A DNA stretch of 64,000 nucleotides from the NCBI GenBank assembly GCA_964016885.1, contig OZ024744.1, forward strand, positions 124,806,001-124,870,000, read 5' to 3'. Source of the DNA: Eledone cirrhosa. Lineage: Eukaryota. The position numbers were made by a program, and so were the translations under genes. The notes beneath the pieces are model-generated. The model was given only the letters and a program-made list of their open reading frames with translations. It made no database searches and was not told where the DNA came from. The first letter of the stretch is position 1. Each line of letters begins with the position of its first letter. This document shows positions 1 through 64,000 of this stretch, piece after piece.

Positions 1-3000
1 GTATACGCTTCGCGATTTTGTTTACGTTTGACTAGGTGTGCCTCCACAGCCACAACTCTTGATGTTACGGAGATATCTTGCTGAAATGCATACCACGCAC
101 AGCCAATGAGTGTCCGCACATGTACTTCTAATTACACATCGATCCGTCAACATCCGGCCGGCCCACGATCGACGCACAGGGCCGGATGGCCCGTTTTCAG
201 TGAATTTTCACCGGAATCGATCTGTAATTACTGGTACATGTGCGGACACACATTTGCTGTGTGTGGTGTGATTTTCACGAAAAACTGCCCATGCTAAATG
301 AGGAAGCTGAAGTCCGCCGGCGAATGGTGTGCTTCGAAGAAAACTAATTCGAAAATGACCGTTTGCAGGCGGAGTAACCTTTTCGATCGTGGGCCAGCCG
401 CCCGTGGTGGGATACATCTGTAATTACTGGTACATGTGCGGACATACATTTGCTGTGTGCGGTGTGATTTTCAAGAAGAACTGCCCATGCTAAATGAGGA
501 AGCTGAAGTCCGCCGGCGAATGGTGTGCTTCGAAGAAAACTAATTCGAAAATGACCGTTTGCAGGCGGGGTAACCTTTTCGATCGTGGGCCAGCCGCCCG
601 TGGTGGGATCCATCTGTAATTACTGGTACATGTGCGGACACACATTTGCTGTGTGTGGTGTGATTTTCGAGAAAGACTGCCCATGCTAAATGAGGAAGCT
701 GAAGTCCGCCGGCGAATGGTGTGCTTCGAAGAAAACTAATTCGAAAATGACTATTTGCCGGCGGAATCACCTTTTCGGTCCTGGTCCGGCCGGATCTTGC
801 CGGATCGATCGGAAATTTGTGGACCATGTTCGGAAGGCCATTGTGCATGTGTGGTGAAAAAAATTTGTGTCGAAATCTTCTCGGAAAATAACGGATCGCC
901 GGCGGAGATTGCCATTTCGATCGTGGGCCGGCCGGATCTTGTCGGATCGATTCGGACATATGTGCATCGTGTTCGCAAGGCCCTTGTCTATGTGTGGTGT
1001 GATTTTCATAAAGAAATTCCGAAAAACCCAGTTTTAAATCTGATTTCGCCAAAGAATTTTGGCTATCAGATCGGGTTGAAAGGTATGGTTTCAGGTCGAT
1101 CTGAAAGTCTAAAATGGAATTCATTCGGTTAGCTAACTATTGATATATCGGAGATATCTTTCTGAAAATCACACCACACACTCCCAATGAGTGTCTGCAC
1201 ATGTACCAGTAATTACAGATGGATCCCACCACGGGCGGCCGGCCCACGATCGAAAAGGTTACTCCGAAGCACACCATTCGCCGGCGGAATTCATTTAGCA
1301 TGGGCAGTTTTTCTCGAAAATCACACCACACACAGCCAATGAGTGTCCGCACATGTACCAGTAATTACAGATGGATCCCACCACGGGCGGCTGGCCCACG
1401 ATCGAAAAGGTTACTCCGCCTGCAAACGGTCATTTTCGAATTCGTTTTCTTCGAAGCACACGATTCGCCGGCGGACTTCAGCTGCCTCATTTAGCATGGG
1501 CAGTTTTTCTCGAAAATCACACCACACACAGCAAATGTGTGTCCGCACATGTACCAGTAATTACAGATCGATTCCGGTGAAAATTCACTGAAAACGGGCC
1601 ATTCGGCCCTGTGCGTCGATCGTGGGCCGGCCGGATGTTGACGGATCGATGTGTAATTAGAAGTACATGTGCGGACACTCATTGGCTGTGCGTGGTATGC
1701 ATTTCAGCAAGATATCTCCGTAACATCAAGAGTTATGGCTGTGGAGGCACACCTAGTCAAACGTAAACAAGCTCTGGAGCGTATACGCTTCGCGATTTTG
1801 TTTACGTTTGACTAGGTGTGCCTCCACAGCCACAACTCTTGATGTTACGGAGATATCTTGCTGAAATGCATACCACGCACAGCCAATGGGTGTCCGCACA
1901 TGTACTTCTAATTACACATCGATCCGTCAACATCCGGCCGGCCCACGATCGACGCACAGGGCCGGATGGCCCGTTTTCAGTGAATTTTCACCGGAATCGA
2001 TCTGTAATTACTGGTACATGTGCGGACACACATTTGCTGTGTGTGGTGTGATTTTCACGAAAAACTGCCCATGCTAAATGAGGAAGCTGAAGTCCGCCGG
2101 CGAATGGTGTGCTTCGAAGAAAACTAATTCGAAAATGACCGTTTGCAGGCGGAGTAACCTTTTCGATCGTGGGCCAGCCGCCCGTGGTGGGATACATCTG
2201 TAATTACTGGTACATGTGCGGACACACATTTGCTGTGTGTGGTGTGATTTTCGAGAAAGACTGCCCATGCTAAATGAGGAAGCTGAAGTCCGCCGGCGAA
2301 TGGTGTGCTTCGAAGAAAACTAATTCGAAAATGACTATTTGCCGGCGGAATCACCTTTTCGGTCCTGGTCCGGCCGGATCTTGCCGGATCGATCGGAAAT
2401 TTGTGGACCATGTTCGGAAGGCCATTGTGCATGTGTGGTGAAAAAAATTTGTGTCGAAATCTTCTCGGAAAATAACGGATCGCCGGCGGAGATTGCCATT
2501 TCGATCGTGGGCCGGCCGGATCTTGTCGGATCGATTCGGACATATGTGCATCGTGTTCGCAAGGCCCTTGTCTATGTGTGGTGTGATTTTCATAAAGAAA
2601 TTCCGAAAAACCCAGTTTTAAATCTGATTTCGCCAAAGAATTTTGGCTATCAGATCGGGTTGAAAGGTATGGTTTCAGGTCGATCTGAAAGTCTAAAATG
2701 GAATTCACTCGGTTAGCTAACTATTGATATATCGGAGATATCTTTCTGAAAATCACACCACACACTCCCAATGAGTGTCTGCACATGTACCAGTAATTAC
2801 AGATGGATCCCACCACGGGCGGCCGGCCCACGATCGAAAAGGTTACTCCGAAGCACACCATTCGCCGGCGGAATTCATTTAGCATGGGCAGTTTTTCTCG
2901 AAAATCACACCACACACAGCCAATGAGTGTCCGCACATGTACCAGTAATTACAGATGGATCCCACCACGGGCGGCTGGCCCACGATCGAAAAGGTTACTC

Positions 3001-3510
3001 CGCCTGCAAACGGTCATTTTCGAATTAGTTTTCTTCGAAGCACACCATTCGCCGGCGGACTTCAGCTTCCTCATTTAGCATGGGCAGTTTTTCTTGAAAA
3101 TCACACCACACACAGCAAATGTGTGTCCGCACATGTACCAGTAATTACAGATCGATTCCGGTGAAAATTCACTGAAAACGGGCCATTCGGCCCTGTGCGT
3201 CGATCGTGGGCCGGCCGGATGTTGACGGATCGATGTGTAATTAGAAGTACATGTGCGGACACTCATTGGCTGTGCGTGGTATGCATTTCACTAAGATATC
3301 TCCGTAACATCAAGAGTTATGGCTGTGGAGGCACACCTAGTCAAACGTAAACAAGGTCTGGAGCGTTTACGCTTCGCGATTTTGTTTACGTTTGACTAGG
3401 TGTGCCTCCACAGCGACAACTCTTGATGTTACGGAGATATCTTGCTGAAATTCATACCACGCACAGCCAATGAGTGTCCGCACATGTACCTGTAATTACA
3501 CATCGATCCG
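1..3510. repeat. Foldback (palindromic) satellite array, end of copy A; 1780- and 1584-bp higher-order units built from ~196-bp subrepeats in both orientations
   Basis: Axes at the window start, AGCGTATACGCT 1778-1789 and AGCGTTTACGCT 3362-3373. TCTGTAATTACTGGTACATG recurs at 221/417/613 (196-bp period) and in reverse complement in 1160-1700. The same spurious ORFs appear on both strands. Confidence 0.95.
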
Positions 3511-3652
3511 ACGACGGACAGAGTATTCGGTTTATTTTCTTGACATATTTCTTTACATATTGTCCAGGCATGCACTTTTTCCATGATTAGTTCTGTTGAC
3601 GGCCCGCTTTCCAAAATACCTTATCCTGTGCAACGCCGGGTACCACTGCTAG
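3510..3652 (+). mobile_element. Helitron-type 3' terminus closing the satellite array
   Basis: GC hairpin CCTGTGCAACGCCGGG (3625-3640), 8 nt, CTAG (3649-3652), then T of a (TA)n tract. This is the canonical Helitron hairpin-CTRR|T end. Confidence 0.7.
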
Positions 3653-3871
3653 TATATATATGTGTATGTATATATATATATATATATTGGTAAACGGAAT
3701 AGAAAATTGTGACAAATTGTTCACAGTGAAAAATAGTTTAATTAGGAATAAGTGATAATTAGTAATAGTATTGGTTAGTATTAAGTTTTGGTTTTAAGTT
3801 TTACCGGTTGCGCATTTCTAATGCTTTTCAAAAATAATTTTGAGATAGAGCGTCCGTGATGTTTGCTCTGA

Positions 3872-3915
<44 letters not shown>

Positions 3916-4044
3916 AACAGTAGAAAGGAAAAAGATTTTTTCAGTAGAAATTGCTGAAGAGATTCTTTCAGTGTAATTTCAAAACATTAATTTATTTATA
4001 AAGTGGATATTTCCACATTTAATAATGGCACTGGGTTCAGCATT

Positions 4045-4325
4045 ATATACATTGTCAATTGTGGATTCTACTTTTGGCACAAGGGCTGCAATTATCCAGT
4101 ACATTACTGGTACTTTATTATTTATACAAATAATAATTGTTTCTACTTTTGGCACAAGGGCAGCAAGTACCCAGTACATTACTGGTACTTTATTATTTAT
4201 ACAAATAATAATTGTTTCTACTTTAGGCACAAGGTCAGCAATTACCCAGTACATTACTGGTACTTTATTATTTATACAAATAATAATTGTTTCTACTTTA
4301 GGCACAAGGTCAGCAATTACCCCAG
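4045..4325. repeat. 75-bp minisatellite (~3.5 copies), apparently derived from the adjacent SINE end
   Basis: CAGTACATTACTGGTACTTTATT at 4097/4172/4247; gives the 25-aa periodic spurious ORFs. Confidence 0.85.
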
Positions 4326-4392
4326 TACTTTATTTTATCGACCCCGTAAGGATGAAAGAAAAGTTAACCTCAACGGGATTTGAACTCAGTCT
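4321..4392 (-). mobile_element. tRNA-derived SINE fragment (octopus-like family)
   Basis: Reverse complement reads CTGAGTTCAAATCCCGTTGAGGTTAACTTTTCTTTCATCCTTACGGGGTCGATAAAATAAAGTAC, with a B-box-like GAGTTCAAATC. Paralogs at 8614, ~20090, ~23500, ~34000 and ~34273. Confidence 0.65.
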
Positions 4393-4480
4393 GTAAAGGG
4401 AGGTAACTGCTGGATTAATTTGGTTAATTAAGTTAACAGAAATTATGAACCGGTTTCTACAGAGCCTTCTGGACATTTAA

Positions 4481-4701
4481 CCCTTTAGCATTTAAACCAG
4501 TCATACCTAGCCAGAATACTCTCACATCTTTCTGTTCAAACCAGCCATAACTGGCCACTCATACTGACGTTAAGGTATTGTTCTCAATATAAATAATATC
4601 AAAATCTCATAGATTCGATATTATATGAGATAATTATGTAAGATAAAGCCTTTACCACAAAAATACAATAGTATATATAGAGTAATAAAAATGCTAAAGG
4701 G
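4481..4701. mobile_element. piggyBac-like MITE
   Basis: TTAA|CCCTTTAGCATTT ... AAATGCTAAAGGG|TAAA: 13-bp perfect TIR with CCC/GGG ends, TTAA on the left and a 1-mismatch TTAA on the right. Confidence 0.65.
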
Positions 4702-5009
4702 TAAAAGTAGCTTATTATTTTGTGAGCTCTTGCTACTTATTGCTCTTGTGCATCAAGAACATACACAGCTTACATTTTGTTGCTAATCTCACTGAGATCC
4801 AACTACATCTCTTGTTTATCCATAGTTTGGAATTTCTACCTACTCCTTTCCTTTAGAATGATCAAGGCCATTTTCTTGTGGGGATCTAGGCCCTGTTTTC
4901 CTTTCTATTTTGCCAAGTTATCTTACATCACTTTCATTCTAGACCATGCTTCCAGGTTTGGAATTTCTCCTCTAATTTTACCACAGATTAAGTGACAAGG
5001 GTTCAATCA

Positions 5010-6720
5010 TGTGCATACAGGAGTTCCCATGGACAGCCAGTAATATGTAATAGCCTGCAGGATGATAATAAACAGAAGAGGGTTAATTACAGAGCCCTGA
5101 TAGAGGGTTAATAACAGAGCCCTGATAGACTTGTTCACTCAACTCCTCACTATAGCCATCATTACTTTTAACCTTACTGACTGCTCCTCCATACATGGCT
5201 TTTACTGCTCTCACAAGCCACTCATATACCCCTAGTTTTCTAAGTTATACACCAGATTAGGGAAGGGGGAAGTCTCACAGAAGCTCTCTCTGGGTCAACA
5301 AATGCCAAGTAGAGGGGCTTATTTTAGCTAGGTACTACTCTTGCAGTTGCCACACAAGGAAGAGGACATCAGTGGTACTTTTACCTGGCACAAATCCAAA
5401 CTTCATCTCATCTAGGTTAACTTGGTCCCTAATCAGCTGTGTTATAAATCTAACACCTTCATGAAGTGGTCCATCTAATATCTCTATAGTTTTCTAGCTC
5501 TAGTACATCTCCTTTGCCCTTGTAGCAGTTGATGATGATGATACTACACCATTTATTTGGTATGACACCATTTTGTATTACATGCTGTACGATACCAGTG
5601 GTTAAGATGTGACCCACCATCCCAGATACTTTCAGTATCTCAGCAACTATCACCAATGGACAAGATACTTTCTCTGTCTTCATATCCTTAATTACCTTAC
5701 TTCATATCCTTAATTACCTTACTGCTTACTTGTATGGCTGGACCCTCTGTTGGGCCCACTTTCCGTAGACTATCTTCCTCCCATGCATTCTCCTCATTCA
5801 GTAATCTTTCATAAAGGCATTTCCATGTTACAAAGGTTGGCTGAAAAGTTCATAGACTATCAATGATAGCATGATGCTAGAGCTGTGAAATCTTGCCTGC
5901 ATTAATTTCAACTCTTCTTATTAATAACTGCATTGTTTCCTTCCAGGGACTATGTTGAAAAATAAACCTCATTTGGTCATTCCATGAGTGTATCTTGGTC
6001 TGCCTATGAACTTTTCAGCTGACCCTATTCAGCATCAGTGAGCCCAAATGCCCCATTATCATCCTGGACACACTTTACCCCAACATCACAATTTGCCCTC
6101 ACACACTGCCTCACAATCCTGAACATCTCATGTATTTCATCCTCACATCATAAAACCAACTGAAATTATATATTCTCTGCTTCCCTCCTTGCAAAGAATA
6201 CTTCTTGCCTAGCTTCCTGTAGTGTACCCTCCAGCTGCCTCCATTCTGCCATTATTCCATGCCTGTCTCTTGGCCTTAACTGTCTCATCTACCCTAGTGT
6301 TTCACCACCAAGATACTCTCCTCTCTGAAGCCCTGCTCCAGCCACAGATCTAGTTTGACACCTTCAGCAAAGGTTCTTTAAGGAACTCCCACTGTTCCCC
6401 TATATTGTATGTTTCTATTTGTTCTTCCTTACTGTTGTAAAGATCAAACAAAATATCTCTAAATTTGGAACTGGCTGAGGGGTCCTTTAACTTCCATATC
6501 CTTCTCCTCCAAGTTGCCCTCAGTCTTCAAGTTCATCTAAGTCTATGAAATCACTAACTACTGGGTTATGTTGGGAGGTGCATTCTTCCCCAGGGGGTGG
6601 GGATTGTGTGTTTACAAATGTCAATATCTCATCTTCTGGTGAGGATAAAAATCTGACTGGCATGCTCCTCTGACCAATAGGTGTTGAAGTGGTTGTCGGG
6701 TAAACGTTAAGACCCTCTGA
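5010..6720 (-). pseudogene. Decayed RTE-clade LINE (linker/RT region)
   Basis: Residual peptide VIPNKWCSIIIINCYKGKGDVLELENYRDI resembles the RTE P..W....I...YK.KGD...C.NYRGI motif; many stops and frameshifts; boundaries approximate. Confidence 0.7.
5829..6028. mobile_element. Tc1/mariner-like MITE nested in the RTE relic
   Basis: Left TA|CAAAGGTTGGCTGAAAAGTTCATAG and right CTATGAACTTTTCAGCTGACCCT form ~25-bp imperfect TIRs, with TA at the left end; 200 bp long. Confidence 0.6.
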
Positions 6721-6742
6721 TATACATATATATATATATATA

Positions 6743-7010
6743 CTAGCAGTGGTACCCGGCGTTGCACGGGATAACGTATTTCGGAACGCGGGCCGCCATC
6801 TTCCACTTCAGCCGGTCGCCCTAAAGTGTTGGCTATTCAGTCTACTTGAGGCCAGTTGGTGAGGGGGGGTAAAGCTTTCAGTGTGCTACTACCCTCACGG
6901 TCAAATAGAAAGGGAGAGGAAGAAAAGTCAGCGTTAATATCGTGCTACACGTTTGAAAGGTTGGATGACCTTAGAGTTCACCAGGGTGGGGGGTTCTAAA
7001 AGTATCTATC
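6743..7010 (-). mobile_element. Second Helitron-type 3' end fragment, same family as 3510-3652
   Basis: TACTAGCAGTGGTACCCGGCGTTGCACGGGATAACGTATTTCGGAACGCGGGCC is the near-exact reverse complement of 3601-3654 and again abuts (TA)n. The right boundary is uncertain. Confidence 0.65.
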
Positions 7011-7069
7011 TTGGTATTTTATCTTAGAAGTAATCATTACAGAGTGTACTGGGTGTATTTTAGTGGGCA

Positions 7070-7860
7070 GTAATTCCATAAAGAACACAGTATAATCTGT
7101 GGACACAAGCCTTGCAGTGTGATTACAGGCAGGTTAATGGGAAAGATAGATTATATATGTGACATGATGTACATGAGAAGTGAGGACACAGACCACACAT
7201 GAAATAGATTCCTACAACTGTCAGGGAGGCTCCCTAGAATTACAGATGACATATTTCAATATCTCGGTGATCAAGTTAGCAGTGGAGGAAGAATCTCTAA
7301 AAGTGTAATACCCAGGATAAGGACAGGCTGGAAGAAGTTTAGAGTACTGTTCCATCTGTTGACAACAAAGGGCTTCTCTCTCAGAATGGAGGCTAGACTG
7401 CTTGATACTTATGTGTGGTCTGCAATCTACACCCCAGCCATGCCCCTTCCACTACCACTCCTTAGCTATTTCTCTCCATTAATACTCCTCACATTTCAAG
7501 CAGTTTTCTCATCTCAATGAAAGAAAAATATTGGGCTCAAGAGAAGTCTTCAGTTATGCCATGGTGTGGCAACCTCCCTAGGGTTGGGCAGAGTGTAAAT
7601 GAGAGTGAAATTAGGTATGAGAGGGATCATATGCAGTATACAAGAGAGTAGATTACATTGGTATGGTCATGTGATGGGTATAAAGGATGACAGCTGTATA
7701 AAAATGTGCTGGGCAATCAAAGTTGATGGAAGTTATGAAGGCGGAAGACCCAGGATGACCTGGGATGAGGTGATAAAAGATGACTTTGCACAATTGCAAC
7801 TCTCAAAGACAATGACACAGGATAGAGATCTTGAGATGTATGCAGCAATACAGAAGGCCT
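7070..7860 (+). pseudogene. Decayed RTE-clade LINE 3' portion
   Basis: SRLHWYGHVM...GGRPRMTWDEVIKDD matches the RTE C-terminal RLRW.GHV / GRP..TW motifs; upstream FQYLGD-like coding. Confidence 0.7.
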
Positions 7861-7959
7861 GCTTTCCAATGTGCACGGACTCAAACATACATCTAGTAGG
7901 CCCCTCCTAACCACTATACTCCTTTCCAAACTCCCACACTCCCACTTCTGTACACACCA

Positions 7960-8530
7960 CCTTTAGACTGTAAAGTGGTAGTGTACAAGTCACAACAAAA
8001 GCACCCAGTCCACTCTGTAAAGTTGATGTGTTGGTGTCATAACAAAAGGCACTCAGTCCACTCTGTAAAGAGGTTGTGTAAGTGTCACAACAAAGACATC
8101 TAGTCCACACTGTAAAGTGGTCATGTAGGTGTCACAACAAAAAGTACCAGTCATTATTGTAAAGTGGTTGTATAGGTGTCATAACAAAAAGCACCCAGTC
8201 GACACTGTAAAGTGGTTGTGTAGGTGTCAGAACCAAAAGCACCCAGTCCACCCTGTAAAGTGGTTGTGTAGGTGTCATGATAAAAAGCACCCAGTCCACA
8301 CAGTAAAGTGGTCATGTAGGTGTCACTAAAAAAGCACCCAGTCTACTCTGTAAAGTGGTCATGTAGGTGTCATGACAAATAGCACCCAGTCCACCCTGTA
8401 AAGTGTTCATGTAGGTGTCATGATGGAGAGTAACCAGTCCACAATGTAAAGTAGCCATGTAGCTGTCACAACAAAGCACCCAGTCCACACTGTAAAGTGG
8501 TCATGTAGGTGTCATTTCAAAAAGCACCCA
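7960..8530. repeat. 48-bp minisatellite (~12 copies)
   Basis: Unit ~AAAAGCACCCAGTCCACACTGTAAAGTGGTCATGTAGGTGTCACAAC; 16-aa periodic ORF 8129-8329. Confidence 0.85.
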
Positions 8531-8613
8531 GGTCCATGGCTTGGCCTGCTAACCGACGCTATACCCAAGTCGGTCGCCATGCTTTCCAGCATAGAGTTAC
8601 GTCTCTTTATGGT

Positions 8614-8712
8614 CTGAGTTCAAATCACGCCGAGGTTAACTTTGCCTTTCATCCTTACGGGGTCGATAAAATAAAGCACCAGTAATGTACTGGGGTCGAT
8701 TTAATCGACTTT
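8614..8712 (+). mobile_element. tRNA-derived SINE fragment
   Basis: CTGAGTTCAAATCACGCCGAGGTTAACTTTGCCTTTCATCCTTACGGGGTCGATAAAATAAAGCACCAG; same family as 4321-4392. Confidence 0.65.
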
Positions 8713-8761
8713 CCCCTCCTCTGCCAAATGACACACACATGCATGGTTCGGGGGAACCTAC

Positions 8762-8801
<40 letters not shown>

Positions 8802-9680
8802 GTAGGTCACTGGTTGAGTCGGTATTAACCACAGTAACTAAGGTACTCAATACATATTAGATATAGGTGTCTTTCTAATTGCTGGCCTTGTTCATAAGGT
8901 ATACACAAGTATGATGTGTGTCTGTTTAACTGTACGTGTGAAAACATCGCGAAATTGCGCCTTTTAATATTTGAATATAAACAGTTAAAAAATAATTATT
9001 TTAGTAATTTTTAAATATCGATAATGTGTATATAAATATTAGAAATCAATTTAATTAGTTCAGTAACATTACTCGGAGTTAAGATAAACCTTCATTTGAA
9101 GAAATTCGAGATTTGACCAAATAAATAGATTATGTGATCAATAAAAAAAATATGTATACGCGCTTGAACGACGGGTTGCAGACAGTCAGGCATACAGACA
9201 CATATTTTAAAGCGTGCGACGTTAAAAGTCTTACTCTCTCTCTTTTTAGATAGATAGACTTAATTAAAGCAGTTTCACTCTCTCTATATTTCATCAGCTC
9301 CCTCTCTCTTAAATTGAAAGATTCATTAAGGCTGAAATAATCTAAACAGTAACATCATGTTTCGCCAGCTCTAGCTTGCGTCCAGAGATATACACACACA
9401 TATATATATATTTTTTTTGTTATCGAGTTGAGCTTTGCCAAGCATAGAATTCCAAATTTGACCATCTCCACTGAAAATGTTCGTGAAATAGTCTTTAAGA
9501 AGCAATTTAATTTTTTCCAACTGAAACTGTAAGTATTTTAAAATTTATTTCAACATGGTCTTAAAAGATTGTTGGCTTTTTTTAAATTCATAACTATTTA
9601 CTATGAAATATAAATTATTAAATCCAATTTATTTGATAACCATGATTTGATTTTATAATTACCTGAATCACGTTAACATG

Positions 9681-9723
<43 letters not shown>

Positions 9724-9981
9724 GTGTGTGTATATATATATATATATAATAATTGTTTCTACGTTACGCAGTGTATTACTGGTACTGTATTTTACGATAT
9801 TAAATATTAAATATTAACTATTAGATATTAAATATTAAATATTAGATATTAGATATTAAATATTAAATATTAAATATGATATCCCTGAAATATATATAAT
9901 GAAATAAATATGGTTTTATAAATGTAATTTCCATTTGTTTAATATCAAATATATATATATATATATATGTATTTATGTATA

Positions 9982-10030
<49 letters not shown>

Positions 10031-10259
10031 GAGGCAGACACAGACACAGAATATCGTATATATCACACACACACAATTAAGACTTGACGTGTTGCAGACA
10101 GCCAGACATACAGAGAGATATTTTAAAGCGTGCGACCTTACATGCCTTACTCTTTCTCTTATCAAAAGAGAAAGAGTAATGCTAACACTTACGTCTACTT
10201 CACGCTCTCTTGAACCGTTACAGAAATTGCATCACATCTAATTATAACTTTGTACGTTT

Positions 10260-10742
<483 letters not shown>

Positions 10743-11016
10743 TATAATAATAATAATGAAATGATTGTGTACAGTGCTCAGGTGCACTACAACTCATCAA
10801 AGGTGCATGTATAGTACATAGAATAATGTACAAATGTCAGGAAAATAAACAGTGTATGAGTCATGATATAATAACAATAACAATAATGAAATATTGTGCA
10901 CTGCCCAGGTGCACCACAACCCATCAAAAAAGTGCATGTACAGTACATAGGGCAATGCACAAACATCAGTAAAATGAACAGTGCACACATGTGTGCATGT
11001 GTATGGAAGGGGCACA

Positions 11017-13782
11017 TCAGGTGTAGTTTTGGCGTATTTCGGGAAGCATGAGTGTCTTAAAGGATGCAGTGTCTCGGCAGCTAACAATTGACGCAGGCAG
11101 TTTGTTCCATGTTTCAGCAACTCTGAGCGTGAAAAAATGTCTGCGAAAGTCATGGGAGCTGTGCTGTTTTCTTATCTTGTAGGCATGTCCACGTGTGTTA
11201 GACACATGGAGATCAAAGAGGCGCTCAGGGTTGCAGTTGGCGAGATGGTTAAAAACTTTGTGGGTATTCACCAAGTCCACTGCCAGATGTCGGAGCTTCA
11301 ATGAATCCATGCCCAGGGAAGCAAGGCGTTCAGAGTATGGTAGGTGTCTGATGGAGGGTATGCGCTTGGTTGCACGTCTCTGAACAGTTTCCAGGAGGTC
11401 AATGTTCCGAGCAAGATAGGGGTTCCAGACTGATGATGCGAATTCCAAGTGTGGTCGCACCATAGCTGTATACAGTTTTAAATAGATGGCTGGAGAGCGG
11501 CTAACAAAGGTCTTGCTGAGTGATGCCAAGACACCCTCGGCCTTCTTGACAATCTTAGAGACATGCTTTGTCCAACGCAAATCGTTGCCGACAGTAATGC
11601 CCAGGTCACGTTCACAAGAGGACTTTTTGATGTCAGTGTTGTGGAGGGAGTATGTGGACGCTGGATTTTTCCTTCCAAAATGCATGGTGGTACACTTGTC
11701 CACAGCCAGCTTCAGTTGCCAGTCTGTGATCCATTGCTGCATTGTGTCCAGGTCTGATTTTAGGAAAGAGTTGTAAATTTCAGGATCAGTCCTTTTGATT
11801 TCAAGGTACAGCTTGATGTCATCTGCATATTTTAGTACCGTGGCATTCTGTAAGTTGGCATCTATGTCATTAATATATGCCACAAACAAAAGAGGACCAA
11901 GAACAGATCCCTGTGGTACACCAGATGACATCTCATATGGTGAAGAATGCTGTCCTAGAACCGTGACTACTTTCCTTCGGCTGAGAATGAAGGATTTCAG
12001 CCAGTCGAAAAGATCATCCCTCACACCCATTGCAGAGAGTTTTGCCATAAGTCTTTTGTGTGGCACAGAATTAAAAGCCTTAGCAAAGTCAAGGTAAACA
12101 ACATCCACCCATGAGCCGCTGTCAGTGATCCGGGTGATGTCCTCAAGGAACTCGATAAGCTGATCACAGCAGCTGGAGTTAGGGATAAATCCAAACTGTG
12201 AGGGCCGGATGAGGCTGTGAGAGCTCCAGAAGTTCCAAAGTGTTTCTCTGACACAGGATTCCATCAGTTTGGCCATACAGCTAGTAAGACTGACTGGACG
12301 ATAGTTGACAGGTGACATGCGGTTGCCCTTTTTGAACAGGGGAATGACACTGGCAGTTTTCCACTGCTCCGGAGTAGCACCATTGCTGAGACAGTATTGA
12401 AAGAAAAAAGAAAGCTGGCGCAAAAGGAAATCCCCGCCACGTTTGAGAAGCAGGTATGTCACACCATCAAGACCAGGGGAGGCATAGTTGCGCTTATTCT
12501 TAAGGTGACGTCGCAACATTGCAGGTGTAAATTCCATAGTTGTTATGGAATTTGATGTTAGAGATGGTGGAGATGGTACATTCTGGTTTTCAACAGTAAA
12601 AATACTTGCATAGCACTCAGCAATGAGTTCTGCGCATTCCTTGGGATCGTCAGTGATCTGGCTTGTGTGGGGATTGCGAAGAGGACCAACTGGAGAGTGA
12701 GGTCTCTGCTTTGAATGAACATATTTCCAGAACACCTTACTGTCAGGATTGGTTGCGATGCACTGTTCAAATTCAAGCACTGCCTTCTTTGTCACTTGCT
12801 TGAGATGGTTAGAAGATTTATTCCGCTTTTTTCTGTTGGCATCTGATCTATGCAGTTTATATTCCCGTTCAGCGTTCCGACGTTCTTTCCTGGCAAGTCG
12901 GACTGCTGAAGTTTCCCAGATTGCACTTTTGGGGTGGTTATTTTTCCGCTTCCGTGGCACTGATGCTGCACACGCTATCCATATTGAGTCCAGGATGCTC
13001 TGGAGTATAGAGTTCACATCTCCAGAGTTATACATCTCATGCCAGTTTGGGCGCTGTAGCTCAGTGCAGTACAAGTTCCAATCCGCCCTCTTCCAATCAA
13101 AGCAAGCAGATTGGAGATGGCTCTGGTTTTTGTTGCTGCCCTCAAGTGCCAGATTGGCAATGATCATAGCATGATCAGAGTCGCCTAGAGGTTCCTCAGT
13201 AGTACAACTGATAACCACTTCAGGAGTAGTGGTGAAGATCAGGTCCAAAGTGTTGTCACCTCTTGTTGGAGAGGTGACTACTTGTGACCAGTTTGAGTCC
13301 AGCACTAGTTCAAGGAAATCGTTTGCACCCTGTGGCCAACGAAAGGTTTCCCAATCGATCTCAGGATGATTGAAGTCACCTGCAATAAACACATAAGTGG
13401 CTGTTTTCTTGGCAGCAACTCTGAGGATATCGCAAAGCTGTGTGTCCTGATGGTAGTTTGGGGGGCGATAAACAACACCAAGCAGAAGTGTTGACATGGT
13501 CATACGTATGTCACAGAAAAAAACTTCTTCCTGTGATTCGTTCAAATCAACGCAAGGAATTACCGAAAAGTTTGAACGAACGTAGACCATCACACCACCA
13601 CCACGGCGGTTAATGCGGTCCTTGCGGAAAAGGTTGTACCCAGTAATGGTGAAAACCCCATCACAGAGTAAGGAATGTGCCCATGTTTCCGTGACTGTGA
13701 TGAAGTCAGGGTCGATGCTTCTGACGTAGGATTCGAACAGATGTATCTTGTTGCATAAACTGCGAGCATTTAAGGACAACAA
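11017..13782 (-). CDS. LINE ORF2: apurinic-like endonuclease plus reverse transcriptase (CR1/L2 group), 921 aa, non-ATG start
   Basis: APE motifs LNARSL, VTETW, YRPP, AGDFN, LDLIF, SDH. RT motifs NYRPVSLTS, QFGF, YLDFAKAF, GVPQGSVLGPLLF, YADDIK, ERDLG. CR1-type C-terminus VRPHLEFA..VWNP, TRGH..K, FFTLRV...WNKLP. Confidence 0.93.
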   Translation of the reverse strand: MLSLNARSLCNKIHLFESYVRSIDPDFITVTETWAHSLLCDGVFTITGYNLFRKDRINRRGGGVMVYVRSNFSVIPCVDLNESQEEVFFCDIRMTMSTLLLGVVYRPPNYHQDTQLCDILRVAAKKTATYVFIAGDFNHPEIDWETFRWPQGANDFLELVLDSNWSQVVTSPTRGDNTLDLIFTTTPEVVISCTTEEPLGDSDHAMIIANLALEGSNKNQSHLQSACFDWKRADWNLYCTELQRPNWHEMYNSGDVNSILQSILDSIWIACAASVPRKRKNNHPKSAIWETSAVRLARKERRNAEREYKLHRSDANRKKRNKSSNHLKQVTKKAVLEFEQCIATNPDSKVFWKYVHSKQRPHSPVGPLRNPHTSQITDDPKECAELIAECYASIFTVENQNVPSPPSLTSNSITTMEFTPAMLRRHLKNKRNYASPGLDGVTYLLLKRGGDFLLRQLSFFFQYCLSNGATPEQWKTASVIPLFKKGNRMSPVNYRPVSLTSCMAKLMESCVRETLWNFWSSHSLIRPSQFGFIPNSSCCDQLIEFLEDITRITDSGSWVDVVYLDFAKAFNSVPHKRLMAKLSAMGVRDDLFDWLKSFILSRRKVVTVLGQHSSPYEMSSGVPQGSVLGPLLFVAYINDIDANLQNATVLKYADDIKLYLEIKRTDPEIYNSFLKSDLDTMQQWITDWQLKLAVDKCTTMHFGRKNPASTYSLHNTDIKKSSCERDLGITVGNDLRWTKHVSKIVKKAEGVLASLSKTFVSRSPAIYLKLYTAMVRPHLEFASSVWNPYLARNIDLLETVQRRATKRIPSIRHLPYSERLASLGMDSLKLRHLAVDLVNTHKVFNHLANCNPERLFDLHVSNTRGHAYKIRKQHSSHDFRRHFFTLRVAETWNKLPASIVSCRDTASFKTLMLPEIRQNYT

Positions 13783-13838
13783 TTTGTACCCTGCTCGCAG
13801 TCTATGATGGTGTGTAGAGGGTGGCAGGTTGTTCTGGT

Positions 13839-13993
13839 TTAGTTTCCCAGAGTTGTAGCAGTTTTTACATTGCCAGTTATTGTGGGTAGATCACACTCAG
13901 ACCAGCTGGTATCTCTCTTCCACGTTTCACCCGCCTTGACAAACCTCCAGATCTGCCCATCATCACGCAGACTGAAACTTTCATCTTGTGCTG
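13839..13993 (-). pseudogene. C-terminal remnant of LINE ORF1
   Basis: Open frame [50 protein letters not shown] runs from the 5' truncation point to a TAA just upstream of ORF2. Confidence 0.6.
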
Positions 13994-14060
13994 TATATAT
14001 ATATATATATATACACACGTGTGTGTGTATTTATGTATATATATATATATACACACACAC

Positions 14061-14102
<42 letters not shown>

Positions 14103-14217
14103 GTGTGTGTGTGTATATATATTTATATATATATACACACACGTGTGTGTATATATATATATATATATACACGTGTGTGTGTATTTATATATATATATAT
14201 ATACACACACACGTGTG

Positions 14218-14248
<31 letters not shown>

Positions 14249-14269
14249 GTGTGTGTATATATATATATC

Positions 14270-14623
14270 TGTCTCTCTCCCTGTCTCTCACTCTCCCTCT
14301 ATCCCCCCTCTCTCTCTCTGTCTCTCTCTCCCCCCCCTCTCTCTCTCTAGTAGTAGAGAGAGACAAAGAGAGAGAGATATAAACGTATAACCCTTACCAA
14401 ACCCTAACCCAACCCTAACCCCAACCCTAACCCTAACCTAACCCTAACCCATCTCTCTCTCTCTCTCACCCCCTCTCTCTCTCTCTAGTAGTAGAGAGAG
14501 AGACAAAGAGAGAGAGAGATATAAACGTATAACCCTAACCCAACCCTAACCTCTCTCTCTCTTCTCTCTCTCTCTCTCCCCTCTCTCTCTCTATTTCCCC
14601 CCCCCCCCCCTCTCTCTAGTAGT

Positions 14624-14654
<31 letters not shown>

Positions 14655-14740
14655 TATAAACGTATAACCCTAACCCAACCCTAACCCTAACCCAACCCCA
14701 ACCCTAACCCATCTCTCTCTCTCTCTCTCTCTCTCTCTTT
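14270..14740. repeat. Compound repeat (CT)n-TAGTAGTAG-(AG)n-ATAAACGTATAA-(CCCTAA)n, 3 modules, with interstitial telomere-like hexamers
   Basis: ATAAACGTATAACCC at ~14379, 14521 and ~14655; 5 modules in the second copy at 52210-52920. Confidence 0.85.
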
Positions 14741-14879
14741 GTTTTTAACATTGTTTTGTTTTTCTTTTCTTTTCTTATTCAGATGACAAACGGCAGAGGA
14801 TACAACAGAAGAAAAGAACAAAGATAATTATTATTATTATTACTATTATTATTTGTTTTATTATAATCAAAATATGCTG

Positions 14880-15920
14880 TTAGTTAGATCTGCATTGCGT
14901 ACATTTTATATAATTTATGCCAGTTCCTTTTCTGCATATCGAACATGGCCATTTCCCTGACGGAATAGAGTTTTGTCCTCTTTCGTGACACAAAGTACAG
15001 CCAGCGGCATCATTGCGGACAGACTTAATCCCGAATTGCACTGACACGCTGCCTCGCAATACGGAACACCGCACGTCTTTGATCTTCTTCCCGTCGATCA
15101 GCCTCCTTGCCATGCTAAGTACACCTGACGTCTAGCTTCTCTCTTAGCGGCGGCTTTATATTCTTCTCTACTCCCACTAATTTTCCAAGCATTCCATGCT
15201 AGCCTTTAGTCTCCAATGGCCCGATCTACCGTGCTGTCCCACCACCATGTCACTCTCTGTCTGGTTGGAACTCTGATCCAGCCACAAGTTTAATCAGTAG
15301 CCTGCAATAAGTTGTCACATAAGAAAATCGAGTTCTCATGTATGTCATACGACTGTGAATCGTCTTCTTTTTCGTCATACACATATTGAAGGGCTTTCCT
15401 AAATTTCTATTTTAGTGAAATCTCTTTTAGCTTCCAGACCTTTCTTTTTTCCACATCTTCCTGTATGTCTCAATCATACCTGGAGCTGTCCAACATGACC
15501 ATTGAAATCCCCTGCTAGCATAACGATGTCTCCGTCCTGTCATTGTGGCTGTTTGTAAAAATTGCTTGTAAATGAAGTCTTTCTTTTCTTTACCTAGCAG
15601 AAGCAATTAACACTAACCCAACTGTAACACTAACCCTAACACTAACTTATGCAGGCCTAGGTAAAGACAAGAAAGATAAAACAAGGAGTGATGCTTCTTG
15701 AATTTTGTGATGCAAGTGTTTTAACCATTTGCAAAACCAACTTCCACAAACCTGCCTCACTGCCGCCTAATAACCTACAAATCAGGCAAGCACAGAAGCC
15801 GGATTTCTCGGTAGTTAGGCAGCGAGACAGACAGATGGGGTGTGAAGTACCAGGGTGTGCCCCGGGGAGGAATGTTTCCCACAGCGTGGGTTGGTTGTTG
15901 GTGATGTCTCGGTTATCTTG
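14880..15920. pseudogene. Mosaic of RTE LINE fragments (zinc-finger and C-terminal pieces on -, endonuclease pieces on both strands)
   Basis: SGKWPCSICRKGTGINYIKCTQC on -; AGDFNGHVG-like coding near 15490-15530 on -; LLEFC...LTICKTNFHKP on +. Segment 14745-15230 is paralogous to 16200-16300 plus 16745-17160. Confidence 0.6.
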
Positions 15921-16289
15921 AGACGGAGTGAGACGTGCAGGAATACTCTCACGGAATCGCCAAATGAGGTTTATTTTTCAACATAGTCCCTGGAATGAAA
16001 CAATGTGGTTATTAAGAAGAATTGAAATTAATGTAAGATTTCACAGATCTATGATCAATCCTTCACAGTCAGCTTACAAAGTTTTCAGCCAAACCTTGTG
16101 TATTTCCAACATTTCAAACCCTATCTAGGACTACATTATCTAATGTACAGTACAGTAGTTAGTATTAGTGGCTATCAGACATAGTGTATCTAAATGCAAC
16201 ATTTTTAACATTGTTTTTTTTTTCTTTTCTTTTCTTTTCTTATTCAGATGACAGACGGCAGAGGATACAATAGAAGAAAAGAACAATGA

Positions 16290-16712
16290 TAATTATTATT
16301 ATTATTATTGTTGTTATTCCTTGAATCTCAGTCATTGATGTTGGTTAACTGGAAAGTCCGTTGGAATGAATATCAAGCCACTACCTGCAGCCTCAGATAT
16401 TCAGGACGTATCGGAGGGTTCTTGCTGTTCCAAGCAAGCATGCCTTTTGAAGCGTTCCAAAAAGCGTGAAGGGGCCGATTTTCTTTAACCATCCCTGGAA
16501 ACTTTTGGAGATGGACAAAAAACTGGAACACAATAGACCTGACCTGGTGGTTGTGGACAAAGAAAAAAGATCGTGTCTGATTGTGGATGTGGCCTGCCCG
16601 TTCAACACGAGAGTGCAAGAGAAGGAGAGGGAGAAAATTAACCGATACCAGGACCTAAAGTGGGAGGTGAAAAGGATTTGGAACTGCCATGAAGTCAAAG
16701 TGATCCCGATTG
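16290..16712 (-). mobile_element. R4/Dong-like RLE non-LTR retrotransposon 3' fragment with inverted 5' part, inserted in (TAA)n
   Basis: Plus strand 16513-16711 encodes DKKLEHNRPDLVVVDK..CLIVDVACP..EKINRYQDL..KVIPI (RLE domain). Minus strand 16393-16512 encodes ISKSFQGWLKKIG..LQKACLLGTARTLRYVLNI*, then a 3'UTR and (AAT)n tail. Flanked on both sides by (ATT)n. Confidence 0.8.
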
Positions 16713-16753
<41 letters not shown>

Positions 16754-16779
16754 TATTATTTGTTTTATTATAATCAAAA

Positions 16780-17310
16780 TATGCTGTTAGTTAGATCTGC
16801 ATTGTGTACATTTTATATAATTTATGCCAGTTCCTTTTCTACATATCGAACATGGCCATTTCCCTGACGGAATAGAGTTTTGTCCTCTTTTCTACTCATC
16901 AACACTCATTCGTGACACAAAGTACAGCCAGCGGCATCATTGCGGACAGACTTAATCCTGATTTGCACTGACACACTGCCTCGCAATACGGAACACCGCA
17001 CGTCTTTGATCTTCTTCCCGTCGATCAGCCTCCTTGCCATGCAAAGTACACCTGACGTCTAGCTTCTCTCTTAGCGGCGGCGGCTGTATATTCTTCTCTA
17101 CTCCCACTAATTTTCCAAGCATTCCATGCTAGTCTTTAGTCTCCAATGGCCCGATCTACAGTTTCTGTCTCAACTCGTCTATGCTTGGTCGTTCCCGCAC
17201 ATTGACATTGCACATCCAACGGAGCATGCTTGCTTCATTTCTCTCCAGCCGTCGCATGTCCTCTGCAGTTGCTGCCCGTGTCTCACTACCATGCAGCATC
17301 GCGCATCTAA
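16780..17310 (-). pseudogene. RTE LINE fragments
   Basis: MLHGSET...RRLERNEASMLRWMCNV matches RTE Y/HGSETW...MLRW; zinc-finger piece near 16800-16870. Confidence 0.65.
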
Positions 17311-17314
17311 ACCT

Positions 17315-18190
17315 GGCCCTTACCCTAACCCCAACCTCTTTGGTTTTCGTTTTCTCGACGGCTAGCCGCATTTCGTGATCCGCCTTTCGATTGCGCTTCC
17401 GTCGCGGCAAAAGAATTGCCTTTCCAGACCGCCGTCGCCCGACCGGACCCATGATAGAAGACGTTCGTTACCGTTGGAGCAACGCAAATTACTCCTCGGT
17501 TGACGCCAAAAACGAACGCCTTCCCGCCTCGCGCCGCCTTCTCCTCGCCGACCCTCGGCCTCGACGATTAGCCACTTTCCGTCACAGCAGTAGATACGCG
17601 TCCGTCGTAATAGCCGTCATTTTAACGCAGGAGAAACGCCTAATTGCCCTGCACCGCGTTTGACGGCGATCTACGACGGCGACGATGCGCGCACTCTTCC
17701 TTGCTGCGACGAAGGTTTCGGCTTTTCGTCGTGGACCCGGTCAGGTCATGCCGCTGACCTCGCGTTACGGCGACGCGAGAAGACGTTCGTTACCGCTGGA
17801 GCAACGCAAATTACTCCTCGGTTGACGCCAAAAACGAACGCCTCGCGCCGCCGCTTCCTCCTCGGCCTCGACGATTAGCCGCTTTCCGTCACAGCAGTAG
17901 ATACGCGTCCATCGTAATAGCCGTCATTTTAACGCAGGAGAAACGCCTTGACGACGATATACGATGGGTCGACGACGCGCGCACTCTTTCTGCTGCGACG
18001 AAGGTTTTGGCTTTTCGTTGTGGACCCGGTCGGGTCATGCCTCTGACCTCGCGTTGCGTCGCCACCGCCGCGGCGGGCTTGGGTTTAGCCGTAGCTACCC
18101 TCGTTTTGCCAACGGCGACGCGAGAAGACGTTCGTTACCGCTGGAGCAACGCAAATTACTCTTCGGATGAGGCCAAAAACGAACGCTGAA
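17315..18190 (+). repeat. Diverged upstream paralogs of the 169-bp spacer repeat and ETS-like module
   Basis: GAAGACGTTCGTTACCGCTGGAGCAACGCAAATTACTCCTCGG at ~17457, ~17778 and ~18124; CCGTCACAGCAGTAG...GTAATAGCCGTCATTTTAA and GGACCCGGTCAGGTCATGCC are shared with 25310-25480. Confidence 0.85.
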
Positions 18191-18265
18191 GAGATATTGT
18201 CCATGGATATCGGGAATTTTACCCGCCCTAGATAGATAGATAGATAGGGATGTATGTATGTATGT

Positions 18266-18307
<42 letters not shown>

Positions 18308-18686
18308 GTATGTATCTTTCTCATTCTCTCTGTATGTATGTATGTATGTATATATATATAATTATATATTTATAGACATCCTGAAAGCTTTTTAAATGTC
18401 TGAGAGATTGGCTAAATATGTTTTGCAGGTATGACCAGTAAGAGAGAGGTAAGTTATTTCAAAACAATTCTTTGACCATTATTTTAAGGTACTATCTCAG
18501 TGTATTTTTAAATTGACCTCTTGATAGGATGAAATGACCTGTATAATTTTTTTCATATTTAGATGGAATAGAAGAAAAACAAGAAAAATGAAATGAATTC
18601 AAACAGAAAATATACACCAATGCCAATGGAGGTATGATTTCAGTTTAATCTTAACCTAATGACCACTTTACAGAGTGTACTGGATA

Positions 18687-18769
<83 letters not shown>

Positions 18770-19227
18770 AGGAAGCTCCAACCGTTAAGGTTGTCTTTCC
18801 ATTTATTAATATATTGTGTATTTACTCCACTAAACTGTTGAGTGCTTTATATCAGTTATAAAAAAATTTCAGCTTGTTGAATCCCAAAATAGTTGTTGAA
18901 ACAGCCACAGCTCAGCCGTCGGGGTCCTGAATATTTATCATATATATATACGTATGAGTGTGTGTGTTTTGAGAATTAATAATTATATAAACAAGTTTGT
19001 AATGAACAATTTATTTCTTATCAAAACTGTATAAACATGATATTATTTACAGTAAGAATAACAATAATAATGATGGTTTCTAGTAAAGGTGGAAGGCCAG
19101 TAATTTGGGGGAGGGGAAAGTTGATTAAATCGAAGAGAGAAAGAAAGAAAAAACAGAACGGGAAGGAGAGGGGATGGCAAGAGGTCCGGTGTCGCAGGAG
19201 AGAGGGGAGGGTGGTTGAGCTTTGAGT

Positions 19228-19715
19228 CTAGGGCAAGAGGGCAGAAATGCTGCGCCCCACGGATAAGACGGCAAAAATATTCTCGCGGACGATGGCCAGA
19301 GATACCCAATGCAACAACCACCCAACCTCGCGGTGTTCCCTCCTCAGATGGGCTGCTGACTCTCCGATCTTTTGGAGGAGCTCGGCAGTACAAGGTCCAA
19401 GTACTCCTGGGGTCTCGACGTTGACTGGTGCAGAGAGGAAGTGGCCGGACAATCCTCGGTATTTGTTTATTTTACGTTCTTCTGCGAGGTGGGCTGCGAT
19501 GCCGGGGTTTGTGACCGAAACGACTTGGAAACGAAGTTGTAGGCGGAGATTGTGTCGTAGCTGGTGGTGTCCCAGATGAGGGACCTACGTCCTTCGAATG
19601 GGAAGAGAGTGATTCCGTCGGGGCGCTTGCCATCTCCGGGACCTGTTGGCCCCAGTTGTGATGGGAAGCCAGCTGCGTCCAGGCTTCTTCTCAATATGTC
19701 GTTGACAACGACGTG
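19228..19715 (-). pseudogene. CRE-clade-like RLE retrotransposon C-terminal fragment, frameshifted
   Basis: DGKRPDGITLFPFEGRRSLIWDTT..DT followed by VETPGVLGP...VSLAIVREN, matching the CRE-type KRPDG..PW..G..WD.T / ET.G / SIAIQRGN pattern. Confidence 0.7.
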
Positions 19716-20262
19716 TATCTATTCAATAATTATTTGAATATTGAAATTTTAGGTTTAACTACCTTTTAAACCAAATACATTAAGAAAGGCATGACCAACA
19801 CCACATCATTTTTATTTCTATTTTGAAAGTAGGTTTATAAGTATTAAATTTCAGTAGATTCTTATATCCTTCATGGTGGTCTGGTGGGAGATACGAGAGA
19901 TGGTGGAGGTTCTGGTCTGGGGTTCAATCCTGCTCAGGAGATACTCTAAGGGGGTTCATACTAAACTTCTTCAGTGTTTCTTATCTCTAGAGACAAATAT
20001 ATATACATAAGGTAATCTGGTAAAGTTGTTAGAACATCACATAGAATTCTTTGTAGTATTTTTTCCAGTTCTTCAATCTGAGTTCAACTTTACTTTTCTT
20101 CCATTCGGGGTTGATAATAACGTACCAGTCAAATACTAGGGGTTAATTCTTCCTCTATATCTCTTTCTCACTCTCTGTCTGTTTTATTAAGACCTGGAGA
20201 GGTGATGTACTCTACCAGGTTTTATAATGAGTGATGGGGTCATACCTGCCTGCTACACCTCT

Positions 20263-20582
20263 GTGTACTAAGTGTAGCATATTATATCCTTGTTCAGGGC
20301 CTTCCTGACATTACTGTGTACTAAGGGTAGCATTTTATATCCTTGTTCAGGGCCATCTTAACATTGCTGTGTACTAAGTGTAGCATATTATATCCTTGTT
20401 CGGGGCCTTCCTGACATTAGTGTGTACTGAGTGTAGATTTTAACATCCTTGTTCTGGGCCTTCCTAACATTACTGTGTACTGAGTGTAGATTTTAACATC
20501 TTTGTTCAGAGCCTTCCTTACATTACTGTGTACTAAGTGTAGCATTTCATATACTTGTTCTGGGCCTTCCTAACGTTACTGT
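20263..20582. repeat. ~53-bp minisatellite (6 copies)
   Basis: GTGTACTAAG at 20263, 20316, 20369 and onward. Confidence 0.85.
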
Positions 20583-20584
20583 GG

Positions 20585-21360
20585 AAATAGTAGTTTATAT
20601 CCAATATGTAATATAGATATGGATTCTACAGGACTAAAACTCATTAATATGAGGGGTATTAGTAGATTATATGCCATATTTAATAGAGAAATGGCTTCTA
20701 CAAGACTAAAACTCATTAATATGAGGGGTATTACAGTTTATATGCCATATTTAATACAGAAAGGCTTCTAAAGGACTAGAACTCTTTAAATTGAATAAAA
20801 TAGTAGTATATATCCTATGTTTAATACAGAAATGCCTTCTAAAGGACTCATTAATATGAGGGTATTAGTAGATTATATAACATATTTAATACAGAAATGG
20901 CTTTTAAATTCAGGGACTCGTTAATTTGATGGAAATAGTAGTGTCTATGCAATATTTAATACAGAAATAGCTTCTACAGGACTAAAACTAATTAATATGA
21001 GGGGTATTAGTAGTATATGTGCCATATTTAATACAGAGATGGCTTCTAAATGGAGGTATCTCATTAATTCGATTGAAATGGTAGTGTATATGCAATATTT
21101 AATACAGAAATAGCTTCTACAAGAATAAAACTCATTAATATGAAGGTTATTATTACATTATATGCCATATTTAATACAGAAATCGGTTCTAAAGGACTAG
21201 AACTCTTTAATTCAAATCAAATAGTAGTATAAAGCAATATTTACTACAGAAATGGCTTCTACAAGACTAAAAATCCTTAATATGAGGGGTATTGTTAGAT
21301 TATATACCATATTTAATACAGAAATGGCTTCTAAATGAAGAAATCTCTTTAATTCGATAG
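20585..21360. repeat. ~71-bp AT-rich minisatellite (~11 copies)
   Basis: ATATTTAATACAGAAATGGCTTCTA recurs every ~70-72 bp. Confidence 0.85.
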
Positions 21361-22015
21361 TAATAGTAATAATAATAATAGTAATAGTAATAATACAGCC
21401 AATTTTCCACGCAATACTTTTAGTTAGCACCCCGAACGCATAATTGGGAATATAATCACTTATTTCCTAATGTTTGTTGAGTGAGTTGGGAAAAAAAACT
21501 TGGGAAATATATTTTCAGGGTCTCAAAATCTTAAAGAGAAAAAAAAGTCCTGTGGAAGGTAGCAAAACAATTAGGAAGAAAATGGTTTGAAGTTGGTTGG
21601 TGAGTATAAGATTACAGTATCTTGTTGATTTCTATAAAGTTTACTTTTAACTGAATTGGTAAAAATGGATAAATTAGAAGACACAATATAATAACTAATA
21701 TTGTCTTCTAAAACAGGGAATAAAAATATGTTGGTGTATTGGGGGGGGGGGGGGGGTAAACATGTGAGTTAATGGGAATGTTTTTGTTTGTTTTTATTGA
21801 AACATATTCAATCTACAGATAGGTTGTTATAGTTATTTAGTCTCGGGTCTGCCATTATCTGCAGATTTATAATTGAGGGGTGTTCCAGGTGTGACCACCC
21901 TACATTATTCCTAGAGATTGTTACTCCTTCATTCTTCAGTCATCTTGGTCTTCTTATGAGATGGTGGTGTAGTCTTATTTATTGTTAAGGTTATGGTCTT
22001 CCTTTGTCCACACTC

Positions 22016-22057
<42 letters not shown>

Positions 22058-22189
22058 AAAGGCTTCCTTCTCTGGAAAAAGATGATTTAATATTCACAAC
22101 CATCTGTCTAATTGTTTTCTGATGAGAATAAAGTTAATCTTGCTTGTATGTCTACCTGATCAAATGACTGGCTGATATCTTGAAGTCAT

Positions 22190-23090
22190 TTACACCACAG
22201 AACTGTAGGAGTCTTGATCCCTCAAGCCATACCTCTAGCCATCATGTACTCCAAAAGAGTCTCACCTTGGTGCTACTCAACATGTCCATTAAATTTAGCA
22301 GCAAGGATGCCCTCTTCTTAGTGAGAGACAACTACAAGAGAGGTTCTTAGAGAAGAATAAGCCACTATAGTTAACTTTTGTTGACATAGAGAACCCCGAT
22401 CTGTCATCTGGTGGTCCTTAAGGAAACTAGGTGTAGGGGAATGGCTTGTGAGGACAGTGCAAGCTATGTACAAGGGTGCTGTCAGTAAAGTGAGAGGAGG
22501 AATTCCAGAAACAAAGTAGGTGTACATCAGGGTTCGGTCCTCAGTCCGCTCTTGTTCATTATAGTCCTCCCTCCCTCCCTCCCTCCCTCCCTCCAAGCCA
22601 TAACAGAGGAGGAGTAGTTTAAGACTGGATGCCCATGGGAACTTCTCTATGCTGACGATCTGGTTCTTATAGCAGAATCAGTAGAGGAGCTAGCTAGAGA
22701 ATAAATTCTGGCTATGGAAACAGCAGTAGTTGGAATCAAGAAGACTGAGAGTGAACCTAGCTAAGACAAAAGTGTTTATAAGTAGAAGAGAGGACAAAAC
22801 TCTGATTCTGTCAGGGAAATGGCCATGTTCGATATGTAGGAAAGGAGTTGGCATAAATTCTATGAAATGTAGTACGCAATGCAGATCTTGGCTACACAAG
22901 AGATGTAGTGGGATAGCAGGAAAACTGACTGACAGGTAGGGAGAAATACGTATGCAGTAGATGTACAGGGAAATTTGACAGAGATTGCAGTGATAGACAC
23001 ATTTTTCAAATGCAGGTGGGATCTATAGAGGGAGTTGATAGCTTCTGATACCTAGGTGATCAGATTAGTAAGGGAGGAGGGTGATATAAA
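22190..23090 (+). pseudogene. Decayed RTE LINE RT region with embedded Cys-rich finger
   Basis: Codes GVHQGSVLSPLLF (~22520-22557), LLYADDLV (~22642), LRVNLAKTK and SGKWPCSICRKGVG..C..C..WLHKRC; broken by stops and a (CCCT)n insert. Confidence 0.8.
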
Positions 23091-23619
23091 ATATATTGTT
23101 ATCATGACTGTCTTTATTATTTAAATTACCTCTGTCTATTTACAGATTTTACAGAGTGTACTGGGTGCTTTTATGATGGGAGCAGCAACTCTATACGATT
23201 TTACAGAGTGTACTTGGTGCTTTTATCATGGCACATGGCAGCAGCAGCAGCAGCAGCAACTACGATTTTACAGAGTGTACTTGGTGCTTTTTACTCTGAC
23301 ATCAGCACTGAGGAAGTTGTCATATTTTCAGCTAAATTAATGAGTAGAAAAACCAAGTTTCTGCTACAAAAAATTCTCAGATTCAAGGGAGACATTCAGT
23401 TTAAGTATGGTATACTGTCACTAAGGCAGCAAATTGGCAGAGTCGCTAGAATATCAGATAGCATTCTTTACATTATTTGTTTCAGCTCTCTGTTCTCTCA
23501 ATTCAAATCCTGCTCAGGTCAACTTTGCCTTTCATCCATACAAAATAGATTAATAAAAGTACCAGTGTATTACTGGGGTCAATTCTTCTTCTAACTAACT
23601 CTTCTGCACTTCCATTCTC

Positions 23620-23656
<37 letters not shown>

Positions 23657-23924
23657 GCTTCTTTAGAACACATCTGCTGTATTCAGACCTGGAGCGGAGA
23701 TGGGCTCCACCAAGTTTTAAAAATTGCCCTTTAAGCGCTGTATGTCAATATGGTGCCCCTATGATTCCCTCCCTCAGGAGTTATGGGACCATAGATACTG
23801 TCAATTGTAAAGAATAACAGAGATATTCAGTGCTAGTGTGGTGTTCTGTCAGTTGTGGAGATTGATGAATCTAAACAGAAATATCAACAGCACTTTTCAT
23901 TTCTGAGTAACACATTTGTTACCA

Positions 23925-24080
23925 AGTGCTGCATGGCTGGAATGAAAATCAGTGCTGTGAAAACCAAGACATTCATCCTCTCAAGGAAGCTTGTGCAGTG
24001 CACTCTACATGTAAATGGAGTCCCACTGAAGCAGGTAGAAAAGTTCATGTATCTCGAAGCTGTGTTCACGAGTGATGACA
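23925..24080 (+). pseudogene. RTE LINE fragment
   Basis: MKISAVKTK...LKQVEKFMYLEAVFTSD resembles the RT thumb region KT..M / V..FKYLG..F. Confidence 0.55.
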
Positions 24081-24218
24081 GAGACGGCAAAGGCACAACA
24101 CACAACAGAAGAAAAGAACAATGACAATTATTATTATTATTATTATTATTATTATTTGTTTTATTAGTTTTATTATAATAAAAATTGTGCTGTTAGTTTG
24201 CTTGCTATACCATCATGT

Positions 24219-24306
24219 ACCCTAACCCTAAACCTAACCCCAACTCCAACTCTGACCCTAAACCTAACCCCAACCCCAACCCTAACCCTAACCCTAACCC
24301 TAACCC
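24219..24306. repeat. Degenerate telomere-like (CCCTAA)n tract fused to the spacer repeats
   Basis: CCCTAA/CCCCAA/CCTAAA hexamers ending in perfect CCCTAA copies. Confidence 0.85.
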
Positions 24307-24308
24307 AC

Positions 24309-25229
24309 GATAGAAGACGTTCGTTACCGCTGGAGCAACGCAAATTACTCCTCGGTTGACGCCAAAAACGAACGCCTTCTCGACGGCTAGCCGCATTTCG
24401 TGATCCGCCTTTCGATTGCGCTTCCGTCGCGGAAAAAGAATTGCCTTTATAGGCCGCCGCCGCCCGACCGGACCCACGATAGAAGACGTTCGTTACCGCT
24501 GGAGCAACGCAAATTACTCCTCGGTTGACGCCAAAAACGAACGCCTTCTCGACGGCTAGCCGCATTTCGTGATCCGCCTTTCGATTGCGCTTCCGTCGCG
24601 GAAAAAGAATTGCCTTTATAGGCCGCCGCCGCCGCCCGACCGGACCCACGATAGAAGACGTTCGTTACCGCTGGAGCAACGCAAATTACTCCTCGGTTGA
24701 CGCCAAAAACGAACGCCTTCTCGACGGCTAGCCGCATTTCGTGATCCGCCTTTCGATTGCGCTTCCGTCGCGGAAAAAGAATTGCCTTTATAGGCCGCCG
24801 CCGCCCGACCGGACCCACGATAGAAGACGTTCGTTACCGCTGGAGCAACGCAAATTACTCCTCGGTTGACGCCAAAAACGAACGCCTTCTCGACGGCTAG
24901 CCGCATTTCGTGATCCGCCTTTCGATTGCGCTTCCGTCGCGGAAAAAGAATTGCCTTTATAGGCCGCCGCCGCCCGACCGGACCCACGATAGAAGACGTT
25001 CGTTACCGCTGGAGCAACGCAAATTACTCCTCGGTTGACGCCAAAAACGAACGCCTTCTCGACGGCTAGCCGCATTTCGTGATCCGCCTTTCGATTGCGC
25101 TTCCGTCGCGGAAAAAGAATTGCCTTTATAGGCCGCCGCCGCCGCCCGACCGGACCCACGATAGAAGACGTTCGTTACCGCTGGAGCAACGCAAATTACT
25201 CCTCGGTTGACGCCAAAAACGAACGCCTT
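24309..25229 (+). promoter_or_regulatory. rDNA IGS-type tandem repeats (169/172 bp, 5 full plus 1 partial); candidate Pol I spacer promoters or enhancers
   Basis: Starts at 24309, 24478, 24650, 24819, 24988, 25160. Each full unit contains CTTTATAGG(CCG)n, reminiscent of TATAGG Pol I start motifs. The array lies ~360 bp upstream of the 18S start. The repeat is certain; the promoter role is inferred. Confidence 0.6.
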
Positions 25230-25587
25230 CCGGTTCGGGCGACGTAAAAGTCTGTAGCCTTTTCGCCGATCCTCGACGATTATCCGCCTTCCGAACAACC
25301 GCCTTTCCGCCGTCACAGCAGTAGGTACTCGTCCGTCGTAATAGCCGTCATTTTAATGCAGGAGAAACGCCTAAATGCACTGCGATTGACGACGATCTAC
25401 GACGCGCTTACTCTTCCTTGCTGCGACGAAGGTTTCGTTCGGCTTTTCGTCGTGGACCCGGTCAGGTCATGCCGCTGATCTCGCGTTGCGTCGTTACCGC
25501 TGGAGCAACGCAAATTACTCCTCGTTTAACGCCAACATCGAACGCGCTTCGGTTCTCGGTCGTCGTTGTTTTGTTTCGTGCGGAAGA
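25230..25587 (+). other. 5'ETS-like segment
   Basis: CpG-rich segment between the spacer repeats and the 18S 5' end; assigned by position. Confidence 0.55.
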
Positions 25588-25771
25588 TACCTGGGTGATC
25601 CTGCCAGTAGTCATATGCTTGTCTCAAAGCTTAAGCCATGCAAGTGGAAGTTCATGCCGTAAACGAAAATGGTGAAACCGCGAATGGCTCAGGAACCGGA
25701 TCTAATCCTCGGGACCGTATTCCTCACCGCGAGGAGAGGATAACTGTGGCAATTCTAGAGCTAATACATGC
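25588..25771 (+). pseudogene. 18S rRNA: 18S rRNA 5' fragment (first ~185 nt only)
   Basis: TACCTGGGTGATCCTGCCAGTAGTCATATGCTTGTCTCAAAG.TTAAGCCATGCA...GTGAAACCGCGAATGGCTCA...GGATAACTGTGGCAATTCTAGAGCTAATACATGC matches the universal eukaryotic SSU 5' end; colinearity stops after it. Confidence 0.93.
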
Positions 25772-25779
25772 AATTGAGA

Positions 25780-28700
25780 TCGGAGAGGGAGCGATCCGTC
25801 TGCTTGATTCCGATAACGAACGAGACATTCGTATCCGAAAGAACGTTTGTCTGGAAACTGGTGCAGTCAGTGAGTCGAAAAAAAAATATCTCGGTGGTAG
25901 TAGCAAATATTCGAACGAGACATTCGTATGCGAAAGAACGTTTGTCGGTGGTAGTAGCAAATATTCGAACGAGACATTCGTATGCGAAAGAACGTTTGTC
26001 TGGAAGTGGCGATCCATGCCCGGTGGATAGTTGGTTCCGGGTTTTACTATGATTGTTGCAAAACAGAAACTTAAAGGGATTGACAGAATTTGCGATTCCG
26101 GAGAGAGGGCGATCCGTCTGCTTGATTCCGATAACGAACGAGACATTCGTATCCGAAAGAACGTTTGTCTGGAAACTGGTGAGTCAGTGAGTCGAAAAAA
26201 AAATATCTCGGTGGTAGTAGCAAATATTCGAACGAGACATTCGTATGCGAAAGAACGTTTGTCGGTGGTAGTAGCAAATATTCGAACGAGACATTCGTAT
26301 GCGAAAGAACGTTTGTCTGGAAGTGGCGATCCATGCCCGGTGGATAGTTGGTTCCGGGTTTTACTATGATTGTTGCAAAACAGAAACTTAAAGGGATTGA
26401 CAGAATTTGCGATTCCGGAGAGGGGGCGATCCGTCTGCTTGATTCCGATAACGAACGAGACATTCGTATCCGAAAGAACGTTTGTCTGGAAACTGGTGAG
26501 TCGAAAAAAAAATATCTCGGTGGTAGTAGCAAATATTCGTATGCGAAAGAAAAGATCTCGGTGGTAGTAGCAAATATTCGAACGAGACATTCGTAGGCGA
26601 AAGAAAAATATCTCGGTGGTAGTAGCAAATATTCGAACGAGACATTCGTATGCGAAAGAACGTTTGTCGGTGGTAGTAGCAAATATTCGAACGAGACATT
26701 CGTATGCGAAAGAACGTTTGTCTGGAAGTGGCGATCCATGCCCGGTGGATAGTTGGTTCCGGGTTTTACTATGATTGTTGCAAAACAGAAACTTAAAGGG
26801 ATTGACAGAATTTGCGATTCCGGAGAGAGGGCGATCCGTCTGCTTGATTCCGATAACGAACGAGACATTCGTATCCGAAAGAACGTTTGTCTGGAAACTG
26901 GTGAGTCAGTGAGTCGAAAAAAAAATATCTCGGTGGTAGTAGCAAATATTCGAACGAAACATTCGTATGCGAAAGGACGTTTGTCGGTGGTAGTAGCAAA
27001 TATTCGAACGAGACATTCGTATGCGAAAGAACGTTTGTCTGGAAGTGGCGATCCATGCTCGGTGGATAGTTGGTTCCGGGTTTTACTATGATTGTTGCAA
27101 AACAGAAACTTAAAGGGATTGACAGAATTTGCGATTCCGGAGAGGGGGCGATCCGTCTGCTTGATTCCGATAACGAACGAGACATTCGTATCCGAAAGAA
27201 CGTTTGTCTGGAAACTGGTGAGTCAGTGAGTCGAAAAAAAAAATATCTCGGTGGTAGTAGCAAATATTCGAACGAGACATTCGTATGCGAAAGAACGTTT
27301 GTCGGTGGTAGTAGCAAATATTCGAACGAGACATTCGTATGCGAAAGAACGTTTGTCTGGAAGTGGCGATCCATGCTCGGTGGATAGTTGGTTCCGGGTT
27401 TTACTATGATTGTTGCAAAACAGAAACTTAAAGGGATTGACAGAATTTGCGATTCCGGAGAGGGGGCGATCCGTCTGCTTGATTCCGATAACGAACGAGA
27501 CATTCGTATCCGAAAGAACGTTTGTCTGGAAACTTGTGAGTCAGTGAGTAGAAAAAAAAATATCTCGGTGGTAGTAGCAAATATTCGAACGAGACATTCG
27601 TATGCGAAAGAACGTTTGTCGGTGGTAGTAGCAAATATTCGAACGAGACATTCGTATGCGAAAGAACGTTTGTCTGGAAGTGGCGATCCATGCCCGGTGG
27701 ATAGTTGGTTCCGGGTTTTACTATGATTGTTGCAAAACAGAAACTTAAAGGGATTGACAGAATTTGCGATTCCGGAGAGGGGGCGATCCGTCTGCTTGAT
27801 TCCGATAACGAACGAGACATTCGTATCCGAAAGAACGTTTGTCTGGAAACTGGTGAGTCGAAAAAAAAATATCTCGGTGGTAGTAGCAAATATTCGAACG
27901 AGACATTCGTAGGCGAAAGAAAAATATCTCGGTGGTAGTAGCAAATATTCGAACGAGACATTCGTATGCGAAAGAACGTTTGTCGGTGGTAGTAGCAAAT
28001 ATTCGAACGAGACATTCGTATGCGAAAGAACGTTTGTCGGTGGTAGTAGCAAATATTCGAACGAGACATTCGTATGCGAAAGAACGTTTGTCTGGAAGTG
28101 GCGATCCATGCCCGGTGGATAGTTGGTTCCGGGTTTTACTATGATTGTTGCAAAACAGAAACTTAAAGGGATTGACAGAATTTGCGATTACGGAGAGGGG
28201 GCGATCCGTCTGCTTGATTCCGATAACGAACGAGACATTCGTATCCGAAAGAACGTTTGTCTGGAAACTGGTGAGTCAGTGAGTCGAAAAAAAAAATATC
28301 TCGGTGGTAGTAGCAAATATTCGAACGAGACATTCGTATGCGAAAGAACGTTTGTCGGTGGTAGTAGCAAATATTCGAACGAGACATTCGTATGCGAAAG
28401 AACGTTTGTCGGTGGTAGTAGCAAATATTCGAACGAGACATTCGTAGGCGAAAGAAAAATATCTCGGTGGTAGTAGCAAATATTCGAACGAGACATTCGT
28501 ATTCGAAAGAACGTTTGTCTGGAAGTTGCGATCCATGCCCGGTGGATAGTTGGTTCCGGGTTTTACTATGATTGTTGCAAAACAGAAACTTAAAGGGATT
28601 GACAGAATTTGCGATTCCGGAGAGGGGGCGATCCGTCTGCTTGATTCCGATAACGAACGAGACATTCGTATCCGAAAGAACGTTTGTCTGGAAACTGGTG

Positions 28701-31700
28701 AGTCAGTGAGTCGAAAAAAAAAATATCTCGGTGGTAGTAGCAAATATTCGAACGAGACATTCGTATGCGAAAGAACGTTTGTCGGTGGTAGTAGCAAATA
28801 TTCGAACGAGACATTCGTATGCGAAAGAACGTTTGTCGGTGGTAGTAGCAAATATTCGAACGAGACATTCGTATGCGAAAGAACGTTTGTCTGGAAGTGG
28901 CGATCCATGCCCGGTGGATAGTTGGTTCCGGGTTTTACTATGATTGTTGCAAAACAGAAACTTAAAGGGATTGACAGAATTTGCGATTCCGGAGAGAGGG
29001 CGATCCGTCTGCTTGATTCCGATAACGAACGAGACATTCGTATCCGAAAGAACGTTTGTCTGGAAACTGGTGAGTCAGTGAGTCGAAAAAAAAATATCTC
29101 GGTGGTAGTAGCAAATATTCGAACGAGACATTCGTATGCGAAAGAACGTTTGTCGGTGGTAGTAGCAAATATTCGAACGAGACATTCGTATGCGAAAGAA
29201 CGTTTGTCTGGAAGTGGCGATCCATGCCCGGTGGATAGTTGGTTCCGGGTTTTACTATGATTGTTGCAAAACAGAAACTTAAAGGGATTGACAGAATTTG
29301 CGATTCCGGAGAGGGGGCGATCCGTCTGCTTGATTCCGATAACGAACGAGACATTCGTATCCGAAAGAACGTTTGTCTGGAAACTGGTGAGTCGAAAAAA
29401 AAATATCTCGGTGGTAGTAGCAAATATTCGTATGCGAAAGAAAAGATCTCGGTGGTAGTAGCAAATATTCGAACGAGACATTCGTAGGCGAAAGAAAAAT
29501 ATCTCGGTGGTAGTAGCAAATATTCGAACGAGACATTCGTATGCGAAAGAACGTTTGTCGGTGGTAGTAGCAAATATTCGAACGAGACATTCGTATGCGA
29601 AAGAACGTTTGTCTGGAAGTGGCGATCCATGCCCGGTGGATAGTTGGTTCCGGGTTTTACTATGATTGTTGCAAAACAGAAACTTAAAGGGATTGACAGA
29701 ATTTGCGATTCCGGAGAGAGGGCGATCCGTCTGCTTGATTCCGATAACGAACGAGACATTCGTATCCGAAAGAACGTTTGTCTGGAAACTGGTGAGTCAG
29801 TGAGTCGAAAAAAAAATATCTCGGTGGTAGTAGCAAATATTCGTATGCGAAAGAAAAGATCTCGGTGGTAGTAGCAAATATTCGAACGAGACATTCGTAG
29901 GCGAAAGAAAAATATCTCGGTGGTAGTAGCAAATATTCGAACGAGACATTCGTATTCGAAAGAACGTTTGTCTGGAAGTTGCGATCCATGCCCTGTGGAT
30001 AGTTGGTTCCGGGTTTTACTATGATTGTTGCAAAACAGAAACTTAAAGGGATTGACAGAATTTGCGATTCCGGAGAGGGGGCAATCCGTCTGCTTGATTC
30101 CGATAACGAACGAGACATTCGTATCCGAAAGAACGTTTGTCTGGAAACTGGTGAGTCAGTGAGTCGAAAAAAAAAATATCTCGGTGGTAGTAGCAAATAT
30201 TCGAACGAGACATTCGTATGCGAAAGAACGTGTGTCGGTGGTAGTAGCAAATATTCGAACGAGACATTCGTATGCGAAAGAACGTTTGTCTGGAAGTGGC
30301 GATCCATGCTCGGTGGATAGTTGGTTCCGGGTTTTACTATGATTGTTGCAAAACAGAAACTTAGAGGGATTGACAGAATTTGCGATTCCGGAGAGGGGGC
30401 GATCCGTCTGCTTGATTCCGATAACGAACGAGACATTCGTATCCGAAAGAACGTTTGTCTGGAAACTGGTGAGTCAGTGAGTCGAAAAAAAAATATCTCG
30501 GTGGTAGTAGCAAATATTCGAACGAGACATTCGTATGCGAAAGAACGTTTGTCGGTGGTAGTAGCAAATATTCGAACGAGACATTCGTATGCGAAAGAAC
30601 GTTTGTCGGTGGTAGTAGCAAATATTCGAACGAGACATTCGTATGCGAAAGAACGTTTGTCTGGAAACTGGTGAGTCAGTGAGTCGAAAAAAAAATATCT
30701 CGGTGGTAGTAGCAAATATTCGAACGAGACATTCGTATGCGAAAGAAAAATATCTCGGTGGTAGTAGCAAATATTCGAACGAGACATTCGTATGCGAAAG
30801 AACGTTTGTCTGGAAGTGGCGATCCATGCCCGGTGGATAGTTGGTTCCGGGTTTTACTATGATTGTTGCAAAACAGAAACTTAAAGGGATTGACAGAATT
30901 TGCGATTCCGGAGAGGGGGCGATCCGTCTGCTTGATTCCGATAACGAACGAGACATTCGTATCCGAAAGAACGTTTGTCTGGAAACTGGTGAGTCAGTGA
31001 GTCGAAAAAAAAATATCTCGGTGGTAGTAGCAAATATTCGAACGAGTCATTCGTATGCGAAAGAACGTTTGTCGGTGGTAGTAGCAAATATTCGAACGAG
31101 ACATTCGTATGCGAAAGAACGTTTGTCTGGAAGTGGCGATCCATGCCCGGTGGATAGTTGGTTCCGGGTTTTACTATGATTGTTGCAAAACAGAAACTTA
31201 AAGGGATTGACAGAATTTGCGATTCCGGAGAGGGGGCGATCCGTCTGCTTGATTCCGATAACGAACGAGACATTCGTATCCGAAAGAACGTTTGTCTGGA
31301 AACTGGTGAGTCAGTGAGTCGAAAAAAAAATATCTCGGTGGTAGTAGCAAATATTCGAACGAGACATTCGTATGCGAAAGAACGTTTGTCGGTGGTAGTA
31401 GCAAATATTCGAACGAGACATTCGTATGCGAAAGAACGTTTGTCTGGAAGTGGCGATCCATGCCCGGTGGATAGTTGGTTCCGGGTTTTACTATGATTGT
31501 TGCAAAACAGAAACTTAAAGGGATTGACAGAATTTGCGATTACGGAGAGGGGGCGATCCGTCTGCTTGATTCCGATAACGAACGAGACATTCGTATCCGA
31601 AAGAACGTTTGTCTGGAAACTGGTGAGTCAGTGAGTCGAAAAAAAAATATCTCGGTGGTAGTAGCAAATATTCGTATGCGAAAGAAAAGATCTCGGTGGT

Positions 31701-32732
31701 AGTAGCAAATATTCGAACGAGACATTCGTAGGCGAAAGAAAAATATCTCGGTGGTAGTAGCAAATATTCGAACGAGACATTCGTATGCGAAAGAACGTTT
31801 GTCGGTGGTAGTAGCAAATATTCGAACGAGACATTCGTATGCGAAAGAACGTTTGTCGGTGGTAGTAGCAAATATTCGAACGAGACATTCGTATTCGAAA
31901 GAACGTTTGTCTGGAAGTGGCGATCCATGCCCGGTGGATAGTTGGTTCCGGGCTTTACTATGATTGTTGCAAAACAGAAACTTAAAGGGATTGACAGAAT
32001 TTGCGATTCCGGAGAGGGGGCGATCCGTCTGCTTGATTTCGATAACGAACGAGACATTCGTATCCGAAAGAACGTTTGTCTGGAAACTGGTGAGTCAGTG
32101 AGTCGAAAAAAAAAATATCTCGGTGGTAGTAGCAAATATTCGAACGAGACATTCGTATGCGAAAGAACGTTTGTCGGTGGTAGTAGCAAATATTCGAACG
32201 AGACATTCGTATGCGAAAGAACGTTTGTCGGTGGTAGTAGCAAATATTCGAACGAGACATTCGTATGCGAAAGAACGTTTGTCTGGAAGTGGCGATCCAT
32301 GCCCGGTGGATAGTTGGTTCCGGGTTTTACTATGATTGTTGCAAAACAGAAACTTAAAGGGATTGACAGAATTTGCGATTCCGGAGAGAGGGCGATCCGT
32401 CTGCTTGATTCCGATAACGAACGAGACATTCGTATCCGAAAGAACGTTTGTCTGGAAACTGGTGAGTCAGTGAGTCGAAAAAAAAATATCTCGGTGGTAG
32501 TAGCAAATATTCGTATGCGAAAGAAAAGATCTCGGTGGTAGTAGCAAATATTCGAACGAGACATTCGTATGCGAAAGAAAAATATCTCGGTGGTAGTAGC
32601 AAATATTCGAACGAGACATTCGTATTCGAAAGAACGTTTGTCTGGAAGTTGCGATCCATGCCCGGTGGATAGTTGGTTCCGGGCTTTACTATGATTGTTG
32701 CAAAACAGAAACTTAAAGGAATTGACAGAATT
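25780..32732 (+). repeat. rRNA-mosaic satellite: 19 monomers of 317-520 bp with variable 54-bp subrepeats, made of 18S and 28S fragments
   Basis: TTGGTTCCGGG at 26031, 26348, 26753, 27070, 27388, 27705, 28123, 28550, 28922, 29239, 29644, 30003, 30321, 30841, 31158, 31475, 31942, 32314, 32673. 18S-derived modules: GATTCCGGAGAGGG, GCGAT..GTCTG..T.ATTCCGATAACGAACGAGAC, GTTGCAAA...GAAACTTAAAGG.ATTGAC. 28S-derived module: ATCTCGGTGGTAGTAGCAAATATTC.AACGAGA. Confidence 0.9.
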
Positions 32733-32759
32733 TTCGAATCGACATCAACTCGGCTACGG

Positions 32760-33120
32760 CTATCCCGTCGAGTACGAGAGTATCGCGGGATCAGAGCAAC
32801 GGTTTGCTAGGCTGCCTCTGAGCGATAACGGCTGAACGCCTCCTCTAAGCCGGAACCCTAGCCGGACCCGAGTTGTTTTTCGACAAGCGTCTCGACCTTC
32901 TTAAGGCCCATGCCTTAGTTTGGCGATTGCCGTCCGTTCGCCGACGGCGGCAGCGTCAGCGGAAATGCCATTCTGTGACGACTACGACGATTCGTCGTCG
33001 TCGTCGTCCATTCGATTTCCTGAAAGAGATAGAGACTAAAGTGATCAAATTGTTCGGAGTTACGTGCTTAGTAGAGCAGCTACCACACTGCAATCTATTG
33101 AGAGTTTTCTGACGAACGAT
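32760..33120 (+). pseudogene. 28S rRNA: Degenerate, internally deleted 28S rRNA 3'-terminal fragment
   Basis: Sarcin-ricin-loop-like AGTACGAGAG (32771-32780); GGCTGAACGCCTC(CTC)TAAGCCGGAACCC, compare GACTGAACGCCTCTAAGTCAGAATCC; AGTAGAGCAGCTACCACACTGCAATCTATTGAGAGT, compare the 28S end AGCAGAGCAGCT...CTGCGATCTATTGAAAGT. Confidence 0.8.
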
Positions 33121-34538
33121 ACAATCCGCCCACGTGGCGCCAGAAAGGGAGAAGAAAAGAAAAGTTAGACGCCGCCGATCGATCGGTTCGTTGTTTTACG
33201 TGTACACAGCTTGTGTGTGTGTCTGTATGTGATACAAGCCGCCTATCCGTCTTCCAAGTAAGTTTTGTGTGTAGACTGCGGAAAGAAATCCAATCCGCCG
33301 TCTAGGCGGTTCTGCCGCCGACCCATACTTTTGCGAGTCGCTCCCGGGAAAGACAGGCGGCAAGACGGCGTGTATACACGACGCCTTCCGTCTTCCGCCT
33401 CGAACCCGGCAAACGTTCCTTTATTCGTCCACGCCTTCCCGCTTCGATCGCGAGAAAGTAATCAATCTGTTTTGTGTGTGTGTCTGTGTGTGATACAAAT
33501 TTGTTTTCTTAATTTGATAACCATGAATTGTTTCAACACCGGCCCTTTTAAGGGCCACTTATATTTTCAATAATCAGTTTAAATGGGTTGCACCGTAGCC
33601 ACTTGGTAATACACTGCAAATCTCCCGTCAATCTATGAAGGTTTTGTAGTAGATTAGATCAAAACACAATCAGCAAGACAGTAATGGAATGAATAATATA
33701 AACATTTGTTTATAATTAAAGCCTTAAGATGTCCCTCCCTCCCTCCCTTCCTTCCTTCCTTCCTTCCTTCCTTCCTTCCTTACGATATACACTTTAATAA
33801 CATTGAAACTTATTTAATAAGTTTAAATTTTAAACACTTTTTATTCAGACGTACCGCGATAAGTAACTAGATATGTTCTAACGAATAATCCGCGATGTGG
33901 CGAGGATTACCGCGATAGGAAATTAGATACGTTCCAAAGAAATATCCGCGAAAAGTGAACCGCGATATAGCGGGTTCACCAGCCAGTGTATTACTGGTAC
34001 TTTATTTTATCGACCCCCATAAGGATGAAAGGCAAAGTTAACTGTGCAATAACAAAGGGAGATAACCTCGTCTTTTTTTTTTTACGGAGTTATTTCCCTT
34101 TAAATTTTATCTATTACTTATGATGATACAATTTAATCAGTTCTTAGCTGTCGAGACACTGCATCCTTTAAAACCTCCATGGAACAAGCTACCTGCAACA
34201 GTTGTTAGCTGTCGAGACACTGCATCTTTTAAAACCTCCATGGAACAAACTACCTGCATCAGTTGTTAGGGTCTGAGTTCAAATCACGCCGAGGAGGTTA
34301 ACTTTGCCTTTCATCCTTACGGGGTCGGTCGGAAAACGAACCATTCCCGGTTCGCTTTCGAAGCGGGTTTCCGAAAACAGCGCTTCTCTCGACCGGGCCC
34401 GTCGTCCGCTCGGCGGTGGTTTTCATCGTCCCAGGCACGGCTAACAGGCGGAGACGGGACAAACGCGCGTGTTCCTTTTTTTATCAGCCGCAGCGCCGTT
34501 CGTATATATGCTTAGGTTGTTTTTTTTTTAAATATCCT

Positions 34539-34720
34539 AAGTTAAGTTGGGGCTAAGTTAAGTTGGGGCTAAGTTAAGTTGAGGTTAAGTTGAGTTGGGG
34601 TTAAGTTAAGTGGGGGTTAAGTTAAGCTGGGGTTAAGTTAAGTTGAGGTTAAGTTAAGTTGGGGTTAAGTCAAGTTGGGGTTAAGTTAAGTTGGGGTTAA
34701 GTTAGGTTGCGGTTAAGTTA
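34539..34720. repeat. G-rich telomere-like minisatellite (GGGGTTAAGTTAAGTT)n
   Basis: About 11 copies of a 15-16-bp unit directly abutting the foldback satellite. Confidence 0.85.
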
Positions 34721-37700
34721 CATTCGCCGCCGGACTTCAGCTTCCTCATTTAGCATGGGCAGTCTTTCTTGAAAATCACACCACACACAGCAAATGTGTG
34801 TCCGCACATGTACCAGTAATTACAGATCGATTCCGGTGAAAATTCACTGAAAACGGGCCATCCGGCCCTGTGCGTCGATCGTGGGCCGGCCGGATGTTGA
34901 CGGATCGATGTGTAATTAGAAGTACATGTGCGGACACTCATTGGCTGTGCGTGGTATGCATTTCAGCAAGATATCTCCGTAACATCAAGAGTTATGGCTG
35001 TGGAGGCACACCTAGTCAAACGTAAACAAGGTCTGGAGCGTTTACGCTTCGCGATTTTGTTTACGTTTGACTAGGTGTGCCTCCACAGCCACAACTCTTG
35101 ATGTTACGGAGATATCTTGCTGAAATGCATACCGCGCACAGCCAATGAGTGTCCGCACATGTACTTCTAATTACACATCGATCCGTCAACATCCGGCCGG
35201 CCCACGATCGATGCACAGGGCCGGATGGCCCGTTTTCAGTGAATTTTCACCGGAATCGATCTGTAATTACTGGTACATGTGCGGAGACACATTTGCTGTG
35301 TGTGGTGTGATTTTCAAGAAAAACTGCCCATGCTAAATGAGGAAGCTGAAGTCCGCCGGCGAATGGTGTGCTTCGAAGAAAACTAATTCGAAAATGACCG
35401 TTTGCAGGCGGAGTAACCTTTTCGATCGTGGGCCAGCCGCCCGTGGTGGGATCCATCTGTAATTACTGGTACATGTGCGGACATACATTTGCTGTGTGTG
35501 GTGTGATTTTCAAGAAGAACTGCCCATGCTAAATGAGGAAGCTGAAGTCCGCCGGCGAATGGTGTGCTTCGAAGAAAACTAATTCGAAAATGACCGTTTG
35601 CAGGCGGGGTAACCTTTTCGATCGTGGGCCAGCCGCCCGTGGTGGGATCCATCTGTAATTACTGGTACATGTGCGGACACACATTTGCTGTGTGTGGTGT
35701 GATTTTCGAGAAAGACTGCCCATGCTAAATGAGGAAGCTGAAGTCCGCCGGCGAATGGTGTGCTTCGAAGAAAACTAATTCGAAAATGACTATTTGCCGG
35801 CGGAATCACCTTTTCGGTCCTGGTCCGGCCGGATCTTGCCGGATCGATCGGAAATTTGTGGACCATGTTCGGAAGGCCATTGTGCATGTGTGGTGAAAAA
35901 AATTTGTGTCGAAATCTTCTCGGAAAATAACGGATCGCCGGCGGAGATTGCCATTTCGATCGTGGGCCGGCCGGATCTTGTCGGATCGATTCGGACATAT
36001 GTGCATCGTGTTCGCAAGGCCCTTGTCTATGTGTGGTGTGATTTTCATAAAGAAATTCCGAAAAACCCAGTTTTAAATCTGATTTCGCCAAAGAATTTTG
36101 GCTATCAGATCGGGTTGAAAGGTATGGTTTCAGGTCGATCTGAAAGTCTAAAATGGAATTCACTCGGTTAGCTAACTTTTGATATATCGGAGATATCTTT
36201 CTGAAAATCACACCACACACTCCCAATGAGTGTCTGCACATGTACCAGTAATTACAGATGGATCCCACCACGGGCGGCCGGCCCACGATCGAAAAGGTTA
36301 CTCCGAAGCACACCATTCGCCGGCGGAATTCATTTAGCATGGGCAGTTTTTCTCGAAAATCACACCACACACAGCCAATGAGTGTCCGCACATGTACCAG
36401 TAATTACAGATGGATCCCACCACGGGCGGCTGGCCCACGATCGAAAAGGTTACTCCGCCTGCAAACGGTCATTTTCGAATTCGTTTTCTTCGAAGCACAC
36501 GATTCGCCGGCGGACTTCAGCTGCCTCATTTAGCATGGGCAGTTTTTCTCGAAAATCACACCACACACAGCAAATGTGTGTCCGCACATGTACCAGTAAT
36601 TACAGATCGATTCCGGTGAAAATTCACTGAAAACGGGCCATTCGGCCCTGTGCGTCGATCGTGGGCCGGCCGGATGTTGACGGATCGATGTGTAATTAGA
36701 AGTACATGTGCGGACACTCATTGGCTGTGCGTGGTATGCATTTCAGCAAGATATCTCCGTAACATCAAGAGTTATGGCTGTGGAGGCACACCTAGTCAAA
36801 CGTAAACAAGCTCTGGAGCGTATACGCTTCGCGATTTTGTTTACGTTTGACTAGGTGTGCCTCCACAGCCACAACTCTTGATGTTACGGAGATATCTTGC
36901 TGAAATGCATACCACGCACAGCCAATGAGTGTCCGCACATGTACTTCTAATTACACATCGATCCGTCAACATCCGGCCGGCCCACGATCGACGCACAGCG
37001 CCGGATGGCCCGTTTTCAGTGAATTTTCACCGGAATCGATCTGTAATTACTGGTACATGTGCGGACACACATTTGCTGTGTGTGGTGTGATTTTCACGAA
37101 AAACTGCCCATGCTAAATGAGGAAGCTGAAGTCCGCCGGCGAATGGTGTGCTTCGAAGAAAACTAATTCGAAAATGACCGTTTGCAGGCGGAGTAACCTT
37201 TTCGATCGTGGGCCAGCCGCCCGTGGTGGGATCCATCTGTAATTACTGGTACATGTGCGGACATACATTTGCTGTGTGTGGTGTGATTTTCAAGAAGAAC
37301 TGCCCATGCTAAATGAGGAAGCTGAAGTCCGCCGACGAATGGTGTGCTTCGAAGAAAACTAATTCGAAAATGACCGTTTGCAGGCGGGGTAACCTTTTCG
37401 ATAGTGGGCCAGCCGCCCGTGGTGGGATCCATCTGTAATTACTGGTACATGTGCGGACACACATTTGCTGTGTGTGGTGTGATTTTCGAGAAAGACTGCC
37501 CATGCTAAATGAGGAAGCTGAAGTCCGCCGGCGAATGGTGTGCTTCGAAGAAAACTAATTCGAAAATGACTATTTGCCGGCGGAATCACCTTTTCGGTCC
37601 TGGTCCGGCCGGATCTTGCCGGATCGATCGGAAATTTGTGGACCATGTTCGGAAGGCCATTGTGCATGTGTGGTGAAAAAAATTTGTGTCGAAATCTTCT

Positions 37701-40700
37701 CGGAAAATAACGGATCGCCGGCGGAGATTGCCATTTCGATCGTGGGCCGGCCGGATCTTGTCGGATCGATTCGGACATATGTGCATCGTGTTCGCAAGGC
37801 CCTTGTCTATGTGTGGTGTGATTTTCATAAAGAAATTCCGAAAAACCCAGTTTTAAATCTGATTTCGCCAAAGAATTTTGGCTATCAGATCGGGTTGAAA
37901 GGTATGGTTTCAGGTCGATCTGAAAGTCTAAAATGGAATTCACTCGGTTAGCTAACTATTGATATATCGGAGATATCTTTCTGAAAATCACACCACACAC
38001 TCCCAATGAGTGTCTGCACATGTACCAGTAATTACAGATGGATCCCACCACGGGCGGCCGGCCCACGATCGAAAAGGTTACTCCGAAGCACACCATTCGC
38101 CGGCGGAATTCATTTAGCATGGGCAGTTTTTCTCGAAAATCACACCACACACAGCCAATGAGTGTCCGCACATGTACCAGTAATTACAGATGGATCCCAC
38201 CACGGGCGGCTGGCCCACGATCGAAAAGGTTACTCCGCCTGCAAACGGTCATTTTCGAATTCGTTTTCTTCGAAGCACACGATTCGCCGGCGGACTTCAG
38301 CTGCCTCATTTAGCATGGGCAGTTTTTCTCGAAAATCACACCACACACAGCAAATGTGTGTCCGCACATGTACCAGTAATTACAGATCGATTCCGGTGAA
38401 AATTCACTGAAAACGGGCCATTCGGCCCTGTGCGTCGATCGTGGGCCGGCCGGATGTTGACGGATCGATGTGTAATTAGAAGTACATGTGCGGACACTCA
38501 TTGGCTGTGCGTGGTATGCATTTCAGCAAGATATCTCCGTAACATCAAGAGTTATGGCTGTGGAGGCACACCTAGTCAAACGTAAACAAGCTCTGGAGCG
38601 TATACGCTTCGCGATTTTGTTTACGTTTGACTAGGTCTGCCTCCACAGCCACAACTCTTGATGTTACGGAGATATCTTGCTGAAATGCATACCACGCACA
38701 GCCAATGAGTGTCCGCACATGTACTTCTAATTACACATCGATCCGTCAACATCCGGCCGGCCCACGATCGACGCACAGGGCCGGATGGCCCGTTTTCAGT
38801 GAATTTTCACCGGAATCGATCTGTAATTACTGGTACATGTGCGGACACACATTTGCTGTGTGTGGTGTGATTTTCACGAAAAACTGCCCATGCTAAATGA
38901 GGAAGCTGAAGTCCGCCGGCGAATGGTGTGCTTCGAAGAAAACTAATTCGAAAATGACCGTTTGCAGGCGGAGTAACCTTTTCGATCGTGGGCCAGCCGC
39001 CCGTGGTGGGATCCATCTGTAATTACTGGTACATGTGCGGACATACATTTGCTGTGTGTGGTGTGATTTTCAAGAAGAACTGCCCATGCTAAATGAGGAA
39101 GCTGAAGTCCGCCGACGAATGGTGTGCTTCGAAGAAAACTAATTCGAAAATGACCGTTTGCAGGCGGGGTAACCTTTTCGATAGTGGGCCAGCCGCCCGT
39201 GGTGGGATCCATCTGTAATTACTGGTACATGTGCGGACACACATTTGCTGTGTGTGGTGTGATTTTCGAGAAAGACTGCCCATGCTAAATGAGGAAGCTG
39301 AAGTCCGCCGGCGAATGGTGTGCTTCGAAGAAAACTAATTCGAAAATGACTATTTGCCGGCGGAATCACCTTTTCGGTCCTGGTCCGGCCGGATCTTGCC
39401 GGATCGATCGGAAATTTGTGGACCATGTTCGGAAGGCCATTGTGCATGTGTGGTGAAAAAAATTTGTGTCGAAATCTTCTCGGAAAATAACGGATCGCCG
39501 GCGGAGATTGCCATTTCGATCGTGGGCCGGCCGGATCTTGTCGGATCGATTCGGACATATGTGCATCGTGTTCGCAAGGCCCTTGTCTATGTGTGGTGTG
39601 ATTTTCATAAAGAAATTCCGAAAAACCCAGTTTTAAATCTGATTTCGCCAAAGAATTTTGGCTATCAGATCGGGTTGAAAGGTATGGTTTCAGGTCGATC
39701 TGAAAGTCTAAAATGGAATTCACTCGGTTAGCTAACTATTGATATATCGGAGATATCTTTCTGAAAATCACACCACACACTCCCAATGAGTGTCTGCACA
39801 TGTACCAGTAATTACAGATGGATCCCACCACGGGCGGCCGGCCCACGATCGAAAAGGTTACTCCGAAGCACACCATTCGCCGGCGGAATTCATTTAGCAT
39901 GGGCAGTTTTTCTCGAAAATCACACCACACACAGCCAATGAGTGTCCGCACATGTACCAGTAATTACAGATGGATCCCACCACGGGCGGCTGGCCCACGA
40001 TCGAAAAGGTTACTCCGCCTGCAAACGGTCATTTTCGAATTCGTTTTCTTCGAAGCACACGATTCGCCGGCGGACTTCAGCTGCCTCATTTAGCATGGGC
40101 AGTTTTTCTCGAAAATCACACCACACACAGCAAATGTGTGTCCGCACATGTACCAGTAATTACAGATCGATTCCGGTGAAAATTCACTGAAAACGGGCCA
40201 TTCGGCCCTGTGCGTCGATCGTGGGCCGGCCGGATGTTGACGGATCGATGTGTAATTAGAAGTACATGTGCGGACACTCATTGGCTGTGCGTGGTATGCA
40301 TTTCAGCAAGATATCTCCGTAACATCAAGAGTTATGGCTGTGGAGGCACACCTAGTCAAACGTAAACAAGCTCTGGAGCGTATACGCTTCGCGATTTTGT
40401 TTACGTTTGACTAGGTCTGCCTCCACAGCCACAACTCTTGATGTTACGGAGATATCTTGCTGAAATGCATACCACGCACAGCCAATGAGTGTCCGCACAT
40501 GTACTTCTAATTACACATCGATCCGTCAACATCCGGCCGGCCCACGATCGACGCACAGGGCCGGATGGCCCGTTTTCAGTGAATTTTCACCGGAATCGAT
40601 CTGTAATTACTGGTACATGTGCGGACACACATTTGCTGTGTGTGGTGTGATTTTCACGAAAAACTGCCCATGCTAAATGAGGAAGCTGAAGTCCGCCGGC

Positions 40701-43700
40701 GAATGGTGTGCTTCGAAGAAAACTAATTCGAAAATGACCGTTTGCAGGCGGAGTAACCTTTTCGATCGTGGGCCAGCCGCCCGTGGTGGGATCCATCTGT
40801 AATTACTGGTACATGTGCGGACACACATTTGCTGTGTGTGGTGTGATTTTCGAGAAAGACTGCCCATGCTAAATGAGGAAGCTGAAGTCCGCCGGCGAAT
40901 GGTGTGCTTCGAAGAAAACTAATTCGAAAATGACTATTTGCCGGCGGAATCACCTTTTCGGTCCTGGTCCGGCCGGATCTTGCCGGATCGATCGGAAATT
41001 TGTGGACCATGTTCGGAAGGCCATTGTGCATGTGTGGTGAAAAAAATTTGTGTCGAAATCTTCTCGGAAAATAACGGATCGCCGGCGGAGATTGCCATTT
41101 CGATCGTGGGCCGGCCGGATCTTGTCGGATCGATTCGGACATATGTGCATCGTGTTCGCAAGGCCCTTGTCTATGTGTGGTGTGATTTTCATAAAGAAAT
41201 TCCGAAAAACCCAGTTTTAAATCTGATTTCGCCAAAGAATTTTGGCTATCAGATCGGGTTGAAAGGTATGGTTTCAGGTCGATCTGAAAGTCTAAAATGG
41301 AATTCACTCGGTTACCTAACTATTGATATATCGGAGATATCTTTCTGAAAATCACACCACACACTCCCAATGAGTGTCTGCACATGTACCAGTAATTACA
41401 GATGGATCCCACCACGGGCGGCCGGCCCACGATCGAAAAGGTTACTCCGAAGCACACCATTCGCCGGCGGAATTCATTTAGCATGGGCAGTTTTTCTCGA
41501 AAATCACACCACACACAGCCAATGAGTGTCCGCACATGTACCAGTAATTACAGATGGATCCCACCACGGGCGGCTGGCCCACGATCGAAAAGGTTACTCC
41601 GCCTGCAAACGGTCATTTTCGAATTCGTTTTCTTCGAAGCACACGATTCGCCGGCGGACTTCAGCTGCCTCATTTAGCATGGGCAGTTTTTCTCGAAAAT
41701 CACACCACACACAGCAAATGTGTGTCCGCACATGTACCAGTAATTACAGATCGATTCCGGTGAAAATTCACTGAAAACGGGCCATTCGGCCCTGTGCGTC
41801 GATCGTGGGCCGGCCGGATGTTGACGGATCGATGTGTAATTAGAAGTACATGTGCGGACACTCATTGGCTGTGCGTGGTATGCATTTCAGCAAGATATCT
41901 CCGTAACATCAAGAGTTATGGCTGTGGAGGCACACCTAGTCAAACGTAAACAAGCTCTGGAGCGTATACGCTTCGCGATTTTGTTTACGTTTGACTAGGT
42001 GTGCCTCCACAGCCACAACTCTTGATGTTACGGAGATATCTTGCTGAAATGCATACCACGCACAGCCAATGAGTGTCCGCACATGTACTTCTAATTACAC
42101 ATCGATCCGTCAACATCCGGCCGGCCCACGATCGACGCACAGGGCCGGATGGCCCGTTTTCAGTGAATTTTCACCGGAATCGATCTGTAATTACTGGTAC
42201 ATGTGCGGACACACATTTGCTGTGTGTGGTGTGATTTTCACGAAAAACTGCCCATGCTAAATGAGGAAGCTGAAGTCCGCCGGCGAATGGTGTGCTTCGA
42301 AGAAAACTAATTCGAAAATGACCGTTTGCAGGCGGAGTAACCTTTTCGATCGTGGGCCAGCCGCCCGTGGTGGGATACATCTGTAATTACTGGTACATGT
42401 GCGGACACACATTTGCTGTGTGTGGTGTGATTTTCGAGAAAGACTGCCCATGCTAAATGAGGAAGCTGAAGTCCGCCGGCGAATGGTGTGCTTCGAAGAA
42501 AACTAATTCGAAAATGACTATTTGCCGGCGGAATCACCTTTTCGGTCCTGGTCCGGCCGGATCTTGCCGGATCGATCGGAAATTTGTGGACCATGTTCGG
42601 AAGGCCATTGTGCATGTGTGATGAAAAAAATTTGTGTCGAAATCTTCTCGGAAAATAACGGATCGCCGGCGGAGATTGCCATTTCGATCGTGGGCCGGCC
42701 GGATCTTGTCGGATCGATTCGGACATATGTGCATCGTGTTCGCAAGGCCCTTGTCTATGTGTGGTGTGATTTTCATAAAGAAATTCCGAAAAACCCAGTT
42801 TTAAATCTGATTTCGCCAAAGAATTTTGGGTATCAGATCGGGTTGAAAGGTATGGTTTCAGGTCGATCTGAAAGTCTAAAATGGAATTCACTCGGTTAGC
42901 TAACTTTTGATATATCGGAGATATCTTTCTGAAAATCACACCACACACTCCCAATGAGTGTCTGCACATGTACCAGTAATTACAGATGGATCCCACCACG
43001 GGCGGCCGGCCCACGATCGAAAAGGTTACTCCGAAGCACACCATTCGCCGGCGGAATTCATTTAGCATGGGCAGTTTTTCTCGAAAATCACACCACACAC
43101 AGCCAATGAGTGTCCGCACATGTACCAGTAATTACAGATGGATCCCACCACGGGCGGCTGGCCCACGATCGAAAAGGTTACTCCGCCTGCAAACGGTCAT
43201 TTTCGAATTAGTTTTCTTCGAAGCACACCATTCGCCGGCGGACTTCAGCTTCCTCATTTAGCATGGGCAGTTTTTCTCGAAAATCACACCACACACAGCA
43301 AATGTGTGTCCGCACATGTACCAGTAATTACAGATCGATTCCGGTGAAAATTCACTGAAAACGGGCCATTCTGCCCTGTGCGTCGATCGTGGGCCGGCCG
43401 GATGTTGACGGATCGATGTGTAATTAGAAGTACATGTGCGGACACTCATTGGCTGTGCGTGGTATGCATTTCAGCAAGATATCTCCGTAACATCAAGAGT
43501 TATGGCTGTGGAGGCACACCTAGTCAAACGTAAACAAGCTCTGGAGCGTATACGCTTCGCGATTTTGTTTACGTTTGACTAGGTGTGCCTCCACAGCCAC
43601 AACTCTTGATGTTACGGAGATATCTTGCTGAAATGCATACCACGCACAGCCAATGAGTGTCCGCACATGTACTTCTAATTACACATCGATCCGTCAACAT

Positions 43701-45125
43701 CCGGCCGGCCCACGATCGACGCACAGGGCCGGATGGCCCGTTTTCAGTGAATTTTCACCGGAATCGATCTGTAATTACTGGTACATGTGCGGACACACAT
43801 TTGCTGTGTGTGGTGTGATTTTCACGAAAAACTGCCCATGCTAAATGAGGAAGCTGAAGTCCGCCGGCGAATGGTGTGCTTCGAAGAAAACTAATTCGAA
43901 AATGACCGTTTGCAGGCGGAGTAACCTTTTCGATCGTGGGCCAGCCGCCCGTGGTGGGATACATCTGTAATTACTGGTACATGTGCGGACACACATTTGC
44001 TGTGTGTGGTGTGATTTTCGAGAAAGACTGCCCATGCTAAATGAGGAAGCTGAAGTCCGCCGGCGAATGGTGTGCTTCGAAGAAAACTAATTCGAAAATG
44101 ACTATTTGCCGGCGGAATCACCTTTTCGGTCCTGGTCCGGCCGGATCTTGCCGGATCGATCGGAAATTTGTGGACCATGTTCGGAAGGCCATTGTGCATG
44201 TGTGGTGAAAAAAATTTGTGTCGAAATCTTCTCGGAAAATAACGGATCGCCGGCGGAGATTGCCATTTCGATCGTGGGCCGGCCGGATCTTGTCGGATCG
44301 ATTCGGACATATGTGCATCGTGTTCGCAAGGCCCTTGTCTATGTGTGGTGTGATTTTCATAAAGAAATTCCGAAAAACCCAGTTTTAAATCTGATTTCGC
44401 CAAAGAATTTTGGCTATCAGATCGGGTTGAAAGGTATGGTTTCAGGTCGATCTGAAAGTCTAAAATGGAATTCACTCGGTTAGCTAACTATTGATATATC
44501 GGAGATATCTTTCTGAAAATCACACCACACACTCCCAATGAGTGTCTGCACATGTACCAGTAATTACAGATGGATCCCACCACGGGCGGCTGGCCCACGA
44601 TCGAAAAGGTTACTCCGCCTGCAAACGGTCATTTTCGAATTAGTTTTCTTCGAAGCACACCATTCGCCGGCGGACTTCAGCTTCCTCATTTAGCATGGGC
44701 AGTTTTTCTTGAAAATCACACCACACACAGCAAATGTGTGTCCGCACATGTACCAGTAATTACAGATCGATTCCGGTGAAAATTCACTGAAAACGGGCCA
44801 TTCGGCCCTGTGCGTCGATCGTGGGCCGGCCGGATGTTGACGGATCGATGTGTAATTAGAAGTACATGTGCGGACACTCATTGGCTGTGCGTGGTATGCA
44901 TTTCACTAAGATATCTCCGTAACATCAAGAGTTATGGCTGTGGAGGCACACCTAGTCAAACGTAAACAAGGTCTGGAGCGTTTACGCTTCGCGATTTTGT
45001 TTACGTTTGACTAGGTGTGCCTCCACAGCGACAACTCTTGATGTTACGGAGATATCTTGCTGAAATTCATACCACGCACAGCCAATGAGTGTCCGCACAT
45101 GTACCTGTAATTACACATCGATCCG
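34721..45125. repeat. Complete foldback satellite array (~10.4 kb), 7 palindrome axes
   Basis: Axes start at 35037, 36817, 38597, 40377, 41961, 43545 and 44977, giving spacings 1780, 1780, 1780, 1584, 1584, 1432. The steps equal one 196-bp or one 152-bp subrepeat. Confidence 0.95.
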
Positions 45126-45267
45126 ACGACGGACAGAGTATTCGGTTTATTTTCTTGACATATTTCTTTACATATTGTCCAGGCATGCACTTTTTCCATG
45201 ATTAGTTCTGTTGACGGCCCGCTTTCCAAAATACCTTATCCTGTGCAACGCCGGGTACCACTGCTAG
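45125..45267 (+). mobile_element. Helitron-type 3' terminus (second copy)
   Basis: CCTGTGCAACGCCGGG-N8-CTAG(45264-45267)|T. Confidence 0.7.
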
Positions 45268-45488
45268 TATATATATGTGTATGTATATATATATATATAT
45301 ATATTGGTAAACGGAATAGAAAATTGTGACAAATTGTTCACAGTGAAAAATAGTTTAATTAGGAATAAGTGATAATTAGTAATAGTATTGGTTAGTATTA
45401 AGTTTTGGTTTTAAGTTTTACCGGTTGCGCATTTCTAATGCTTTTCAAAAATAATTTTGAGATAGAGCGTCCGTGATGTTTGCTCTGA

Positions 45489-45532
<44 letters not shown>

Positions 45533-46097
45533 AACAGTAGAAAGGAAAAAGATTTTTTCAGTAGAAATTGCTGAAGAGATTCTTTCAGTGTAATTTCAAA
45601 ACATTAATTTATTTATAAAGTGGATATTTCCACATTTAATAATGGCACTGGGTTCAGCATTATATACATTGTCAATTGTGGATTCTACTTTTGGCACAAG
45701 GGCTGCAATTATCCAGTACATTACTGGTACTTTATTATTTATACAAATAATAATTGTTTCTACTTTTGGCACAAGGGCAGCAATTACCCAGTACATTACT
45801 GGTACTTTATTATTTATACAAATAATAATTGTTTCTACTTTAGGCACAAGGTCAGCAATTACCCAGTACATTACTGGTACTTTATTATTTATACAAATAA
45901 TAATTGTTTCTACTTTAGGCACAAGGTCAGCAATTACCCCAGTACTTTATTTTATCGACCCCGTAAGGATGAAAGAAAAGTTAACCTCAACGGGATTTGA
46001 ACTCAGTCTGTAAAGGGAGGTAACTGCTGGATTAATTTGGTTAATTAAGTTAACAGAAATTATGAACCGGTTTCTACAGAGCCTTCTGGACATTTAA

Positions 46098-46318
46098 CCC
46101 TTTAGCATTTAAACCAGCCATACCTAGCCAGAATACTCTCACATCTTTCTGTTCAAACCAGCCATAACTGGCCACTCATACTGACGTTAAGGTATTGTTC
46201 TCAATATAAATAATATCAAAATCTCATAGATTCGATATTATATGAGATAATTATGTAAGATAAAGCCTTTACCACAAAAATACAATAGTATATATAGAGT
46301 AATAAAAATGCTAAAGGG
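46098..46318. mobile_element. piggyBac-like MITE (second copy)
   Basis: Duplicate of 4481-4701. Confidence 0.65.
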
Positions 46319-46626
46319 TAAAAGTAGCTTATTATTTTGTGAGCTCTTGCTACTTATTGCTCTTGTGCATCAAGAACATACACAGCTTACATTTTGTTGC
46401 TAATCTCACTGAGATCCAACTACATCTCTTGTTTATCCATAGTTTGGAATTTCTACCTACTCCTTTCCTTTAGAATGATCAAGGCCATTTTCTTGTGGGG
46501 ATCTAGGCCCTGTTTTCCTTTCTATTTTGCCAAGTTATCTTACATCACTTTCATTCTAGACCATGCTTCCAGGTTTGGAATTTCTCCTCTAATTTTACCA
46601 CAGATTAAGTGACAAGGGTTCAATCA

Positions 46627-48337
46627 TGTGCATACAGGAGTTCCCATGGACAGCCAGTAATATGTAATAGCCTGCAGGATGATAATAAACAGAAGAGGGT
46701 TAATTACAGAGCCCTGATAGAGGGTTAATAACAGAGCCCTGATAGACTTGTTCACTCAACTCCTCACTATAGCCATCATTACTTTTAACCTTACTGACTG
46801 CTCCTCCATACATGGCTTTTACTGCTCTCACAAGCCACTCATATACCCCTAGTTTTCTAAGTTATACACCAGATTAGGGAAGGGGGAAGTCTCACAGAAG
46901 CTCTCTCTGGGTCAACAAATGCCAAGTAGAGGGGCTTATTTTAGCTAGGTACTACTCTTGCAGTTGCCACACAAGGAAGAGGACATCAGTGGTACTTTTA
47001 CCTGGCACAAATCCAAACTTCATCTCATCTAGGTTAACTTGGTCCCTAATCAGCTGTGTTATAAATCTAACACCTTCATGAAGTGGTCCATCTAATATCT
47101 CTATAGTTTTCTAGCTCTAGTACATCTCCTTTGCCCTTGTAGCAGTTGATGATGATGATACTACACCATTTATTTGGTATGACACCATTTTGTATTACAT
47201 GCTGTACGATACCAGTGGTTAAGATGTGACCCACCATCCCAGATACTTTCAGTATCTCAGCAACTATCACCAATGGACAAGATACTTTCTCTGTCTTCAT
47301 ATCCTTAATTACCTTACTTCATATCCTTAATTACCTTACTGCTTACTTGTATGGCTGGACCCTCTGTTGGGCCCACTTTCCGTAGACTATCTTCCTCCCA
47401 TGCATTCTCCTCATTCAGTAATCTTTCATAAAGGCATTTCCATGTTACAAAGGTTGGCTGAAAAGTTCATAGACTATCAATGATAGCATGATGCTAGAGC
47501 TGTGAAATCTTGCCTGCATTAATTTCAACTCTTCTTATTAATAACTGCATTGTTTCCTTCCAGGGACTATGTTGAAAAATAAACCTCATTTGGTCATTCC
47601 ATGAGTGTATCTTGGTCTGCCTATGAACTTTTCAGCTGACCCTATTCAGCATCAGTGAGCCCAAATGCCCCATTATCATCCTGGACACACTTTACCCCAA
47701 CATCACAATTTGCCCTCACACACTGCCTCACAATCCTGAACATCTCATGTATTTCATCCTCACATCATAAAACCAACTGAAATTATATATTCTCTGCTTC
47801 CCTCCTTGCAAAGAATACTTCTTGCCTAGCTTCCTGTAGTGTACCCTCCAGCTGCCTCCATTCTGCCATTATTCCATGCCTGTCTCTTGGCCTTAACTGT
47901 CTCATCTACCCTAGTGTTTCACCACCAAGATACTCTCCTCTCTGAAGCCCTGCTCCAGCCACAGATCTAGTTTGACACCTTCAGCAAAGGTTCTTTAAGG
48001 AACTCCCACTGTTCCCCTATATTGTATGTTTCTATTTGTTCTTCCTTACTGTTGTAAAGATCAAACAAAATATCTCTAAATTTGGAACTGGCTGAGGGGT
48101 CCTTTAACTTCCATATCCTTCTCCTCCAAGTTGCCCTCAGTCTTCAAGTTCATCTAAGTCTATGAAATCACTAACTACTGGGTTATGTTGGGAGGTGCAT
48201 TCTTCCCCAGGGGGTGGGGATTGTGTGTTTACAAATGTCAATATCTCATCTTCTGGTGAGGATAAAAATCTGACTGGCATGCTCCTCTGACCAATAGGTG
48301 TTGAAGTGGTTGTCGGGTAAACGTTAAGACCCTCTGA
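46627..48337 (-). pseudogene. Decayed RTE LINE with nested mariner-like MITE at 47446-47645 (second copy)
   Basis: Duplicate of 5010-6720. Confidence 0.7.
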
Positions 48338-48357
48338 TATACATATATATATATATA

Positions 48358-48625
48358 CTAGCAGTGGTACCCGGCGTTGCACGGGATAACGTATTTCGGA
48401 ACGCGGGCCGCCATCTTCCACTTCAGCCGGTCGCCCTAAAGTGTTGGCTATTCAGTCTACTTGAGGCCAGTTGGTGAGGGGGGGTAAAGCTTTCAGTGTG
48501 CTACTACCCTCACGGTCAAATAGAAAGGGAGAGGAAGAAAAGTCAGCGTTAATATCGTGCTACACGTTTGAAAGGTTGGATGACCTTAGAGTTCACCAGG
48601 GTGGGGGGTTCTAAAAGTATCTATC
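48358..48625 (-). mobile_element. Helitron-type 3' end fragment (second copy)
   Basis: Duplicate of 6743-7010; CTAG at 48358-48361. Confidence 0.65.
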
Positions 48626-49574
48626 TTGGTATTTTATCTTAGAAGTAATCATTACAGAGTGTACTGGGTGTATTTTAGTGGGCAGTAATTCCATAAAGAA
48701 CACAGTATAATCTGTGGACACAAGCCTTGCAGTGTGATTACAGGCAGGTTAATGGGAAAGATAGATTATATATGTGACATGATGTACATGAGAAGTGAGG
48801 ACACAGACCACACATGAAATAGATTCCTACAACTGTCAGGGAGGCTCCCTAGAATTACAGATGACATATTTCAATATCTCGGTGATCAAGTTAGCAGTGG
48901 AGGAAGAATCTCTAAAAGTGTAATACCCAGGATAAGGACAGGCTGGAAGAAGTTTAGAGTACTGTTCCATCTGTTGACAACAAAGGGCTTCTCTCTCAGA
49001 ATGGAGGCTAGACTGCTTGATACTTATGTGTGGTCTGCAATCTACACCCCAGCCATGCCCCTTCCACTACCACTCCTTAGCTATTTCTCTCCATTAATAC
49101 TCCTCACATTTCAAGCAGTTTTCTCATCTCAATGAAAGAAAAATATTGGGCTCAAGAGAAGTCTTCAGTTATGCCATGGTGTGGCAACCTCCCTAGGGTT
49201 GGGCAGAGTGTAAATGAGAGTGAAATTAGGTATGAGAGGGATCATATGCAGTATACAAGAGAGTAGATTACATTGGTATGGTCATGTGATGGGTATAAAG
49301 GATGACAGCTGTATAAAAATGTGCTGGGCAATCAAAGTTGATGGAAGTTATGAAGGCGGAAGACCCAGGATGACCTGGGATGAGGTGATAAAAGATGACT
49401 TTGCACAATTGCAACTCTCAAAGACAATGACACAGGATAGAGATCTTGAGATGTATGCAGCAATACAGAAGGCCTGCTTTCCAATGTGCACGGACTCAAA
49501 CATACATCTAGTAGGCCCCTCCTAACCACTATACTCCTTTCCAAACTCCCACACTCCCACTTCTGTACACACCA

Positions 49575-50147
49575 CCTTTAGACTGTAAAGTGGTAGTGTA
49601 CAAGTCACAACAAAAGCACCCAGTCCACTCTGTAAAGTTGATGTGTTGGTGTCATAACAAAAGGCACTCAGTCCACTCTGTAAAGAGGTTGTGTAAGTGT
49701 CACAACAAAGACATCTAGTCCACACTGTAAAGTGGTCATGTAGGTGTCACAACAAAAAGTACCAGTCATTATTGTAAAGTGGTTGTATAGGTGTCATAAC
49801 AAAAAGCACCCAGTCGACACTGTAAAGTGGTTGTGTAGGTGTCAGAACCAAAAGCACCCAGTCCACCCTGTAAAGTGGTTGTGTAGGTGTCATGATAAAA
49901 AGCACCCAGTCCACACAGTAAAGTGGTCATGTAGGTGTCACTAAAAAAGCACCCAGTCTACTCTGTAAAGTGGTCATGTAGGTGTCATGACAAATAGCAC
50001 CCAGTCCACCCTGTAAAGTGTTCATGTAGGTGTCATGATGGAGAGTAACCAGTCCACAATGTAAAGTAGCCATGTAGCTGTCATAACAAAAAGCACCCAG
50101 TCGACACTGTAAAGTGGTCATGTAGGTGTCATTTCAAAAAGCACCCA
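49575..50147. repeat. 48-bp minisatellite (second copy)
   Basis: Duplicate of 7960-8530 with one monomer variant. Confidence 0.85.
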
Positions 50148-50378
50148 GGTCCATGGCTTGGCCTGCTAACCGACGCTATACCCAAGTCGGTCGCCATGCT
50201 TTCCAGCATAGAGTTACGTCTCTTTATGGTCTGAGTTCAAATCACGCCGAGGTTAACTTTGCCTTTCATCCTTACGGGGTCGATAAAATAAAGCACCAGT
50301 AATGTACTGGGGTCGATTTAATCGACTTTCCCCTCCTCTGCCAAATGACACACACATGCATGGTTCGGGGGAACCTAC

Positions 50379-50440
<62 letters not shown>

Positions 50441-51319
50441 GTAGGTCACTGGTTGAGTCGGTATTAACCACAGTAACTAAGGTACTCAATACATATTAGA
50501 TATAGGTGTCTTTCTAATTGCTGGCCTTGTTCATAAGGTATACACAAGTATGATGTGTGTCTGTTTAACTGTACGTGTGAAAACATCGCGAAATTGCGCC
50601 TTTTAATATTTGAATATAAACAGTTAAAAAATAATTATTTTAGTAATTTTTAAATATCGATAATGTGTATATAAATATTAGAAATCAATTTAATTAGTTC
50701 AGTAACATTACTCGGAGTTAAGATAAACCTTCATTTGAAGAAATTCGAGATTTGACCAAATAAATAGATTATGTGATCAATAAAAAAAATATGTATACGC
50801 GCTGTGACGACGGGTTGCAGACAGTCAGGCATACAGACACATATTTTAAAGCGTGCGACGTTAAAAGTGTTACTCTCTCTCTTTTTAGATAGATAGACTT
50901 AATTAAAGCAGTTTCACTCTCTCTATATTTCATCAGCTCTCTCTCTCTTAAATTGAAAGATTCATTAAGGCTGAAATAATCTAAACAGTAACATCATTTT
51001 TCGCCAGCTCTAGCTTGCGTCCAGAGATATACACACACATATATATATATTTTTTTTGTTATCGAGTTGAGCTTTGCCAAGCATAGAATTCCAAATTTGA
51101 CCATCTCCACTGAAAATGTTCGTGAAATAGTCTTTAAGAAGCAATTTAATTTTTTCCAACTGAAACTGTAAGTATTTTAAAATTTATTTCAACATGGTCT
51201 TAAAAGATTGTTGGCTTTTTTTAAATTCATAACTATTTACTATGAAATATAAATTATTAAATCCAATTTATTTGATAACCATGATTTGATTTTATAATTA
51301 CCTGAATCACGTTAACATG

Positions 51320-51366
<47 letters not shown>

Positions 51367-51626
51367 GTGTGTGTATATATATATATATATAATAATTGTT
51401 TCTACGTTACGCAGTGTATTACTGGTACTGTATTTTACGATATTAAATATTAAATATTAACTATTAGATATTAAATATTAAATATTAGATATTAGATATT
51501 AAATATTAAATATTAAATATGATATCCCTGAAATATATATAATGAAATAAATATGGTTTTATAAATGTAATTTCCATTTGTTTAATATCAAATATATATA
51601 TATATATATATATGTATTTATGTATA

Positions 51627-51678
<52 letters not shown>

Positions 51679-51717
51679 GCAGACACAGACACAGAATATC
51701 GTATATATCACACACAC

Positions 51718-52209
<492 letters not shown>

Positions 52210-52210
<1 letters not shown>

Positions 52211-52555
52211 CTGTCTCTCTCCCTGTCTCTCACTCTGCCTCTATCCCCCCTCTCTCTCTCTGTCTCTCCCCCCCCCCCTCTCTCTCTCTCTAGTAGTAGA
52301 GAGAGAGAGAGATATAAACGTATAACCCTAAACCTAACCCATCTCTCTCACTCTCTCTCTCCCCCTCTCTCTCTCTTCTCTCTCTCACTCTCCCTCTACC
52401 CCTCCCTCTCTCTATTTCTCTCTCTCTCTCTCCAGTAGTAGAGAGAGACAAAGAGAGAGAGAGATATAAACGTATAACCCTAACCAAACCCTAACCCAAC
52501 TCTAACCCAACCCTAACCCTAACCCCAACCCTAACTCTAACCTAACCCTAACCCA

Positions 52556-52586
<31 letters not shown>

Positions 52587-52920
52587 ACCCCCTCTCTCTC
52601 TCTCTAGTAGTAGAGAGAGAGACAAAGAGAGAGAGAGAGATATAAACGTATAACCCTAACCCATCTCTCTCTCTCTATTTCTCCCCCCCTCTCTCTCTCT
52701 CTAGTAGTAGAGAGAGAGAGACAAAGAGAGAGAGAGATATAAACGTATAACCCTAACCCAACCCTAACCTCTCTCTCTCCCCCCTCTCTCTCTCTATTCC
52801 CCCCCTCTCTCTCTCTCTCTAGTAGTAGAGAGAGAGACAGAGAGAGAGAGAGAGATAGATATAAACGTATAACCCTAACCCAACCCTAACCCATCTCTCT
52901 CTCTCTCTCTCTCTCTCTTT
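52210..52920. repeat. Compound (CT)n/(AG)n/(CCCTAA)n repeat, 5 modules (second copy)
   Basis: ATAAACGTATAACCC occurs five times, against three in copy A. Confidence 0.85.
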
Positions 52921-54469
52921 GTTTTTAACATTGTTTTGTTTTTCTTTTCTTTTCTTATTCAGATGACAAACGGCAGAGGATACAACAGAAGAAAAGAACA
53001 AAGATAATTATTATTATTATTACTATTATTATTTGTTTTATTATAATCAAAATATGCTGTTAGTTAGATCTGCATTGCGTACATTTTATATAATTTATGC
53101 CAGTTCCTTTTCTGCATATCGAACATGGCCATTTCCCTGACGGAATAGAGTTTTGTCCTCTTTCGTGACACAAAGTACAGCCAGCGGCATCATTGCGGAC
53201 AGACTTAATCCCGAATTGCACTGACACACTGCCTCGCAATACGGAACACCGCACGTCTTTGATCTTCTTCCCGTCGATCAGCCTCCTTGCCATGCTAAGT
53301 ACACCTGACGTCTAGCTTCTCTCTTAGCGGCGGCTTTATATTCTTCTCTACTCCCACTAATTTTCCAAGCATTCCATGCTAGCCTTTAGTCTCCAATGGC
53401 CCGATCTACCGTGCTGTCCCACCACCATGTCACTCTCTGTCTGGTTGGAACTCTGATCCAGCCACAAGTTTAATCAGTAGCCTGCAATAAGTTGTCACAT
53501 AAGAAAATCGAGTTCTCATGTATGTCATACGACTGTGAATCGTCTTCTTTTTCGTCATACACATATTGAAGGGCTTTCCTAAATTTCTATTTTAGTGAAA
53601 TCTCTTTTAGCTTCCAGACCTTTCTTTTTTCCACATCTTCCTGTATGTCTCAATCATACCTGGAGCTGTCCAACATGACCATTGAAATCCCCTGCTAGCA
53701 TAACGATGTCTCCGTCCTGTCATTGTGGCTGTTTGTAAAAATTGCTTGTAAATGAAGTCTTTCTTTTCTTTACCTAGCAGAAGCAATTAACACTAACCCA
53801 ACTGTAACACTAACCCTAACACTAACTTATGCAGGCCTAGGTAAAGACAAGAAAGATAAAACAAGGAGTGATGCTTCTTGAATTTTGTGATGCAAGTGTT
53901 TTAACCATTTGCAAAACCAACTTCCACAAACCTGCCTCACTGCCGCCTAATAACCTACAAATCAGGCAAGCACAGAAGCCGGATTTCTCGGTAGTTAGGC
54001 AGCGAGACAGACAGATGGGGTGTGAAGTACCAGGGTGTGCCCCGGGGAGGAATGTTTCCCACAGCGTGGGTTGGTTGTTGGTGATGTCTCGGTTATCTTG
54101 AGACGGAGTGAGACGTGCAGGAATACTCTCACGGAATCGCCAAATGAGGTTTATTTTTCAACATAGTCCCTGGAATGAAACAATGTGGTTATTAAGAAGA
54201 ATTGAAATTAATGTAAGATTTCACAGATCTATGATCAATCCTTCACAGTCAGCTTACAAAGTTTTCAGCCAAACCTTGTGTATTTCCAACATTTCAAACC
54301 CTATCTAGGACTACATTATCTAATGTACAGTACAGTAGTTAGTATTAGTGGCTATCAGACATAGTGTATCTAAATGCAACATTTTTAACATTGTTTTTTT
54401 TTTCTTTTCTTTTCTTTTCTTATTCAGATGACAGACGGCAGAGGATACAATAGAAGAAAAGAACAATGA

Positions 54470-54892
54470 TAATTATTATTATTATTATTGTTGTTATTCC
54501 TTGAATCTCAGTCATTGATGTTGGTTAACTGGAAAGTCCGTTGGAATGAATATCAAGCCACTACCTGCAGCCTCAGATATTCAGGACGTATCGGAGGGTT
54601 CTTGCTGTTCCAAGCAAGCATGCCTTTTGAAGCGTTCCAAAAAGCGTGAAGGGGCCGATTTTCTTTAACCATCCCTGGAAACTTTTGGAGATGGACAAAA
54701 AACTGGAACACAATAGACCTGACCTGGTGGTTGTGGACAAAGAAAAAAGATCGTGTCTGATTGTGGATGTGGCCTGCCCGTTCAACACGAGAGTGCAAGA
54801 GAAGGAGAGGGAGAAAATTAACCGATACCAGGACCTAAAGTGGGAGGTGAAAAGGATTTGGAACTGCCATGAAGTCAAAGTGATCCCGATTG
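54470..54892 (-). mobile_element. R4/Dong-like 5'-inverted fragment (second copy)
   Basis: Duplicate of 16290-16712. Confidence 0.8.
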
Positions 54893-54933
<41 letters not shown>

Positions 54934-55494
54934 TATTATTTGTTTTATTATAATCAAAATATGCTGTTAGTTAGATCTGCATTGTGTACATTTTATATAA
55001 TTTATGCCAGTTCCTTTTCTACATATCGAACATGGCCATTTCCCTGACGGAATAGAGTTTTGTCCTCTTTTCTACTCATCAACACTCATTCGTGACACAA
55101 AGTACAGCCAGCGGCATCATTGCGGACAGACTTAATCCTGATTTGCACTGACACACTGCCTCGCAATACGGAACACCGCACGTCTTTGATCTTCTTCCCG
55201 TCGATCAGCCTCCTTGCCATGCAAAGTACACCTGACGTCTAGCTTCTCTCTTAGCGGCGGCGGCTGTATATTCTTCTCTACTCCCACTAATTTTCCAAGC
55301 ATTCCATGCTAGTCTTTAGTCTCCAATGGCCCGATCTACAGTTTCTGTCTCAACTCGTCTATGCTTGGTCGTTCCCGCACATTGACATTGCACATCCAAC
55401 GGAGCATGCTTGCTTCATTTCTCTCCAGCCGTCGCATGTCCTCTGCAGTTGCTGCCCGTGTCTCACTACCATGCAGCATCGCGCATCTAAACCT

Positions 55495-56370
55495 GGCCCT
55501 TACCCTAACCCCAACCTCTTTGGTTTTCGTTTTCTCGACGGCTAGCCGCATTTCGTGATCCGCCTTTCGATTGCGCTTCCGTCGCGGCAAAAGAATTGCC
55601 TTTCCAGACCGCCGTCGCCCGACCGGACCCATGATAGAAGACGTTCGTTACCGTTGGAGCAACGCAAATTACTCCTCGGTTGACGCCAAAAACGAACGCC
55701 TTCCCGCCTCGCGCCGCCTTCTCCTCGCCGACCCTCGGCCTCGACGATTAGCCACTTTCCGTCACAGCAGTAGATACGCGTCCGTCGTAATAGCCGTCAT
55801 TTTAACGCAGGAGAAACGCCTAATTGCCCTGCACCGCGTTTGACGGCGATCTACGACGGCGACGATGCGCGCACTCTTCCTTGCTGCGACGAAGGTTTCG
55901 GCTTTTCGTCGTGGACCCGGTCAGGTCATGCCGCTGACCTCGCGTTACGGCGACGCGAGAAGACGTTCGTTACCGCTGGAGCAACGCAAATTACTCCTCG
56001 GTTGACGCCAAAAACGAACGCCTCGCGCCGCCGCTTCCTCCTCGGCCTCGACGATTAGCCGCTTTCCGTCACAGCAGTAGATACGCGTCCATCGTAATAG
56101 CCGTCATTTTAACGCAGGAGAAACGCCTTGACGACGATATACGACGGGTCGACGACGCGCGCACTCTTTCTGCTGCGACGAAGGTTTTGGCTTTTCGTTG
56201 TGGACCCGGTCGGGTCATGCCTCTGACCTCGCGTTGCGTCGCCACCGCCGCGGCGGGCTTGGGTTTAGCCGTAGCTACCCTCGTTTTGCCAACGGCGACG
56301 CGAGAAGACGTTCGTTACCGCTGGAGCAACGCAAATTACTCCTCGGATGAGGCCAAAAACGAACGCTGAA
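55495..56370 (+). repeat. Upstream paralogs of spacer repeat and ETS module (second copy)
   Basis: Duplicate of 17315-18190. Confidence 0.85.
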
Positions 56371-56445
56371 GAGATATTGTCCATGGATATCGGGAATTTT
56401 ACCCGCCCTAGATAGATAGATAGATAGGGATGTATGTATGTATGT

Positions 56446-56487
<42 letters not shown>

Positions 56488-56866
56488 GTATGTATCTTTC
56501 TCATTCTCTCTGTATGTATGTATGTATGTATATATATATAATTATATATTTATAGACATCCTGAAAGCTTTTTAAATGTCTGAGAGATTGGCTAAATATG
56601 TTTTGCAGGTATGACCAGTAAGAGAGAGGTAAGTTATTTCAAAACAATTCTTTGACCATTATTTTAAGGTACTATCTCAGTGTATTTTTAAATTGACCTC
56701 TTGATAGGATGAAATGACCTGTATAATTTTTTTCATATTTAGATGGAATAGAAGAAAAACAAGAAAAATGAAATGAATTCAAACAGAAAATATACACCAA
56801 TGCCAATGGAGGTATGATTTCAGTTTAATCTTAACCTAATGACCACTTTACAGAGTGTACTGGATA

Positions 56867-56949
<83 letters not shown>

Positions 56950-57409
56950 AGGAAGCTCCAACCGTTAAGGTTGTCTTTCCATTTATTAATATATTGTGTA
57001 TTTACTCCACTAAACTGTTGAGTGCTTTATATCAGTTATAAAAAAATTTCAGCTTGTTGAATCCCAAAATAGTTGTTGAAACAGCCACAGCTCAGCCGTC
57101 GGGGTCCTGAATATTTATCATATATATATATACGTATGAGTGTGTGTGTTTTGAGAATTAATAATTATATAAACAAGTTTGTAATGAACAATTTATTTCT
57201 TATCAAAACTGTATAAACATGATATTATTTACAGTAAGAATAACAATAATAATGATGGTTTCTAGTAAAGGTGGAAGGCCAGTAATTTGGGGGAGGGGAA
57301 AGTTGATTAAATCGAAGAGAGAAAGAAAGAAAAAACAGAACGGGAAGGAGAGGGGATGGCAAGAGGTCCGGTGTCGCAGGAGAGAGGGGAGGGTGGTTGA
57401 GCTTTGAGT

Positions 57410-57897
57410 CTAGGGCAAGAGGGCAGAAATGCTGCGCCCCACGGATAAGACGGCAAAAATATTCTCGCGGACGATGGCCAGAGATACCCAATGCAACAAC
57501 CACCCAACCTCGCGGTGTTCCCTCCTCAGATGGGCTGCTGACTCTCCGATCTTTTGGAGGAGCTCGGCAGTACAAGGTCCAAGTACTCCTGGGGTCTCGA
57601 CGTTGACTGGTGCAGAGAGGAAGTGGCCGGACAATCCTCGGTATTTGTTTATTTTACGTTCTTCTGCGAGGTGGGCTGCGATGCCGGGGTTTGTGACCGA
57701 AACGACTTGGAAACGAAGTTGTAGGCGGAGATTGTGTCGTAGCTGGTGGTGTCCCAGATGAGGGACCTACGTCCTTCGAATGGGAAGAGAGTGATTCCGT
57801 CGGGGCGCTTGCCATCTCCGGGACCTGTTGGCCCCAGTTGTGATGGGAAGCCAGCTGCGTCCAGGCTTCTTCTCAATATGTCGTTGACAACGACGTG
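57410..57897 (-). pseudogene. CRE-like RLE fragment (second copy)
   Basis: Duplicate of 19228-19715. Confidence 0.7.
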
Positions 57898-58444
57898 TAT
57901 CTATTCAATAATTATTTGAATATTGAAATTTTAGGTTTAACTACCTTTTAAACCAAATACATTAAGAAAGGCATGACCAACACCACATCATTTTTATTTC
58001 TATTTTGAAAGTAGGTTTATAAGTATTAAATTTCAGTAGATTCTTATATCCTTCATGGTGGTCTGGTGGGAGATACGAGAGATGGTGGAGGTTCTGGTCT
58101 GGGGTTCAATCCTGCTCAGGAGATACTCTAAGGGGGTTCATACTAAACTTCTTCAGTGTTTCTTATCTCTAGAGACAAATATATATACATAAGGTAATCT
58201 GGTAAAGTTGTTAGAACATCACATAGAATTCTTTGTAGTATTTTTTCCAGTTCTTCAATCTGAGTTCAACTTTACTTTTCTTCCATTCGGGGTTGATAAT
58301 AACGTACCAGTCAAATACTAGGGGTTAATTCTTCCTCTATATCTCTTTCTCACTCTCTGTCTGTTTTATTAAGACCTGGAGAGGTGATGTACTCTACCAG
58401 GTTTTATAATGAGTGATGGGGTCATACCTGCCTGCTACACCTCT

Positions 58445-59543
58445 GTGTACTAAGTGTAGCATATTATATCCTTGTTCAGGGCCTTCCTGACATTACTGTG
58501 TACTAAGGGTAGCATTTTATATCCTTGTTCAGGGCCATCTTAACATTGCTGTGTACTAAGTGTAGCATATTATATCCTTGTTCGGGGCCTTCCTGACATT
58601 AGTGTGTACTGAGTGTAGATTTTAACATCCTTGTTCTGGGCCTTCCTAACATTACTGTGTACTGAGTGTAGATTTTAACATCTTTGTTCAGAGCCTTCCT
58701 TACATTACTGTGTACTAAGTGTAGCATTTCATATACTTGTTCTGGGCCTTCCTAACGTTACTGTGGAAATAGTAGTTTATATCCAATATGTAATATAGAT
58801 ATGGATTCTACAGGACTAAAACTCATTAATATGAGGGGTATTAGTAGATTATATGCCATATTTAATAGAGAAATGGCTTCTACAAGACTAAAACTCATTA
58901 ATATGAGGGGTATTACAGTTTATATGCCATATTTAATACAGAAATGGCTTCTAAAGGACTAGAACTCTTTAAATTGAATAAAATAGTAGTATATATCCTA
59001 TGTTTAATACAGAAATGCCTTCTAAAGGACTCATTAATATGAGGGTATTAGTAGATTATATAACATATTTAATACAGAAATGGCTTTTAAATTCAGGGAC
59101 TCGTTAATTTGATGGAAATAGTAGTGTCTATGCAATATTTAATACAGAAATAGCTTCTACAGGACTAAAACTAATTAATATGAGGGGTATTAGTAGTATA
59201 TGTGCCATATTTAATACAGAGATGGCTTCTAAATGGAGGTATCTCATTAATTCGATTGAAATGGTAGTGTATATGCAATATTTAATACAGAAATAGCTTC
59301 TACAAGAATAAAACTCATTAATATGAAGGTTATTATTACATTATATGCCATATTTAATACAGAAATCGGTTCTAAAGGACTAGAACTCTTTAATTCAAAT
59401 CAAATAGTAGTATAAAGCAATATTTACTACAGAAATGGCTTCTACAAGACTAAAAATCCTTAATATGAGGGGTATTGTTAGATTATATACCATATTTAAT
59501 ACAGAAATGGCTTCTAAATGAAGAAATCTCTTTAATTCGATAG
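58445..59543. repeat. 53-bp and 71-bp minisatellites (second copy)
   Basis: Duplicate of 20263-21360. Confidence 0.85.
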
Positions 59544-60197
59544 TAATAGTAATAATAATAATAGTAATAGTAATAATACAGCCAATTTTCCACGCAATAC
59601 TTTTAGTTAGCACCCCGAACGCATAATTGGGAATATAATCACTTATTTCCTAATGTTTGTTGAGTGAGTTGGGAAAAAAAACTTGGGAAATATATTTTCA
59701 GGGTCTCAAAATCTTAAAGAGAAAAAAAAGTCCTGTGGAAGGTAGCAAAACAATTAGGAAGAAAATGGTTTGAAGTTGGTTGGTGAGTATAAGATTACAG
59801 TATCTTGTTGATTTCTATAAAGTTTACTTTTAACTGAATTGGTAAAAATGGATAAATTAGAAGACACAATATAATAACTAATATTGTCTTCTAAAACAGG
59901 GAATAAAAATATGTTGGTGTATTGGGGGGGGGGGGGGGTAAACATGTGAGTTAATGGGAATGTTTTTGTTTGTTTTTATTGAAACATATTCAATCTACAG
60001 ATAGGTTGTTATAGTTATTTAGTCTCGGGTCTGCCATTATCTGCAGATTTATAATTGAGGGGTGTTCCAGGTGTGACCACCCTACATTATTCCTAGAGAT
60101 TGTTACTCCTTCATTCTTCAGTCATCTTGGTCTTCTTATGAGATGGTGGTGTAGTCTTATTTATTGTTAAGGTTATGGTCTTCCTTTGTCCACACTC

Positions 60198-60235
<38 letters not shown>

Positions 60236-60369
60236 AAAGGCTTCCTTCTCTGGAAAAAGATGATTTAATATTCACAACCATCTGTCTAATTGTTTTCTGA
60301 TGAGAATAAAGTTAATCTTGCTTGTATGTCTACCTGATCAAATGACTGGCTGATATCTTGAAGTCATTT

Positions 60370-61270
60370 ACACCACAGAACTGTAGGAGTCTTGATCCCT
60401 CAAGCCATACCTCTAGCCATCATGTACTCCAAAAGAGTCTCACCTTGGTGCTACTCAACATGTCCATTAAATTTAGCAGCAAGGATGCCCTCTTCTTAGT
60501 GAGAGACAACTACAAGAGAGGTTCTTAGAGAAGAATAAGCCACTATAGTTAACTTTTGTTGACATAGAGAACCCCGATCTGTCATCTGGTGGTCCTTAAG
60601 GAAACTAGGTGTAGGGGAATGGCTTGTGAGGACAGTGCAAGCTATGTACAAGGGTGCTGTCAGTAAAGTGAGAGGAGGAATTCCAGAAACAAAGTAGGTG
60701 TACATCAGGGTTCGGTCCTCAGTCCGCTCTTGTTCATTATAGTCCTCCCTCCCTCCCTCCCTCCCTCCCTCCCTCCAAGCCATAACAGAGGAGGAGTAGT
60801 TTAAGACTGGATGCCCATGGGAACTTCTCTATGCTGACGATCTGGTTCTTATAGCAGAATCAGTAGAGGAGCTAGCTAGAGAATAAATTCTGGCTATGGA
60901 AACAGCAGTAGTTGGAATCAAGAAGACTGAGAGTGAACCTAGCTAAGACAAAAGTGTTTATAAGTAGAAGAGAGGACAAAACTCTGATTCTGTCAGGGAA
61001 ATGGCCATGTTCGATATGTAGGAAAGGAGTTGGCATAAATTCTATGAAATGTAGTACGCAATGCAGATCTTGGCTACACAAGAGATGTAGTGGGATAGCA
61101 GGAAAACTGACTGACAGGTAGGGAGAAATACGTATGCAGTAGATGTACAGGGAAATTTGACAGAGATTGCAGTGATAGACACATTTTTCAAATGCAGGTG
61201 GGATCTATAGAGGGAGTTGATAGCTTCTGATACCTAGGTGATCAGATTAGTAAGGGAGGAGGGTGATATA
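60370..61270 (+). pseudogene. Decayed RTE RT region (second copy)
   Basis: Duplicate of 22190-23090. Confidence 0.8.
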
Positions 61271-61794
61271 AAATATATTGTTATCATGACTGTCTTTATT
61301 ATTTAAATTACCTCTGTCTATTTACAGATTTTACAGAGTGTACTGGGTGCTTTTATGATGGGAGCAGCAACTCTATACGATTTTACAGAGTGTACTTGGT
61401 GCTTTTATCATGGCACATGGCAGCAGCAGCAGCAGCAACTACGATTTTACAGAGTGTACTTGGTGCTTTTTACTCTGACATCAGCACTGAGGAAGTTGTC
61501 ATATTTTCAGCTAAATTAATGAGTAGAAAAACCAAGTTTCTGCTACAAAAAATTCTCAGATTCAAGGGAGACATTCAGTTTAAGTATGGTATACTGTCAC
61601 TAAGGCAGCAAATTGGCAGAGTCGCTAGAATATCAGATAGCATTCTTTACATTATTTGTTTCAGCTCTCTGTTCTCTCAATTCAAATCCTGCTCAGGTCA
61701 ACTTTGCCTTTCATCCATACAAAATAGATTAATAAAAGTACCAGTGTATTACTGGGGTCAATTCTTCTTCTAACTCTTCTGCACTTCCATTCTC

Positions 61795-61837
<43 letters not shown>

Positions 61838-62396
61838 GCTTCTTTAGAACACATCTGCTGTATTCAGACCTGGAGCGGAGATGGGCTCCACCAAGTTTTA
61901 AAAATTGCCCTTTAAGCGCTGTATGTCAATATGGTGCCCCTATGATTCCCTCCCTCAGGAGTTATGGGACCATAGATACTGTCAATTGTAAAGAATAACA
62001 GAGATATTCAGTGCTAGTGTGGTGTTCTGTCAGTTGTGGAGATTGATGAATCTAAACAGAAATATCAACAGCACTTTTCATTTCTGAGTAACACATTTGT
62101 TACCAAGTGCTGCATGGCTGGAATGAAAATCAGTGCTGTGAAAACCAAGACATTCATCCTCTCAAGGAAGCTTGTGCAGTGCACTCTACATGTAAATGGA
62201 GTCCCACTGAAGCAGGTAGAAAAGTTCATGTATCTCGAAGCTGTGTTCACGAGTGATGACAGAGACGGCAAAGGCACAACACACAACAGAAGAAAAGAAC
62301 AATGACAATTATTATTATTATTATTATTATTATTTGTTTTATTAGTTTTATTATAATAAAAATTGTGCTGTTAGTTTGCTTGCTATACCATCATGT

Positions 62397-63407
62397 ACCC
62401 TAACCCTAAACCTAACCCCAACTCCAACTCTGACCCTAAACCTAACCCCAACCCCAACCCTAACCCTAACCCTAACCCTAACCCACGATAGAAGACGTTC
62501 GTTACCGCTGGAGCAACGCAAATTACTCCTCGGTTGACGCCAAAAACGAACGCCTTCTCGACGGCTAGCCGCATTTCGTGATCCGCCTTTCGATTGCGCT
62601 TCCGTCGCGGAAAAAGAATTGCCTTTATAGGCCGCCGCCGCCCGACCGGACCCACGATAGAAGACGTTCGTTACCGCTGGAGCAACGCAAATTACTCCTC
62701 GGTTGACGCCAAAAACGAACGCCTTCTCGACGGCTAGCCGCATTTCGTGATCCGCCTTTCGATTGCGCTTCCGTCGCGGAAAAAGAATTGCCTTTATAGG
62801 CCGCCGCCGCCCGACCGGACCCACGATAGAAGACGTTCGTTACCGCTGGAGCAACGCAAATTACTCCTCGGTTGACGCCAAAAACGAACGCCTTCTCGAC
62901 GGCTAGCCGCATTTCGTGATCCGCCTTTCGATTGCGCTTCCGTCGCGGAAAAAGAATTGCCTTTATAGGCCGCCGCCGCCCGACCGGACCCACGATAGAA
63001 GACGTTCGTTACCGCTGGAGCAACGCAAATTACTCCTCGGTTGACGCCAAAAACGAACGCCTTCTCGACGGCTAGCCGCATTTCGTGATCCGCCTTTCGA
63101 TTGCGCTTCCGTCGCGGAAAAAGAATTGCCTTTATAGGCCGCCGCCGCCGCCCGACCGGACCCACGATAGAAGACGTTCGTTACCGCTGGAGCAACGCAA
63201 ATTACTCCTCGGTTGACGCCAAAAACGAACGCCTTCTCGACGGCTAGCCGCATTTCGTGATCCGCCTTTCGATTGCGCTTCCGTCGCGGAAAAAGAATTG
63301 CCTTTATAGGCCGCCGCCGCCGCCCGACCGGACCCACGATAGAAGACGTTCGTTACCGCTGGAGCAACGCAAATTACTCCTCGGTTGACGCCAAAAACGA
63401 ACGCCTT
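62397..63407 (+). promoter_or_regulatory. Telomere-like tract plus 169/172-bp IGS-type repeats (second copy)
   Basis: Repeat starts at 62487, 62656, 62825, 62994, 63166, 63338. Confidence 0.6.
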
Positions 63408-63765
63408 CCGGTTCGGGCGACGTAAAAGTCTGTAGCCTTTTCGCCGATCCTCGACGATTATCCGCCTTCCGAACAACCGCCTTTCCGCCGTCACAGCAGT
63501 AGGTACTCGTCCGTCGTAATAGCCGTCATTTTAATGCAGGAGAAACGCCTAAATGCACTGCGATTAACGACGATCTACGACGCGCTTACTCTTCCTTGCT
63601 GCGACGAAGGTTTCGTTCGGCTTTTCGTCGTGGACCCGGTCAGGTCATGCCGCTGATCTCGCGTTGCGTCGTTACCGCTGGAGCAACGCAAATTACTCCT
63701 CGTTTAACGCCAACATCGAACGCGCTTCGGTTCTCGGTCGTCGTTGTTTTGTTTCGTGCGGAAGA

Positions 63766-64000
63766 TACCTGGGTGATCCTGCCAGTAGTCATATGCTTGT
63801 CTCAAAGCTTAAGCCATGCAAGTGGAAGTTCATGCCGTAAACGAAAATGGTGAAACCGCGAATGGCTCAGGAACCGGATCTAATCCTCGGGACCGTATTC
63901 CTCACCGCGAGGAGAGGATAACTGTGGCAATTCTAGAGCTAATACATGCAATTGAGATCGGAGAGGGAGCGATCCGTCTGCTTGATTCCGATAACGAACG
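63766..64000 (+). pseudogene. 18S rRNA: 18S rRNA 5' fragment running into the same mosaic-array junction (second copy)
   Basis: Matches 25588-25822, including the CTAATACATGCAATTGAGATCGGAGAGGGAGCGATCCGTCTG junction. Confidence 0.93.

Follow-up and report, generated by a model that had tools for sequence, protein, structure and literature searches.

The window analysed here, a 64-kb stretch of a 3.0-Gb assembly (C28:124806001-124870000), carries a hollow ribosomal DNA (rDNA) unit that is probably a promoterless and most likely inert rDNA pseudogene, the interior of which would have collapsed by microhomology-guided repair before two rounds of amplification. In rDNA order, the unit consists of 5′ETS-derived repeats, nucleotides 1-191 of 18S, 19 monomers and the last ~460 nt of 28S; 5.8S is absent, and 18S and 28S are reduced to head, scraps and tail. 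Mapping to the intact C12 unit bore out the preliminary description in that the parts it had named lie on a single strand and in normal rDNA order, and the junction that it had reported to recur 38,178 bp further on was found at 25776 and 63954. The features of the window are as follows.

14439-52650, no strand: one macrosatellite period (~38.2 kb) bearing the relic; over 11.4 kb it matches the following period at 99.2% identity.
17351-18186, plus strand: a second, separate block of triplicated 5′ETS sequence, promoterless, in the same macro-unit.
24219-24306, plus strand: degenerate (ACCCTA)n telomere-like tract (14.7 copies, 85% matches), the 5′ boundary of the element.
24303-25230, plus strand: 169-bp 5′ETS subrepeat, 5.5 copies in tandem, matching C12 local 7084-7470 at 90-96%.
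25231-25587, plus strand: rest of the 5′ETS with internal deletions, about 6% substitutions relative to the intact unit.
25588-25778, plus strand: 18S rRNA nt 1-191, 94.5% identical to the intact unit (about 4% diverged).
25779-32741, plus strand: mosaic satellite, 19 monomers of 317-520 bp (monomer starts 25791-32392), donors mapped against the intact unit.
32742-33162, plus strand: 28S 3′ end (5881-6342; 28S part to ~33130) and a few 3′ETS bases.
33213-33506, plus strand: fragments of 3′ETS and IGS, corresponding to C12 local 21683-22159 and to a GT-rich subrepeat.
33507-33580, plus strand: half of a dispersed palindromic repeat with a histone-type 3′ stem-loop.
34333-34538, plus strand: isolated 28S fragment (691-895), heading a 16-bp repeat and a 1780-bp satellite.
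62481-64000, plus strand: the following copy, comprising ETS repeats, the 18S head and the first junction.

Intact 45S units of the same genome, present on C2, C4, C12 and C25, served as the yardstick, and the C12 unit, in local coordinates with 18S starting at 9074, was the comparison reference; 11 of 2,279 candidate SSU matches were scored, so that these locations are a minimum. The intact unit comprises an 18S of 2,876 nt, a 5.8S and a 28S of 6,342 nt. Its 18S start and 28S end lie 10.5 kb apart, and the 7.5 kb measured here is therefore not the ordinary distance that it had been taken for. The length of the rRNAs, together with the repeats present, points to a cephalopod. Intact-type 18S heads number 20 genome-wide. 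Intact-type rDNA appears in scattered clusters of one to three units on many chromosomes (C1-C25), which may represent collapsed arrays or mobile rDNA; on C4, the intact units lie ~40 kb apart and their spacers are repeat-rich.

Comparison with the intact unit showed that substitutions amount to 4.2% in the 18S head, which carries a T>G change at nt 8, to 6.2% in the ETS and to 8.6% in the 28S tail, with many deletions besides. The 5′ETS adjoining 18S has lost 835 bp (intact C12 local 8195-9029), and the 28S tail has deletions of 26, 33 and ~18 nt. The hollow unit has none of three attributes of a functional 45S unit, namely the likely Pol I promoter upstream of the 5′ETS, intact 18S, 5.8S and 28S, and homogenisation with active rDNA, the last being contradicted by 4-9% substitutions and the deletions.

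Each of the ~710-bp spacer repeats of intact units contains a conserved block with TATATAGGG at its end, and the final block lies ~2.2 kb before 18S. On C12, C4 and C25, where intact units were examined, no IGS repeat was without it. Because this layout is that of spacer and gene promoters and the motif has a counterpart in plants, the block is read as the likely Pol I start, on the strength of motif and position. It matches the TATA plus GGG start motif of plant rDNA (PMC6589552). A mussel study calls TATA plus GGGG a general feature, although the putative motif of its own species differs (PMC6730533). Even with as many as 10 substitutions allowed, the 37-nt TATATAGGG block finds no counterpart in the 64-kb window, and the promoter-like block does not occur in the hollow copy on C18. 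The gene-promoter form has 25 matches in the genome at up to one mismatch, none of which is on the contigs that carry hollow units (C28, C18 and unplaced). The 169-bp repeats correspond to sequence ~170-560 bp downstream of the last TATATAGGG block (~6907), and for this reason the repeats described as promoter or spacer are 5′ETS; the likely promoter, which had been thought to be retained, is missing. Of the ~710-bp IGS repeats that bear promoters, a single ~250-bp scrap remains, and the 3′ETS and IGS fragments stop short of the first spacer-promoter block (C12 local 22259). Since the likely promoter of the intact genes is missing, an inert repeat is favoured over a working decoy gene.

The telomere-like tract meets the first ETS-derived base (24303) through a common ACCC, and this joint is probably the site of promoter loss. 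The rDNA-derived stretch is flanked by this C-rich tract (24219-24306) on the left and by a G-rich degenerate tract (34538-34720) on the right. Their orientation is that of a capped linear fragment, which may be due to chance because similar tracts are common in the macro-unit.

Each 169-bp repeat reads TTTATAGG where the intact ETS has TTTACAGA or TTTTCAGA. The gained word resembles the likely Pol I start motif in 7 of 9 letters and, judged by this resemblance, is a possible new start site. We consider it distinctly unlikely that the unit is transcribed, either from TTTATAGG or by read-through, into a long RNA that would lure processing factors away with its tandem copies of conserved rRNA core motifs, as a decoy, or would give rise to small RNAs. 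The TATA-GG-like word, present in all five complete ETS repeats, argues for such transcription, and the absence of the promoter block argues against it; further evidence on both sides is given below.

Alignment to the intact 45S unit of the same genome resolved the monomer into a mosaic in which pieces of 18-58 nt derive from 18S, ITS1 and 28S, with donors at 18S 2042-2080, ITS1 289-307, 28S 2083-2121, 28S 1396-1413, 18S 1843-1900 and 18S 575-592, of which 28S 2083-2121 and the ITS1 piece form a 54-bp subrepeat present in two to five copies per monomer. Seven exact matches of at least 12 nt to the intact transcribed region were found, all in sense orientation, compared with 0.27 per base-shuffled monomer (200 shuffles). 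No donor was found for a ~40-nt AT-rich piece, and together with short linkers about 60-90 nt of the monomer are donorless. Microhomology was seen at three joints: GGAGC (5 nt) between 18S 592 and 2042, a word of 10 nt that occurs both in 18S 2071-2080 and in 28S 2107-2116, and TTCG (4 nt) between 28S and ITS1; the remaining joints overlap by 0-2 nt. The run 191, 575, 2042, ITS1, 28S 2083 is colinear, a pattern as from serial deletion, and the backward jumps in donor order would be explained by deletions that run into an adjacent unit, or else by template switching. At DNA breaks, short templated insertions are documented (PMC11724301).

The monomer could also have originated by a reverse transcriptase jumping between stable rRNA or pre-rRNA fragments, with the chimeric cDNA patching a deletion, an origin that we regard as unlikely and that would be compatible with inertness. 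The sense orientation of all seven exact matches, the leaning of the donors towards conserved cores and the scrambled donor order are consistent with it, but a head-to-tail DNA array likewise yields all-sense pieces, the flanks contain what is likely untranscribed spacer, and four successive joints are colinear deletions. A further hint, this one of DNA fold-back, is an inverted match of 11 nt to ITS1 309-319, located next to the ITS1 donor, albeit no longer than chance would give.

Eukaryotic rDNA from metagenomes, in which 15 of 80 loci were at least 6 kb long, was the standard for scoring how conserved the donors are, using 10 loci for 18S and ITS and 4 for 28S, the rest being dropped for low cover. 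The result showed that four of the six donors score at least 0.7, as does about 23% of the deleted span. The p value for the mean of the six pieces was 0.005; it was 0.018 once the piece that had served to retrieve the comparison loci was left out, and 0.046-0.085 when two unmapped pieces were scored as non-core, so that the lean towards conserved cores is borderline and partly ascertainment. This enrichment counts in favour of a transcribed decoy, but only as a borderline signal once the unmapped pieces are included, and the core motifs of the monomer themselves carry substitutions. Nor does the monomer have a special RNA fold (z 0.03; 51 of 100 shuffles as good), which also speaks against a decoy. 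The terminal monomer keeps an intact-rRNA letter that is lost in 17 of the 18 window monomers scored, as would be expected where unequal exchange spares array ends, an edge effect of neutral satellite turnover. As to protein coding, of 11 frames compared with Pfam, 10 matched nothing and the remaining one scored below the cutoff; the long antisense stop-free frames were rejected as genes, as they break where monomer length changes.

A genome-wide search revealed 59 exact head junctions and 61 exact tail junctions on eight contigs, with copy-specific interiors. Of the hollow heads, 43 are on C28 and 15 on unplaced contigs, with a single one on C18. The array on C28 (124.69-126.47 Mb, 1.78 Mb), in which the median head spacing is 37.8 kb, lies between two 200-N gaps, so that its placement and copy number are uncertain. 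The copy on C18 is cut inside the 28S tail and its flanks are gap-free. Although the bounding gaps would suit an assembly artefact, the exact junctions on eight contigs, the copy-specific interiors and the gap-free flanks on C18 argue strongly for a real structure.

Nearly all copies keep both the 18S head and the 28S tail, 58 of the 59 heads pairing with a tail. Their interiors measure 724-19,010 bp (median 5.8 kb), and because interior length varies in this way among paired copies, the 7.5-kb span in the window is due to chance. The retention of head and tail speaks for a transcribed decoy, the 26-fold length range against it. Among copies, substitutions amount to 0-0.1% in rDNA parts and non-rDNA flanks alike (6-15 copies per region, giving low power), suggesting that amplification or homogenisation was recent; that the rDNA parts are not the more uniform of the two is in keeping with inertness. 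Exact monomer words number 857 genome-wide, which fits the ~338 kb of summed interiors and implies that there is no large free-standing monomer satellite; among 100 of the 857 matches listed, none is on C1-C17. At one locus (C28:125594001-125604000), the 18S head and nearly all monomers have been lost, and the ETS repeats almost abut the last monomers.

Hollow and intact-type heads stand at 59 to 20 in the assembly, which is not a copy-number ratio because true rDNA arrays often collapse in assemblies; with that proviso, the excess counts towards a transcribed decoy. In one form of that idea, which we hold to be unlikely, a dead rDNA unit was re-used: with the new start motif in the ETS, some 60 loci, a number that may equal that of the intact genes, would make long RNAs with dozens of tandem copies of the most conserved core motifs, including the partner strand of the 18S central pseudoknot, and these would act as a sponge for U3, snoRNP or ribosome-assembly factors or as a source of rRNA-like small RNAs.

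Most of the 38-kb unit is unrelated repeat debris. The possibility that a former NOR was swept by a defective unit was judged unlikely, as its ~25-kb spacer has nothing but generic repeats in common with the spacers of intact units. Positions 34538-45125 are occupied by the 1780-bp satellite, which has ~1.1-kb internal inverted arms and 196-bp subrepeats, is headed by the 28S fragment and the 16-bp G-rich repeat, and also forms a long array on C18 (C18:6746545-6765000). The stem-loop at 33507-33580 has no histone gene upstream and was rejected as a 3′-processing signal because it is half of a dispersed palindrome, in which about 45 bp separate two inverted histone-type 3′ stem-loops, too short a distance to accommodate a histone gene; the motif has 129 exact matches, about 60 of them from the hollow array, and a cluster on C18 at 4.9-12.7 Mb. 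Sequence at 16400-16710, before an (ATT)n run, resembles by eye what we take to be the end of a restriction-endonuclease-type non-LTR retrotransposon; the frame tested there had no Pfam match.

Contigs of four of 24 listed public sequencing runs (X4, X5, X6 and X19, from four studies) were aligned to the shortest copy; the runs left out of the comparison include X1-X3 (possible source) and X7-X10 (share of X7-X10 0.20-0.32). None of the listed runs containing the sequence is recorded as RNA, which counts neither for nor against expression. The results showed that contigs in all four runs cover mosaic sequence with 0-1 differing letters and that X4 bridges the array to the tail, which makes an assembly artefact very unlikely; here the earlier view of a real structure was upheld. 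In X4 and X5, which derive from other organisms, mosaic pieces with 0-1 differences occur at depth 2-28 and look like low-depth carry-over, given their near-identity, their low depth and the fact that X4's own 28S continues differently. X6 contains the same pieces at greater depth, together with the intact spacer of this genome. No diverged orthologue was found in the contigs of X4, X5 or X6.

X19 is a small run whose kind is not on record; it is dominated by intact ETS, 18S and 28S and, from this content, appears RNA-like. It yielded a 289-nt contig that bridges several mosaic joints at a depth of 114, compared with 500-6,000 for intact rRNA and ETS. This contig favours a transcribed decoy, but it is a lead only, since DNA carry-over could also yield it with ~900 monomers per genome, and contigs, which give neither strand nor level, do not distinguish transcript from genomic carry-over. 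No X19 contig covers the hollow-specific tail, which X4 assembled at far lower monomer depth; this gap would oppose genomic carry-over, but holes in contigs prove nothing.

Returning to the inert pseudogene, we infer an order of steps from what was observed, namely the donor map, the missing promoter block, the decay, the copy number, the variable interior and the near-identity of the copies. First, a piece of rDNA would have broken within the 5′ETS and lost its promoter. Next, a ~320-bp mosaic of 18-58-nt scraps would have been left by deletions and by template switches, a part of which look as though they had jumped back to an adjacent unit of a head-to-tail array; in this mosaic, the 10-nt word common to 18S and 28S may have seeded the 54-bp subrepeat. 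Unequal exchange would have expanded the monomer and would still change monomer number. Finally, the whole ~38-kb block, transposon debris included, would recently have been amplified or homogenised to about 60 copies, any transcription being presumably read-through and not Pol I initiation. Counted against inertness are the X19 contig, the lean of the donors towards cores, the retention of both ends and the gained word; to these are added a start site placed by motif, the donorless 60-90 nt and the several joints of 0-2 nt. In sum, the preliminary interpretation stands as regards an amplified rDNA-derived family with an rRNA-mosaic interior, but not as regards a Pol I-transcribed ~8-kb decoy pre-rRNA, with which the absence of the likely Pol I promoter, the 835-bp deletion in the 5′ETS, the 26-fold length range and the decayed rRNA are at odds.

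Among known systems, the tomato IGS-homologous satellite arose from rDNA units, expanded by recombination and forms an array apart from functional rDNA (PMC2679016). The hollow-unit monomer is likewise rDNA-derived, tandem, apart from functional rDNA and variable in copy number. In tomato, however, an IGS subrepeat was amplified and coding sequence eliminated (PMC2679016), whereas the donors here are 18S, ITS1 and 28S, the one spacer-type (ETS) subrepeat being the 169-bp block; unlike the tomato array, moreover, the present one is framed by an 18S head and a 28S tail and nested in a 38-kb macrosatellite. Like the displaced rDNA pseudogenes of human (PMC5381670), the hollow unit is off-array, decayed and composed of transcribed and spacer parts; those are scattered and decaying, whereas the hollow unit was amplified anew, giving ~60 near-identical copies whose interior is a satellite. 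SINE28-type retroposons (PMC10946416) are also a repeat family with rRNA fragments, but they are dispersed, whereas the monomer is tandem and confined to hollow units among 100 of the 857 word matches listed. By analogy, the element would behave like an rDNA-derived satellite grown from a displaced pseudogene.

The term pseudo-NOR, which had been applied to a transcribed locus, has the opposite sense in PMC3923965, where it denotes a promoterless, non-transcribed synthetic array of UBF-binding enhancer elements. The hollow array shares with it only that it is megabase-sized and lacks rDNA promoters. That the array acts as DNA, as a natural pseudo-NOR-like or structural domain (nucleolar tethering, a sink for Pol I factors or a centromere-like block), seems improbable. 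A homogeneous promoterless array of this size would suit such a role, and synthetic pseudo-NORs, according to the same source, recruit the Pol I machinery without promoters and form a secondary constriction. However, the promoter-bearing ~710-bp IGS repeats, the nearest analogue of enhancer arrays, are almost absent, and the bulk of the unit is unrelated repeat debris.

A literature search, mostly without subscription papers, returned no description of the element, of a coding-mosaic rDNA satellite or of a natural class of rRNA-mimic decoys. If transcripts were confirmed, the element would be such a natural rRNA-mimic decoy. If inert, the repeat documents with unusual clarity how a satellite was born from a gene, the donors, the joints and both rounds of amplification being readable against an intact unit of its own genome. 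In practice it is a trap as well, as hollow copies would score in 18S-head probes, rRNA annotation and estimates of rDNA copy number.

Follow-up and report, generated by a model that had tools for sequence, protein, structure and literature searches.

How does a genome come to carry a tandem repeat whose unit is assembled from distant parts of its own rRNA genes? The question is raised by a locus of Eledone cirrhosa at C28:124,806,001-124,870,000 of a 3.0-Gb assembly, a stretch of 64,000 nucleotides hereafter called the window, in which an array of about 7 kb repeats a monomer of about 317 bp head-to-tail; the first monomer of this array is the feature under study. A preliminary description had read it as a scrambled splice of 18S and 28S fragments, joined at microhomologies by repeated template switching and then amplified, and the motifs on which it relied are present where it placed them. 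The array is a satellite derived from the host's own rDNA and amplified apart from the complete rDNA units. The monomer is somewhat probably the scar left at the deletion junction of an orphan rDNA unit that was hollowed out and has no promoter, produced by repair of a DNA break with template switches, together with stepwise deletion and duplication, and later amplified twice. For a DNA-level origin taken as a whole, our confidence starts at that same modest degree and extends to a reasonably good one.

Composition of the monomer and of the unit around it

The reference for donor mapping was the genome's own rDNA, namely the complete units found via the Rfam 5.8S on C4, C6, C12 and C25 among 40 candidates scored. 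The 18S (2,860 nt) is numbered from its start and the 28S from the start given by Rfam. The four reference units carry an insert of 1.16-1.24 kb at the R2 site, and the 6,347-nt "28S" reference includes about 1.24 kb of such sequence; only one assembled unit (C12:25,175,783) has an empty R2 site, and it yields the same donors. Matches were obtained by BLASTN at word sizes of 6-7 and compared with 1,000 dinucleotide shuffles, a check which the preliminary description had itself proposed.

Pieces C, I, D and F (Table 1) outscore all 1,000 shuffles, and matches with P<=0.05 cover 238 of the 318 nt of one interior monomer. The supposed 18S and 28S ancestry is upheld by these four donors, but ITS1 contributes as well: CATTCGTAT, formerly taken for 18S central domain, is ITS1. 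The complete chain reads 18S 575-592, 18S 2026-2064, ITS1 (19 nt), a linker, 28S 2091-2124, ITS1, 28S 1404-1421 and 18S 1827-1884. After 18S 1-191, the first monomer has the order B, C, I, X, D, I, D, I, E, F, in which D and I together form a 54-bp sub-repeat. The piece assigned earlier to the 18S 5' domain (B) is weak as a 12-13-mer (P=0.30) but significant in the commonest interior variant, where it spans 18 nt (17/18 matching, P=0.022). Piece E, overlooked in the preliminary description, has P=0.025, and P=0.33 in a variant monomer. For the linker, the joint probability of its two matches was 0.0003-0.077 across six controls chosen post hoc. Its inverted ITS1 piece is A-rich and only 11 nt long (P 0.02-0.18 alone); when both strands of the 18S-28S span are considered, GTCGAAAAAA has a single occurrence, which lies in inverted orientation at 2 nt from donor I.

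The array lies inside the remains of one rDNA unit, which retains the 5'ETS, 18S 1-191 and the 28S end, with the flank order kept on both sides; the ordered right flank includes spacer to about 1.7 kb past the 28S end. Between them, about 8.6 kb, or 9.9 kb if the R2-site insert is included, from 18S nt 191 to the last ~460 nt of the 28S, has given way to about 250 nt composed of 18-58-nt pieces, every one from inside the deleted stretch. The mapped donor positions thus indicate that some 8.6 kb was replaced by pieces from within itself: all six significant or near-significant donors fall in the deleted interval, 0.4-6 kb from its ends. The deletion junction therefore holds templated pieces of the same locus, as a polymerase-theta or MMBIR junction does. 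A smaller scar is present in the ETS, where a deletion of about 840 nt is filled by an out-of-order piece of about 60 nt from the 169-bp repeat, with an overlap of 3 nt.

Complete units have a TATTATATAGGG motif about 1.5 kb before the 18S, which we take to be the probable Pol I start. The rDNA segment of the window starts about 215 nt downstream of this motif, the 245 nt around it have no match in the window, and no 5.8S is found there either. Lacking a complete 18S, 5.8S and 28S as well as the probable Pol I start, the unit fails as a functional rRNA gene. A role of the 169-bp repeats as promoter was considered and rejected, the probable start motif being located upstream of them. CpG decay, as evidence of a methylated pseudogene, was not significant (11/276 vs 10/381; P=0.37).

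Some neighboring features deserve mention on their own. At its join with the rDNA, the telomere-type (TAACCC)n tract looks like the product of chromosome-break healing; other parts of the window contain many such tracts as well. The palindromic repeat that terminates the rDNA segment has a center of two back-to-back histone-type stem-loops, with 163 pattern matches genome-wide, many of them on C18. A histone gene in the macro-unit was rejected: the stem-loop at 33536 belongs to this palindromic scrap, and no histone ORF was seen at 12 other sites.

Table 1. Positions, in the window, of the array, the pieces of its first monomer and the surrounding rDNA remains
Feature	Position	Strand	Remarks
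(TAACCC)n tract	24219..24306	+	leads in register, via ACCC, into the rDNA-derived segment
Macro-repeat unit, ~38 kb	24303..62480	+	next unit from 62481
169-bp repeat, 5.5 copies	24303..25230	+	derived from rDNA lying 1.3-1.9 kb before the 18S
Shortened 5'ETS, 4% substitutions	25271..25543	+	its end is a ~60-nt piece of the 169-bp repeat, out of order
ETS end and 18S nt 1-191	25544..25778	+	18S start at 25588
Monomer array	25780..32740	+	19 monomers with 56 D pieces
Piece B, 18S 581-592	25781..25792	+	575-592 in interior monomers, e.g. 26410-26427
Piece C, 18S 2026-2064	25788..25826	+	38/39; joined to B via GGAGC
Piece I, ITS1 nt 288-306	25828..25846	+	19/19; again at 25923-25941 and 25977-25995
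Linker X	25847..25887	+	probably gapped 28S ~1438-1461 and an inverted ITS1 11-mer; 8-nt duplication
Piece D, 28S 2091-2124	25888..25921	+	34/34; ends in CGAACGAGAC, common to C
Piece E, 28S 1404-1421	26007..26024	+	17/18
Piece F, 18S 1827-1884	26027..26088	+	82%, gapped
Last ~460 nt of 28S	32742..33128	+	8% substitutions; deletions of 26, 33 and 15 nt
Eroded 3' spacer pieces	33129..33506	+	
Palindromic dispersed repeat scrap with histone-type stem-loop	33507..33575	+	terminates the rDNA segment
Separate 28S piece, 207 nt (about nt 696-904)	34332..34538	+	
Another cluster of upstream-repeat and ETS pieces, in a more advanced state of decay	55524..56366	+	

Joining of the pieces

Microhomology is clear at two of the nine joints. 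The fusion of two 18S pieces through GGAGC, as the preliminary description had it, is confirmed: pieces B and C share these 5 nt, and only 0.7% of random joints share 5 nt or more. The common end of the 18S and 28S pieces C and D is likewise real, although it measures 10 nt (CGAACGAGAC) rather than the 7 previously given; an identity of 10 nt arises in 0.008% of random joints, and this 10-mer is one of 260 repeated 10-mers of the 18S-28S span, with exactly two occurrences in it. The remaining seven joints have overlaps of 0-1 nt or 1-6 unassigned letters, which restricts the claim of repeated microhomology-mediated switching to those two. D runs into the same A and ITS1 sequence as C does, which would be most simply accounted for by a duplication through the CGAACGAGAC identity once the C/I joint had formed; the step from 28S to ITS1 is best read as this later duplication.

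The order of the pieces was said to be non-colinear with rDNA. One simple deletion indeed cannot give it, but the first five pieces run forward, and they form the longest ascending run, for which P=0.022 if the linker is included and P=0.11 if it is omitted. Apart from the joint that closes the monomer, there is only one long backward jump, from 28S 1421 to 18S 1827, which in tandem rDNA can equal a deletion into the next unit.

These features can be accommodated in a history of four steps. First, repair synthesis of the polymerase-theta or MMBIR type, in one or few rounds, would have skipped mostly forward from 18S 575 to 18S 2026, ITS1, 28S 1438 and 28S 2091, probably snapping back within ITS1, and would have returned once, over a long distance, to 18S 1827. 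Second, slippage between the two copies of CGAACGAGAC may have doubled the ITS1 segment, a further deletion giving the 54-bp sub-repeat. Third, the chain would have been tandemly duplicated, and unequal exchange would have spread new letters inside the array while donor letters were left at its edges. Fourth, the whole neighborhood of about 38 kb would have been amplified recently. Repair of DNA is favored by the location of the donors within the deleted interval, the forward run, the ITS1 content, the probable snap-back, the ETS scar and the erosion of other rDNA orphans, as well as by the long ordered flanks and the microhomologies of 5 and 10 nt. Polymerase-theta repair yields inserts of multiple origin and in reverse complement (PMC5068794). 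According to the same study, the priming site of about 85% of the templated inserts of Caenorhabditis elegans is at most 10 bp from the break, and the donors of the monomer, being kilobases apart, depart from this pattern. The bias of donors and donor ends to conserved motifs also counts against repair, which does not predict it, and so does the absence of a significant CpG-decay signal. A search for an intermediate with the ancestral-type junction, by one exact pattern, returned no match.

This bias was evaluated with conservation scores from 17 metagenome rDNA contigs of at least 4.3 kb. The donors have a mean conservation of 0.66 vs 0.31 (P=0.009 with the R2-site insert masked in a rerun of the test; post hoc), and five out of six reach at least 0.5 (P=0.022). 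Given that conservation was one of about six properties tested, the bias is suggestive only. The donors are not significantly low in GC (P=0.11), nor do they lie preferentially in weakly folded regions, with either RNA or DNA parameters (P 0.27-0.72). Stem-skipping at the nine joints never fell below the 23rd percentile of random pairs, and duplex proxies were negative too. GC and local folding do not explain the conserved-motif bias.

A different origin, which we consider unlikely though worth weighing, is that an R2-like or other LINE reverse transcriptase copied a series of short pre-rRNA fragments into one cDNA, with which a break in an rDNA copy was then patched. All pieces are in sense orientation but for one doubtful 11-mer, their sizes are 18-58 nt, and protected rRNA cores would account for the conservation bias. 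All the retained sequence, moreover, lies downstream of the probable start motif. Four joints show 1-4 unassigned letters, comparable to those of the R2 enzyme, which adds up to 5 nt before a template jump (PMC4117753); in vivo R2 jumps to snRNA and tRNA have been reported (PMC3414825). The genome also offers R2-site inserts in six out of ten rDNA copies, two broken reverse transcriptase elements in a 28S copy on C7 and an 18S insert at C28:97.76 Mb with two out-of-order pieces and an A run. Nonetheless, there is no joint at the R2 site, the 28S resuming about 935 nt downstream of it, and no R2-insert sequence was matched in the macro-unit. Free fragments would not join in forward order, ITS1 is restricted to pre-rRNA, and the inverted piece requires an extra step. 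The poly(A) tail of a LINE-made retrocopy is absent from the segment, whose 3' end is spacer joined to the palindromic repeat. The particular version of the preliminary description, a reverse transcriptase acting on folded rRNA, gains nothing from the local folding tests: the donors are not less folded than the background and the forward joints skip no stems, while the ITS1 pieces, one of them probably inverted, would need explaining.

Ordinary successive deletions over two or three tandem rDNA units, together with local duplications and without template switching, could also be imagined. Here the backward jump becomes a deletion into the next unit, the flanks show many small deletions, and serial deletions in other orphans leave survivors of 116 and 314 nt. 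About a dozen breakpoints would be needed, each at most 60 nt from another, and yet the flanks are long; an inverted piece is impossible by this route. Besides, breakpoints of the orphans lie mostly in variable sequence and those of the monomer in conserved sequence: 10 of 14 donor ends, as opposed to 4 of 18 orphan deletion ends, fall in conserved sequence (P=0.003, the ends not being independent). The orphan figures come from nine deletions, one of which is the loss of the R2-site insert, gaps below 300 nt and one element-replaced gap being left out; overlaps of 2-11 nt are found in four of the nine. This explanation is improbable in our judgment.

Amplification and fate of the array

The exact pattern of the first-monomer junction has 59 matches in the genome (43 on C28 over 1.7 Mb, one on C18 and 15 on five unplaced contigs), whereas the reversed control has none genome-wide. 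Complex rearrangement followed by amplification, as the preliminary description envisaged, is supported. In the eight complete arrays of the 59, there are 178 monomers and array length goes from 1,267 to 19,025 nt, a 15-fold range; with 59 units, the monomer copies are on the order of a thousand. The left flanks of different macro-units are about 99.8-100% identical in 16 of 17 comparisons and 98.4% in the other one. As the rDNA-derived parts have diverged from the reference rDNA (63 substitutions in 1,218 aligned sites) while unit flanks are near-identical, the junction scar predates the 38-kb amplification.

Donor letters may persist at the ends of an array by edge escape from homogenization. 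In all eight arrays, donor letters are preserved both in the first monomer (GGGAGC) and in the last one (GGAATTGAC), and the derived letter is found in the other scored F pieces of these arrays, 143 out of 143.

It is conceivable, although very unlikely, that the array is a selected element presenting conserved rRNA motifs, either as a guide-RNA decoy or as a source of rRNA-matching small RNAs. The conserved-motif bias and the order of a thousand monomers would suit such a role. On the contrary, the probable start motif is absent, interior monomers have their motifs disrupted by substitutions and indels, array length varies 15-fold, the macro-amplification is very recent, and the runs recorded as RNA hold at most 0.09 of the words. 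Equally remote is a composite scenario, by which a reverse transcriptase would have concatenated six to eight nuclease-protected pre-rRNA cores into broken germ-line rDNA and about a thousand motif copies would now act as decoys or small-RNA sources. Judging from sequence features, the end product of the repair and amplification steps is likely a passive, inert macrosatellite.

In the sequencing runs, the share of words is 0.61-0.71 in three runs of the same sample and 0.09 at most in the six labelled as RNA. Run X6, from the same organism and another sample, gave a monomer contig of depth 114 vs 3,903 for ordinary 18S; the run also has a loose end that matches a part of the macro-unit outside the rDNA, so that DNA carry-over is a fitting explanation. 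Three runs labelled as other organisms contain near-identical monomer contigs, at depths of 3-36 vs about 10,000 or more for their own rRNA. Homologues of the monomer in other species were rejected on reading these contigs as cross-contamination; one of the runs also holds ordinary rDNA of this species at a depth of about 5.

The macro-units differ in other respects. A block region of 196-bp repeats (window 34721-44770), with alternating inverted blocks of 1.6-1.8 kb, changes in copy number between them. A LINE ORF of 857 aa with endonuclease and reverse transcriptase, on the minus strand of the window (11017-13590), has no listed counterpart at the equivalent position in the next unit. The lone unit on C18 (6.72 Mb) is interrupted inside the 28S piece, where sequence from an upstream part of the unit has been joined on.

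Related repeats and other rDNA remnants

Several known systems resemble this satellite in part. The tomato IGS satellite (PMC2679016) is likewise a homogenized tandem repeat from a decaying rDNA unit, but there contiguous spacer was amplified and coding sequence lost, whereas the Eledone monomer is an 18S/ITS1/28S mosaic in a hollow unit. The 5S-derived PcP190 and Rana 219A (PMC12054243) are also homogenized tandem derivatives of rDNA, each from one contiguous 5S segment. Templated insertions by polymerase theta (PMC5068794) and the complex rearrangements of MMBIR share the short templated pieces, small overlaps, unassigned letters and possible snap-back; the templates of the former lie beside the break, whereas the Eledone donors are kilobases apart and their scar has turned into the monomer of a satellite. 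R2 template-jump chimeras and SIDEs (PMC3414825, PMC4117753) and class 1 and 2 templated sequence insertions (PMC5110952) have in common with it the short, sense, RNA-like pieces, the few extra letters and the location in rDNA. Compared with them, the monomer is off the R2 site, has neither an R2 end nor a poly(A) tail, and contains six to eight pieces instead of one jump. SINE28 (PMC10946416) is also built of 28S fragments; it is a dispersed retroposon, whereas the Eledone repeat is tandem, multi-donor and within a 38-kb unit. In the open-access literature on rDNA-derived repeats, to the extent of its accessible text, neither a mosaic 18S/ITS1/28S monomer nor a multi-donor repair-scar monomer was found.

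The locus presents a satellite near its birth with all stages legible: the donor gene, the scar, the sub-repeat, the monomer array with ancestral edges and the 38-kb unit. If the pieces were RNA-derived, serial template jumping on rRNA would here be recorded in the germ line. From a practical point of view, about a thousand scrap copies mean that probes, primers or k-mer counts based on conserved 18S/28S motifs would mis-measure rDNA in this species.

Other rDNA remnants are abundant in this genome. Many dispersed near-complete copies with colinear deletions of kilobases occur on C1, C2, C3, C4, C7 and C10; ten were fetched, and six of the seven that were aligned have internal gaps of at least 300 nt, from which it follows that rDNA orphans erode in the genome. 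The isolated 18S insert at C28:97.76 Mb (L188:5659-6309) consists of 18S 1700-2068 followed by 18S 1581-1859, with an A run at its end and no obvious target-site duplication. Inserts of 1.16-1.37 kb lie exactly at the R2 site in six of the ten rDNA copies examined (units of C25, C12, C4 and C6; orphans of C3), and the insert looks like a non-autonomous R2 derivative. An eroded orphan at C7:29.28 Mb carries in its 28S copy two broken reverse transcriptase elements (Pfam RVT_1) similar to the termini of the R2-site insert; these elements, presumably R2-like by their motifs, are possible autonomous partners of that insert.
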